A DNA stretch of 64,000 nt from Macrostomum hystrix. Lineage: Eukaryota; Animalia; Platyhelminthes. The stretch spans positions 6,076,001 through 6,140,000 of the forward strand of contig CATNEN010000003.1 of the NCBI GenBank assembly GCA_950097015.1. The letters run 5' to 3'. The notes beneath the pieces are model-generated. The model was not told the origin of the DNA and did no database searches. It saw nothing but the letters and a program-made list of their open reading frames with translations. A program made the position numbers and the translations under genes. Within the stretch, counting starts at the first letter, position 1; each line of letters begins with the position of its first letter. This document shows, in pieces, positions 1 through 64,000 of this stretch.

Positions 1-3000
1 TAGTTTGTAGATTAGGGAAATCTCTAGTTTGTAGATTAGGGAAATCTCTAGTTTGTAGATTAGGGAAATCTCTAGTCTGTAGATTAGGGAAATCTCTAGT
101 TTGTAGATTAGGGAAATATCTAGCTTGTAGATTAGGCAAGTCTCTAATTTGTAGATTAGGGAAATCTCTAGTTTGTAGATTAGGGAAATCTCTAGTTTGT
201 AGATTAGGGAAATCTCTTTTTTGTAGATTAGGGAAATCTCTAGTTTGTAGATTAGGGAAATCTCTTTTTTGTAGATTAGGGAAATCTCTAGTTTGTAGAT
301 TAGGGAAATCTGTAGTTTGTAGATTAGGGAAATATCTAGCTTGTAGATTAGGGAAATATCTAGCTTGTAGATTAGGCAAGTCTCTAATTTGTAGATTAGG
401 GAAATCTCTAGTTTGTAGATTAGGGAAATATCTAGTTTGTAGATTAGGGAAATATCTAGCTTGTAGATTAGGGAAATATCTAGTTTGTAGATTAGGGAAA
501 TCTCTAGCTTGTAGATTAGGGAAATCTCTAGTTTGTAGATTAGGGAAATCTCTAGTTAGTAGATTAGGCAAGTCTCTAGTTTGTAGATTACGGAAATCTC
601 TAGTTTGTAGATTAGGGAAATCTCTAGCTTGTAGATTAGGGAAATCTCTAGTTTGTAGATTAGGGAAATCTCTAGCTTGTAGATTAGGGAAATCTCTAGT
701 TTGTAGATTAGGGAAATCTCTAGTTTGTAGATTAGGCAAGTCTCTAGTTTGTAGATTAGGAAAATCTCTAGTTTGTAGATTAGGGAAATATCTAGCTTGT
801 AGATTAGGGAAAGTCTCTAGTCTGTAGATTAGGGAAATCTCTAGTTTGTAGATTAGGGAAATATCTAGTTTGTAGATTAGGGAAATCTCTAGTTTGTAGA
901 TTAGGGAAATCTCTAGTTTGTAGATTAGGAAAATCTCTAGTTTGTAGATTAGGGAAATCTCTAGTTTGTAGATTAGGGAAATCTCTAGCTTGTAGATTAG
1001 GGAAATCTCTAGTTTGTAGATTAGGGAAATCTCTAGTTTGTAGATAAGGCAAGTCTCTAGTTTGTAGATTAGGAAAATCTCTAGTTTGTAGATTAGGGAA
1101 ATATCTAGCTTGTAGATTAGGGAAAGTCTCTAGTCTGTAGATTAGGGAAATCTCTAGTTTTTAGATTAGGGAAATATCTAGCTTGTAGATTAGGGAAATC
1201 TCTAGTTTCTAGATTTGGAAAATCTCTAGTTTGTAGATTAGGGAAATCTCTAGTTTGTAGATTAGGGAAATCTCTAGTTTGTAGATTAGGGAAATCTCTA
1301 GTTTGTAGATTAGGGAAATATCTAGCTTGTAGATTAGGGGAAGTCTCTAGTCTGTAGATTAGGGAAATCTCTAGTTTGTAGATTAGGGAAATATCTAGCT
1401 TGTAGATTAGGGAAATCTCTAGTTTCTAGATTTGGAAAATCTCTAGTTTGTAGATTAGGGAAATCTCTAGTTTGTAGATTAGGGAAATCTCTAGTTTGTA
1501 GATTAGGGAAATCTCTAGTTTGTAGATTAGGGAAATCTCTAGTTTGTAGATTAGGGAAATCTCTAGTTTGTAGATTAGGGAAATCTCTAGTTTGTAGATT
1601 AGGGAAATCTCTAGTTTGTAGATTAGGCAAGTCTCTAATTTGTAGATTAGGGAAATCTCTAGTTTGTCGATTAGGGAAATCTCTAGTTTGTAGATTAGGG
1701 AAATCTCTAGTTTGTAGATTAGGGAAATCTCTAGTTTGTAGATTAGGCAAGTCTCTAATTTGTAGATTGGGTGAAATCTCTAGTTTGTAAATTAGGGAAA
1801 TCTCTAGTTTGTAGATTAGGGAAATCTCTAGTTTGTAGATTAGGGAAATCTCTAGTTTGTAGATTAGGGAAATCTCTAGTCTGTAGATTAGGGAAATCTC
1901 TAGTTTGTAGATTAGGGAAATCTCTAGTTAGTAGATTAGGCAAGTCTCTAGTTTGTAGATTACGGAAATCTCTAGTTTGTAGATTAGGGAAATCTCTAGC
2001 TTGTAGATTAGGGAAATCTCTAGTTTGTAGATTAGGGAAATCTCTAGTTTGTAGATTGGGTGAAATCTCTAGTTTGTAGATTAGGGAAATATCTAGTTTG
2101 TAGATTAGGGAAATCTCTAGTTTGTAGATTAGGGAAATCTCTAGTTTGTAGATTAGGGAAATCTCTAGTTTCTAGATTTGGAAAATCTCTAGTTTGTAGA
2201 TTAGGGAAATCTCTAGTTTGTAGATTAGGGAAATCTCTAGTTTGTAGATTAGGGAAATCTCTAGTTTGTAGATTAGGGAAATCTCTAGTTTGTAGATTAG
2301 GGAAATCTCTAGTTTGTAGATTAGGGAAATATCTAGCTTGTAGATTAGGGAAAGTCTCTAGTCTGTAGATTAGGGAAATCTCTAGTTTGTAGATTAGGGA
2401 AATATCTAGTTTGTAGATTAGGGAAATCTCTAGTTTGTAGATTGGGTGAAATCTCTAGTTTGTAGATTAGGGAAATCTCTAGTTTGTAGATTACGGAAAT
2501 ATCTAGCTTGTAGATTAGGGAAATCTCTAGTTTCTAGATTTGGAAAATCTCTAGTTTGTAGATTAGGGAAATCTCTAGTTTGTAGATTAGGGAAATCTCT
2601 AGTTTGTAGATTAGGGAAATCTCTAGCTTGTAGATTAGGGAAATCTCTAGTTTGTAGATTAGGGAAATCTCTAGTTTGTAGATTAGGGAAATATCTAGTT
2701 TGTAGATTAGGGAAATCTCTAGTTTGTCGATTAGGGAAATCTCTAGTTTGTAGATTACGGAAATCTCTAGTTTGTAGATTACGGAAATCTCTAGCTTGTA
2801 GATTAGGGAAATCTCTAGTTTGTAGATTAGGGAAATCTCTAGTTTGTAGATTAGGGAAATCTCTAGTTTGTAGATTAGGGAAATATCTAGCTTGTAGATT
2901 AGGGGAAGTCTCTAGTCTGTAGATTAGGGAAATCTCTAGTTTGTAGATTAGGGAAATATCTAGCTTGTAGATTAGGGAAATCTCTAGTTTCTAGATTTGG

Positions 3001-6000
3001 AAAATCTCTAGTTTGTAGATTAGGGAAATATCTAGTTTGTAGATTAGGGAAATCTCTAGTTTGTCGATTAGGGAAATCTCTAGTTTGTAGATTAGGGAAA
3101 TCTCTAGTTTGTAGATTAGGGAAATCTCTAGTTTGTAGATTGGGGGAAATCTCTAGTTTGTAGATTAGGGAAATCTGTAGTTTGTAGATTGGGTGAAATC
3201 TCTAGTTTGTAAATTAGGGAAATCTCTAGTTTGTAGATTAGGGAAATCTCTAGTTTGTAGATTAGGGGAAATCTCTAGCTTGTAGATTAGGGAAATCTCT
3301 AGTTTGTAGATTGGGTGAAATCTCTAGTTTGTAAATTAGGGAAATCTCTAGTTTGTAAATTAGGGAAATCTCTAGTTTGTAGATTAGGGAAATCTCTAGT
3401 TTGTAGATTGGGTGAAATCTCTAGTTTGTAAATTAGGGAAATCTCTAGTTTGTAGATTAGGGAAATCTCTAGTTTGTAGATTAGGGAAATCTCTAGTTTG
3501 TAGATTAGGGAAATCTCTAGTCTGTAGATTAGGGAAATCTCTAGTTTGTAGATTAGGGAAATCTCTAGTTAGTAGATTAGGCAAGTCTCTAGTTTGTAGA
3601 TTACGGAAATCTCTAGTTTGTAGATTAGGGAAATCTCTAGCTTGTAGATTAGGGAAATCTCTAGTTTGTAGATTAGGGAAATCTCTAGCTTGTAGATTAG
3701 GGAAATCTCTAGTTTGTAGATTAGGGAAATCTCTAGTTTGTAGATTAGGCAAGTCTCTAGTTTGTAGATTAGGAAAATCTCTAGTTTGTAGATTAGGGAA
3801 ATATCTAGCTTGTAGATTAGGGAAAGTCTCTAGTCTGTAGATTAGGGAAATCTCTAGTTTGTAGATTAGGGAAATATCTAGTTTGTAGATTAGGGAAATC
3901 TCTAGTTTGTAGATTAGGGAAATCTCTAGTTTGTAGATTAGGAAAATCTCTAGTTTGTAGATTAGGGAAATCTCTAGTTTGTAGATTAGGGAAATCTCTA
4001 GCTTGTAGATTAGGGAAATCTCTAGTTTGTAGATTAGGAAAATCTCTAGTTTGTAGATAAGGCAAGTCTCTAGTTTGTAGATTAGGAAAATCTCTAGTTT
4101 GTAGATTAGGGAAATCTCTAGTTTGTAGATTAGGGAAATCTCTAGTTTGTAGATTAGGGAAATCTCTAGTTTGTAGATTAGGGAAATATCTAGCTTGTAG
4201 ATTAGGGGAAGTCTCTAGTCTGTAGATTAGGGAAATCTCTAGTTTGTAGATTAGGGAAATATCTAGCTTGTAGATTAGGGAAATCTCTAGTTTCTAGATT
4301 TGGAAAATCTCTAGTTTGTAGATTAGGGAAATCTCTAGTTTGTAGATTAGGGAAATCTCTAGTTTGTAGATTAGGGAAATCTCTAGTTTGTAGATTAGGG
4401 AAATCTCTAGTTTGTAGATTAGGGAAATCTCTAGTTTGTAGATTAGGGAAATCTCTAGTTTGTAGATTAGGGAAATCTCTAGTTTGTAGATTAGGCAAGT
4501 CTCTAATTTGTAGATTAGGGAAATCTCTAGTTTGTCGATTAGGGAAATCTCTAGTTTGTAGATTAGGGAAATCTCTAGTTTGTAGATTAGGGAAATCTCT
4601 AGTTTGTAGATTAGGCAAGTCTCTAATTTGTAGATTAGGGAAATCTCTAGTTTGTCGATTAGGGAAATCTCTAGTTTGTAGATTAGGGAAATCTCTAGTT
4701 TGTAGATTAGGGAAATCTCTAGTTTGTAGATTAGGGAAATCTCTAGTTCGTAGATTGGGGGAAATCTCTAGTTTGTAGATTAGGGAAATCTCTAGCTTGT
4801 AGATTAGGGAAATCTCTAGTTTGTAGATTAGGGAAATCTCTAGTTTCTAGATTTGGAAAATCTCTAGTTTGTCGATTAGGGAAATCTCTAGTTTGTAGAT
4901 TAGGGAAATCTCTAGTTTGTAGATTGGGTGAAATCTCTAGTTTGTAGATTAGGGAAATATCTAGTTTGTAGATTAGGGAAATCTCTAGTTTGTAGATTAG
5001 GGAAATCTCTAGTTTGTAGATTAGGGAAATCTCTAGTTTCTAGATTTGGAAAATCTCTAGTTTGTAGATTAGGGAAATCTCTAGTTTGTAGATTAGGGAA
5101 ATCTCTAGTTTGTAGATTAGGGAAATCTCTAGTTTGTAGATTAGGGAAGTCTCTAGTTTGTTGATTAGGGAAATCTCTAGTTTGTAGATTAGGGAAATAT
5201 CTAGCTTGTAGATTAGGGAAAGTCTCTAGTCTGTAGATTAGGGAAATCTCTAGTTTGTAGATTAGGGAAATATCTAGTTTGTAGATTAGGGAAATCTCTA
5301 GTTTGTAGATTGGGTGAAATCTCTAGTTTGTAGATTAGGGAAATCTCTAGTTTGTAGATTAGGGAAATCTCTAGCTTGTAGATTAGGGAAATCTCTAGTT
5401 TGTAGATTAGGGAAATCTCTAGTTTCTAGATTTGGAAAATCTCTAGTTTGTAGATTAGGGAAATCTCTAGTTTGTAGATTAGGGAAATCTCTAGTTTGTA
5501 GATTAGGGAAATATCTAGCTTGTAGATTAGGGAAATCTCTAGTTTGTAGATTAGGGAAATATCTAGTTTGTAGATTAGGGAAATCTCTAGTTTGTAGATT
5601 GGGTGAAATCTCTAGTTTGTAGATTAGGGAAATCTCTAGTTTGTAGATTAGGGAAATATCTAGCTTGTAGATTAGGGGAAGTCTCTAGTCTGTAGATTAG
5701 GGAAATCTCTAGTTTGTAGATTAGGGAAATATCTAGCTTGTAGATTAGGGAAATCTCTAGTTTCTAGATTTGGAAAATCTCTAGTTTGTAGATTAGGGAA
5801 ATCTCTAGTTTGTAGATTAGGGAAATCTCTAGTTTGTAGATTAGGGAAATCTCTAGTTTGTAGATTAGGGAAATCTCTAGTTTGTAGATTAGGGAAATCT
5901 CTAGTTTGTAGATTAGGGAAATCTCTAGTTTGTAGATTAGGGAAATCTCTAGTTTGTAGATTAGGCAAGTCTCTAATTTGTAGATTAGGGAAATCTCTAG

Positions 6001-9000
6001 TTTGTCGATTAGGGAAATCTCTAGTTTGTAGATTAGGGAAATCTCTAGTTTGTAGATTAGGGAAATCTCTAGTTTGTAGATTAGGCAAGTCTCTAATTTG
6101 TAGATTAGGGAAATCTCTAGTTTGTCGATTAGGGAAATCTCTAGTTTGTAGATTAGGGAAATCTCTAGTTTGTAGATTAGGGAAATCTCTAGTTTGTAGA
6201 TTAGGGAAATCTCTAGTTCGTAGATTGGGGGAAATCTCTAGTTTGTAGATTAGGGAAATCTCTAGCTTGTAGATTAGGGAAATCTCTAGTTTGTAGATTA
6301 GGGAAATCTCTAGTTTCTAGATTTGGAAAATCTCTAGTTTGTCGATTAGGGAAATCTCTAGTTTGTAGATTAGGGAAATCTCTAGTTTGTAGATTGGGTG
6401 AAATCTCTAGTTTGTAGATTAGGGAAATATCTAGTTTGTAGATTAGGGAAATCTCTAGTTTGTAGATTAGGGAAATCTCTAGTTTGTAGATTAGGGAAAT
6501 CTCTAGTTTCTAGATTTGGAAAATCTCTAGTTTGTAGATTAGGGAAATCTCTAGTTTGTAGATTAGGGAAATCTCTAGTTTGTAGATTAGGGAAATCTCT
6601 AGTTTGTAGATTAGGGAAATCTCTAGTTTGTAGATTAGGGAAATCTCTAGTTTGTAGATTAGGGAAATATCTAGCTTGTAGATTAGGGAAAGTCTCTAGT
6701 CTGTAGATTAGGGAAATCTCTAGTTTGTAGATTAGGGAAATATCTAGTTTGTAGATTAGGGAAATCTCTAGTTTGTAGATTGGGTGAAATCTCTAGTTTG
6801 TAGATTAGGGAAATCTCTAGCTTGTAGATTAGGGAAATCTCTAGTTTCTAGATTTGGAAAATCTCTAGTTTGTAGATTAGGGAAATCTCTAGTTTGTAGA
6901 TTAGGGAAATCTCTAGTTTGTAGATTAGGGAAATCTCTAGCTTGTAGATTAGGGAAATCTCTAGTTTGTAGATTAGGGAAATATCTAGTTTGTAGATTAG
7001 GGAAATCTCTAGTTTGTCGATTAGGGAAATCTCTAGTTTGTAGATTACGGAAATCTCTAGTTTGTAGATTACGGAAATCTCTAGCTTGTAGATTAGGGAA
7101 ATCTCTAGTTTGTAGATTAGGGAAATCTCTAGTTTGTAGATTAGGGAAATATCTAGTTTGTAGATTAGGGAAATCTCTAGTTTGTCGATTAGGGAAATCT
7201 CTAGTTTGTAGATTAGGGAAATCTCTAGTTTGTAGATTAGGGAAATCTCTAGTTTGTAGATTAGGGAAATCTCTAGTTTGTAGATTAGGGAAATATCTAG
7301 CTTGTAGATTAGGGGAAGTCTCTAGTCTGTAGATTAGGGAAATCTCTAGTTTGTAGATTAGGGAAATATCTAGCTTGTAGATTAGGGAAATCTCTAGTTT
7401 CTAGATTTGGAAAATCTCTAGTTTGTAGATTAGGGAAATATCTAGTTTGTAGATTAGGGAAATCTCTAGTTTGTAGATTAGGGAAATATCTAGTTTGTAG
7501 ATTAGGGAAATCTCTAGTTTGTAGATTAGGGAAATCTCTAGTTTGTAGATTAGGGAAATCTCTAGTTTGTAGATTAGGGAAATCTCTAGTTTGTAGATTA
7601 GGCAAGTCTCTAATTTGTAGATTAGGGAAATCTCTAGTTTGTAGATTAGGGAAATCTCTAGTTCGTAGATTGGGGGAAATCTCTAGTTTGTAGATTAGGG
7701 AAATCTCTAGTTTGTAGATTGGGTGAAATCTCTAGTTTGTAGATTAGGGAAATATCTAGTTTGTAGATTAGGGAAATCTCTAGTTTGTAGATTAGGGAAA
7801 TCTCTAGTTTGTAGATTAGGGAAATCTCTAGTTTCTAGATTTGGAAAATCTCTAGTTTGTAGATTAGGGAAATCTCTAGTTTGTAGATTAGGGAAATCTC
7901 TAGTTTGTAGATTAGGGAAATCTCTAGTTTGTAGATTAGGGAAATCTCTAGTTTGTAGATTAGGGAAATCTCTAGTTTGTAGATTAGGGAAATATCTAGC
8001 TTGTAGATTAGGGAAAGTCTCTAGTCTGTAGATTAGGGAAATCTCTAGTTTGTAGATTAGGGAAATATCTAGTTTGTAGATTAGGGAAATCTCTAGTTTG
8101 TAGATTGGGTGAAATCTCTAGTTTGTAGATTAGGGAAATCTCTAGCTTGTAGATTAGGGAAATCTCTAGTTTCTAGATTTGGAAAATCTCTAGTTTGTAG
8201 ATTAGGGAAATCTCTAGTTTGTAGATTAGGGAAATCTCTAGTTTGTAGATTAGGGAAATCTCTAGCTTGTAGATTAGGGAAATCTCTAGTTTGTAGATTA
8301 GGGAAATCTCTAGTTTGTAGATTAGGGAAATATCTAGTTTGTAGATTAGGGAAATCTCTAGTTTGTCGATTAGGGAAATCTCTAGTTTGTAGATTACGGA
8401 AATCTCTAGTTTGTAGATTACGGAAATCTCTAGCTTGTAGATTAGGGAAATCTCTAGTTTGTAGATTAGGGAAATCTCTAGTTTGTAGATTAGGGAAATA
8501 TCTAGTTTGTAGATTAGGGAAATCTCTAGTTTGTCGATTAGGGAAATCTCTAGTTTGTAGATTAGGGAAATCTCTAGTTTGTAGATTAGGGAAATCTCTA
8601 GTTTGTAGATTAGGGAAATCTCTAGTTTGTAGATTAGGGAAATATCTAGCTTGTAGATTAGGGGAAGTCTCTAGTCTGTAGATTAGGGAAATCTCTAGTT
8701 TGTAGATTAGGGAAATATCTAGCTTGTAGATTAGGGAAATCTCTAGTTTCTAGATTTGGAAAATCTCTAGTTTGTAGATTAGGGAAATATCTAGTTTGTA
8801 GATTAGGGAAATCTCTAGTTTGTCGATTAGGGAAATCTCTAGTTTGTAGATTAGGGAAATCTCTAGCTTGTAGATTAGGGAAATCTCTAGTTTGTCGATT
8901 AGGGAAATCTCTAGTTTGTAGATTAGGGAAATATCTAGCTTGTAGATTAGGGAAATCTCTAGTTTGTAGATTAGGGAAATCTCTAGTTTGTAGATTAGGG

Positions 9001-12000
9001 AAGTCTCTAGTTTGTAGATTAGGGAAATCTCTAGTTTGTAGATTAGGGAAATCTCTAGTTTGTAGATTAGGGAAATCTCTAGTTTCTAGATTTGGAAAAT
9101 CTCTAGTTTGTCGATTAGGGAAATCTCTAGTTTGTAGATTAGGGAAATATCTAGCTTGTAGATTAGGGAAATCTCTAGTTTCTAGATTTGGAAAATCTCT
9201 AGTTTGTAGATTAGGGAAATCTCTAGTTTGTAGATTAGGGAAATCTCTAGTTTGTAGATTAGGGAAATCTCTAGTTTGTAGATTAGGGAAATCTCTAGTT
9301 TGTAGATTAGGGAAATCTCTAGTTTGTAGATTAGGGAAATCTCTAGTTTGTAGATTAGGGAAATCTCTAGTTTGTAGATTAGGGAAATCTCTAGTTTGTA
9401 GATTAGGGAAATCTCTAGTTTGTAGATTAGGGAAATCTCTAGTTTGTAGATTAGGCAAGTCTCTAATTTGTAGATTAGGGAAATCTCTAGTTTGTCGATT
9501 AGGGAAATCTCTAGTTTGTAGATTAGGGAAATCTCTAGTTTGTAGATTAGGGAAATCTCTAGTTTGTAGATTAGGGAAATCTCTAGTTTGTAGATTAGGG
9601 AAATCTCTAGTTTGTAGATTAGGGAAATCTCTAGTTTGTAGATTAGGGAAATCTCTAGTTTGTCGATTAGGGAAATCTCTAGTTTGTAGATTAGGGAAAT
9701 ATCTAGCTTGTAGATTAGGGAAATCTCTAGTTTGTAGATTAGGGAAATCTCTAGTTTGTAGATTAGGGAAGTCTCTAGTTTGTAGATTAGGGAAATCTCT
9801 AGTTTGTAGATTAGGGAAATCTCTAGTTTGTAGATTAGGGAAATCTCTAGCTTGTAGATTAGGGGAAGTCTCTAGTCTGTAGATTAGGGAAATCTCTAGT
9901 TTGTAGATTAGGGAAATATCTAGCTTGTAGATTAGGGAAATCTCTAGTTTGTAGATTAGGGAAATCTCTAGTTTGTAGATTAGGGAAATCTCTAGTTTGT
10001 AGATTAGGCAAGTCTCTAATTTGTAGATTAGGGAAATCTCTAGTTTGTCGATTAGGGAAATCTCTAGTTTGTAGATTAGGGAAATCTCTAGTTTGTAGAT
10101 TAGGGAAATCTCTAGTTTGTAGATTAGGAAAATCTCTAGTTTGTAGATTAGGGAAATCTCTAGTTTGTAGATTAGGGAAATCTCTAGTTTGTAGATTAGG
10201 GAAATCTCTAGTCTGTAGATTAGGGAAATCTCTAGTTTGTAGATTAGGGAAATATCTAGCTTGTAGATTAGGGAAATCTCTAGTTTGTAGATTAGGGAAA
10301 TCTCTAGTTTGTAGATTAGGGAAATCTCTAGTTTGTAGATTAGGGAAATCTCTAGTCTGTAGATTAGGGAAATCTCTAGTTTGTAGATTAGGGAAATATC
10401 TAGCTTGTAGATTAGGGAAATCTCTAGTTTGTAGATTGGGTGAAATCTCTAGTTTGTAGATTAGGGAAATCTCTAGTTTGTAGATTAGGGAAATATCTAG
10501 CTTGTAGATTAGGGAAATCTCTAGTTTCTAGATTTGGAAAATCTCTAGTTTGTAGATTAGGGAAATCTCTAGTTTGTAGATTAGGGAAATCTCTAGCTTG
10601 TAGATTAGGGAAATCTCTAGTTTGTAGATTAGGGAAATCTCTAGCTTGTAGATTAGGGAAATCTCTAGTTTGTAGATTAGGGAAATCTCTAGTTTGTCGA
10701 TTAGGGAAATCTCTAGTTTGTAGATTAGGGAAATCTCTAGTTTGTAGATTAGGAAATCTCTAGCTTGTATATTAGGGAAATCTCTAGTTTGTAGATTAGG
10801 GAAATCTCTAGCTTGTAGATTAGGGAAATCTCTAGTTTGTAGATTAGGGAAATCTCTAGTTTGTAGATTAGGGAAATCTCTAGTTTGTAGATTAGGCAAG
10901 TCTCTAATTTGTAGATTAGGGAAATCTCTAGTTTGTAGATTAGGGAAATCTCTAGTTTGTAGATTAGGGAAATATCTAGCTTGTAGATTAGGGAAATCTC
11001 TAGTTCGTAGATTGGGGGAAATCTCTAGTTTGTTGATTAGGGAAATCTCTAGTTTGTAGATTAGGGAAATCTCTAGTTTGTAGATTAGGGAAATCTCTAG
11101 TTTGTAGATTAGGGAAATCTCTAGTTTGTAGATTAGGGAAATCTCTAGTTTGTAGATTAGGGAAATCTCTTTTTTGTAGATTAGGGAAATCTCTAGTTTG
11201 TAGATTAGGGAAAACTCTAGTTTGTAGATTAGGGAAATCTCTAGTTTGTAGATTAGAGAAATCTCTAGTTTGTTGATTAGGGAAATCTCTAGTTTGTAGA
11301 TTAGGGAAATCTCTAGTTTGTAGATTAGGGAAATCTCTAGCTTGTAGATTAGGGAAATCTCTAGTTTGTAGATTAGGGAAATCTCTAGTTTGTAGATTAG
11401 GGAAATCTCTAGTTTGTAGATTAGGGAAATCTCTAGTTTGTAGATTAGGGAAATCTCTAGTTTGTAGATTAGGGAAATCTCTAGTTTGTAGATTAGGCAA
11501 GTCTCTAATTTGTAGATTAGGGAAATCTCTAGTTTGTCGATTAGGGAAATCTCTAGTTTGTAGATTAGGGAAATCTCTAGTTTGTAGATTAGGGAAATCT
11601 CTAGTTTGTAGATTAGGGAAATCTCTAGTTTGTAGATTAGGGAAATCTCTAGTTTGTAGATTAGGCAAGTCTCTAATTTGTAGATTAGGGAAATCTCTAG
11701 TTTGTCGATTAGGGAAATCTCTAGTTTGTAGATTAGGGAAATCTCTAGCTTGTAGATTAGGGAAATCTCTAGTTTGTAGATTAGGGAAATCTCTAGTTTG
11801 TAGATTAGGGAAATCTCTAGTTTGTAGATTAGGGAAATCTCTAGTTTGTAGATTAGGGAAATCTCTAGTTTGTAGATTAGGGAAATCTCTAGTTTCTAGA
11901 TTTGGAAAATCTCTAGTTTGTAGATTAGGGAAATCTCTAGTTTGTCGATTAGGGAAATCTCTAGTTTGTAGATTAGGGAAATCTCTAGTTTGTAGATTGG

Positions 12001-12451
12001 GGGAAATCTCTAGCTTGTAGATTAGGGAAATCTCTAGTTTGTAGATTAGGGGAAATCTCTAGTTTGTAGATTAGGGAAATCTCTAGCTTGTAGATTGGGG
12101 AAATCTCTTGCTTGTAGATTAGGGAAATCTCTAGTTTGTAGATTAGGGAAATCTCTAGTTCGTATATTGGGGGAAATCTCTAGTTTATAGATTAGGGAAA
12201 TCTCTAGTTTGTAGATTAGGGAAATCTCTAGTTTGTCGATTAGGGAAATCTCTAGTTTGTAGATTAGGGAAATCTCTAGTTTGTAGATTGGGGGAAATCT
12301 CTAGTTTGTAGATTAGGGGAAATCTCTAGTTTGTAGATTAGGGAAATCTCTAGCTTGTAGATTGGGGAAATCTCTTGCTTGTAGATTAGGGAAATCTCTA
12401 GTTTGTAGATTAGGGAAATCTCTAGTTTGTAGATTAGGGAAATCTCTAGTT
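1..12451. repeat. 24-bp satellite (TAGTTTGTAGATTAGGGAAATCTC)n, >12.4 kb, runs off the left edge
   Basis: Directly visible tandem 24-mers with recurrent variants (ATATCTAGC, GGCAAGTC, TTCTAGATTTGG, GGGTGAAA). The ORFs here are 8-aa-periodic artefacts. Confidence 0.99.
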
Positions 12452-12545
12452 GCATAATAGGAAACTTTCTATTATGTTTGAACTAAATTCTTATCTTTAA
12501 GTTTTACATCTGGATTTCCTATCAAAGTTTCAGTTTTTTTCCCTT

Positions 12546-12582
<37 letters not shown>

Positions 12583-12588
12583 TTCAAG

Positions 12589-14821
12589 ATGCATTCAGAG
12601 CCACCGCCTCGTTGTCAATGGTCGGCGTGGGACTCTTGTTCAGATCAGTGCCGAGGCATTGAAATTCGTCAGTGCACCTGTCAATCGGTATCGCTGTTGC
12701 GCAGTTGCATTCCGGGCAGTACGGAGTCGCGCGAATGTTCCACAAACAGTCCAATATGTTTTATTTATTCGCCAATATTTATTGCATTGATTGCCGGCAT
12801 GTCGGCTATTGTTGTCATAGCTATGTGCGTCGCTTTGGCGAGGTATCGATCGGCTAGAAGACTTAATAGTGCGTCTTCGTCTTCTTCCGCTGCTGCGGCT
12901 GCTTCTAGAGCCGACAGTGGTGTTATTCGTAGGTGAGTACTGTTTTTGTCTCGATAAATATAATGTTTAATTTGTTTTGTCTAAATGGTAAAATCGTCTG
13001 TAGTTTTATCGTTTTTTTCGCTACATATCGGGTGTCTTACATGTGTCTCACAGAAAAAGTTGCAATAGTTTTTTAATGAAGTAAAAGAGGCTGTATTTGA
13101 TTACAATTTCTTGCAGACTTAAGAATCAAGTTAAAAAAGGCCAGTAACTTCCAACTTGAAAAACTGATTCGAACTCGTGACGTACTACTGTTTTAGGAGT
13201 AGAAAATTACCAAAAAGTTTAGACTAAACTTTGTCTCATGCAGTTTAAACTGCATCTAACCTTAAAATAGCATCTCTTTAACAGCAAACGATTCTTTGTC
13301 GTCATGCTCTTTAGCCTGAATTGGGTGTGTCTGTTTAGCTATAAGCACCTGCCTGATTGTTTGAAGCTGTCTTTTCTCTAGCTAGAATTATCTTAGGATC
13401 CATTTCTGTCTCTCTGCTGTCTGTTTGTTAGTGCCACACCCATTTTTCTGCTTTTACCAGTTATATTATTTTCCTTGCGACTATCTATAGATCGATAATG
13501 ATTTTCTTCTCTTGCTCTCTACCTATCTAGCCTACCTGTTCTCAAATATACTATATTATCTACTCTGCTCTGTACACTCTACTCTACTGTCAACTCTCTA
13601 CTTTCTACTGTCTACTCTCTACTCTCTACTGTCTACTGTCTACTCTACTCTCTACTCTCTACTGTCTACTCTCTACTGTCTACTCTCTACTCTCTACTAT
13701 CTAATCTCTACTCTCTACTGTCTAATCTCTACTCTCTACTCTCTACTCTCTACTCTCTACTGTCTACTCTCTACTGTCTACTCTCTACTGTCTACTCTCT
13801 ACTGTCTACTCTCTACTGTCTACTCTCTACTGTCTACTCTCTACTGTCTACTCTCTACTCTCTACTCTCTACTCTCTACTCTCTACTGTCTACTCTCTAC
13901 TGTCTACTCTCTACTGTCTAATCTCTACTCTCTACTCTCTACTGTCTACTCTCTACTGTCTACTCTCTACTGTCTACTCTCTACTGTCTAATCTCTACTC
14001 TCTACTCTCTACTGTCTACTCTCTACTGTCTACTCTCTACTGTCTACTCTCTACTGTCTACTCTCTACTGTCTAATCTCTACTCTCTACTGTCTACTGTC
14101 TACTCTCTACTGTCTACTCTCTACTGTCTACTCTCTACTGTCTAATCTCTACTATCTACTTTCTACTCTCTACATCTACTCTAAACTCTCTACAGTCAAT
14201 AGTCTAGTCTCTAATCTCTACTATCTACGGTCTACTCTATAATGTCTAATCTCTACTCTACTATCTACTGTCTAGTCTCTACTTTCTACTCTTTGAGTAA
14301 CTTTGAGTAAAACCAAAGATATTTCCTGGAATCACTACCACAGAATCGCTTTTCCATATTCGACACGAAGCGGCGAAATGAATGAGGCCTATCAAACTGA
14401 TCGACCGCCAGATTATCGCGAGTGTGTGCTCAATCATTCTCAACAATATCCGGCCACTAATTCTACTGCAGACATGGCCGCGACTTTGCCTTCTTGCCAT
14501 CATCATCATTATCGGGATCGCAGTCTCAGTCAACAGGATTTGCCACCCGAATATGAAGAGGCCGTAGCGCAAATTAAACGTCAAGCGCTTGCTAATGCTA
14601 CCGCTGTTGCCATAGAAACTGGTGATGCTATTATGATTGGCGAATCAGATGCCGCTGCTGCTGCAGCTGCTGGTGAAAGTACAGCTGTAAATGATAATAC
14701 CATTCTTAACAATCCCGACATTATCGAGAAACCTGAAACTAATGATCAGAATCCTGATGCTAACGATACTACTAGTCATGATACTACTACCACTGTTTCT
14801 TCGGAAATGCGTCCTAATTGA
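12589..14821 (+). CDS. Single-pass membrane protein: TSP1 (thrombospondin type-1)-like domain, TM helix, cytoplasmic PPxY motifs. Exons 12589-12932 and about 14371-14821; may be 5'-partial
   Basis: WSAWDSCSDQCRGIEIRQCTC...C...ESREC fits the TSP1 signature. Hydrophobic FIYSPIFIALIAGMSAIVVIAMCVALA is followed by RYR. Donor AG|GTGAGT at 12932/3; phase-compatible acceptors at 14370 or 14343. The tail has PPDY and LPPEY. No signal peptide is seen, so an upstream exon is possible. Confidence 0.7.
13558..14290. repeat. Intronic 7-bp repeat (CTACTCT/CTACTGT)n
   Basis: Visible tandem array ending 50-80 bp before the acceptor. Confidence 0.95.
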
Positions 14822-15046
14822 AATACTGATTAAGTTTTTTTAATTTGTCATTTATTTACATTTCAAATATTTGATGCTTTCTACACAATCTCAGTTCAAA
14901 AACTTTTTTGTCAATGCAACATTCCATCAGTTTTTATTTCAAGTTTTTGCAAGAAAAATTCTTTAATCTCTAATTCTCGAAATTTTATGATTTTTTTCTC
15001 CTATTTAATCTTTTATAATTTTCTCTGATCCTCAAATCTTCCTACT

Positions 15047-15310
15047 CCTCAAACTAGATGTGTGATTATCTCAAATCCTCAAATTTGATTTGTAATTATC
15101 CCAAATCCTCAAATTTGATTTTTGATTATCCAAAATCCTCAGATTAGATGTGTGATTATCCCAAATCCTCAAATTTGATTTGTGATTATCCCAAATCCTC
15201 AAATTTGATTTTTGATTATCCCAAATCCTCAAATTTGATGTGTGTTTATCCCAAATCCTTAAACTTGATTTTTGATTATCCCAAATCCTCAAATTTGTGT
15301 CTAATTCTCA
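15047..15310. repeat. 30-bp minisatellite (GATTATCCCAAATCCTCAAATTTGATTTGT)n
   Basis: About 8 visible copies with degenerate flanks. Confidence 0.9.
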
Positions 15311-16049
15311 ATTAAATCCTCAAATTCTATTTTGTTTTATTTCGAATCCTAGAATTTGTGTGTGATTATCTTAAATCCTCGAATTCAAATTCAAATCCTC
15401 AATCTCGATTTTTGGATTGTCCTGAATCGCCAAAATTGACGTCTAGTTCCACTTTTTAATTGTGTTTTGTTTTAAACTTGCGAGTCTATGTTATACTATA
15501 TAGTATTCTCAAATATTGAGCTAAGAATTCAATTAACACATGTGATACAATCTTAGCGACAAAACATATGCATATTTGTATGACGCATTAAAAATGCAAC
15601 TTTCTTTCTTACTTTTTGTTGTTTTTGTCAATGCAATATGTTCATTCTTCTTTGTATGTATTTGTTTTATTAGCTATACGGAGATTTTATTATTATTTCA
15701 CAGTTTAGAAGACCGTGACGTTTTTTTAAATCATGATGAAGTGTAATTTACATCATTTGCTACTTATCAACTGTTTGGACATTTTTAAGTAATATGTATC
15801 GCTTATTAAAACGTAAATTATTTAAGTTTTTTTGTTTTTAAGCTTATTAATCATGGAACATGTATAAAAACAATCTAGTCTTTTTATTGCCAAAGCAACT
15901 GCAATCTTATAAAATTTATCATATTCTAGTCCGTGTTCAGAATCTTTTTAAATAAGTACACGAATTCATAAGAGTGTTATAATATAATTTGAGTTTGAGT
16001 TACTGTTTAAAATACTATTTTTTTATGTAAAAAAATATATATACAAGAT

Positions 16050-16641
16050 GTGGGGGCCAGTGGGTCAGCGGCTAGCGTCGCTGCCTCCCTCTTCAATGGA
16101 CGCTAGTTCGAATCTCCCTTCAAGTCACGATTAATTTCGGGACTTGTTGGTGGGTTTGGACAGTAGCGACCGGCGGAGGTGCACCATATTTCGTGCAATC
16201 AAAGCTTGAAATAATAGCTTCGCTCCTACCTTCTGTGTGCCTGTTCTGCGTTGTGTGAGTTGTGTGCGTTGGCGCTGGGGCGTTAGACCTTGCGGGGGGT
16301 GGCTGGGGGCGGGTGTACACCGCCGCGCGCTTTCTGGATTTCCGTCAGCGCGATTGGATAAGTGTACACTCATCACCCGCCACCCCCCCTGAGGACTGAT
16401 TTCTTATCAGCCTTCCGCCCCGGCTTGGTCTGCTATGTGCGTGTGGGGCTGGGGTGGGTGGCACTGCTGCCTATTCTGGGTGCCTCCTGCCCTCCCCAGC
16501 TGGTCTGTGCTGCTGTGTGTGGTGCCTGCTCAGGGGAGGCGGCGCGATGGGCGCTAAGCGCCTAGTTCGCCGGTCTGGGGGCGTGCCGCTCCGTCGCTTG
16601 TGCGACAAGTGCCCCGGGCCCCCTGCAAATAGATAGATAGA
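16050..16641 (+). mobile_element. Full-length tRNA-derived SINE (family A), about 590 bp, GC-rich, (ATAG)n tail, 11-bp TSD
   Basis: Head has A-box-like TGGGTCAGCGG and B-box GTTCGAATC; tail is AATAGATAGATAGA. Exact direct repeat ATATACAAGAT at 16039-16049 and 16642-16652. Sharp GC contrast with the AT-rich flanks. Confidence 0.85.
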
Positions 16642-16661
16642 ATATACAAGATAGCTATACA

Positions 16662-16750
16662 ATAGCATTTGCTGGGCTAATTGAGGGTGAGTGTGGCGTT
16701 CCCCAGTCCATCGACTGATTGTCGGCTCAAATGAGGCAGTTGTATTAAAA
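16662..16750 (+). mobile_element. Fragment of SINE family B (3' part)
   Basis: GCTGGGCTAATTGAGGGTG...GGCGTTCCCCAGTCCATCGACTGA matches the copies near 38640, 62010/62314 and 63840. Confidence 0.7.
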
Positions 16751-16784
16751 TTATTATGAACGCATTTTTTTCAGATCAACAGCA

Positions 16785-17591
16785 ATGTCCACCAACACAT
16801 CAGTTGATGTACCAATCTATGGCGCATTGTTAACACTCACTCTAGTCATTATTCTAGGCGTGTTCGCCTGTCTAATCATCTGTCTGGTCTTCTGTCTGGT
16901 TGGCTGTATGCGGCGTCACACCAGCGGTTTGTTCTGCTGCGCCGATTCGACAACACCGGCAGTTGAACCGGCCGACGTGTTTGGCTGTCTGCCGCGTCGG
17001 CACAGCCTGTCGCCAGTCCAGTGGCGTAGACAAAACAGCTATAGTAATCATAATAATAGTAATACTAGTAATCAGCAGGTGGTGTGTTGGCGAGCTCCTT
17101 GCGGCGAAAGTCTGGTCTCCTGCGTGCCGATACTGTTAGACGGCGGTGTCGGCACTGTCGGCGGCGGCGGAGGCGGCGGCATTCAAAGAAGTTGCGCCGC
17201 GGATCATTTCGCAAATTGTCGGATTTGTTCGGCCTTTCTATTTTCCGGCGTTAGAGAGCAATCCACTTTGTCTACTTCGGGCGCTTATTCGACTAGTAGT
17301 CAGTCGTTTCGTAGGCAGCAGAGGCTGCTACTGCAACAGTTGCAGCAACAGCAGCAGCAGCACCACCAGATGTTTATGCGACAGTCTAGGCCGTACATTC
17401 TCGCTTGTCCGTCTTATGAAAGTCTTCGCCAAGTCTCTCCGTCTCCGCCTCCAAGCTATTCGGCAGCTGTATCTGCGTCTATTGCTGCCGCCGCCGCTGC
17501 CGCCGCTGCTGCTGCTGCAGCCATCGTGTCAACATCTCGACCTGTGTCATGCGACATTAGTGAAGTTGATGGACATGTTGTTTCAGTCTAA
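16785..17591 (+). CDS. Small single-pass membrane protein: N-terminal TM, juxtamembrane Cys cluster, C-terminal PPPSY (PY motif), low-complexity G/Q/A tracts
   Basis: 268-aa ORF; ATG follows the acceptor TTTTTTTCAG (16774). TM is LLTLTLVIILGVFACLIICLVFCLVGC; SPPPSY near the C-terminus. Architecture resembles WBP1/VOPP1/PMEPA1-type PY adaptors, but orthology is not established. Confidence 0.7.
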   Translation: MSTNTSVDVPIYGALLTLTLVIILGVFACLIICLVFCLVGCMRRHTSGLFCCADSTTPAVEPADVFGCLPRRHSLSPVQWRRQNSYSNHNNSNTSNQQVVCWRAPCGESLVSCVPILLDGGVGTVGGGGGGGIQRSCAADHFANCRICSAFLFSGVREQSTLSTSGAYSTSSQSFRRQQRLLLQQLQQQQQQHHQMFMRQSRPYILACPSYESLRQVSPSPPPSYSAAVSASIAAAAAAAAAAAAAIVSTSRPVSCDISEVDGHVVSV

Positions 17592-17676
17592 TGGAGTCTA
17601 GTTTTGTCTGTCTATTTTGCGCAATTGAACAAACATTTTTGCACTGATTCTCAGACTTGAATATATTTTCTCCCAT

Positions 17677-18295
17677 GATCAACTATTCTCCCAGATTCTC
17701 ACACTTTTGTCTACTATTTTCCCAGATCCCCAGACTTTGATCTACTATTTTCCGAGATCCCCAGACTTTAATCTACTATTCTCCCAGATTCTCACACTTT
17801 TGTCTACTATTTTCCCAGATCCCCAGACTTTAATCTACTATTTTCCCAGATCCCCAGACTTTAATCTACTATTTTCCCAGATCCCCAGACCTTGATCAAC
17901 TATTTTCCCAGATCCCCAGACTTTAATCTACTATTTTCCCAGATCCCCAGACTTTAATGTACTATTTTCCCAGATCCCCAGACCTTGATCAACTATTTTC
18001 CCAGATCCCCAGACCTTGATCAACTATTTTCCCACATCCCCAGACTTTGATCTACTATTTTCCAAGATCCCCAGACTGTGATCTACCATTCTCCCATGAT
18101 CTACTATTCTCCCAGATCCTCAGACTGTGATCTACCATTCTCACATGATCTACTATTCTCCCAGATCCCCAGACTGTGATCTACCATTCTCCCATGATCT
18201 ACTATTCTCCCAGATCCTCAGACTGTGATCTACCATTCTCACATGATCTACTATTCTCCCAGATCCCCAGACTTTTATCTACCAGTCTCCCATGA
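17677..18295. repeat. About 31-bp minisatellite (CTATTTTCCCAGATCCCCAGACTTTAATCTA)n downstream of the stop codon
   Basis: Visible tandem copies; the unit shifts in the 3' part. Confidence 0.9.
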
Positions 18296-19199
18296 TTTAA
18301 TTTGCCCTCATGTTCCTCAGTCAAGTTCTACCACGTTTCTAACTTATATTTCTATGTTTCCGTCCCATTATTAAAACACTACAATTCAAACGATCAAGGA
18401 ATGATATTTTTTTCGCATTCTTAAACTCATTTTTTAGTTATTTGTACACAATAATCTGTGTTGCGTCAGTAGTTTCATAAGTAGTATGTTAGGAGTGTGT
18501 AATTTGAAGTTGAACTACGTGTTCTTATTCTATGTCAGTCATAACAGTTTTTGTCAAATATACAGCCGTAATTTATTTTCTAATAGTCTTTGTTCAAACT
18601 ATCGTACTTATACTAGATTTCATCTACTCTTGCCTGATCTATCTTATTTGCTAAGAATATTTTTTCAATACATATCGGCTCCCTGTTAAAACTCAAAAAA
18701 ATCTCTGAAGGAACAAGCTGTATAACATTCTAGTCATTGTTTTCATACTATCTACATTCTTTACGTCAATTTTATTTGTATTACTTTGCGTAATAGTTAG
18801 AGTAGATTATATCAGAAAACTAATTCTGCGTTTTGTTTTTATCGTTGTTGTTTTGTTGCAGAAGCATTTTAGTCAATACATTTTTCATGTTTTTTATTTT
18901 GTTCAGTTAAACAAGTTCATTTGCTTTTCATGTATAGCATTGTATAAAATTGTGTTGTTAAACATGTTTTTTCAGTTTTAAAAAAACCTTGCATGGAATT
19001 TTTTAATTATTCGTTTTTCCACCCAGTTTTAATGTACTTTGAAAACAATATGACGTTTTTGTTGATAAAAAAACCTTTAAATGTGATCTTTTTATTAATT
19101 TGTTACTATGAGTTTTGCATTCAATACATCTTTGTGTATTCTTTCAGAGACACCCTACTGATCTGTCTAAAAACACCTCATTATCCTTCCATAGATACC

Positions 19200-22100
19200 C
19201 ACTAATATGTCTAGAGACACCCAAATAATCCTTCTAGAGACACCCAAATAATCCTTCTAGAGACACCCAAATCATCCATCTAGAGACACCCAAATCATCC
19301 ATCTAGAGACACCCAAATAATCCATCTAGAGACACCTAAATAATCCATCTAGAGACACCCAAATAATCCATCTAGAGACACCCAAATAATCCATCTAGAG
19401 ACACCCAAATAATCCATCTAGAGACACCCAAATCATCCTTCTAGAGACACCCAAATAATCCTTCTAGAGACACCCAAATCATCCTTCTAGAGACACCCAA
19501 ATCATCCTTCTAGAGACACCCAAATAATCCTTCTAGAGACACCCAAATCATCCTTCTAGAGACACCCAAATCATCCTTCTAGAGACACCCAAATAATCCA
19601 TCTAGAGACACCTAAATAATCCTTCTAGAGACACCCAAAAATTCCATCTAGAGACACCCAAATAATCCTTCTAGAGACACCCAAATAATCCATCTAGAGA
19701 CACCCAAATAATCCTTCTAGAGACACCCAAATAATCCTTCTAGAGACACCCAAATCATCCTTCTAGAGACACCCAAATCATCCTTCTAGAGACACCCAAA
19801 TCATCCTTCTAGAGACACCCAAATCATCCTTCTAGAGACACCCAAATAATCCTTCTAGAGGCACCCAAATCATCCTTCTAGAGGCACCCAAAAAATCCTT
19901 CTAGAGACACCCAAATAATCCTTCTAGAGACACCCAAATCATCCTTCTAGAGACGCCCAAATAATCCTTCTAGAGACACCCAAATAATCCTTCTAGAGAC
20001 ACCCAAATCATCCATCTAGAGACACCCAAATAATCCTTCTAGAGACACCCAAATAATCCATCTAGAGACACCCAAATAATCCATCTAGAGACACCCAAAT
20101 AATCCTTCTAGAGACACCCAAATCATCCTTCTAGAGACACCCAAATAATCCATCTAGAGACACCCAAATAATCCATCTAGAGACACCCAAATAATCCTTC
20201 TAGAGACACCCAAATCATCCATCTAGAGACACCCAAATAATCCATCTAGAGACACCCAAATAATCCTTCTAGAGACACCCAAATAATCCTTCTAGAGACA
20301 CCCAAATAATCCTTCTAGAGACACCCAAATAATCCATCTAGAGACACCCAAATAATCCATCTAGAGACACCCAAATAATCCATCTAGAGACACCCAAATA
20401 ATCCATCTAGAGACACCCAAATAATCCATCTAGAGACACCCAAATAATCCATCTAGAGACACCCAAATAATCCATCTAGAGACACCCAAATAATCCTTCT
20501 AGAGACACCCAAATAATCCTTCTAGAGACACCCAAATAATCCTTCTAGAGACACCCAAATCATCCTTCTAGAGACACCCAAATCATCCTTCTAGAGACAC
20601 CCAAATAATCCATCTAGAGACACCCAAATCATCCTTCTAGAGACACCCAAATAATCCATCTAGAGACACCCAAATAATCCTTCTAGAGACACCCAAATAA
20701 TCCTTCTAGAGACACCCAAATCATCCTTCTAGAGACACCCAAATAATCCATCTAGAGACACCCAAATCATCCTTCTAGAGACGCCCAAATAATCCATCTA
20801 GAGACACCCAAATCATCCATCTAGAGACACCCAAATAATCCATCTAGAGACACCCAAATAATCCATCTAGAGACACCCAAATAATCCATCTAGAGACACC
20901 CAAATAATCCTTCTAGAGACACCCAAATAATCCTTCTAGAGACACCAAAATAATCCTTCTAGAGACACCCAAATAATCCATCTAGAGACACCCAAATAAT
21001 CCTTCTAGAGACACCCAAATCATCCTTCTAGAGACACCCAAATAATCCTTCTAGAGACACCCAAATCATCCTTCTAGAGACACCCAAATCATCCATCTAG
21101 AGACACCCAAATAATCCATCTAGAGACACCCAAATAATCCATCTAGAGACACCCAAATAATCCATCTAGAGACACCCAAATAATCCTTCTAGAGACACCC
21201 AAATAATCCTTCTAGAGACACCAAAATAATCCTTCTAGAGACACCCAAATAATCCATCTAGAGACACCCAAATAATCCTTCTAGAGACACCCAAATCATC
21301 CTTCTAGAGACACCCAAATAATCCTTCTAGAGACACCCAAATCATCCTTCTAGAGACACCCAAATAATCCATCTAGAGACACCCAAATAATCCATCTAGA
21401 GACACCCAAATAATCCATCTAGAGACACCCAAATAATCCATCTAGAGACACCCAAATAATCCATCTAGAGACACCCAAATCATCCTTCTAGAGACACCCA
21501 AATCATCCTTCTAGAGACACCCAAATCATCCTTCTAGAGACACCCAAATAATCCATCTAGAGACACCCAAATCATCCTTCTAGAGACACCCAAATAATCC
21601 ATCTAGAGACACCCAAATAATCCATCTAGAGACACCCAAATCATCCTTCTAGAGACACCCAAATCATCCTTCTAGAGACACCCAAATAATCCATCTAGAG
21701 ACAACCAAATCATCCTTCTAGAGACACCAAAATAATCCTTCTAGAGACACCCAAATCATCCATCTAGAGACACCCAAATCATCCATCTAGATGCACACAA
21801 ATAATCCTTCTAGAGACACCCAAATCATCCTTCTAGAGACACCCAAATCATCCTTCTAGAGACACCCAAATAATCCATCTAGAGACACCCAAATAATCCA
21901 TCTAGAGACACCCAAATCATCCTTCTAGAGACACCCAAATAATCCATCTAGAGACACCCAAATCATCCTTCTAGAGACACCCAAATCATCCTTCTAGAGA
22001 CACCCAAATAATCCATCTAGAGACACCCAAATCATCCTTCTAGAGACACCCAAATCATCCTTCTAGAGACACCCAAATAATCCATCTAGAGACACCCAAA

Positions 22101-25100
22101 TAATCCATCTAGAGACACCCAAATCATCCTTCTAGAGACACCCAAATAATCCATCTAGAGACAACCAAATAATCCATCTAGAGACACCCAAATAATCCAT
22201 CTAGAGACACCCAAATAATCCATCTAGAGACACCCAAATAATCCATCTAGAGACACCCAAATAATCCTTCTAGAGACACCCAAATAATCCTTCTAGAGAC
22301 ACCCAAATAATCCATCTAGAGACACCCAAATAATCCTTCTAGAGACACCCAAATCATCCTTCTAGAGACACCCAAATCATCCTTCTAGAGACACCCAAAT
22401 AATCCATCTAGAGACACCCAAATAATCCTTCTAGAGACACCCAAATCATCCTTCTAGAGACACCCAAATAATCCTTCTAGAGACACCCAAATCATCCTTC
22501 TAGAGACACCCAAATAATCCATCTAGAGACACCCAAATAATCCATCTAGAGACACCCAAATCATCCTTCTAGAGACACCCAAATAATCCATCTAGAGACA
22601 ACCAAATAATCCATCTAGAGACACCCAAATAATCCATCTAGAGACACCCAAATAATCCATCTAGAGACACCCAAATAATCCATCTAGAGACACCCAAATA
22701 ATCCTTCTAGAGACACCCAAATAATCCTTCTAGAGACACCCAAATAATCCATCTAGAGACACCCAAATAATCCTTCTAGAGACACCCAAATCATCCTTCT
22801 AGAGACACCCAAATAATCCTTCTAGAGACACCCAAATCATCCTTCTAGAGACACCCAAATAATCCATCTAGAGACACCCAAATAATCCATCTAGAGACAC
22901 CCAAATCATCCATCTAGAGACACCCAAATAATCCATCTAGAGACAACCAAATAATCCATCTAGAGACACCCAAATAATCCATCTAGAGACACCCAAATAA
23001 TCCATCTAGAGACACCCAAATAATCCATCTAGAGACAACCAAATAATCCTTCTAGAGACACCCAAATCATCCTTCTAGAGACACCCAAATCATCCTTCTA
23101 GAGACACCCAAATAATCCATCTAGAGACACCCAAATAATCCATCTAGAGACACCCAAATCATCCTTCTAGAGACACCCAAATCATTCTTCTAGAGACACC
23201 CAAATCATCCTTCTAGAGACACCCAAATAATCCATCTAGAGACACCCAAATCATCCTTCTAGAGACACCCAAATAATCCATCTAGAGACACCCAAATAAT
23301 CCTTCTAGAGACACCCAAATAATCCTTCTAGAGACACCCAAATCATCCTTCTAGAGACACCCAAATAATCCATCTAGAGACACCCAAATCATCCTTCTAG
23401 AGACACCCAAATCATCCTTCTAGAGACACCCAAATAATCCATCTAGAGACAACCAAATCATCCATCTAGAGACACCCAAATAATCCATCTAGAGACACCC
23501 AAATAATCCATCTAGAGACACCCAAATAATCCTTCTAGAGACACCCAAATAATCCTTCTAGAGACACCCAAATCATCCTTCTAGAGACGCCCAAATAATC
23601 CATCTAGAGACACCCAAATCATCCTTCTAGAGACACCCAAATAATCCATCTAGAGACACCCAAATCATCCTTCTAGAGACACCCAAATAATCCATCTAGA
23701 GACACCCAAATCATCCTTCTAGAGACACCCAAATAATCCTTCTAGAGACAACCAAATAATCCTTCTAGAGACAACCAAATAATCCATCTAGAGACACCCA
23801 AATCATCCTTCTAGAGACACCCAAATAATCCTTCTAGAGACACCCAAATAATCCTTCTAGAGACACCCAAATAATCCTTCTAGAGACACCCAAATCATCC
23901 TTCTAGAGACACCCAAATAATCCTTCTAGAGACGCCCAAATAATCCTTCTAGAGGCACACAAATCATCCTTCTAGAGACACCCAAATCGTCCTTCTAGAG
24001 ACACCCAAATAATCCTTCTAGAGACACCCAAATCATCCTTCTAGAGACGCCCAAATAATCCATCTAGAGACACCCAAATAATCCATCTAGAGACACCCAA
24101 ATCATCCTTCTAGAGACGCCCAAATAATCCATCTAGAGACACCCAAATCATCCTTCTAGAGACACCCAAATAATCCATCTAGAGACACCCAAATAATCCA
24201 TCTAGAGACACCCAAATAATCCTTCTAGAGACACCCAAATAATCCTTCTAGAGACACCCAAATCATCCTTCTAGAGACACCCAAAATCCATCCTTCTAGA
24301 GACACCCAAATAATCCATCTAGAGACACCCAAATCACCTTTCTAGAGACACCCAAAATCCATTCTAGGAGACACCCAAATCACCTTCTAGAGACACCCAA
24401 ATAATCATCTATAGAGGACACCCAAATACTCCATCTAGAGACACCCAAATCATCCTTCTAGAGTACACCCAAATAATCCATCTAGAGACACCCAAATAAT
24501 CCTTCTAGAGACACCCAAATAATCCTTCTGAGGACACCCAAATCATCCATTCTAGAGGACACCCAAATAATCCATCTAGAGACAACCAAATAATCCCTTC
24601 TAGAGGACACCCAAATCATCCTTCTAGAGACACCCAATCATCCTTCTAGAGACACCCAAATAAATCCTTCTAGAGACACCCAATAATCCTTCTAGAGACA
24701 CCCAAATCATCCTTTCTAGAGACACCCAAATTAATCCATCTAGAGACACCCAAATCATCCTTCTAGAGACACCAAATAATCCATCTAGCGACACCCAAAT
24801 CATCCTTCTAGAGACACCCAAATAATCCATCTAGAGACACCCAAATCATCCTTCTAGAGACACCCAAATAATCCTTCTAGAGACAACCAAATAATCCTTC
24901 TAGAGACACCCAAATAATCCATCTAGAGACACCCAAATCATCCTTCTAGAGACACCCAAATCATCCTTCTAGAGACACCCAAATAATCCATCTAGAGACA
25001 CCCAAATAATCCTTCTAGAGACACCCAAATCATCCTTCTAGAGACACCCAAATAATCCATCTAGAGACACCCAAATCATCCATCTAGAGACACCCAAATA

Positions 25101-26487
25101 ATCCTTCTAGAGACACCCAAATCATCCATCTAGAGACACCCAAATAATCCTTCTAGAGACACCCAAATCATCCTTCTAGAGACACCCAAATAATCCTTCT
25201 AGAGACACCCAAATCATCCTTCTAGAGACACCCAAATAATCCTTCTAGAGACACCCAAATCATCCATCTAGAGACAACCAAATAATCCTTCTAGAGACAC
25301 CCAAATCATCCTTCTAGAGACACCCAAATCATCCTTCTAGAGACACCCAAATCATCCTTCTAGAGACACCCAAATAATCCTTCTAGAGACACCCAAATAA
25401 TCCATCTAGAGACACCCAAATCATCCTTCTAGAGACACCCAAATCATCCTTCTAGAGACACCCAAATCATCCTTCTAGAGACACCCAAATCATCCTTCTA
25501 GAGACACCCAAATAATCCATCTAGAGACACCCAAATCATCCTTCTAGAGACACCCAAATAATCCTTCTAGAGACACCCAAATCATCCTTCTAGAGACACC
25601 CAAATCATCCTTCTAGAGACACCCAAATCATCCTTCTAGAGACGCCCAAATAATCCATCTAGAGACACCCAAATCATCCTTCTAGAGACACCCAAATCAT
25701 CCTTCTAGAGACACCCAAATCATCCTTCTAGAGACACCCAAATCATCCTTCTAGAGACACCCAAATAATCCTTCTAGAGACACCCAAATAATCCATCTAG
25801 AGACACCCAAATAATCCATCTAGAGACACCCAAATAATCCTTCTAGAGACACCCAAATAATCCTTCTAGAGACACCCAAATCATCCTTCTAGAGACACCC
25901 AAATCATCCTTCTAGAGACACCCAAATAATCCTTCTAGAGGCACCCAAATAATCCTTCTAGAGACACCCAAATAATCCTTCTAGAGACACCCAAATAATC
26001 CATCTAGAGACACCCAAATAATCCTTCTAGAGGCACCCAAATCATCCTTCTAGAGACAACCAAATAGTCCTTCTAGAGACACCCAAATAATCCTTCTAGA
26101 GACACCCAAATAATCCATCTAGAGACACCCAAATAATCCTTCTAGAGACACCCAAATAATCCATCTAGAGGCACCCAAATAATCCATCTAGAGACACCCA
26201 AATAATCCTTCTAGAGACACCCAAATCATCCATCTAGAGACACCCAAATAATCCATCTAGAGACACCCAAATAATCCTTCTAGAGGCACCCAAATAATCC
26301 TTCTAGAGGCACCCAAATCATCCTTCTAGAGACAACCAAATCATCCTTCTAGAGACAACCAAATAGTCCTTCTAGAGACACCCAAATAATCCTTCTAGAG
26401 ACACCCAAATAATCCATCTAGAGACACCCAAATAATCCTTCTAGAGGCACCCAAATAATCCTTCTAGAGGCACCCAAATAATCCTTC
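19200..26487. repeat. 23-bp satellite (TCTAGAGACACCCAAAT[A/C]ATCC[A/T])n, about 7.3 kb
   Basis: Visible tandem array with two bi-allelic positions; ends about 40 bp before the acceptor at 26525. Confidence 0.99.
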
Positions 26488-26553
26488 CTAAATATCTCAA
26501 AGACACCCGATAATTTCCATTTCAGTCTCTTGCTTAGCTTTATCGATTGAAGC

Positions 26554-28702
26554 ATGTCAAATCAGCACGCCTTGAAGCTAGCCGGAGGTATCCTAAATGA
26601 TTGGGTAGCGCCGGATTCTCGCGGTCTTTTCCTCGTCACTGGCTCAGCTGGTCACGTGAATCCTTTTCTAGTCGAACTAGCCGCTCATTGGCTGCCTCCT
26701 TTACTTGTTGCAGCCAATCAGCGATCGGCAAACTCAGCCCCGGCTAGGCTGCACTGGGTGTCATTTTTTACCACGGAGGAGACTGTTCGCTTGTGGCTGC
26801 AAAAATTTGGCGCCAGACGCGACGCGTCTACTTACAGTAGCGTACAAGAGTTTTTAAAGGAGAATAATTCGCTCGATCGTCTATTGGAGCATCTGGTTGA
26901 TCAATATAAGGCGCTTACTAAGGAAAATGAAGGAGTCACTTGTAAACCTATATTAGTACTGGAGGATATCAGCCCTTTGGTTAGTTTTTTTGCCTATTTT
27001 TGGTTTTGTTTATTTATTATCCCTAATCCAACTATTCAAAATCTCTATGATTTGTTTGTCTTTAAATCTAAATCTAAAAATATTTGCAAACGAGCAAACT
27101 TAGTCTAATTATTCTTCTTAGTCTAGTCTTTTTATTTTCTTAATTAAATGTACGAGGCACCCAGCCTAATTTAGAATTAGTAATATGTTATTATTGCTAA
27201 TCCGCATATAATGATCCTTTGCTTAAATATAAATGATTATTATCTACTTATCTTTTTGACTAATATAGCTTCAAAAAAACCATTGCCGCTAATAAAATTC
27301 CGCTAATCCATCGCCGCTAATCCATAGCCTCTAATCCATCGCCGCTAATCCATAGCCTCTAATCCATCGCCGCTAATCCATAGCCTCTAATCCATCGCCG
27401 CTAATCCATAGCCTCTAATCCATCGCCGCTAATCCATAGCCTCTAATCCATCGCCGCTAATCCATAGCCTCTAATCCATCGCCTCTAGTCCATCGCCGCT
27501 AATCCGTTGCTGCTGATTCATCTCCACTAATCCATCGCCGCTAATCCATCGCCTCTAATCCATCGCCGCTAATCCATAGCCTCTAATCCATCGCCTCTAG
27601 TCCATCGCCGCTAATCCGTTGCGGCTGATCCATCTCCACTAATCCATCGCCGCTAATCCATCGCCTCTAGTCCATCGCCGCTAATCCGTTGCTGCTGATC
27701 CATCTCCACTAATCCATCGCCGCTAATCCATCGCCTCTAGTCCATCGCCGCTAATCCGTTGCTGCTGATTCATCTCCACTAATCCATCGCCGCTAATCCA
27801 TCGCCTCTAATCCATCGCCGCTAATCCATAGCCTCTAATCCATCGCCTCTAGTCCATCGCCGCTAATCCGTTGCTGCTGATTCATCTCCACTAATCCATC
27901 GCCGCTAATCCATCGCCTCTAATCCATCGCCGCTAATCCATAGCCTCTAATCCATCGCCTCTAGTCCATCGCCGCTAATCCGTTGCGGCTGATCCATCTC
28001 CACTAATCCATCGCCGCTAATCCATCGCCTCTAGTCCATCGCCGCTAATCCGTTGCTGCTGATCCATCTCCACTAATCCATCGCCGCTAATCCATCGCCT
28101 CTAGTCCATCGCCGCTAATCCATAGCCTCTAGTCCATCGCCGCTAATCCATAGCCTCTAATCCATCGCCTCTAGTCCATCGCCACTTAGTCCGTTGCTGC
28201 TAATCCATCTCCAATAATCCACCAAGATTTATTGATTTTATTTATTCAACAGTTTCTAATCCACCCTGATAATTCGCAGGTTTACCTGGGCCGCAGTACC
28301 GCAGAAGTATTTCACCTCATTTTGCGCTTCTGCCAGTTAGTTAACCTAGCCCAAGCTAGCAATCCTAACTGCGGTGTCCTTGTTGTCGGCTGTCACTGCC
28401 CCGACAACGATGCTATCCTAAATAGATTGTCGGCCTGTTTGAAGTCCTTATCAGCTATCACAATCACCGCCAAGCCATTGGAGAGTGGCTATTTACCTGA
28501 GGTTGATGGTAAGGTTACTTTGGACGCTCCGGTCATCTCAGCGGCGACTGCTGCTGCTGCTGCTGCTGCTACTAACGATCGTTCGGATCCTTCAACAGGT
28601 TCTTGTCCAGGCCGATGGCGCTCTGCTGCTTATCATTATTTGGTGACAGATCGGCAGGTCAGGTGCTTTCCGCTTGGCTTGTCTCGTTTTGCTGCAGGTT
28701 AA
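26554..28702 (+). CDS. ELP6: Elongator complex subunit 6; join(26554-26979, 28280-28702), about 282 aa
   Basis: RecA-like ELP6 pattern: ILVLEDISPL|VYLG, VLVVGCH, ITAKPLESGYLPEVDGKVTL, YHYLVTDRQVRCF. Phase-0 intron TTG|GTTAGT...TCGCAG|GTT keeps the frame. Confidence 0.85.
27300..28220. repeat. Intronic 14-bp minisatellite (CTAATCCATCGCCG)n with higher-order variant blocks
   Basis: Visible array in the ELP6 intron. Confidence 0.95.
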
Positions 28703-28814
28703 ATAGAAATCACTTGTTGCCTTATTTCTGGCTGTCAGTTAGTTCTGCCAATCACTTGGCTGCATTTTTATGCGTTCTGCTTTTCCCTTTGACTATTCCC
28801 CATCATCCACCTTC

Positions 28815-29315
28815 ACTCTAATCTCTCCCCTTATGATCTACCCTCACCCTAGTCTATCCCCTTATGATCTTCCCTCACCCTTCTCTCTCCCCTTATGATC
28901 TATCCTCACCCTACTCTCTCCCCTTATGATCTATCCCCACCCTACTCTCTCCCCTTATGATCTATCCTCACCCTACTCTCTCCCCTTATGATCTATCCCC
29001 ACCCTACTCTCTCCCCTTATGATCTATCCTCACCCTACTCTCTCCCCTTACGATCTATCCCCGCCCTACTCTCTCCCCTTATGATCTACCCTCACTCTAA
29101 TCTCTCCCCCTATGATCTACCCTCACCCTACTCTCTCCCCTTATGATCTGCCCTCACCCTACCCTCTTTCATTATTATCTACTCTCACCCTACTCTCTCC
29201 CCTTATGATCTGCCTTCACCCTACCCTCTTTCATTATGATCTACTCTCACCCTACTCTCTCCCCTTATGATCTATCCCCACCCTACTCTCTTTTCTTATG
29301 ATCTATCCTCACTCT
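28815..29315. repeat. About 31-bp minisatellite (CCCTACTCTCTCCCCTTATGATCTATCCTCA)n
   Basis: Visible array just downstream of the ELP6 stop. Confidence 0.9.
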
Positions 29316-29748
29316 AATGCATCATGCCCCCTACAATCTTACCGCTTGACCAGTTTTTTTTTCTTGGTAAGTTTTCTTTAAGCGTAATATGATTTATTAT
29401 ACTTTGCAAAGCTAAATATATGAAGGAAACTTTGTTCTTTGATTAATTAATATTGTTAATTTTCGTTTTTTAAACTAATTTTTACCCAAATTTAGGCCTT
29501 AACTCGTGTAAGATATTAGAAATGCTGAAAACACATAAAGTTACGATTAAAGCTATTATTTCGACTCCAAAGTAGTCTACTCGATGTAGCAGTACAAGTA
29601 AATTTAACATAAAATCTATGTTTCATATAAAAATCGCACAAGCAGATTGACGTATCGAGTGCAGTAAAAATTCGTTAGAAAATGCACATAATGTTTTACA
29701 ATCATCACGTCAGCCATAACGGACACAGTTTTCTATTCTTTTCGCTAT

Positions 29749-32536
29749 TCAATCGAAGTCGCTTGCTTGTCCAGTGTGTGTCGTCAGCAAAGACTCTGGC
29801 AGTGTTGCATCGCCATTGATCTTGTGGTCGTCAATGTTTCTGCTATCGACACCGTACTGTTCAGCTAGCTGTTGTTCAATCTGTTGCTGTCTTCTCAGTT
29901 TAGCTCGCCTAGCTGCATTGGCTAAGTCGATGAGAAATTCTAAGACCTCAATAACTCCGAGGAAGCTCACGCCTAACCATAGGCCGATGATGCCGCCAAG
30001 CTCACCTAGAGCCTCCCAGATACTATAAGCTGGCTCCTCCTTGTGTACATTGACCAATACTTCAACTGGGTGCAATTGTAGTTTAACAAAATTTCTATTC
30101 ATTAATTGCACATTGGCCGACCATTCGCCTTCGGAATCAAAGTCGAATAGATCATGAGCCAGCGGCTTGTAGGCTGCCATCGCCGATGAACTAGCGCTAA
30201 AATTTGTTTGTGATAGTCGCAGCGCCGGCAATATGTCGTCCTCGATGATCTCTTGAATGTCCGACTGTCTTGGCCAATTAGCTGAACTATGTACGGCCGT
30301 GTATTCGTTTCTCTGACAGGCGAATTGAGTCTTAGAAGCTCCGTCTGTACATGGCTGATAGCTGTTGTAGTGCGGATCACTGAACTTGTCCAGTACTAGA
30401 TCGTGACAGTTGATTCTATTTAGAAAGCGTTCAACTAGTCTGCGATTAGCAACACTCGGCTGAATTGTCTTTAAACTTAAATCAATTAGTCTAGCTGGAT
30501 CATTCGTGCCTGCTTTGACTGTCTGGCTGATGTCAATGCCTAGATCTAGAAACAAACTGGTGGCATTGTAACACCAACCAACTTTGTCGCCCCTATCAAT
30601 GGCGTCAAACAGCTGATGATATTTTTGCAACGGTACCCGGTGACTAGTGCAGCCGCACTCTTTAAAGACGTCACTCTGTTGAAACGAGTAGACACAGTCT
30701 GCTGGTTCGGCATTGAATTCTCGAAACACGGGCCAACCAGATTCGTCAACGCTGGTTAGAAGCGAAACCTTCGGCTCTGTATCCTCAAGACAAGGTGACG
30801 CAGCTTTGTTTAGCTTGCGCTCTTGGACCATTCCTAAGGGAAAAAGAAACACAATTTTATAAAAGAGCGTAGCAAACATAGTATAGAATTTTGCTGTCTA
30901 GTTTGCACAGCGGGCTCTTAAATTGGACACTGTGCTTTCTGCCGCGCTATTCAGCGACTGCGTCTTTGGTCAACTCGAAAATACACACGTTGGATTTCAA
31001 ATTAGACTGTGGACAGACATTTAGACACTAAGGCGTATGGTTATGCTGATGTATTTCACAGCAATCCATTAATCAATTTTACGGGCAACCGAGCACAACG
31101 AGTATGTAAAATTATGCAGTGTGTAGCTGTTAAAACGTGACCAACACCTTCTCTCCTCCACCGCAGCTAGCAGAAAGTCCTTCATTTGTTCGGAGAGCTT
31201 TCATGGTTCTTAGTTCCACCTCTAGGCAGGGCTTGGCGTCCCCCTTCCAAATCAAAGGCGTGGCAGATGTTGTACACAGAGGTCCCACTGGCGCACCTCT
31301 TTGTCAGGCTTGGAAAACGTGGTCTCTTTTCTCGCCTTATTTTCGCGTATGTTGGATTCTCCATCCACACTTTTTGGGCAGCGAACTTTACAAGCCTGTT
31401 TGAGTTGATTTAACCATAGACAAGTTTTAAGACGTCCAAATGTCTGCCCACTGTCTAGTTTTGCCATAGACGGAAATCGCTGCTTGGCGTCGTAGAAAGC
31501 TCACTGTCCAATTTAAATGCCCGCTGTCCGAACTAGACCCAAAGTTTTAGTTAAGGTATAGAATTGAAAAATCGTACTTGCCTATTTCAACCTCACTGAA
31601 CTGTCCGGCACCAATGATTGAACCAGCTGATCTCAATGCCGGAAATGCGTCCCGCTCGTGGATGACAATTTTCACCCCTGCCGGCTCGTACTCTGGCAGT
31701 AGTAGGCGGGCGAACCAATCATTGTTGTCCAGTTCGCGTTGCCGACCTTTCCGTCGAGTCCGACTAGTTATGGTGGCATTTTCGTCGTACAAATAATTTT
31801 TGTGAGCATTGCCAGTGTACAGTAGCAGCAGTAGGCCGTCCTCTGGTCGAGTAGTTTTAATATTTCTTTCGGATGGTTGAAATGTGTAGCAGTTCATGTA
31901 GTACGGACTCTGTAGCAGTGTGAAGTTCTGTCTACAATCTGTATTGTGATAGCTGCACTTCAGGACTAGCTCATCCAGGGCAAATCCTTTGTGATTAGTT
32001 GGTATTGAAGCGTACTGGTGCTGTATTAGTTTCTTGTGCAATTGTATTTCCTGCTTATAAGGAAGTGAATGTTGCATATTTAATGTCTGGTTATACAACG
32101 GGTACAATAGATAGTCAATAGCCGTGAACCCGTATTGTAGATTCGGAAATGCTACCGTTCCGCGCTCATAAAATCTCGAAGTTGTTGGCGTCTGTGAACA
32201 GATTGTAACGTCGGGAAATTCAAATTCGGCACCCTCGTGATCCAGCGTAATGATGGTTGGCGATTCCAAAAACTGCATTGTGTGAAAAGTCAGATGGATT
32301 ATCGTAGCAATTAGGCCTAGTACAAATACTGTTAACCAAAAGAATCGTCTCTTTGGCGTCTTGGACTGGTGCATGTGCGACAGGCCGTGAATTGTGGTGC
32401 GCTTACAAAAATTTGATACTTGACAATACATAGTCTGGCCGGCGACTCCAACTATCGTTTGCCTTCGTCTTCCGTTAGCAATGTGTTTCATGCTGATACC
32501 GTTGGTACTGCTGTTGTGATTGCTGTAGCTATCCAT
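29749..32536 (-). CDS. DEG/ENaC (amiloride-sensitive Na+ channel family) subunit 1; complement(join(29749-30833, 31582-32536)), about 679 aa
   Basis: TTIHGL (HG motif), TM1 RRFFWLTVFVLGL, FPDVTIC, SPYYMNCYTF, GVKIVIHE, Cys-rich thumb (ECGC...C), SANWP, TM2 LGELGGIIGLWLGVS. The frame is joined by a GC-AG intron. Confidence 0.93.
30908..31526. mobile_element. Internally deleted DNA transposon (probably pogo/Tc1-mariner-like) with about 33-bp imperfect TIRs, inside the ENaC1 intron
   Basis: Left end CAGCGGGCTCTTAAATTGGACACTGTGCTTTCT; right end (reverse complement) CAGCGGGCATTTAAATTGGACAGTGAGCTTTCT. Frameshifted minus-strand remnants RREKRPRFPSL / DKEVRQW resemble a CENP-B-type HTH. No intact TSD. 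Confidence 0.65.
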
Positions 32537-33249
32537 TCACTACGAGTATATATGTTGAGTCTTGGTTATTTTTAAGAAACTATATTCAGCTTATTTATTT
32601 CTTTAAATATTTAGACAGCTTTCAGTGTTTAGTGCAATCTCATTGGTTGACACAGCAGACTATTGTTCAATGTTTGTTTCTCGGCTGCAATATGCAAGTC
32701 TCAATCTAGCTTACTTTTTTAGATTATAAATCCAATTGGTGCTTCTGCTCATGTGTGTGCCTTATTTCTGTCTCTATCTGCACAGTTTAACTTATTTCAA
32801 GCATGTGCATGTGGGTATTATTCCCCAGCCCCTATACAACCTAGTCTTCTGAATTCACTCTCATCAGAACAATCTCTATGATTCATTTACTTTTCATATA
32901 ACAAGCTCACGGTGACACCAGAAAGTGTGCGGGTAAAATAAACGCTTAGAGTTACAAAAGCTTTCTTAACTAGAATAGAAATATAATCCAGTGTTATTTA
33001 CAACCCTGCCAGTTTAATATAAAATCTTCTCTGGTATGAAGTTTTCATTGTTCTATTTAGCATCTGTTGTGGGTCAGCGTGTGCAATTTATTTTTTGGAC
33101 TAGTTTCAGCAAGCTCACTTGCCAGTTTGTTTTAGTGCAATGTTGTGGGTCTACTCAAACTATTGCTTCTAGTTTTCTCGCAGTGTTTAAAGTATTTTTT
33201 GTCTCTTAACTACTTTGTTTTTACGCAACTATCTGGGTGTTATGCTGTG

Positions 33250-34126
33250 ATGGTACGGTTGAAATATCATTAATTTATTTTATTAGGGGCTTATCAAAAT
33301 ATAGTTATTATTACAGTGTCGCACTGCTACGATCACTTCGCTTCTTCAGGATCAGCAACAGAATAATCATCGTAGGCCTTTCTTTGGGCGCCACTGTCAT
33401 CCGTCCTTGCTTGATAAAGATGCTAATACAGCAGCAGCAGCAACAGCTTCAGCCTCAACAGAATCGTCTAGAGGCAATTTTCGCAACTATCAAAATCGAG
33501 GTGGCGGTCGGGGTAGTTATCAAAACTATCGCGGAGGTCGCGGCGGTGGCCGCGGAGGTCGTGGTGGCCGCGGAGGTCGCGGTGGTAGCGCCAGCTACAA
33601 CAATGGCAGTTATCAACGTGGTCCTTATAGGCCGCGTTTACCGCGTCTAAATCGTTTGCGCTGTTCAGTGTGCGATAGTCCGGCCCCAAAGTATCGCTGC
33701 CCTGGCTGCCAGTTAGCGCGCTACTGCTCGACCGCCTGTTGCGCTAAGCACCGAGCCGGATGCGACGCCAAGGAGGAGCGAGAAACTTTGAAATACATAG
33801 CCGAACGACGTCGAAAGCAGTTAGCTGAACAACGCCAGAAGCTTCCACCGCCTGCGCCGTGCACCGAGCTGCTAGATCTGGGCCTTGAGAGCGAAGATTT
33901 TTTGTCGCGCGATAAATTAGCTAAACTTCGACATTGTCCAGAATTGCTAGCCCTATTGGGCCACTCTGAGCTACGCGAGCTGCTAATTGAATTAAATGGC
34001 AGTCGTAGGCCGGAAGTTGATCTGGAGCGGGCGATGCAGTTGCCGCTATTTGTTGAATTCGCAAATGCCTGCTTGGGTGTGGTGGAACCGGCGGCCAATG
34101 ATCGTGCAAACAATGGCGCCAATTAA
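33250..34126 (+). CDS. ZNHIT3: Zinc finger HIT domain protein 3 (box C/D snoRNP assembly factor) with N-terminal RGG-rich extension. Main exon 33317-34126; start uncertain (ATG at 33250-33252 plus a 64-nt intron, or a trans-spliced AUG)
   Basis: zf-HIT CSVC...KYRCPGC...YCSTACCAKH; C-terminal EDFLSRDKLAKL...LRELL...AMQLPLFVEFANACL is typical of ZNHIT3/TRIP3. The frame is open back to the acceptor TTACAG at 33316 and has no ATG before the zinc finger. Confidence 0.88.
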
Positions 34127-34840
34127 ATATGAAGAACGAGACAGCTTTTTTTATCTTCCTATTGATATTTATCTTAATACTGTCTATTATCTCATCTGCT
34201 ACTCTGTTCCAAGGTAGAGGTATCTCCTCTCTTATCTTCTCTCACCCCTCACCTCTATCCTCTCTCCTTTTTCCGCTCTCTCTCTCTTCTCTCCTTTCTC
34301 CTATTTTTTCTGCTCTCTACTCTCCCTTTATCCAAACAATTTCCTCTAATCATGTTGCATGATTTTAGGCTTGTCCTAACGCTTTTTTCAGCTAAATCCA
34401 AAATAAAGGACTCTGCATTTCAGTTGGATTAGCCTCAAGCACTTTGTCATCTTTTAACCAGGCTTCAAAATTTAAACAAAGCAAGAAAACCAAATAAAAT
34501 CGGCGAAGCTTAAATTTGTATTTTTGTCAATGACGGAAATCTTTTTTTTGTTGAATTTATTTGTCGAAAAATTAAAAAATTGAATTTATTTTTTTACGTC
34601 GAAAGTCTCAGGCAAGTTTAGTGATAAGTGTCATTTTTGTGTGCTTACAGACAACAATCAAAGAGATATAGCTTTTTCTGGATACTAAATTGTGCCTTTC
34701 TTAAGCCAGCTTTGTTACAATGTTCTGCAGGCTAGTTAAAAAGGTGAAAAAGTAGATAATGTACTTTTAATTTACTCTGCTATAAAAAAGAAGTTTTTAA
34801 CACATCAGACATTGAAAATTACTCTTATGAAATAGTCGTT

Positions 34841-34950
34841 GGGAAGCATGTAGCCTAGTGGTAAGAGCTTTAGACCTCTGACTGTGAGGTTTAGTGGGTT
34901 TGAATCTCAGACTAAAATAAAACTATTTATCCCCCAATTGTCCCAGTCAA
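34841..34950 (+). mobile_element. tRNA-like SINE head (degenerate, probably family B)
   Basis: TGTAGCCTAGTGGTAAGAGC (A box) ... GGTTTGAATC (B-box-like); similar to the head at 61837. Confidence 0.6.
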
Positions 34951-34953
34951 ATA

Positions 34954-35063
34954 AGTCTATGGTCTAGTGTTGAAGCATTTATTTGTCCGGGACGAAGAAA
35001 CATTTATACGTCCCGGACGAGGAAACGATTTATTTGGAACCGTTTCGATCAGAGCCATAGACT
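34954..35063. mobile_element. About 110-bp MITE-like foldback element
   Basis: Outer inverted repeat AGTCTATGG / CCATAGACT; inner perfect 10-bp stem GTCCGGGACG / CGTCCCGGAC; third stem GAAACG / CGTTTC. Confidence 0.5.
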
Positions 35064-35649
35064 GTTGAGCTATAGTTCTTTTTTTCCACAAGACCGAGAC
35101 AAGTTGGGGAAAAAAATTAATAAAAATTATAAAAATAATAAAAATAAATCTCGGCTGCGCCTCGGCCGAGAAACAAGTTCTCAGTCGTTCTGACGGCCAC
35201 AGATAAATGAATATACGGGAGAGATTATATAATTATGTCCCTAATTAAGATACTCAATTCGCTAGTTCTTTAGCTCACCAAAAACTAAAATGGGTAACAG
35301 AATGATTTCTTGACAGCTCTATCAATCTATAAATGTTCGGGTTAGTTTACCAAGAATATAAGTGTTTATACTCGCTAAGTATAAATATAGCAAAGTGAAT
35401 CAAATGTTTTAGAGCGATAACAATACATTATAGCTGGATAGTTTTTGTGTTACCTACTTATACGTGACATATGGTGTGAATTATAACAATATAATAGGGT
35501 AGCTTATGATGGACTACAACGTAATATATTTAAGTGCTCAATAGTTATTAGATACGAGAAATGGACTTTTAACTTACGTAAGCCTTTCCCACTGGTCAGG
35601 CTTGAGTTTGACGTTTCTGGTATGTTCCGTTTCTATCTAGCAAGTCTTA

Positions 35650-35937
35650 GTCTGCATCTATCTACCATATCTACCCGTATAATCTGCATCTATCGACCAT
35701 ATCTACCAGTCTGATCTGCATCTATCGACCATATCTACCAGTCTTATCTGCATCTATCTTCCATATCCAGCAGTCTGATCTTTATCTATCTACCATATCT
35801 ACCCGTATAATCTACATCTATCTACCATATCTACCAGTCTGATCTGCATCTATCTACCAAATTTACCAGTCTGATCTGCATCTATCGACCATATCTACCA
35901 GTCTGATCTGCATCTATCGACCATATCTACCAGTCTA
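35650..35937. repeat. 32-bp minisatellite (TCTGCATCTATCGACCATATCTACCAGTCTGA)n
   Basis: Begins about 20 bp after the ENaC2 stop codon (3' UTR side). Confidence 0.9.
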
Positions 35938-35958
35938 ATACTTATAGTTTCTGAACTG

Positions 35959-38900
35959 TCAGCGCTTATTCAACGGCACAGAGTTCTCATCGTCCTCTTG
36001 CTGTCCAATATCTGGTCCATTGCCGCCAGTCGAAGCAGCCACAGCAGCAGCAGCAGCAGCTGTGGCTCGTTTCTGACCAATGCCCCAGCGCCACCAGGTT
36101 AAGATTCGCTTCCAGTAGGACATGCACAGATAGCCAACTAGCTCCAATAGTTCGCAGAAGGTTAGCAAGGATATTCCACACCAGAGTCCGAGTGCTCCGC
36201 CCATCTCTGCTAAAAGATTATTAGCTGTATAGGAGATCTCCTCCTCGGTCATTAGGCCGTGCTCAACTGAGCTGCCAATTGTAATCCAAACCAGATTACT
36301 GCGAGCGGCGTCAATCATCTGTTGCATAGTTTGCACTACGCTGGCATTCTCTGTTGTGAGTATAGACTCAGCCTCCTTGTGAGTGAAGTAGAGCATTGAC
36401 AGGCCCAAATCTGGGCTGACCGTCTTTGGAAAGCCTTTCAGTGTTAGAAGCTTCTGCAGGGTCGTCATGAAGCCGTGATAGAATATGTCCGGCCAGTACT
36501 TGTTGATCTGTAGTTTGGGCAGGGGCAGTTAAAAGACTGGTTTATAAATTTGAGTTCAAGATGTTTGTGACTCCTGACCACACTCACACAGATGCTTGTG
36601 ACTACTGAGCATACTCACGCAGATGTTTATGACTCCTGACCACACTCACACAGATGCTTGTGACTCCTGCGCATACTCACGCAGATGTTTATGACTCCTG
36701 AGCACACTCAGACACATTTTTATGACCCTTGGCCCTGATGTGGAATTAGCTTACTAGAAAATTTATCCTACCTGTCGCTCGGATTACTTGTATTATAAAA
36801 GATATTCTTCCTTGTAATTCTTGAAAATTTTCAAACTAAACTTAAAGGTTAATGTTTGTCAGACGTTTTATTTGATTGTCTAATTATCTATAATTGCTGT
36901 CTACAAGAGGTCCACTAGAACTTATTTCTTTGCACAGACTCTCTTTGATTATCTAATAGTTAGTCGCAGATAGTCGCTTTTACTTTTCATACCGGAAATT
37001 AGTGACATACTTGACAAATCTTAATTATAGTAAGTGCTTGTCTTCTAGAAGTTTCCTTCTGTTCTTTGATTTCTGTGTGCGAGGGAGGAACTGAATAAAA
37101 CCGCAAGAGGTTGAATGTGTAGGAACATTGTAGGAATGTGTAGGAATGTGTAGGAACATACTTATCTCCAGTTTTTTGTAGTCTCAATAAGTCCTAACAA
37201 AAATGGATCGGGATTTCCCATAGCATCTGCGTCTGTTAGAATTATATAGATCCTCGGTGCATACGGAGCGCTCACTCACCTGCTGAATATTGTAGCGTTC
37301 AATTTCGCAACTAGCGGTACAGTGAGTCCAGCCTTCGCTGCTAATGTCCTCTAGACTGTTTATCAAATCCGCTGAGCACGAGTCGTCCTTAATTAATCGC
37401 CTCATCGCCGGACCGTAATCCTCCGTGCCGCTTGTGTTCCATTGGTAGCACCACGGGTATTTCAGGTACTTGGTCGGTATGGGCAGAAAATAGGGCAAGC
37501 ATTCGCATCGTCTAATGAATTTTGTTAGAATATAATCATTGATGCAGGTCTCTTGCGTATTGAGAAATGTCATTGTTAGATTCTTGAATTCTCTGCGGAA
37601 TAAGGGATGAGCAAATGAATGACAAAATGATATTGTTTGTCTTCTATAGTTGCTAGTTAATCGCTTGAAGCTTGGATAAGCTACTTCCTGCAGCTATACA
37701 TAATATCGCATTACATACTCTTGAAGGATACACTGTGAAGCCATGATGAATCGTGCCTTATCAACCGTTTACTTTATCTGCTCGTACTTTTCTAACTTTA
37801 GAATAGATGGCAGTGTCTTGAAAGTATTCGATTTATCAATCTATCAATCTATTTGAAGTAGACACTACAAAAATAGGAAAATAGTTTTCCTACCTATAAA
37901 ACGGATCTAGATTATCCATCGTTTCCGTCAGCTTCACATTAGCCTCATCTGGTTGCCTGTCACTCATTGGCCTACCCTCTGACGACCAGGTGGGTATAAA
38001 ATACTCGACGTATTCTTCATATCTGCCTGTTTTAAACGAGTCCTTGCAATTGGAATCTTTAATAGACACTCGTTTGTTTCTTTCATAGGCCAGTTTAAAC
38101 TCGATGTGACTGCCAGTGTTGGTTGTGTGAGCCAGTCCAATAGCTGGGAAGTGTCCTTTGGGCAAGATGAAGGTGTAGTAGCCGGCCTGACGAAGCTCCT
38201 CGCGACTTGCCGGTCCAGCCACAATGCCTTTGGTGTGCTCATAGCTTGGCGTAGTCTGGCCCTTGTAACTGTGATCGTCGGCAAATAGGCGTATGTTCAA
38301 CTTTCGTCTGGCCTGCTGTTTTGGGCTCAGGCCCTGTAGGAAACGTTCGCTTTTGAACTTGAAGCAGGCACCATAGTAGGGATGATGCACGGTATCGAAG
38401 TCGGCCGATGTGCACTTTACTGAGCCAAAGTGGCAGTCCAGTATCTCCGTCTTGCTCTCGTGGCCCAATAGTTTCGATAATATGTAGGGCTTGTGCTTAA
38501 TGTGCATCACGCCGTATATGCTTTGTATGTTGTTGGCTAAAATACAAGTGTTAGTATTTTGTTTATTTGTAATGGGTTATGTAAGGGTTCTGAGACTAAA
38601 CTCAGAATTTCTATAGTTAATCAAACTCTTAAATTGGTTGGTTTGGCGTCCCCCTAGTCCATGGACTGAACAGCCGTACGCAGCCTTCAGATGCGCTGTG
38701 CAATAGCTGCGGCTATGCTGTCGGCTGCACATCTGACCCAAGTATGGCAGGTGTAATCAATTATTATAAATTATTATAGCTGAGTTTCAACTAATACGAG
38801 CTACGTCATGCTTGTGAAACTTTTTACTCACTAAGAGCAAAATTAAAAGGTTTCACTTCGTTCTGCTCTATTACTTCATTTGGTTGGCTTCACAATTTAT

Positions 38901-40752
38901 TGTGTAGTCTGCTGAAAGCCAATAGCTCAAGCTAAACTGTACAACTAGCTCAAACTGTACAACTGCAGTAGAGTACAACTAGCTCAAACCGCACCCGTAA
39001 TAGCTGGCTGATGTGGTGCAGTGTATATATTATTACCGCAGCTGTGGATTGCGCAGAACTCCTTGCTGATATTGCCGCCTTGACCAGCCACCAGACACCA
39101 TGGTTGATTTTCGATATCGGTTGCGATTTCCTCGCCATCAATGAACAATGTATCGTCGCTTTTCCAATTAGTTCGGTGTGAGCTGTCTCTATAGAGAACT
39201 ACAGCTGAACGGCACATATTCTGCGCCTTCGACAGGTTGTCCATTTCTGGCAGGAACACCTTGTACTCAAAGTTGGCGTTGAGATTTTTGTAGTGCATGT
39301 CGAGCCTCTTGTTCTGCAGATCGTCCCAGTTCAGGCACGGTTTGCCAGACTTTGATATGCTAATATTGCCCATGTAGATTGGCTTGTTTGATTCTTGCGT
39401 AACACATTCCGTCTCCGGTCTATTGTTCATGGCTGAAGTTTGTTGATCAGAATGGTCTACAATTCTTAGGTTAAAATATAAGACCAGGTAGGTTATAAAA
39501 TGTCTTATACTTAAGCTTACCACACACTGGAGTGCCACAATAGTCGTAATCTACGTGGCCAGAATCCGTGCGATGAAAGCAGCCGGGTCCTTGAGACTCA
39601 AATGTAATCGCGTGTATTAAGTTGTTGGTAGTGCCTGCAAATATTTTTTAAAGAAGGGGATAGATAGGTGATACATCGCGATCTTCACTTCTTATTTTTA
39701 AAAGATAATTTTTCACCAAGACCATATTAAAATGTCGATAAGTCGTACCAATAAACGTTTTGAATGCGTGTACAGTCCAGTGATCGAATGGCGGCGTAGC
39801 ACATCTGCTGTGATTCCAATTTGGCGCCAGCTCCGATATATTGTTCATTGGCAGCGAGTTGTTGCTAAACCACTGGCGCAATTCTCGTTTCGCCTGGCTC
39901 CAATTTATACAGCTGACTCGTTTAGTAACTAGGGTCTTTAAATCGTAAACTAGAGCCTGAGAGAAGTCGCCTTCAAATTCTTGACCTGCTAGGGTGTGTC
40001 GGCAGACGGTTAGATCCTCTGAAAGTGGGATTTATTGGTAGATATTTGATTCACTAGAATATGTCAATGATGAGGCTTAAACAGAAAAATGTGCTTTGAA
40101 ATTTTAAGAATAGTTTTATTGTTTGATCTGACTTATGACTTAAGAAAGAAAAAAATGACATTTTAGATAGTTTTTTACCATGGTTATACTGCAGCATTGC
40201 GTCGGTGATGTTTCTTTGCCACTTGATCAGTTCACTATTGAGCGCCTGAACGTGCCTAGTCTCCTTGGGATTTTCAACTTCTTTGCGCAGCATTCTCATG
40301 AAGTCTTGCATGGCCGTGGCTCTGTAGACAATGGCATATCGACCGGTATTACGAATGGCGTTTAACGACTTACTGTAGCTAACCGGATTAGTGTTGCACA
40401 GGTAGATGTCCGGATAGCGAAAATCGATATTGGGATCAAGCTTTGTTGATCGCGGCTGGTTAAAAAATGTGCTAATTAATAGCATTGTGTGAAGAGTTAA
40501 TCCCGTGTAAGCACTGATGATAAACACAATCCAAAGTAGTCGACCCACGTTGCCCCTGGTCGAGGTCGTAAGCCTGGCTATACCGTGGGCCGTTGTGTAG
40601 GCAGCGAAAGCCTTTAAGAAGCTGTTGCCACGCTCTTTTCCGCTGCTGTCTTCTTCGACTAATTGCTCCATGCTGCTCACACTTGGAATCGTTGACAGAG
40701 AGAAAAAAGCTTGAGACCTAGTAGGTCTCTCCGCAGAGATGACGGCTTTCAT
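35959..40752 (-). CDS. DEG/ENaC subunit 2 carrying two extracellular kringle domains; complement(join(35959-36507, 37280-37592, 37894-38536, 39037-39456, 39521-39634, 39749-40018, 40179-40752)), about 960 aa (alternative start at 40671)
   Basis: TTAHGI, TM1 RLLWIVFII, YPDIYLCNTNP, ILDCHFGSVKC, HPYYGACFKF, CECLPYFLP...C, CTASC, KYWP, TM2 LLAEMGGALGLWCGIS. All six introns are GT-AG and the summed exons (2883 nt) keep one open frame. Confidence 0.9.
36558..36725. repeat. Imperfect minisatellite of about 30 bp in the last ENaC2 intron
   Basis: GATGTTTATGACTCCTGACCACACTCACACA-like units, about 5 copies. Confidence 0.75.
38636..38770 (+). mobile_element. SINE family B 3' portion in an ENaC2 intron
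   Basis: GGCGTCCCCTAGTCCATGGACTGAACAGCCGTACGCAGCCTTCAGATGCGC...CAATAGCTGCGGCT is shared with 62314-62385 and 63865-63930. Confidence 0.75.
39038..39406 (-). other. Kringle-like domain 2 (single exon 39037-39456)
   Basis: ECVTQ...YMGNISISKSGKPCLNW...AQNMCRS...QPWCLV...KEFCAIHSC matches the kringle consensus (YxG-x-x-S-x-T/S-x-SGxxCxxW, NxCR, PWC, ExCxIxxC). Confidence 0.9.
39522..40004 (-). other. Kringle-like domain 1, split over exons 39749-40018 and 39521-39634
   Basis: Spliced translation CRHTLAGQEFEGDFS...SCINW...NHSRCATPP...GPGCF...DYDYCGTPVC: six Cys in kringle order with the G-x-x-F/Y-x-G, CxxW, GPxCF and DYCxxPxC motifs. Confidence 0.8.
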
Positions 40753-41174
40753 ATCCGGAATTTTCCCTGCACTGATATGCTGCTCTGTGATTGGTCAGTT
40801 CGGGTAGGAAAAACATTCTGAGTCCACTAGTGGTTGGCTTTTGCCAGCTAACGACTTGGCTTTGAATTCAAGGATTTTTCAAATGCGTACTGAGTAAATG
40901 CGGTTGCGTTAAATAAAAATTAAATTTATGACAGCGCCAAATTCTTTTGACAGGTAATTTGTATAATACTTTGTCTCTTAGTAGATAAATATAAATTATT
41001 TAACGCGTGCAGCCAGTAGATTCTTAGCATGTGAAAAAATTGATTGATGGTTACTTTTTAAATATGATAAACGCATATACCTGTTCGAACTGTGAATTTC
41101 AGAAACGAACAGAATGAGTTTTACGCAATAAATAAAAAAGCCTAAACTAAAGCTGATAAATTTCAATCGACAAG

Positions 41175-44100
41175 ATGGCGACGTCATCTTCGTCGTCTGG
41201 AGACTCGGAACCAGCCCAACAGAGAAGCAATGTGATTGAGGTCAACGACAACAAGGCCGGTATGTCGGGCATTGACAAAGCTCGAATCGGTAAAATAATA
41301 GAAGAGGCCTCCCGCGGCTCCAAGTTCTACCAGCGTCAGGAGGCTAAAAAAGCATCGGACGCGAAACGCGCCGCTGAAACTCGTCGAAAAATCGACGCCT
41401 TATCTAGCGACGCTCTAGCCGCCGGTGAGAAAGCCGGCGACGCGGAGATTCGTCGCGCAATGTCCGGCTCGGATTTTAGTAGAACGCACGTCCATTTAGA
41501 TATGGACGCTTTCTATGCGGCAGTTGAAATGTTGGATAATCCCCGATTGCGTCACGTACCAATGGCTGTTGGCGGCAACGACATGCTGAGTACCAGTAAT
41601 TATGCAGCTAGGCGATTCGGTGTTCGAGCCGCTATGCCAGGGTTCATTGCAAAAAAGCTGTGTCCTCAGCTTGTCATTGTGCCGTGCCGTTTTAAAAGGT
41701 AAGTCTTTAAAGGTAGTTTTAAAAGTCGTTTAAATGTATCCCATAGACACATGCTACCTTTTATCATTCTTATTGCGTGAACTTTGCATAAATCCTCTGC
41801 GAGTATAATATTTCACTCCATAGTCACATGATCCAGTGAATTGAATTTCTCTGGCTTTTTAAGAGGCGCGTTATTTTTCTCACTGTAATCACAGCTTCTC
41901 ACAGTCGCATCTGGATGTCTCTTTGACGCTTCGTAGTGAATTTCCAGGCAAATTTTCTTTAATTCTGCCTTTTCTTGTCACTTGTAATCAATCCACCTTT
42001 TTGCTTTTAAAATTTTATTTGAAGATTGGCAAAACTAGGATGTTTGATCGGATTTTCAAACATTTCAGCGCGTTATAAAATGCTTAACTATGGCCTTCTT
42101 TATCTGACAGGTATAAAGAGGTGAGTCGTCAGGTGCAGGAAGTCTTAGCCGATTACGATCCACAGTTTTCGGCCGCCAGCCTAGATGAAGCCTACCTGGA
42201 TATCACTGATCATTTAACTACTAGGCTGGAGCGAAATATTTTACCTGGCCCTCAGATAACCTGCCAGTGTTCTGGCCAAGCTACTCTTAGTAGTGCGAAC
42301 GCGGCAGTTATTTCTGAAGCGACTTTAAATACCAATTCAAATTCAAACTCGAACGCTTTCTTTGACATTGTGCATTCTGATGAAGATGTGAACCCGGATG
42401 CGACCGCGGATGTATCCAATGACGCTGGTGTACTTCAGGATTCTGTTGCAAAATCTGATGGTAACGATATGATTATTAAATCGGAAGCCCTTGCTAGTGG
42501 CGTGGACTTGTCGAACAATGCCACCGCTGGAACGGACTCAAGAACTCGTGTCTGTCCTGACTGTCATCGCGCGGCACTGGCAGGCCGGCGCGAGTTTGGC
42601 GCCGGTGCCGTCGAAGCCGTGGCCGAGCTTCGCTATCGAGTGTTCCTAGCCACCGGACTGACGGCTAGCGCCGGTATCGGACCGAATCCCATGATCGCTA
42701 AAATTGGATCGGATTTTAACAAACCAAATGGTCAGTATCGAGTCGACAGTAGTCCAGATCGAGTATTGGAATTCATTCGTCCTCTGCCTGTGCGTAAAGT
42801 GCCCGGGATTGGACGCGTTGCCGAGTCATGGCTGTCTAGCCTGGGTGTAGGCACCTGTCGCGAGCTTTACGAGCGTCGCGGCGCACTGTACCACGTCTGC
42901 CGACCGCTGACCTTTCAGTTCTACATGCGGGCCTGCGTTGGTGTTGGCGGCGGTTTTGGCTACGGGGTAAGATGCAAATAAATAGTACTCAAATGTGCTC
43001 TCAGTGGTCCTCTTATGGTTGTGGCTCCATAATTTAATCTTCGAAATCTTCTAATTTTCACACCCTTCCTTGGTGCGCTATTCCTTTGTTGTCCTCTAGA
43101 TTCTCTCTTCGTGCTCATTAGATGTTCTCTTTGTGGTCCTTTCCTTGTGAACTTTGATGTTCTGTTTTTGGTTCTTTTGATGTCCTTTTCTTTGTCATTT
43201 GATGTTCTCTTCGTGGTCATTTGATGTTCTCTTCTTGGTCATTTGATGTTCTCTTCTTGGTCATTTGATGTTCTCTTCTTAGTCATTTGATGTTCTCTTC
43301 TTGGTCAGTTGATGTTATCTTCTTGGTCATTTGATGTTCTCTTCTTGGTCAGTTGATGTTCTCTTCTTGGTAATTTGATGTTCTCTTCTTGGTCATTTGA
43401 TGTTCTCTTCTTAGTAATTTGATGTTCTCTTCTTAGTCATTTGATGTTCTCTTCTTGGTCAGTTGATGTTATCTTCTTGGTCATTTGATGTTCTCTTCTT
43501 GGTCATTTGATGTTCTCTTCTTGGTCATTTGATGTTCTCTTCTTAGTCATTTGATGTTCTCTTCTTGGTCAGTTGATGTTATCTTCTTGGTCATTTGATG
43601 TTCTCTTCTTGGTCAGTTGATGTTCTCTTCTTGGTCATTTGATGTTCTCTTCTTAGTCATTTGATGTTCTCTTCTTGGTCAGTTGATGTTCTCTTCTTGG
43701 TCATTTGATGTTCTCTTCTTGGTCAGTTGATGTTCTCTTCTTGGTCATTTGATGTTCTCTTCTTGGTCAGTTGATGTTCTCTTCTTGGTCATTTGATGTT
43801 CTCTTCTTAGTCATTTGATGTTCTCTTCTTAGTAATTTGATGTTCTCTTCTTAGTCATTTGATGTTCTCTTCTTGGTCAGTTGATGTTCTCTTCTTGGTC
43901 ATTTGATGTTCTCTTCTTGGTCATTTGATGTTCTCTTCTTGGTCATTTGATGTTCTCTTCTTGGTCATTTGATGTTCTCTTCTTGGTCATTTGATGTTCT
44001 CTTCTTGGTCATTTGATGTTCTCTTCTTAGTCATTTGATGTTCTCTTCTTGGTCAGTTGATGTTATCTTCTTGGTCATTTGATGTTCTCTTCTTGGTCAG

Positions 44101-47100
44101 TTGATGTTCTCTTCTTGGTCATTTGATGTTCTCTTCTTAGTAATTTGATGTTCTCTTCTTAGTAATTTGATGTTCTCTTCTTAGTCATTTGATATTCTCT
44201 TCTTAGTAATTTGATGTTCTCTTCTTGGTCAGTTGATGTTATCTTCTTGGTCATTTGATGTTCTCTTCTTAGTAATTTGATGTTCTCTTCTTAGTAATTT
44301 GATGTTCTCTTCTTGGTCAGTTGATGTTCTCTTCTTGGTCATTTGATGTTCTCTTCTTGGTCAGTTGATGTTCTCTTCTTGGTCATTTGATGTTCTCTTC
44401 TTGGTCAGTTGATGTTCTCTTCTTGGTCATTTGATGTTCTCTTCTTAGTAATTTGATGTTCTCTTCTTAGTCATTTGATGTTCTCTTCTTGGTCAGTTGA
44501 TGTTCTCTTCTTGGTCATTTGATGTTCTCTTCTTGGTCATTTGATGTTCTCTTCTTAGTCATTTGATGTTCTCTTCTTAGTCATTTGATGTTCTCTTCTT
44601 GGTCATTTGATGTTCTCTTCTTGGTCAGTTGATGTTCTCTTCTTAGTCATTTGATGTTCTCTTCTTAGTCATTTGATGTTCTCTTCTTGGTCAGTTGATG
44701 TTCTCTTCTTGGTCATTTGATGTTCTCTTCTTGGTCAGTTGATGTTATCTTCTTGGTCATTTGATGTTCTCTTCTTGGTCAGTTGATGTTCTCTTCTTGG
44801 TAATTTGATGTTCTCTTCTTGGTCATTTGATGTTCTCTTCTTAGTAATTTGATGTTCTCTTCTTAGTCATTTGATGTTCTCTTCTTGGTCAGTTGATGTT
44901 ATCTTCTTGGTCATTTGATGTTCTCTTCTTGGTCATTTGATGTTCTTTTCTTGGTCATTTGATGTTCTCTTCTTAGTCATTTGATGTTCTCTTCTTGGTC
45001 AGTTGATGTTATCTTCTTGGTCATTTGATGTTCTCTTCTTGGTCAGTTGATGTTCTCTTCTTGGTCATTTGATGTTCTCTTCTTAGTCATTTGATGTTCT
45101 CTTCTTGGTCAGTTGATGTTCTCTTCTTGGTCATTTGATGTTCTCTTCTTGGTCAGTTGATGTTCTCTTCTTGGTCATTTGATGTTCTCTTCTTGGTCAG
45201 TTGATGTTCTCTTCTTGGTCATTTGATGTTCTCTTCTTAGTCATTTGATGTTCTCTTCTTAGTAATTTGATGTTTTCTTCTTAGTCATTTGATGTTCTCT
45301 TCTTGGTCAGTTGATGTTCTCTTCTTGGTCATTTGATGTTCTCTTCTTGGTCATTTGATGTTCTCTTCTTGGTCATTTGATGTTCTCTTCTTGGTCATTT
45401 GATGTTCTCTTCTTGGTCATTTGATGTTCTCTTCTTGGTCATTTGATGTTCTCTTCTTAGTCATTTGATGTTCTCTTCTTGGTCAGTTGATGTTATCTTC
45501 TTGGTCATTTGATGTTCTCTTCTTGGTCAGTTGATGTTCTCTTCTTGGTCATTTGATGTTCTCTTCTTAGTAATTTGATGTTCTCTTCTTAGTAATTTGA
45601 TGTTCTCTTCTTAGTCATTTGATATTCTCTTCTTAGTAATTTGATGTTCTCTTCTTGGTCAGTTGATGTTATCTTCTTGGTCATTTGATGTTCTCTTCTT
45701 AGTAATTTGATGTTCTCTTCTTAGTAATTTGATGTTCTCTTCTTGGTCAGTTGATGTTCTCTTCTTGGTCATTTGATGTTCTCTTCTTGGTCAGTTGATG
45801 TTCTCTTCTTGGTCATTTGATGTTCTCTTCTTGGTCAGTTGATGTTCTCTTCTTGGTCATTTGATGTTCTCTTCTTAGTAATTTGATGTTCTCTTCTTAG
45901 TCATTTGATGTTCTCTTCTTGGTCAGTTGATGTTCTCTTCTTGGTCATTTGATGTTCTCTTCTTGGTCATTTGATGTTCTCTTCTTAGTCATTTGATGTT
46001 CTCTTCTTAGTCATTTGATGTTCTCTTCTTGGTCATTTGATGTTCTCTTCTTGGTCAGTTGATGTTCTCTTCTTAGTCATTTGATGTTCTCTTCTTAGTC
46101 ATTTGATGTTCTCTTCTTGGTCAGTTGATGTTCTCTTCTTGGTCATTTGATGTTCTCTTCTTAGTCATTTGATGTTCTCTTCTTAGTCATTTGATGTTCT
46201 CTTCTTAGTAATTTGATGTTCTCTTCTTGGTCATTTGATGTTCTCTTCTTAGTCATTTGATGTTCTCTTCTTGGTCAGTTGATGTTCTCTTCTTGGTCAT
46301 TTGATGTTCTCTTCTTAGTCATTTGATGTTCTCTTCTTAGTCATTTGATGTTCTCTTCTTAGTAATTTGATGTTCTCTTCTTGGTCATTTGATGTTCTCT
46401 TCTTAGTCATTTGATGTTCTCTTCTTAGTAATTTGATGTTCTCTTCTTGGTCATTTGATGTTCTCTTCTTAGTAATTTGATGTTCTCTTCTTAGTCATTT
46501 GATGTTCTCTTCTTAGTAATTTGATGTTCTCTTCTTAGTCATTTGATGTTCTCTTCTTAGTCATTTGATGTTCTCTTCTTAGTCATTTGATGTTCTCTTC
46601 TTGGTCATTTGATGTTCTCTTCTTGGTCAGTTGATGTTCTCTTCTTGGTCATTTGATGTTCTCTTCTTGGTCAGTTGATGTTCTCTTCTTGGTCATTTGA
46701 TGTTCTCTTCTTAGTCATTTGATGTTCTCTTCTTAGTAATTTGATGTTCTCTTCTTAGTCATTTGATGTTCTCTTCTTGGTCAGTTGATGTTCTCTTCTT
46801 GGTCATTTGATGTTCTCTTCTTGGTCATTTGATGTTCTCTTCTTGGTCATTTGATGTTCTCTTCTTGGTCATTTGATGTTCTCTTCTTGGTCATTTGATG
46901 TTCTCTTCTTGGTCATTTGATGTTCTCTTCTTAGTCATTTGATGTTCTCTTCTTGGTCAGTTGATGTTATCTTCTTGGTCATTTGATGTTCTCTTCTTGG
47001 TCAGTTGATGTTCTCTTCTTGGTCATTTGATGTTCTCTTCTTAGTAATTTGATGTTCTCTTCTTAGTAATTTGATGTTCTCTTCTTAGTCATTTGATATT

Positions 47101-49767
47101 CTCTTCTTAGTAATTTGATGTTCTCTTCTTGGTCAGTTGATGTTATCTTCTTGGTCATTTGATGTTCTCTTCTTAGTAATTTGATGTTCTCTTCTTAGTA
47201 ATTTGATGTTCTCTTCTTGGTCAGTTGATGTTCTCTTCTTGGTCATTTGATGTTCTCTTCTTGGTCAGTTGATGTTCTCTTCTTGGTCATTTGATGTTCT
47301 CTTCTTGGTCAGTTGATGTTCTCTTCTTGGTCATTTGATGTTCTCTTCTTAGTAATTTGATGTTCTCTTCTTAGTCATTTGATGTTCTCTTCTTGGTCAG
47401 TTGATGTTCTCTTCTTGGTCATTTGATGTTCTCTTCTTGGTCATTTGATGTTCTCTTCTTAGTCATTTGATGTTCTCTTCTTAGTCATTTGATGTTCTCT
47501 TCTTGGTCATTTGATGTTCTCTTCTTGGTCAGTTGATGTTCTCTTCTTAGTCATTTGATGTTCTCTTCTTAGTCATTTGATGTTCTCTTCTTGGTCAGTT
47601 GATGTTCTCTTCTTGGTCATTTGATGTTCTCTTCTTAGTCATTTGATGTTCTCTTCTTAGTCATTTGATGTTCTCTTCTTAGTAATTTGATGTTCTCTTC
47701 TTGGTCATTTGATGTTCTCTTCTTAGTCATTTGATGTTCTCTTCTTGGTCAGTTGATGTTCTCTTCTTGGTCATTTGATGTTCTCTTCTTAGTCATTTGA
47801 TGTTCTCTTCTTAGTCATTTGATGTTCTCTTCTTAGTAATTTGATGTTCTCTTCTTGGTCATTTGATGTTCTCTTCTTAGTCATTTGATGTTCTCTTCTT
47901 AGTAATTTGATGTTCTCTTCTTGGTCATTTGATGTTCTCTTCTTAGTAATTTGATGTTCTCTTCTTAGTCATTTGATGTTCTCTTCTTAGTAATTTGATG
48001 TTCTCTTCTTAGTCATTTGATGTTCTCTTCTTAGTCATTTGATGTTCTCTTCTTAGTCATTTGATGTTCTCTTCTTGGTCATTTGATGTTCTCTTCTTGG
48101 TCAGTTGATGTTCTCTTCTTGGTCATTTGATGTTCTCTTCTTGGTCAGTTGATGTTCTCTTCTTGGTCATTTGATGTTCTCTTCTTAGTCATTTGATGTT
48201 CTCTTCTTAGTAATTTGATGTTCTCTTCTTAGTCATTTGATGTTCTCTTCTTGGTCAGTTGATGTTATCTTCTTGGTCATTTGATGTTCTCTTCTTAGTC
48301 ATTTGATGTTCTCTTCTTGGTCATTTGATGTTCTCTTCTTGGTCAGTTGATGTTATCTTCTTGGTCATTTGATGTTCTCTTCTTGGTCAGTTGATGTTAT
48401 CTTCTTGGTCATTTGATGTTCTCTTCTTGGTCAGTTGATGTTCTCTTCTTGGTCATTTGATGTTCTCTTCTTAGTCATTTGATGTTCTCTTCTTAGTAAT
48501 TTGATGTTCTCTATGTGGTCATTTGATGTTCTCTTCGTGGTCATTTGATGTTCTCTTCTTGGTCAGTTGATGTTCTCTTCGTTCGCCGTAGTTGACAAAC
48601 GCTTCGTGACGCACATCGTGTTATTAATACTCTGGCCTCTAAATATTCCTGGACACGTCATGTCGAAAAATTCTTTCGGATGTTTTAGGTGTGACTCGGG
48701 ATAAGAACGTACAGAGCTCGTATTAACTTTCTCGTATTTAGCGTTCTTGCAAATTTTCCTATCTAAAATTATACTTCAAATTCTATCACTTGCAGCGCTC
48801 CGATCAACCATCAGATCAATCGGCAGCCAACGACACCGAGTCAGATCGTAAAAGTGTCAGCGTTGAACGAACCTTTCAAACAACCGACAATGTCGCATGG
48901 CTGATTGATGAAAAACTGCCAGAATTGTGTGATACACTTGTCAGACATTTAAACAAAGCTGGCATGGTTGGCCGAACTGTTACTCTCAAACTGAAGTTAG
49001 ATAGCTTCGAAGTGTTGACTCGAAGTCACGGCCTACCGTCGGCGACAGATTCCGTTGAAGCTATTCGAGCCGCCGCGGCGGCCCTCATTCGTCAGGAATT
49101 TCCTCCGGGTCGACCGCCGCCTCGAGTTCGCCTCCTTGGCGTGCGATTGTCGTCTCTGACTTGCAGCAGTAGCGCCGGTGTCGGTACATCGAAACAGGCT
49201 CGACTGGATGATTTGCTGATCAAAGCGACAAGGTCTACTAATGATGTCGATTTCGAAGATGATTCACAGACTTCATCGACGTCCATATTGGCATCGGCTT
49301 CGACGTCGAAAGCTTCAACGTCTAAAGTAGAATCGAATTCGACGTCGAAAGTAGCATCAAATTTGATGTCAAAAGTTACATCGGCACAGACTTCAACGTC
49401 GGCATCTTTGGCAAGCGCTAGTAACGTCAGTTCGAATGACAACGACGATACATTGCATTGTCCAGTCTGTTCTTTACCTCAGTCGGGCGGTCTTGTCAGT
49501 CTGAATCGGCATTTAGATTTTTGTTTGAGTCGATCAGCGATTCAAACGGCAGTTAATGATTTTTCCAACGAATCTTTGCCGCCAGGATCGGCACTGGTAT
49601 CGATCAGTGCGCCGCCTACTGTTAGTAGTAGGAAACGCGTTGAAACTTCCGCCGCCACGAACGTTACTTCCAGCGGCAGCGGTGTTAGCAATCAAGCCAA
49701 ACGTTCAAAGATTAACGGACGTGGTGCGACAATTGATCGATTCTTTGTTAAATCGAAGCCTGAATGA
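41175..49767 (+). CDS. POLK: DNA polymerase kappa (Y-family, DinB); join(41175-41698, 42111-42966, 48796-49767), about 783 aa
   Basis: N-clasp [12 protein letters not shown]...GSKFY; catalytic [32 protein letters not shown]; TASAGI...SDFNKPNGQ; [10 protein letters not shown]; VRLLGVRLS; UBZ4 CPVC...LNRHLDFCL; C-terminal PIP box TIDRFF. Splice phases are consistent. Confidence 0.97.
43195..48580. repeat. 22-bp satellite (ATTTGATGTTCTCTTCTTGGTC)n, about 5.4 kb, in POLK intron 2
   Basis: Visible array with higher-order period of about 1.43-1.47 kb. Confidence 0.99.
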
Positions 49768-50064
49768 TGACCGAATACCTTATCTTGAAGTAGCATTTTA
49801 AGCCATTTAAATGACATTGTGTCACTCAAGGAAGAATTAAATAAAACAATGTCAGCATTTTACTTAAGGTTACTTAATATTATATTTTTATTCAGAATAA
49901 AAGTACATTTACTGCGCATCGATTCGCATTTACTTCTATTTTATTGTTGAAATTAAAAAACTTCATTCTTTTCATACAACTTTTGAAAGATCCATTTTTT
50001 ATCTAAAACTAGCTTCATTACTTAAACTGGACTTATATTCGTTACTAATAACCTAGAACTTTAG

Positions 50065-52570
50065 CCTAGATAGTGACTCAAATCTAGAACTAGAGACCTA
50101 GATAGTGACTCAAATCTAGAACTAGACCAAGATAGTGACTCAAATCTAGAACTAGACCTAGATAGTGACTCAAATCTAGAACTAGAGACCTAGATAGTGA
50201 CTCAAATCTAGAACTAGACCAAGATAGTGACTCAAATCTAGAACTAGACCTAGATAGTGACTCAAATCTAGAACTAGACCTAGATAGTTACTCAAATCCA
50301 GAACTAGACCTAGATAGTGACTCAACTCTAGAACTATACCTAGATAGTTACTCAAATCTATAACTAGACCTAAATAGTTACTCAAATCTAGAACTAGACC
50401 TAGATAGTGACTCAAATCTAGAACTAGACCTAGATAGTGACTCAAATCTAGAACTAGACCTAGATAGTTACTCAAATCCAGAACTAGAGACCTAGATAGT
50501 TACTCAAATCTAGAACTAGACCTAGATAGTGACTCAAATCTAGAACTAGACCTAAATAGTTACTCAAATCTAGAACTAGAGACCTAGATAGTGACTCAAA
50601 TCTAGAACTAGACCTAGAAAGTGACTCAAATCTAGAACTAGACCTAGATAGTGACTCAAATCTATAACTAGACCTAGATAGTTACTCAAATCTAGAACTA
50701 GACCAAGATAGTGACTCAAATCTAGAACTAGACCTAGATAGTGACTCAAATCTAGAACTAGACCTAGATAGTTACTTAAATCTAGAACTAGACCTAGATA
50801 GTGACTCAAATCTAGAACTAGACCTAGATAGTTACTTAAATCTAGAACTAGACCTAGATAGTGACTCAAATCTAGAACTAGACCTAAATAGTTACTCAAA
50901 TCTAGAACTAGAGACCTAGATAGTGACTCAAATCTAGAACTAGACCTAGATAGTTACTTAAATCTAGAACTAGACCTAGATAGTGACTCAAATCTAGAAC
51001 TAGACCTAGATAGTTACTTAAATCTAGAACTAGACCTAGATAGTGACTCAAATCTAGAACTAGACCTAGATAGTTACTCAAATCTAGAACTAGACCTAGA
51101 TAGTGACTCAAATCTAGAACTAGAGACCTAGATAGTGACTCAAATCTAGAACTAGACCTAGATAGTTACTTAAATCTAGAACTAGACCTAGATAGTGACT
51201 CAAATCTAGAACTAGACCTAGATAGTTACTTAAATCTAGAACTAGACCTAGATAGTGACTCAAATCTAGAACTAGACCTAGATAGTTACTCAAATCTAGA
51301 ACTAGACCTAGATAGTTACTCAAATCTAGAACTAGACCTAGACCTAGATAGTTACTCAAATCTAGAACTAGACCTAGATAGTTACTCAAATCTAGAACTA
51401 GACCTTAGATAGTTACTTAAATCTAGAACTAGACCTAGATAGTTACTCAAATCTAGAACTAGAGACCTAGATAGTGACTCAAATCTAGAACTAGACCTTA
51501 GATAGTTACTTAAATCTAGAACTAGACCTAGATAGTTACTCAAATCTAGAACTAGACCTAGATAGTTACTCAAATCTAGAACTAGACCTTAGATAGTTAC
51601 TTAAATCTAGAACTAGACCTAGATAGTTACTCAAATCTAGAACTAGAGACCTAGATAGTGACTCAAATCTAGAACTAGACCTTAGATAGTTACTTAAATC
51701 TAGAACTAGACCTAGATAGTGACTCAAATCTCGAACTAGACCTAGAAAGTGACTCAAATCTAGAACTAGACCTAGATAGTGACTCAAATCTAGAACTAGA
51801 CCTAGATAGTTACTCAAATCTAGAACTAGACCTTAGATAGTTACTCAAATCCAGAACTAGACCTAGATAGTTACTCAAATCTAGAACTAGACCTAGATAG
51901 TGACTCAACTCTAGAACTAGACCTAGATAGTTACTCAAATCTAGAACTAGACCTTAGATAGTTACTCAAATCCAGAACTAGACCTTAGATAGTTACTCAA
52001 ATCTAGAACTAGACCTAGATAGTTACTCAAATCTAGAACTAGACCTAGATAGTTACTTAAATCTAGAACTAGACCTATAATAGATAGTGACTCAAATCTA
52101 GAACTAGACCTAGATAGTTACTCAAATCCAGAACTAGACCTAGATAGTTACTTAAATCTAGAACTAGACCTAGATAGTGACTCAAATCTAGAACTAGACC
52201 TAGATAGTTACTTAAATCTAGAACTAGACCTAGATAGTGACTCAAATCTAGAACTAGACCTAGATAGTTACTTAAATCTAGAACTAGACCTAGATAGTGA
52301 CTCAAATCTAGAACTAGACCTAGATAGTTACTTAAATCTAGAACTAGACCTAGATAGTGACTCAAATCTAGAACTAGACCTAGATAGTTACTTAAATCTA
52401 GAACTAGACCTAGATAGTGACTCAAATCTAGAACTAGACCTAGATAGTGACTCAAATCTAGAACTAGACCTAGATAGTGACTCAAATCTAGAACTAGAGA
52501 CCTAGATAGTGACTCAAATCTAGAACTAGAGACCTAGATAGTGACTCAAATCTAGAACTAGACCTTTATC
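50065..52570. repeat. 30-bp satellite (CTAGATAGTGACTCAAATCTAGAACTAGAC)n between POLK and SKI3
   Basis: Visible array; the LDLSHYLGLV ORFs are artefacts. Confidence 0.99.
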
Positions 52571-52684
52571 TAGAACTAGGTTCCAGTCCTATTTTTCATT
52601 ATATACTGATGGGGTAATTAATATATTGGCTTCTTAAACTATGCAATTTTTTCAGTTTAAATTGCCGCTAAAATTTGAATCACG

Positions 52685-55600
52685 ATGTCGTCATCAAGAG
52701 CTCGTTTGAAGTCAGCCAGTGAAGCTCTGGCAGCTGAAAGATTTTCAGACGCAGCCAAGATCTGTCAATCATTGCTAGCCGAATCGCCCGACAATTACAA
52801 TGCCTGCGTATTTCTCGGCGCAGCTTACGAAGGATTGAAAAGAGACGAGGACGCTTTGACTTGTTATCGCGATGCCACGAAACAGCAGCCGAAGCAACTG
52901 CTAGGATGGAAGGCTGTGGCTAAGTGAGCCACGATTCTACCCCTTTTCTCTACCCCCTTTCTCCCCCTATACGATTCTACCCCCTTTTTACCCTATCCAA
53001 TTCTACCCCTTTCTCCGCCCAATCTGATTCTACCCCCTTTCTTATCCTATCCGATTCCATCCCCTTTCTCCTCCATATCCGATTCTACCCCCCATTTCTC
53101 CTCCATATCCGATTCTACCCCCCCATTTCTCCTCCATATCCGATTCTACCCCCCATTTCTCCTCCATATCCGATTCTACCCCCCATTTCTCTTCCATATC
53201 CGATTCTACCCCCCATTTCTCCTCCATATCCGATTCTACCCCCATTTCTCCTCCATATCCGATTCTACCCCCCATTTCTCCTCCATATCCGATTCAACCC
53301 CCATTTCTCCTCCATATCCGATTCTACCCCCATTTCTCCTCCATATCCGATTCTTCCCCCATTTCTTCTCCATATCCGATTCTACCCCCCATTTTTCCAA
53401 TCCGATTCTACCCCAATTTCTTCAATTCTATTCTAGCCCCATTTCTCTTCCTATCCGATTCTACCCCCTTTCTCCCACTGTCGAATTCTACCCCGACTAT
53501 TATTCACCATTATTTTTCACCCAATTCTTCTCTAATTTTGCTATCATCCAGTTCCTCACTATTCTCCCATTTCCATTTTCCCATTTTCCCCTCACCTACA
53601 ACTATTTCCCAGTCTCTCCTCTCCCAGTTCTTCCACATTCTCCCTCATTCACTTCTATGGCTTTCAAATCGAGGATTTTTAGCCATCCATTTATTGTTCA
53701 AAAATTTCCCAAATTTCTCCCAATTCCTATCCAGCAATGTGTTATCCTCTCTGAAATCGTATTCCCAAGATACTGTGAGTCGCATCACGATCGTCAGCTG
53801 AAACAAGAGCTGCCAGATGTCTACGACAAAGTCCTGGAGCTGACAGATCCTGCTGATGCTCGTCATCCGGACACCCTGTTCAAACTGATGGAGCTGCTCT
53901 GCCGACAGCGACACCATCGTCGAGCTGTTGACGCTGGCAGGCTGTGGTTAAGTCGATACACGGCATCAGAGGCTCGGGCTCGTCTACAGCTGCGATTGTT
54001 GGACACTATGGCCGAGGCTGCGGATTCTGTGCCTAACGAGGTGACCCAAAACTTATTATTCGCATTGATCCTCAAATTTTGTTAATCCTAATCTTTCCCG
54101 TAGATCCTCAAATTGTGTTAATCCCTAATCCTTCGCATTGGTTCTCAAATTTTGTTAATCCTTAAACCTGCCCGTAGATCCTCAATTTGTGTTAATCCCT
54201 AATCTTTCCCGTTGATCCTCAAATGGTGTTAATCCCTAATCCTTTCCGCAGATCCTCAAATTGTGTTAATCCTAATCCTTTCCGTACATCCTCAAATTGT
54301 GTTAATCCTAATCTTTCCCGTAGATCCTCAAATGGTGTTAATCCCTAATCCTTTCCGTAGATCCTCAAATTGTGTTAATCCTAATCCTTTCCGTACATCC
54401 TCAAATTGTGTTAATCCTAATCTTTCCCGTGGATCCTCAAATTGTGTTAAATCCGAAATCTTTTTCCGTCGATCCTCAAATTTATGTTAATCCTAATCCT
54501 TTCCGTAGATCCTCAAGTTGTGATCCTCAAATCCTCAAAAGTACTCATTTGAAATGAAATTTTAGGAGATTTTCGGAGAATTCGAATCTGTGCTCAGTCA
54601 GCCCGCATCGATCTTGGCCAGAGCTGATGATGCGAACTCGGATCATAATCAACTACTTAGCCAGCTGCATCGGCGTCACTGCGACCTGCTGGCTCAACGA
54701 GGCGCCGATACTGAACGACGCCTGCTAGCGCTGGCCAACGCTGTCAATCAATGCCCGGACGATGTTGAATTGATTGACAGGCTGGCGTTTGCCAAAGCCG
54801 AGCGGGGCATTGTGTGCCAGGGCTGGAGGCTGCAGAGATTGGCTAAACATTTCGCCCTAGTGAAAGTTGAGGGATCTTTGGCTAAGCAGTTTGGCAATCA
54901 AGTGAGGGCTGACGATTTATTTTTTGTTAATTTACCTTTAAATAGCTTTTAGTCAGTGTGAGGAGCTTTGAATACGTCACTAGGAAGACCCGAAGTTCGA
55001 ATCTTTTTTAAGATTTAAATTTAAACAAAATAATTCTAAATCCTAAAAGTAATTCGTTTCTCTTGCTATGGAAACTAGTTTTATGTACAAACGCATAAAA
55101 TTATGTGTTAAATCTTCTCAGTCAGGAGACTACTCACTCTGATAATCCAGTCATGGGATTCTTCTGTTTGATAATCCAGTCATGGGATTCCTCAGTCTGA
55201 TAACCCAGTCATGGGATTTCTCAGTCTGATAAACCAGTCATGGGATTCCTCAGTCTGATAATCCAGTCATGTGATTTCTCAGTCTGATTATCCAGTCATG
55301 GGATTTGTTACTCTGATAATTCAGTCATGGGATTTCTCAGTCTGATAATCCAGTCATGGGATTTCTCAATCAGATAATCTAGTCATGGGATTTTTCAGTC
55401 TGATAATCCAGTCATGGGATTCCTCAGTTTGATAATCTAGTCATGGGATTTCTCAGTCGGATAATCCAGTCATGGGATTCCTCAGTTTGATAATCCAGTC
55501 GTGTGATTCCTCAGTCTAATAATCCAGTCATGGGATTCCTCAGTTTGATAATCCAGTCATGGGATTCCTCAGTCTGATAATCCAGTCATGTGATTCCTCA

Positions 55601-58600
55601 GTCTGATAATCCAGTCATGTGATTCCTCAGTCTGATAATCCAGTCATGGGATTCCTCAGTCTGATAATCCAGTCATGGGATTCCTCAGTCTGATAATCCA
55701 GTCATGGGATTCCTCAGTCTGATAATCCAGTCATGGGATTCCTCAGTCTGATAATCCAGTCATGGGATTCCTCAGTCTGATAATCCAGTCATGGGATTCC
55801 TCAGTCTGATAATCCAGTCATGTGATTCCTCAGTCTGATAATCCAGTCATGGGATTCCTCAGTCTGATAATCCAGTCATGGGATTCCTCAGTCTGATAAT
55901 CCAGTCATGGGATTCCTCAGTCTGATAATCCAGTCATGTGATTCCTCAGTCTGATTATCCAGTCATGGGATTCCTCAGTTTGATAATCCAGTCATGGGAT
56001 TCCTCAGTCTGATAATCCAGTCATGGGATTCCTCAGTTTGATAATCTAGTCATGGGATTTCTCAGTCTGATAATCCAGTCATGGGATTTCTCAGTCTGAT
56101 TATCCAGTCATGGGATTTCTCAGTCTGATAATCCAGTCATGTGATTCCTCAGTCTGATAATCCAGTCATGGGATTCCTCAGTTTGATAATCCAGTCCTGG
56201 GATTCCTCCGTTTGATAATCTAGTGACAGAATAAATCGATCATTCAATAAAATCTAGTAAAGTGCAAATCACTGATCTTTTTTAATAATCAATCAATCAA
56301 ACGATCAATAAATCAATTATTTAATCAATCAATCAATCAATCAAACCAGGTAGTCGCCAGTGCTCTTCACCGTGACCTAGCCAACACCCTAGCAGCTGTG
56401 GCCTCGCCCAGTTGGTCACTACCATATCCACCGCCGATCGACCCTTCGGCCGCTGTTACAGCCCCGTCCGGTTGTCTAGTGTCGTCGTTGGTTCGAATCC
56501 TGTGCGCTAAAGCTACTCGAAGATTCGCCGATTGTCTAGCCGCTATCGATAATCTACAAGCGGTCTATCTGGCTGTTAGTCAGCATCGAAAATTATATTG
56601 CTTCTCGTCGCGTGTTGAACTACTGGATGGTTGGCTTACAAGAATTCGTTGGCGATGCTTGGCTTGCTACGCTGACGAGCAAAGACTTTCAGTTGATGAA
56701 TTGGCTTCCATGTCAGCTGCCGCTTCTGGGGAAGATGTCAACAATGATGAAGAGGAAGATACTCATTATAGTGCAGCGGCCTCGCTAGCGATATCTTTGA
56801 GCAGGCTTGGTCGGCAACAGGAAGCTCATGCAGCTTGGCCTAACAGGCAAGGACTAACTGGGCGTAGAGTTGAAGCTTTCATAGCTTTCCAATCTGGAGA
56901 TTTTGCTCGGGCTCGACAATTACTAGAAGAATTGATTGCTCTGCCAGATTCCAACTCTGATGAAGCTGGTAGCGGCTACAGACGACCTTGGGATCGACTC
57001 ATGCTGGCGCGCTGTCTATGGTCTATGGCTCAACCTGGCAGCGCGCTGAGCGAAATAGCTAATCAACTGCTGCTATGCATTGAAGAGGATCGGTGAGTCT
57101 GATAATCCAGTCATGGGATTTCTCAGTCGGATAATCCAGTCATGGGATTTCTCAGTCGGATAATCCAGTCATGGGATTTCTCAGTCTGATAATCCAGTCA
57201 TGGGATTTGTTACTCTGATAATTCAGTCATGGGATTTCTCAGTCTGATAATCCAGTCATGAGATTTCTCAGTCTGATAATCCAGTCATGGGATTTCTCAG
57301 TCTGATAATCCAGTCATGGGATTTGTTACTCTGATAATTCAGTCATGGGATTTCTCAGTCTGATAATCCAGTCATGAGATTTCTCAGTCTGATAATCCAG
57401 TCATGGGATTTCTCAGTCTGATAATCCAGTCATGAGATTTCTCAGTCTGATAATCCAGTCATGGGATTTCTCAGTCTGATAATCCAGTCATGGGATTTGT
57501 TACTCTGATAATTCAGTCATGGGATTTCTCAGTCTGATAATCCAGTCATGAGATTTCTCAGTCTGATAATCCAGTCATGGGATTTCTCAGTCTGATAATC
57601 CAGTCATTTGATTTCTAGACCTATAATCCAACAATGGGATTTATAATCTAACTAATGATAACAATGGGATGTTTCCAAGTCTCAAGACTAGCTCGTATGC
57701 TGTTAATCTACCCAGTTACTATGCCGACGCTTACTACTGGTACGGTTGCTATGCGGAAGATGTCACTGGAGACGACGCCGTGGCTAACCAGATGTACTCG
57801 CAGGCCCATCAACTGGACGGCGATCACGAAGCAGCTTTGAAACGGCTCTGCGACCTTCTGCTGCGGCTTCATCGAGAAGCTGATTGTGTCGAGTTGTTGA
57901 CTACATTCGCAGCCAGATTCTATCGAGTGTCGCCTTGGTGCTACTTCACGCTGGGTCTGGCCCACCTCAACATGGCCAATTATCACGAAGCTATTGACTG
58001 TCTGCAGCGGGTGGTGCATCAAGACAAGGCCAATCCGCACGCTTGGACCTGCCTTGGCGAGGCCTACAGGCTGAGGGGCAGTTTCGAGTCTGCTGGAAAA
58101 GTGCGTTTGGATTGGCTTTGCTGAGATTATCTGGCGATTTTAAAGGTAGAAAGATAGTTTTGGATGGAGACAGACAGTTTAAGGTGGGAAGACGGTTTAG
58201 AGTGGGGTAAGACGGTTTAGGGTGGGGGAAGACGGTTTAGGGTGGGGTAAGACGGTTTAGGGTGGGGGAAGACGGTTTAGGGTGGGGTAAGACGGTTTAG
58301 GGTGGGGTAAGACGGTTTAGGGTGGGGGAAGACGGTTTAGGGTGGGGTAAACGGTTTAGGGTGGGGTAAGACGGTTTAGGGTGGGGTAAGACGGTTTAGG
58401 GTGGGGTAAGACGGTTTAGGGTGGGGTAAGACGGTTTAGGGTGGGGGAAGACGGTTTAGGGTGGGGTAAGACGGTTTAGGGTGGGGGAAGACGGTTTAGG
58501 GTGGGGTAAGACGGTTTAGGGTGGGGTAAGACGGTTTAGGGTGGGGTAAGACGGTTTAGGGTGGGGGAAGACAGTTTGGGGTGGCGGGAAGACAGTTTGG

Positions 58601-61600
58601 GGTGGCGGGAAGACAGTTTGGGGTGGCGGGAAGACAGTTTGGGGTGGCGGGAAGACAGTTTGGGGTGGCGGGAAGACAGTTTGGGGTGGCGGGAAGACAG
58701 TTTGGGGGAAGGCAGTTAAGGGAGAGTAGGAAGACAGTTTTGAAGAAGAAAGACAGAATCGGGAGAAATATTGCAAAAAGCCACCCCACTTGACCATTGT
58801 GCAGGTATTCGAGCGTGTAGTCCGTCTGTCTCCAGGTGACTGGTACGCCAGGCTGCAGTTGGCCTCGGTGCTGCACAAACAGCGCCTGTTTTATCGAGCC
58901 ATCGATCTGCTCAATCAGCTGCTGGATGAGCAGCTAGGTTGCGATGATGTCGGCGATGGCAAGGTCAGAACTTATTAAATTGGCTTTACTTATCAGCCGG
59001 CGACTGTGACTGTTTCTTTATATCCCATTGAAACAATAATCCCACTCTTATTATAACCTAGGTCTCACTATAATCCAAATAGTAATCCCACTCTATCCAA
59101 ATTATAGTACTACTTTTTTCCCACTCTGATCCTAATTCCTGTCTTAAACTCACTCTAATCTCAGTTTTAGATAACAGTCCTAATCCCACTCTAATCCCAT
59201 TCTTAATCCCTATCTAATCCCAATCCTTACGCCACTTTGATCCCAATCTTAGTGTCACCTGATCCCGATATTAATCCCACTTTAACCCCAATCTTAGTCC
59301 CAATCTAATCCCAATCTTAGTCCTACTCTAATCTCAATCCTTACGCCACTTTGATCCCAATCTTAGTGTCACCTGATCCAGATATTAATCCCACTTTAAT
59401 CCCAATCTTAGTCCCAATCTAATCCCAATCTTAGTCCTAATCTAATCTCAATCCTTACGCCACTTTGATCCCAATCTTAGTGTCACCTGATCCAGATATT
59501 AATCCCACTTTAATCCCAATCTTAGTCCCAATCTAATCTCAATCCTTACGCCACTTTGATCCCAATCTTAGTGTCACCTGATCCAGATATTAATCCCACT
59601 TTAATCCCAATCTTAGTCCCAATCTAATCTCAATCCTTACGCCACTTTGATCCCAATCTTAGTGTCACCTGATCCAGATATTAATCCCACTTTAATCCCA
59701 ATCTTAGTCCTAATCTAATCTCAATCCTTACGCCACTTTGATCCCAATCTTAGTGTCACCTGATCCAGATATTAATCCCACTTTAATCCCAATCTTAGTC
59801 CCAATCTAATCTCAATCCTTACGCCACTTTGATCCCAATCTTAGTGTCACCTGATCCAGATATTAATCCCACTTTAATCTTTATTTTTTATATTTTTCTA
59901 GTTCCTATCTAAGCCGCAAGAAAATTTGTTCCAATGCGAGATTTTCTATTTGGATTCTAGGATTTATGTTAACATTGTCCCTGATCCCAATCGTAGCAAT
60001 AATCTCATTCGAACTATTACAATTATCCCCATATAACAGATATCCCTTCGCCTAATGGCCTGCAAGCAATTAGCCGAGTCGCATCTGCAATTAGGCATCG
60101 ATCTATCAGTCAAAGGACAGCACATGTCCGCTGCTAGACACCTCGTCCTATCGGCTAATTCATCTTGCGACGCTGTCCACATTGACAGCAAACCAGTCTG
60201 CGTCTGGAAACTATTGGGCGATTCTCTTTATCGTCTGGGCATTTACGAGTCCGCCGAACTGAATAGCCAACCATTCTCACAGCAGTTGTTGCGTATGCTT
60301 AGCAATACTGACAAATTGTCTGCTGCGGAATCTAGCGTACAATGCTCCACGGGACTGTCACAGCCGCTGGTTCTGCAGGGCTGTATTAGCGCCTATGCTA
60401 GCAGATTGGAGCAGGTGCAGGCTCTGGTTGCTAAGGGAGGCGATAATGGACAATCAACGGAAGGTTCGTTTTTTATGTCTATGCTCAACCTTGTTAAAGT
60501 TCATTGATGTGCATAGTCTGTGGTAAAAACTTAGTTATCTACAGTAGATAATAAGTATCTAAGATCAAGATTTTTCATGTTAAATTCTTACCCGCTGATC
60601 ACAAAGCTGCCAATTGGTACTCACCTCCTAGCAAATCTACTGCCCCATATAAGTCCCTGTCTCATCTCTCCCGTGTCTTATCTCTCCCGTGTCTCATCTC
60701 TCCCGTGTCTCATCTCTCCCGTGTCTCATCTCTCCCCTGTCTCATCTCTCCCTTGTCTCATCTCTCCCGTGTCTCATCTCTCCCGTGTCTCATCTCTCCC
60801 GTGTCTCATCTCTCCCGTGTCTCATCTCTCCCTTGTCTCATCTCTCCCGTGTATCATCTCTCCCGTGTCTCATCTCGCCCGTGTCTCATCTCTCCCGTGT
60901 CTCATCTCTCCCTTGTCTCATCTCTCCCGTGTCTCATCTCTCCCGTGTCTCATCTCTCCCGTGTCTCATCTCTCCCCTGTCTCATCTCTCCCTTGTCTCA
61001 TCTCTCCCGTGTATCATATCCAAGATATCTAATCTCTCCTGTGTATTACCTCTCCCGTGTCTCATATCTGAAATGTCTCATCTCTCCCGTGTCTCATCTC
61101 TCCCGTGTCTCATCTCTCCCGTGTCTCATCTCTCCCGTGTCTCATCTCTCCCGTGTCTCATCTCTCCCGTGTCTCATCTCTCCCGTGTCTCATCTCTCCC
61201 GTGTCTCATCTCTCCCGTGTCTCATCTCTCCCGTGTCTTATTTCCAAGATATTTAATCTCTCCTGTGTATTATCTCTCCCGTGTCTCATCTCTACCCTGT
61301 CTGATATCTCTCCCCTGTCTCCTCTCTTCCGTTTGCCATATATATAAAATGTCTCCTGTCTCCATTCCTATCTCCCCGTTGTCTCCTCTCACCAATGTGT
61401 AACCTATAGAATGCTTATCTTTCTCACATGTCTGCTCATTAAGCATAAAAGCGCATGCTTAATTTTTATTATTTCACACATTGTCAGCGGGTGTACAACG
61501 CTCAGCTACTGGCCAATTAGAATGCAACGCCAGACTAGATTGCTCTCTTGTACTACTTCGCGTGGCTCGCGTTGCGGCAGCCAATAGACGGCACTATATT

Positions 61601-63681
61601 CCCACTGACGGCGGTCAGTCTGTAATTGACGGCGGCGGTGGGGTCGGACGAGAAAGTCAGGCTCTCTACGAAGCTATGCAGCATTGCGAATTGGCTTTGA
61701 AATTGAAACCCAACCGACCCGACGCCTGGTATATTATGGGGCTTATTCAGGTAAGGTTTTTATTGTTTGAATGTCAAGATTATCTGAATTTATTGTATTT
61801 TAGTATAAATCATTTTCAAATGCTGGTTTTTAAGCAGGGGTTGTAGCCTAGCGGTTAGAGAGTCAGACTGACGACTTGAAGGTCAGGGGTTCGATTCCTG
61901 ACTCCACTGGAAAAATTTGTGACCTTTAGTACTTTTGACCTGTGACCTTTATTATAATTAACTCTGCATTGATTCAGTTCCCCCGGCTTTCAAATGGGTA
62001 CCAACATTAGCTGGGATAATTGAGGGTGGGAGTAGCGCAGGGTTTGGCAAACTTATTAGCGTGCGGGCTACGGAGAGAACACAGAAAAGACGACAGCGGG
62101 CCGCAATGACTTATGAGAAGGAGAGAGATAAGTCACACGATAGATAAGACAGTGGAGATATGAGACAGTGGAGAGATGATAATCTTCATCTCCAATTGAG
62201 AAAGAGATGAGACAGGATACTATAGGTGTTGGAAGGGGCATTGGGCCGGATTAGGGAGCAACGAGGGCCTGATCTGGCCCGCGGGCCCGAGTTTGCCGAC
62301 CCCTGGAGTAGCGTCTTCCCAGTCCGTGGACTGAACAGCTGTACGCAGCCTTCAAATGCGCCGCGCAATAGCTACAGCTGCGATAATTGATATTATCGAA
62401 GTAATCGATGGGAATTCATATTTTTAGCACAATAACCTTTTGCTTTTTTCATACTTTTAGGTGTTTTTCATTTTCATTTTTAAGTCGTTTATACGCCTTT
62501 TAGGCCCAACGAGAGCGCCGACCCCTGGCTCAGCACTGCTTCATCAAATCTCTGGATCTGGATCCGGGCCAAGCTGAAGTGTGGACAGCTCTGGGCCTAT
62601 TCTATTGCCAGCTGGACAAGCTTGAGCACGGAGCTGCCTGCTTTCGCAAAGCAATCGACGCCGATCCCACAATGTCTGCTGCTTGGGCCAGCTGCGCCAT
62701 TGTGGCCAGGATTGAGGGAAAGCAGAGCCAGATGCGGGACCTGCTGCGTCACGCTTGCAGCCTGCCTAATCCGCCGCTTGAGGTTATAATCGTGTTTTGA
62801 TATTTTTTAATAGCCGATATGTATCGAAAAACTGATTGCCATAATATTTAGGGCATTTTTTCATTTTCTCCTAGCTTTTTTACTGCCGATGTGCTATCAA
62901 ATAGATAAAATATCGCAGAAAATTACACTTAACAATTGTGTATCAATAGTTTATTAAATGGGATTTTTATCGTAGTTTAAAAATTTATTTTTTTTCTAAT
63001 CATATTGGCAGTAGTCAAATGTAGAAAAATTATCTTTTATTATTGCTTGACGGCGTAAATGAATTAAAGAAAGTACTAGAAAACATATGATTTATATTTT
63101 ATATGATTTATAGTTTACTTTTTGAGGTCTGTATTGCCGATTTGCGTCGAAAAAATGTTTTAAAAACTCGAACTCGCGACCTTTTGCATAAACCAACTAT
63201 GCAGGCTCTCCGCGAATTCACCCACTGCGTTGCCATGGAGATCACTAAGCGCCTAACAGGCAATGAATCATACTCTAGTCAATTTGGCAGCGAGTCTCAG
63301 CAATTATCCCTGACAGCCATCGATGCCTTGGCTATGCTAGCAATTCAAGCGTCCGAGTCTACTCTACCCCTAGCCCAGAGTCTGTGGCACAGACTGGGCC
63401 TACTTAATCATCGTCTGCTGTGCTTGGAACGCCTCGGTCTAGTCCGGGCCTCAGCCACTGTGGCTTCGGATCTGTTGCAGCTGGCTCTGGATGATATGCG
63501 ACTAGCCGAAAATGTTGCAGAAGAAGAGGCCGCAGCGGCTGCCTTCTCGGAGTCGTCGTTGGAGCTGCGAGCGACCATTTCTAATTGTTTGAGATGCCTC
63601 ACCTTGGCTGGAGAGTATTCCACGGTAGCGGCTAGGGCTAGTTATTTGCAAGAGTTCGTTGGCAGTGATCTTTCTGCTCAG
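52685..63681 (+). CDS. TTC37: SKI complex TPR subunit SKI3/TTC37, 3'-partial. Exons 52685-52923, 53770-54040, 54566-54901, 56350-57092, 57716-58100, 58805-58963, 60040-60463, 61488-61750, 62504-62782, 63205-63681; continues past the window
   Basis: N-terminal DNYNACVFLGAA...QLLGWK, AWTCLGEAYRLRGSFESAGK, CVWKLLGD and LAQHCFIKSL...WTALG match TTC37/SKIC3. TPR patterns throughout; GT-AG junctions are phase-compatible. Confidence 0.9.
52930..53495. repeat. About 31-33-bp pyrimidine-rich minisatellite (CCCCATTTCTCCTCCATATCCGATTCTACC)n, TTC37 intron 1
   Basis: Visible array starting right after the donor. Confidence 0.9.
54066..54540. repeat. About 36-bp minisatellite (GATCCTCAAATTGTGTTAATCCTAATCTTTCCCGTA)n, TTC37 intron 2
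   Basis: Array fills nearly the whole intron. Confidence 0.9.
55135..56225. repeat. 29-bp minisatellite (CTGATAATCCAGTCATGGGATTCCTCAGT)n, TTC37 intron 3
   Basis: Visible array. Confidence 0.97.
57097..57608. repeat. Same 29-bp family (…GGGATTTCTCAGT variant), TTC37 intron 4
   Basis: Starts within the donor: GTGAGT|CTGATAATCC. Confidence 0.97.
58188..58745. repeat. G-rich 20-21-bp minisatellite (GACGGTTTAGGGTGGGGTAA)n, TTC37 intron 5
   Basis: Visible array; switches to GACAGTTTGGGGTGGCGGGAA at the 3' end. Confidence 0.95.
59170..59878. repeat. About 91-bp composite minisatellite built from TAATCCCAATCTTAG-like subunits, TTC37 intron 6
   Basis: Recurrent AATCCTTACGCCACTTTGATCCCAATCTTAGTGTCACCTGATCC blocks. 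Confidence 0.9.
60656..61320. repeat. 16-bp minisatellite (TCTCATCTCTCCCGTG)n, TTC37 intron 7
   Basis: Visible array; the ORFs are artefacts. Confidence 0.95.
61837..62385 (+). mobile_element. tRNA-derived SINE family B (CORE-like centre), interrupted by a hAT MITE
   Basis: A box TAGCCTAGCGG, B box GGTTCGATTCC, TGTGACCTT...CAAATGGGTACC centre. Removing 62038-62313 restores colinearity with the copy at 63700. Confidence 0.8.
62038..62305. mobile_element. 268-bp non-autonomous hAT (Charlie-like) MITE
   Basis: TIRs CAGGGTTTGGCAAACT / AGTTTGCCGACCCCTG (14/16 match); perfect 8-bp TSD GAGTAGCG at 62030-62037 and 62306-62313; subterminal GGCCCGCGGGCC. Confidence 0.92.
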
Positions 63682-63701
63682 GTGAGAATTTTCATGATTA
63701 T

Positions 63702-63935
63702 ATGGCTTTAGTTGGATTCACAACTTGTAGGTCAGGAGTTCGATTCCTGTCCTGACTTGAACAGTTTTGTGTTCTTTAGTAAAATTATTCATTCTGCGTT
63801 GCTTCAGTGCACCCAGCTGTTAAATTGGGAACCAGCATTAGCTGGGGTAATTTAGGGTGGGTTTGGCGTCCCCCCAGTCCATGGACTGAACGCAGCGTTC
63901 TGATGCTCCCCACAATTGCTGCGGCTTTGCTCAGC
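63702..63935 (+). mobile_element. SINE family B copy
   Basis: B box GAGTTCGATTCC, CACCCAGCTGTTAAATTGGGAACCAGCATTAGCTGGGG, palindrome CAGTCCATGGACTG. Confidence 0.8.
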
Positions 63936-64000
63936 AATATAAAGGATAAATATATAAAGATATAAAGGTTATTATATTTTTAAGCAAAAATGTTTTTGAG

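What the first reader, a model, noticed from the sequence alone, without database searches (positions are those of the whole stretch)
35959..40752. DEG/ENaC ion channel with two kringle domains inserted in its extracellular finger region
Seen: hand-splicing seven GT-AG exons gives one open frame of about 960 aa with all DEG/ENaC landmarks (HG, TM1, YPDIYLCN, Cys-rich thumb, GxS filter in TM2). About 268 aa between the post-TM1 helices and ILDCHFGSVKC form two six-cysteine kringle modules. Known: the finger is the most variable DEG/ENaC region and carries the gating inputs (the protease-released inhibitory tract in ENaC, the peptide site in FaNaC). Kringles are protein-binding modules of plasminogen, HGF, ROR and Kremen. 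I do not know of a characterised kringle-bearing DEG/ENaC. Inference: a channel gated or tethered by an extracellular protein ligand, matrix component or recruited protease, displaying up to six kringles per homotrimer.
Basis: partly seen in the sequence, partly recalled or inferred. Interest (0 to 1): 0.92.

Follow-up and report, generated by a model that had tools for sequence, protein, structure and literature searches.

The report
Sodium channel with two built-in kringles
A flatworm (Macrostomum-type) gene for a DEG/ENaC sodium channel really does carry three extra exons that place two kringle-type modules in the channel's outer "finger"; the design is conserved in relatives but is described in no paper I could find, and its mRNA and function are untested.

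Summary
On the minus strand, seven GT-AG exons (40752-35959) give one 960-codon frame. Exons 1, 5, 6 and 7 each match the DEG/ENaC profile (ASC, PF00858) above its cut-off, in order, with profile positions 98-141 missing. That gap holds exons 2-4 (268 aa, 12 Cys).

- **Kringle 2 (exon 4):** secure. Pfam 32.6 bits (cut-off 34.3), only kringle chains among PDB hits, and profile-profile probability 98%.
- **Kringle 1 (exons 2+3):** divergent. No Pfam hit, but probability 92%, far above shuffles.
- **One gene:** all three exons are phase 1-1. M. lignano gene models join exon 1 to 2 and exon 4 to 5. Two paralogs on another contig keep the same seven exons and intron phases. The kringle exons are as conserved (80-82%) as the channel exons (78-87%).
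- **Gaps:** no RNA run was listed, both structure models were poor, and function is inferred only.

Other agents of this scan reported kringle-WSC-kringle channels elsewhere in this genome. I confirmed one and found the same exon order at six more loci. In those genes the WSC exon sits in the intron that splits kringle 1 here. This gene and its two close paralogs lack it.

Verdict: a new variant of a known kind.

The parts
40179..40752 (-). Exon 1: start codon, cytoplasmic N-terminus with the HG motif, TM1, the YPDIYLCN post-TM1 motif and the first finger helices. It ends in phase 1.
   Evidence: ASC profile 1-98, E 6e-13. Aligns to FaNaC, ENaC-gamma and ASIC1 N-terminus/TM1. Hydrophobic segment 69-94 and HG at 56. 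M. lignano model P0034 joins its end to exon 2.
39749..40018 (-). Exon 2 (270 nt, phase 1-1): first part of kringle 1, Cys 1-3.
   Evidence: No Pfam hit alone. 80% identical to M. lignano P0001. Homologous exons lie in the same order in the two C39 paralogs. There is no ATG between the upstream in-frame stop and the exon start.
39521..39634 (-). Exon 3 (114 nt, phase 1-1): second part of kringle 1, Cys 4-6 (GPGCF...YDYCGTPVC).
   Evidence: 58% identical to the matching part of M. lignano P0003. Conserved in both C39 paralogs. With exon 2, hhalign to a canonical kringle profile gives probability 92%, E 6.7e-7 and score 37.7. Column shuffles gave 9.8 +/- 1.8, with a maximum of 14.6.
39037..39456 (-). 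Exon 4 (420 nt, phase 1-1): short linker plus the whole of kringle 2 (six Cys), with a long Cys3-Cys4 loop.
   Evidence: Pfam Kringle E 1e-7, 32.6 bits. All 11 PDB sequence hits are kringle chains, prothrombin and HGF. hhalign to the kringle profile gives probability 98.1% and E 1.4e-13 over all 76 columns. Of 33 hits in 1.84 billion representatives, 3 are M. lignano kringle-ASC models. Of the other 30, 29 were scanned with Pfam: 27 carry Kringle and none carries ASC.
37894..38536 (-). Exon 5: last finger helix, the ILDCHFGSVKC motif, beta-ball and palm.
   Evidence: ASC profile 141-283. Aligns to alpha-ENaC 278-311 and ASIC1 151-204. 87% identical to P0001.
37280..37592 (-). Exon 6: cysteine-rich thumb region.
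   Evidence: ASC profile 295-372. Seven Cys. 86% identical to P0001.
35959..36507 (-). Exon 7: lower palm/wrist, TM2 with the G-I-S filter, C-terminus and stop.
   Evidence: ASC profile 398-455, E 3.7e-11. Hydrophobic segment 105-129 and GIS at 111. The junction ...NIQQ|INKYWPD is identical in P0001.

Best explanation
This is a real, intact seven-exon gene of a Macrostomum-type flatworm. It encodes a 960-aa DEG/ENaC channel subunit. Its extracellular finger carries a 268-aa arm made of two tandem, divergent kringle modules.

Shown here:
- The channel core has all the family landmarks.
- The arm is encoded by three phase 1-1 exons sitting in a phase-1 intron of the channel. This is the classic signature of exon shuffling.
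- The arm is conserved in order, cysteines and intron phases in an M. lignano ortholog, in two paralogs on another contig, and (with a WSC exon added inside kringle 1) in at least seven more genes.

Inferred:
- The subunit assembles as a trimeric, amiloride-family cation channel.
- The glycosylated kringle pair projects from the top and outer face of the ectodomain as a docking arm for an extracellular protein or glycoprotein (matrix, cuticle/mucus component or secreted ligand).
- Because the arm is spliced into the finger, the region that moves against the thumb during gating in ASIC, ENaC and FaNaC, occupancy or pull on it would modulate or trigger opening.

The binding mode is probably not the plasminogen-type lysine pocket.
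For: - **Frame and splice sites:**
- **ASC in E1, E5, E6 and E7, in order, with a gap at profile 98-141:**
- **Landmarks and two TM segments:**
- **Kringle 2:**
- **Kringle 1:**
- **M. lignano models:** they join E1|E2, E4|E5, E5|E6 and E6|E7 at or near the same points.
- **Conservation versus the ortholog:** kringle exons 80-82% identical, channel exons 78-87%.
- **C39 paralogs:** they keep all seven exons in order, with consensus splice sites giving the same phases 1,1,1,1,2,0. dN/dS between them is below 1 in E2-E4.
- **No separate gene:** there is no start codon before E2 and no stop after E4 in frame.
- **Internal control:** the adjacent DEG/ENaC gene in the window (29749-32536) has profile 1-261 uninterrupted in one ORF.
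- **Finger position:**
- **Wider family with a WSC exon at the E2|E3 intron:**
Against:
- **Exon 3 missing in the ortholog models:** both M. lignano ortholog models skip the exon-3 equivalent. This could be an annotation error or a real isoform.
- **In-frame skipping is possible:** skipping E2-E4 together, or any one of them, keeps the frame, so a kringle-less isoform cannot be excluded.
- **Weak family scores:** Kringle 2 is 1.7 bits under Pfam's cut-off. Kringle 1 has no Pfam or PDB sequence hit.
- **No structural support:** both AlphaFold models were poor (pLDDT 61 and 49) and matched no fold.
- **Unusual loops:** both modules have Cys3-Cys4 loops about 25 residues longer than standard kringles.
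- **Function:** nothing here tests function.
Confidence: 0.8

Rival explanations
1. The kringle exons are a regulated cassette. The gene makes both a plain channel (E1 joined to E5) and an arm-bearing one, or forms lacking single exons such as E3.
For: E2, E3 and E4 are all phase 1-1 and multiples of 3 (270, 114, 420 nt), so any combination can be skipped in frame. Both M. lignano ortholog models lack the exon-3 equivalent.
Against: No RNA data either way. The M. lignano models are automatic and otherwise faulty: P0034 fuses two genes. Exon 3 keeps its three cysteines and 58% identity to the paralog, and dN is 0 between the C39 copies, so it is under constraint as coding sequence.
Confidence: 0.3
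2. Only one true kringle is present. The E2+E3 module is a different or degenerate cysteine-rich domain that merely resembles a kringle.
For: No Pfam hit for E2 or E3. No PDB sequence hit for the K1 region of P0003. K1 versus K2 profile comparison is weak, with probability 5.6%. The AlphaFold model is uninformative.
Against: hhalign of K1 against a canonical kringle profile gives probability 92% and score 37.7, against a maximum of 14.6 in 60 column shuffles and 10.5 for the reversed alignment. There are six Cys in kringle order, with G-x-E-F-x-G, C-x-x-W, GPxCF and YxYCGxPxC motifs at the cognate places. MAFFT lays K2 rows and canonical kringles onto K1 with Cys 1, 2, 4, 5 and 6 in register.
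Confidence: 0.12
3. The arm has no role in gating. It serves folding, trafficking, clustering or protection of the channel, or is a lineage-specific ornament under weak constraint.
For: No functional data. The acidic lysine-pocket residues are not kept (sequence inspection). Three M. lignano DEG/ENaCs tested in oocytes gave no response to the peptides applied (PMC9234716), although I do not know whether any of them carried an arm.
Against: The arm is as conserved as the channel core between species and is kept in at least ten genes. Its insertion point is the finger, where I recall ENaC's protease-released tract and FaNaC's peptide site lying (mapping).
Confidence: 0.25
4. Exons 2-4 belong to a separate nested gene, or the locus is a non-functional pseudogene and the long frame is fortuitous.
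For: No transcript evidence.
Against: There is no start codon or signal peptide ahead of E2, no stop after E4, and matching phases on both sides. M. lignano models read through E1|E2 and E4|E5. No in-frame stop occurs in 960 codons. Identity to the ortholog is 78-87% in every exon. The same colinear exons occur in the paralogs.
Confidence: 0.04

Closest known systems
M. lignano predicted proteins A0A1I8FXR6 (P0001) and UPI0007A2262D (P0034): ortholog; A0A1I8G9S9 (P0003) and A0A1I8GPM0 (P0004): paralogs
   Same: Same kringle-in-ASC architecture. 78-87% identity for the ortholog, with the same exon joins. UniProt's automatic name is already 'Kringle domain-containing protein'.
   Different: All are fragments or chimeras. 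None is full length and the ortholog models lack exon 3. None is characterised or discussed in any paper I could search.
Kringle-WSC-kringle DEG/ENaC genes of the same genome (C25:5.15-5.20 Mb, C39:12.02 Mb, C30:3.63 Mb; earlier findings s1-402470, s1-402504 and others)
   Same: Homologous arm at the same finger position. E1-like, E2-like, E3-like and E5-like exons lie in the same order, with E6- and E7-like exons also seen where the fetched stretch reached that far. These are the nearest relatives of exon 5 in the genome.
   Different: They carry a WSC exon (PF01822, E 8.9e-11) between the E2-like and E3-like exons, that is, inside kringle 1. The window gene has only a 114-nt intron there and no WSC. 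On an exon-5 tree the three WSC-less genes group together (support 82/78), but the order of gain or loss is unresolved.
ENaC alpha/gamma subunits with the GRIP domain
   Same: A lineage-specific module spliced into the finger of a DEG/ENaC subunit, at about the same stretch (E5 30-63 aligns to alpha-ENaC 278-311). By my recollection, the GRIP module controls gating.
   Different: From what I recall, GRIP is a beta-strand module with protease-released inhibitory tracts and is not a kringle. I looked for no furin-type sites here.
FaNaC (FMRFamide-gated channel)
   Same: Best PDB sequence match of exon 1. From what I recall of the published structures, its finger insertions form the ligand site.
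   Different: It has no kringle, and its ligand is a tetrapeptide. M. lignano relatives near FaNaC did not respond to peptides (PMC9234716).
Kremen1/2, ROR1/2, MuSK (membrane proteins with a single extracellular kringle)
   Same: The kringle is used as an extracellular interaction module on a membrane protein. Kremen also pairs a kringle with WSC, as the sister genes here do. ROR2 kringle chains appear among profile hits.
   Different: Those are single-pass receptors with the kringle in a linear domain string. Here two kringles are inserted within a channel's ectodomain.
C. elegans MEC-4/MEC-10 degenerins
   Same: DEG/ENaC channels thought to be coupled to extracellular matrix proteins, with extra cysteine-rich ectodomain regions (from my knowledge of the literature).
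   Different: Their matrix partners (MEC-1, MEC-5, MEC-9) are separate proteins. No kringle is built into the channel.

Membership tests
DEG/ENaC (ASC, PF00858) | Profile match above the curated cut-off across the whole ectodomain and both TM regions | tested here: met
   E1 49 bits, E5 28.5, E6 24.8 and E7 43.2 against a cut-off of 23.6. Profile order is 1-98, 141-283, 295-372, 398-455. The test was run exon by exon, and the joined protein was not submitted.
DEG/ENaC (ASC, PF00858) | Two transmembrane helices flanking a large cysteine-rich ectodomain | tested here: met
   There are exactly two hydrophobic 19-mer segments: E1 69-94 and E7 105-129. The 26 Cys of E2-E6 lie between them, plus one in E1 (YPDIYLCN) after TM1. 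E1 aligns with TM1 of solved channels, and E7 matches the ASC profile's TM2 end, 398-455.
DEG/ENaC (ASC, PF00858) | HG motif before TM1 and G-x-S selectivity filter in TM2 | tested here: met
   HG at E1 residue 56 (TTAHGIARL) and G-I-S at E7 residue 111 within LGLWCGISLLTFCELLE.
DEG/ENaC (ASC, PF00858) | Trimeric assembly and amiloride-sensitive cation conduction | not testable with these tools
   Needs expression and recording.
Kringle (PF00051): module 2, exon 4 | Profile match above the curated cut-off | tested here: inconclusive
   32.6 bits against a cut-off of 34.3, E 1e-7, in two stretches. The long Cys3-Cys4 loop splits the match.
Kringle (PF00051): module 2, exon 4 | Homology to bona fide kringles by independent searches | tested here: met
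   hhalign gives probability 98.1% and E 1.4e-13 over all 76 template columns. All 11 PDB hits are kringle chains. Of the 30 non-Macrostomum hits in 1.84 billion representatives, 29 were scanned with Pfam and 27 carry Kringle.
Kringle (PF00051): module 2, exon 4 | Six cysteines in kringle order, with the Y-x-G, SG-x-x-C-x-x-W, N-x-CR, PWC and C-x-x-x-x-C motifs | tested here: met
   All are present and conserved in the rows that reach them (the window gene, the two C39 paralogs and M. lignano P0001; P0004 and P0035 start after Cys 1 and P0003 ends before Cys 4). Disulfide pairing itself was not tested.
Kringle (PF00051): module 1, exons 2+3 | Profile match or homology to bona fide kringles | tested here: inconclusive
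   No Pfam hit for E2, E3 or the intact module in P0003, and no PDB sequence hit. hhalign to a canonical kringle profile gives probability 92%, E 6.7e-7 and score 37.7, against a shuffle maximum of 14.6.
Kringle (PF00051): both modules | Kringle fold (three-disulfide, triple-loop) | tested here: inconclusive
   AlphaFold2 of exon 4 gave pLDDT 61 with no Foldseek hit at E<=0.001 and best VIA Z of 3.8. AlphaFold2 of P0003 gave pLDDT 48.8. The models are too poor to judge.
Lysine-binding kringles (plasminogen type) | Acidic pair after Cys3 (C-R-N-P-D-x-D) with flanking aromatic residues | tested here: not met
   Module 2 reads C-R-S-A-V-V-L and module 1 reads C-A-T-P-P-F-D. The identity of the pocket residues is from my knowledge of plasminogen kringles.

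The most novel reading that the evidence does not exclude
The kringle pair (and the kringle-WSC-kringle arm of the sister genes) is a built-in receptor or tether that converts binding of, or pull from, an extracellular protein or glycan directly into finger movement. That would be a new gating modality for DEG/ENaC channels: gating by a macromolecular ligand, or a channel with its own matrix tether. It would have expanded into a family of ten or more genes in Macrostomum.
Probability: 0.25. Interest if true: 0.85.

Novelty: new variant of a known kind. Interest (0 to 1): 0.62.

Why it matters
DEG/ENaC channels are opened by protons, small peptides, proteases or force. How force or macromolecules reach the gate is a long-standing question. 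A channel that carries its own protein-interaction modules in the finger is a natural experiment on that question. The arm can be removed in frame (E1 to E5), swapped between paralogs with and without WSC, and used as bait. From my knowledge of the literature, Macrostomum lignano is a laboratory model with RNAi, transgenesis and in situ methods.

The locus is also a clean example of exon shuffling. Three phase 1-1 exons sit in a phase-1 intron, and in sister genes a fourth domain (WSC) is dropped into the intron that splits kringle 1.

If the arm turns out not to affect gating, the finding is a lineage-specific curiosity.

Tried and rejected
- **Joined protein:** All searches were exon by exon, by reference, or used database proteins.
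- **Structure:** AlphaFold2 of exon 4 with a 7-row alignment gave pLDDT 61. Foldseek against the PDB and VIA-align wide gave nothing meaningful. AlphaFold2 of P0003 with 18 rows, including nine canonical kringles of this genome, gave pLDDT 48.8. These are no verdict on the fold.
- **Word-index protein searches:** The search for homologous proteins with P0001, exon 4 and P0003 found only M. lignano proteins or nothing. The tool is length- and word-limited, so this does not bound the taxonomic range.
- **ESM Atlas:** it gave only plain ASC clusters at scores below 0.9.
- **Acceptor at 39464:** rejected because it puts a TAG in frame.
- **Nested-gene and pseudogene readings:** rejected (see rivals).
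- **Possible large inserts elsewhere:** ASC hits at C38:28.87 Mb, C38:29.06 Mb and C7:2.49 Mb looked like big inserts in the genome search table. On reading they were ordinary multi-exon genes.
- **Pfam kringle search of the genome:** it did not list this locus or any ASC-linked locus. The channel-borne kringles are too divergent for that screen.
- **dN/dS for exon 1 of the C39 pair:** unreliable because of an indel, so it was ignored.
- **Exon-5 tree:** it could not polarise WSC gain against loss.

Full report
**Gene model.** Reading 35800-40900 on the minus strand and locating the junctions by script gives seven exons:
- E1 40752-40179
- E2 40018-39749
- E3 39634-39521
- E4 39456-39037
- E5 38536-37894
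- E6 37592-37280
- E7 36507-35959

All introns begin with GT and end with AG. Their lengths are 160, 114, 64, 500, 301 and 772 nt. An acceptor at 39464 would give an in-frame TAG, so the frame-keeping acceptor is 39456. Intron phases are 1, 1, 1, 1, 2, 0. Everything below was done exon by exon, by reference, or with database proteins.

**Channel core.** Pfam scans of the seven exon translations give ASC (PF00858) above its 23.6-bit cut-off in four exons:
- E1: profile 1-98, 49 bits
- E5: profile 141-283, 28.5 bits
- E6: profile 295-372, 24.8 bits
- E7: profile 398-455, 43.2 bits

The hits are in order. Profile positions 98-141 are missing exactly where E2-E4 lie. There are exactly two hydrophobic segments (E1 69-94, E7 105-129). 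The HG motif is at E1 residue 56, and G-I-S lies in the second segment within LGLWCGISLLTFCELLE. E1 aligns to TM1 and the post-TM1 strand of FaNaC, ENaC-gamma and ASIC1, up to about ASIC1 residue 113-122. E5 residues 13-64 align to human ASIC1 151-204, and residues 30-63 to alpha-ENaC 278-311. The insert therefore lies within the finger. By my recollection this is the stretch where ENaC carries its GRIP domain.

The neighbouring DEG/ENaC gene in the same window (29749-32536, minus strand) has profile 1-261 uninterrupted in a single ORF. It serves as an internal control without the insert.

**The insert.** E2 (89 in-frame codons), E3 (37) and E4 (139) carry 3 + 3 + 6 cysteines and seven N-x-S/T sequons.

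*Kringle 2 (E4).*
- Pfam gives Kringle at E 1e-7 and 32.6 bits, 1.7 bits under the cut-off. The match is split in two by a long Cys3-Cys4 loop.
- All 11 PDB sequence hits are kringle chains (prothrombin kringle 2 and HGF). Both the Y-x-G...C-x-x-W part and the PWC...C part align at the cognate places.
- An exhaustive phmmer run against 1.84 billion representatives gives 33 hits. Three are M. lignano proteins that also carry ASC. Of the other 30, 29 were scanned with Pfam (P0024 was too long for the tool). 27 carry Kringle and none carries ASC. None of the 30 shows similarity to the channel exons by phmmer.
- A profile of the family's kringle 2 against a profile of 98 canonical kringles gives hhalign probability 98.1% and E 1.4e-13 over all 76 template columns.

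*Kringle 1 (E2+E3).*
- There is no Pfam or PDB sequence hit, either as separate exons or intact in M. lignano P0003.
- It has six cysteines in kringle order. The motifs G-x-E-F-x-G, C-x-x-W, N-H-S-R-C, GPGCF and YDYCGTPVC sit at the expected places.
- Its family alignment scores probability 92%, E 6.7e-7 and score 37.7 against the canonical kringle profile. Sixty column shuffles gave 9.8 +/- 1.8 (maximum 14.6), and the reversed alignment gave 10.5.
- MAFFT also lays K2 rows and canonical kringles of this genome onto K1 with Cys 1, 2, 4, 5 and 6 in register.

I put K1 at about 88% a true, divergent kringle. In both modules the Cys3-Cys4 loop is about 25 residues longer than usual. Neither module keeps the acidic pair that I recall forming the plasminogen-type lysine pocket.

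Both AlphaFold2 attempts were poor: exon 4 gave pLDDT 61, and P0003 gave pLDDT 48.8. Foldseek and VIA-align gave nothing meaningful. The fold is therefore untested rather than refuted.

**Is it one gene?** Several independent lines say yes.
1. E2, E3 and E4 are all phase 1-1 and sit in a phase-1 position of the channel gene. There is no ATG between the upstream in-frame stop and E2, and no stop at the end of E4.
2. The best database hit, P0001, is UniProt A0A1I8FXR6 of Macrostomum lignano, automatically named 'Kringle domain-containing protein'. Its cluster mate is P0034. These models read ...LQYNH-E-DLTICRH (E1|E2)...HSC-A-NNIQSIYG (E4|E5) and ...NIQQ|INKYWPD (E6|E7), at the same points as my model.
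3. Identity to P0001 is 80% (E2) and 82% (E4), against 87%, 86% and 78% for E5, E6 and E7. The kringle exons are therefore as constrained as the channel exons.
4. The same genome has two tandem paralogs on contig C39 (10.38 Mb). All seven exons lie in the same order at 31-54% identity. Consensus splice sites at homologous points give the same phases. dN/dS between the two copies is 0.30, 0 and 0.53 for E2, E3 and E4 (small counts).
5. M. lignano P0003 (N-terminus, TM1, complete K1 and part of K2) and P0004 (K2 plus mid-channel) are orthologs of these paralogs. They again join arm and channel.

There are caveats. Both M. lignano ortholog models skip the exon-3 equivalent, and P0034 is a chimera with the downstream gene. 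That chimera does show conserved synteny with the window's neighbour gene. Because every arm exon is symmetric, in-frame skipping of E3, or of E2-E4 together, is possible and untested.

**Wider family.** The search of earlier findings showed that other agents of this scan had reported DEG/ENaC genes with a kringle-WSC-kringle arm elsewhere in this genome. I tested that lead.
- The nine best genomic matches to exon 5 are all exon-sized frames. They lie at C3 (this gene), C39:10.38 Mb (two), C39:12.02 Mb (two), C25:5.16-5.19 Mb (three) and C30:3.64 Mb.
- At C25:5.152-5.170 Mb the order is E1-like, E2-like, a WSC exon (PF01822, E 8.9e-11, 42.3 bits), E3-like, K2-like, E5-, E6- and E7-like.
- The same E1 / E2-like / WSC / E3-like / E5 order recurs at C25 (three more copies, one of them cut at the edge of the fetched stretch), C39:12.02 Mb (two) and C30.

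In the sister genes, the WSC exon therefore sits in the very intron that splits kringle 1 here. In the window gene that intron is only 114 nt and holds no WSC. A profile of this subfamily's K2 finds only three loci in the genome. On an exon-5 tree the three WSC-less genes group together (82/78) and the C25 genes group together (90/92). The root and the order of WSC gain or loss are unresolved. The tree had eleven rows, used only the exon-5 equivalent, and left no rows out.

**Novelty.** Full-text searches for kringle with pickpocket, degenerin or acid-sensing ion channel, and for Macrostomum with ENaC, found no paper describing a kringle-bearing DEG/ENaC. One paper tested three M. lignano DEG/ENaCs near the FaNaC branch and saw no response to the peptides applied (PMC9234716). 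It does not mention kringles. The architecture exists in UniProt only as fragmentary, automatically named M. lignano models. Word-index searches and the ESM Atlas found nothing outside M. lignano. Those tools are too limited to bound the taxonomic range.

**Mechanism.**

*Shown:* a canonical DEG/ENaC core with a conserved, glycosylation-rich, disulfide-rich two-kringle arm in the finger.

*Inferred from family knowledge:*
- The channel is a trimer, so it would display up to six kringles.
- The finger moves against the thumb during gating and hosts the regulatory inputs of ENaC and FaNaC.
- Kringles are protein-interaction modules.

My best reading is a docking arm for an extracellular protein or glycoprotein that tethers or modulates the channel. 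It is unlikely to use a plasminogen-type lysine pocket. I put this functional reading at about 40-45%. A purely structural or trafficking role gets about 25%. The architecture itself gets about 85%.

**Verdict.** This is a new variant of a known kind, found repeatedly by this scan in sister genes of the same genome. Interest: 0.62.

Noticed in passing
window 29749-32536 (-): A tandem DEG/ENaC paralog just downstream. It has at least two exons (ORFs 31547-32536 and 29749-30879), with ASC profile 1-261 and 297-455 and no kringle insert. Its M. lignano ortholog is fused to the kringle-channel ortholog in model P0034, so the gene order is conserved.
   Followed up: partly
window 41175-49767 (+): A Y-family DNA polymerase (IMS, IMS_HHH and IMS_C domains; polymerase-kappa-like by eye) lies head to head with the channel gene, 422 bp from start codon to start codon. 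A 5.4-kb array of a 22-bp unit (43153-48580, about 247 copies) sits between its coding ORFs, apparently in an intron.
   Followed up: partly
window 1-12451, 19210-26487, 50053-52565 and about 15 smaller arrays: Minisatellite arrays with 14-30 bp units (24 bp x 517, 23 bp x 316, 30 bp x 82 and others) fill roughly 40% of the window and cause the strong GC and AT skews. One 32-bp array (35634-35936) starts 23 bp after the channel's stop codon.
   Followed up: no
window 33407-34126 (+): An ORF with zf-HIT and ZNHIT3_C domains (ZNHIT3-like) lies between the two channel genes.
   Followed up: no
G000 genome-wide: DEG/ENaC is greatly expanded. There are 518 first-look candidates, and the 93 candidates scored gave 100 matches at E<=0.01. 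Most of the best ones are full-length ASC in a single open frame (apparently intronless), unlike the seven-exon kringle-bearing clade.
   Followed up: no
G000 genome-wide, e.g. C1:8.45-8.50 Mb, C7:5.91-5.94 Mb, C39:10.68-10.70 Mb: The WSC domain is also greatly expanded (436 candidates, 150 strong hits). Many lie in long tandem runs with 0.4-1.7 kb spacing, which look like multi-WSC genes.
   Followed up: no
G000 C38:9498977-9509508 (+), L001-L003, L007, L009-L011: A cluster of at least twelve canonical kringle exons within 11 kb, probably one multi-kringle gene. It is a possible source pool for shuffled kringle exons.
   Followed up: no
L022:3-3671 (+) and L023:3-2358 (+) (G000 C25:5.152-5.164 Mb): A 1223-aa open frame that looks like a non-LTR retrotransposon ORF2 (by eye, not scanned) lies upstream of a kringle-WSC-kringle channel gene. 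Further long unidentified ORFs, possibly transposon-derived, lie in that gene's K2-to-E5 intron.
   Followed up: no
L027:7300-7935 and L028:2027-2389 (G000 C25): The exon-5-like matches of two C25 kringle-WSC-kringle copies contain in-frame stops when read straight through. This may mean an extra intron or a decayed copy.
   Followed up: no
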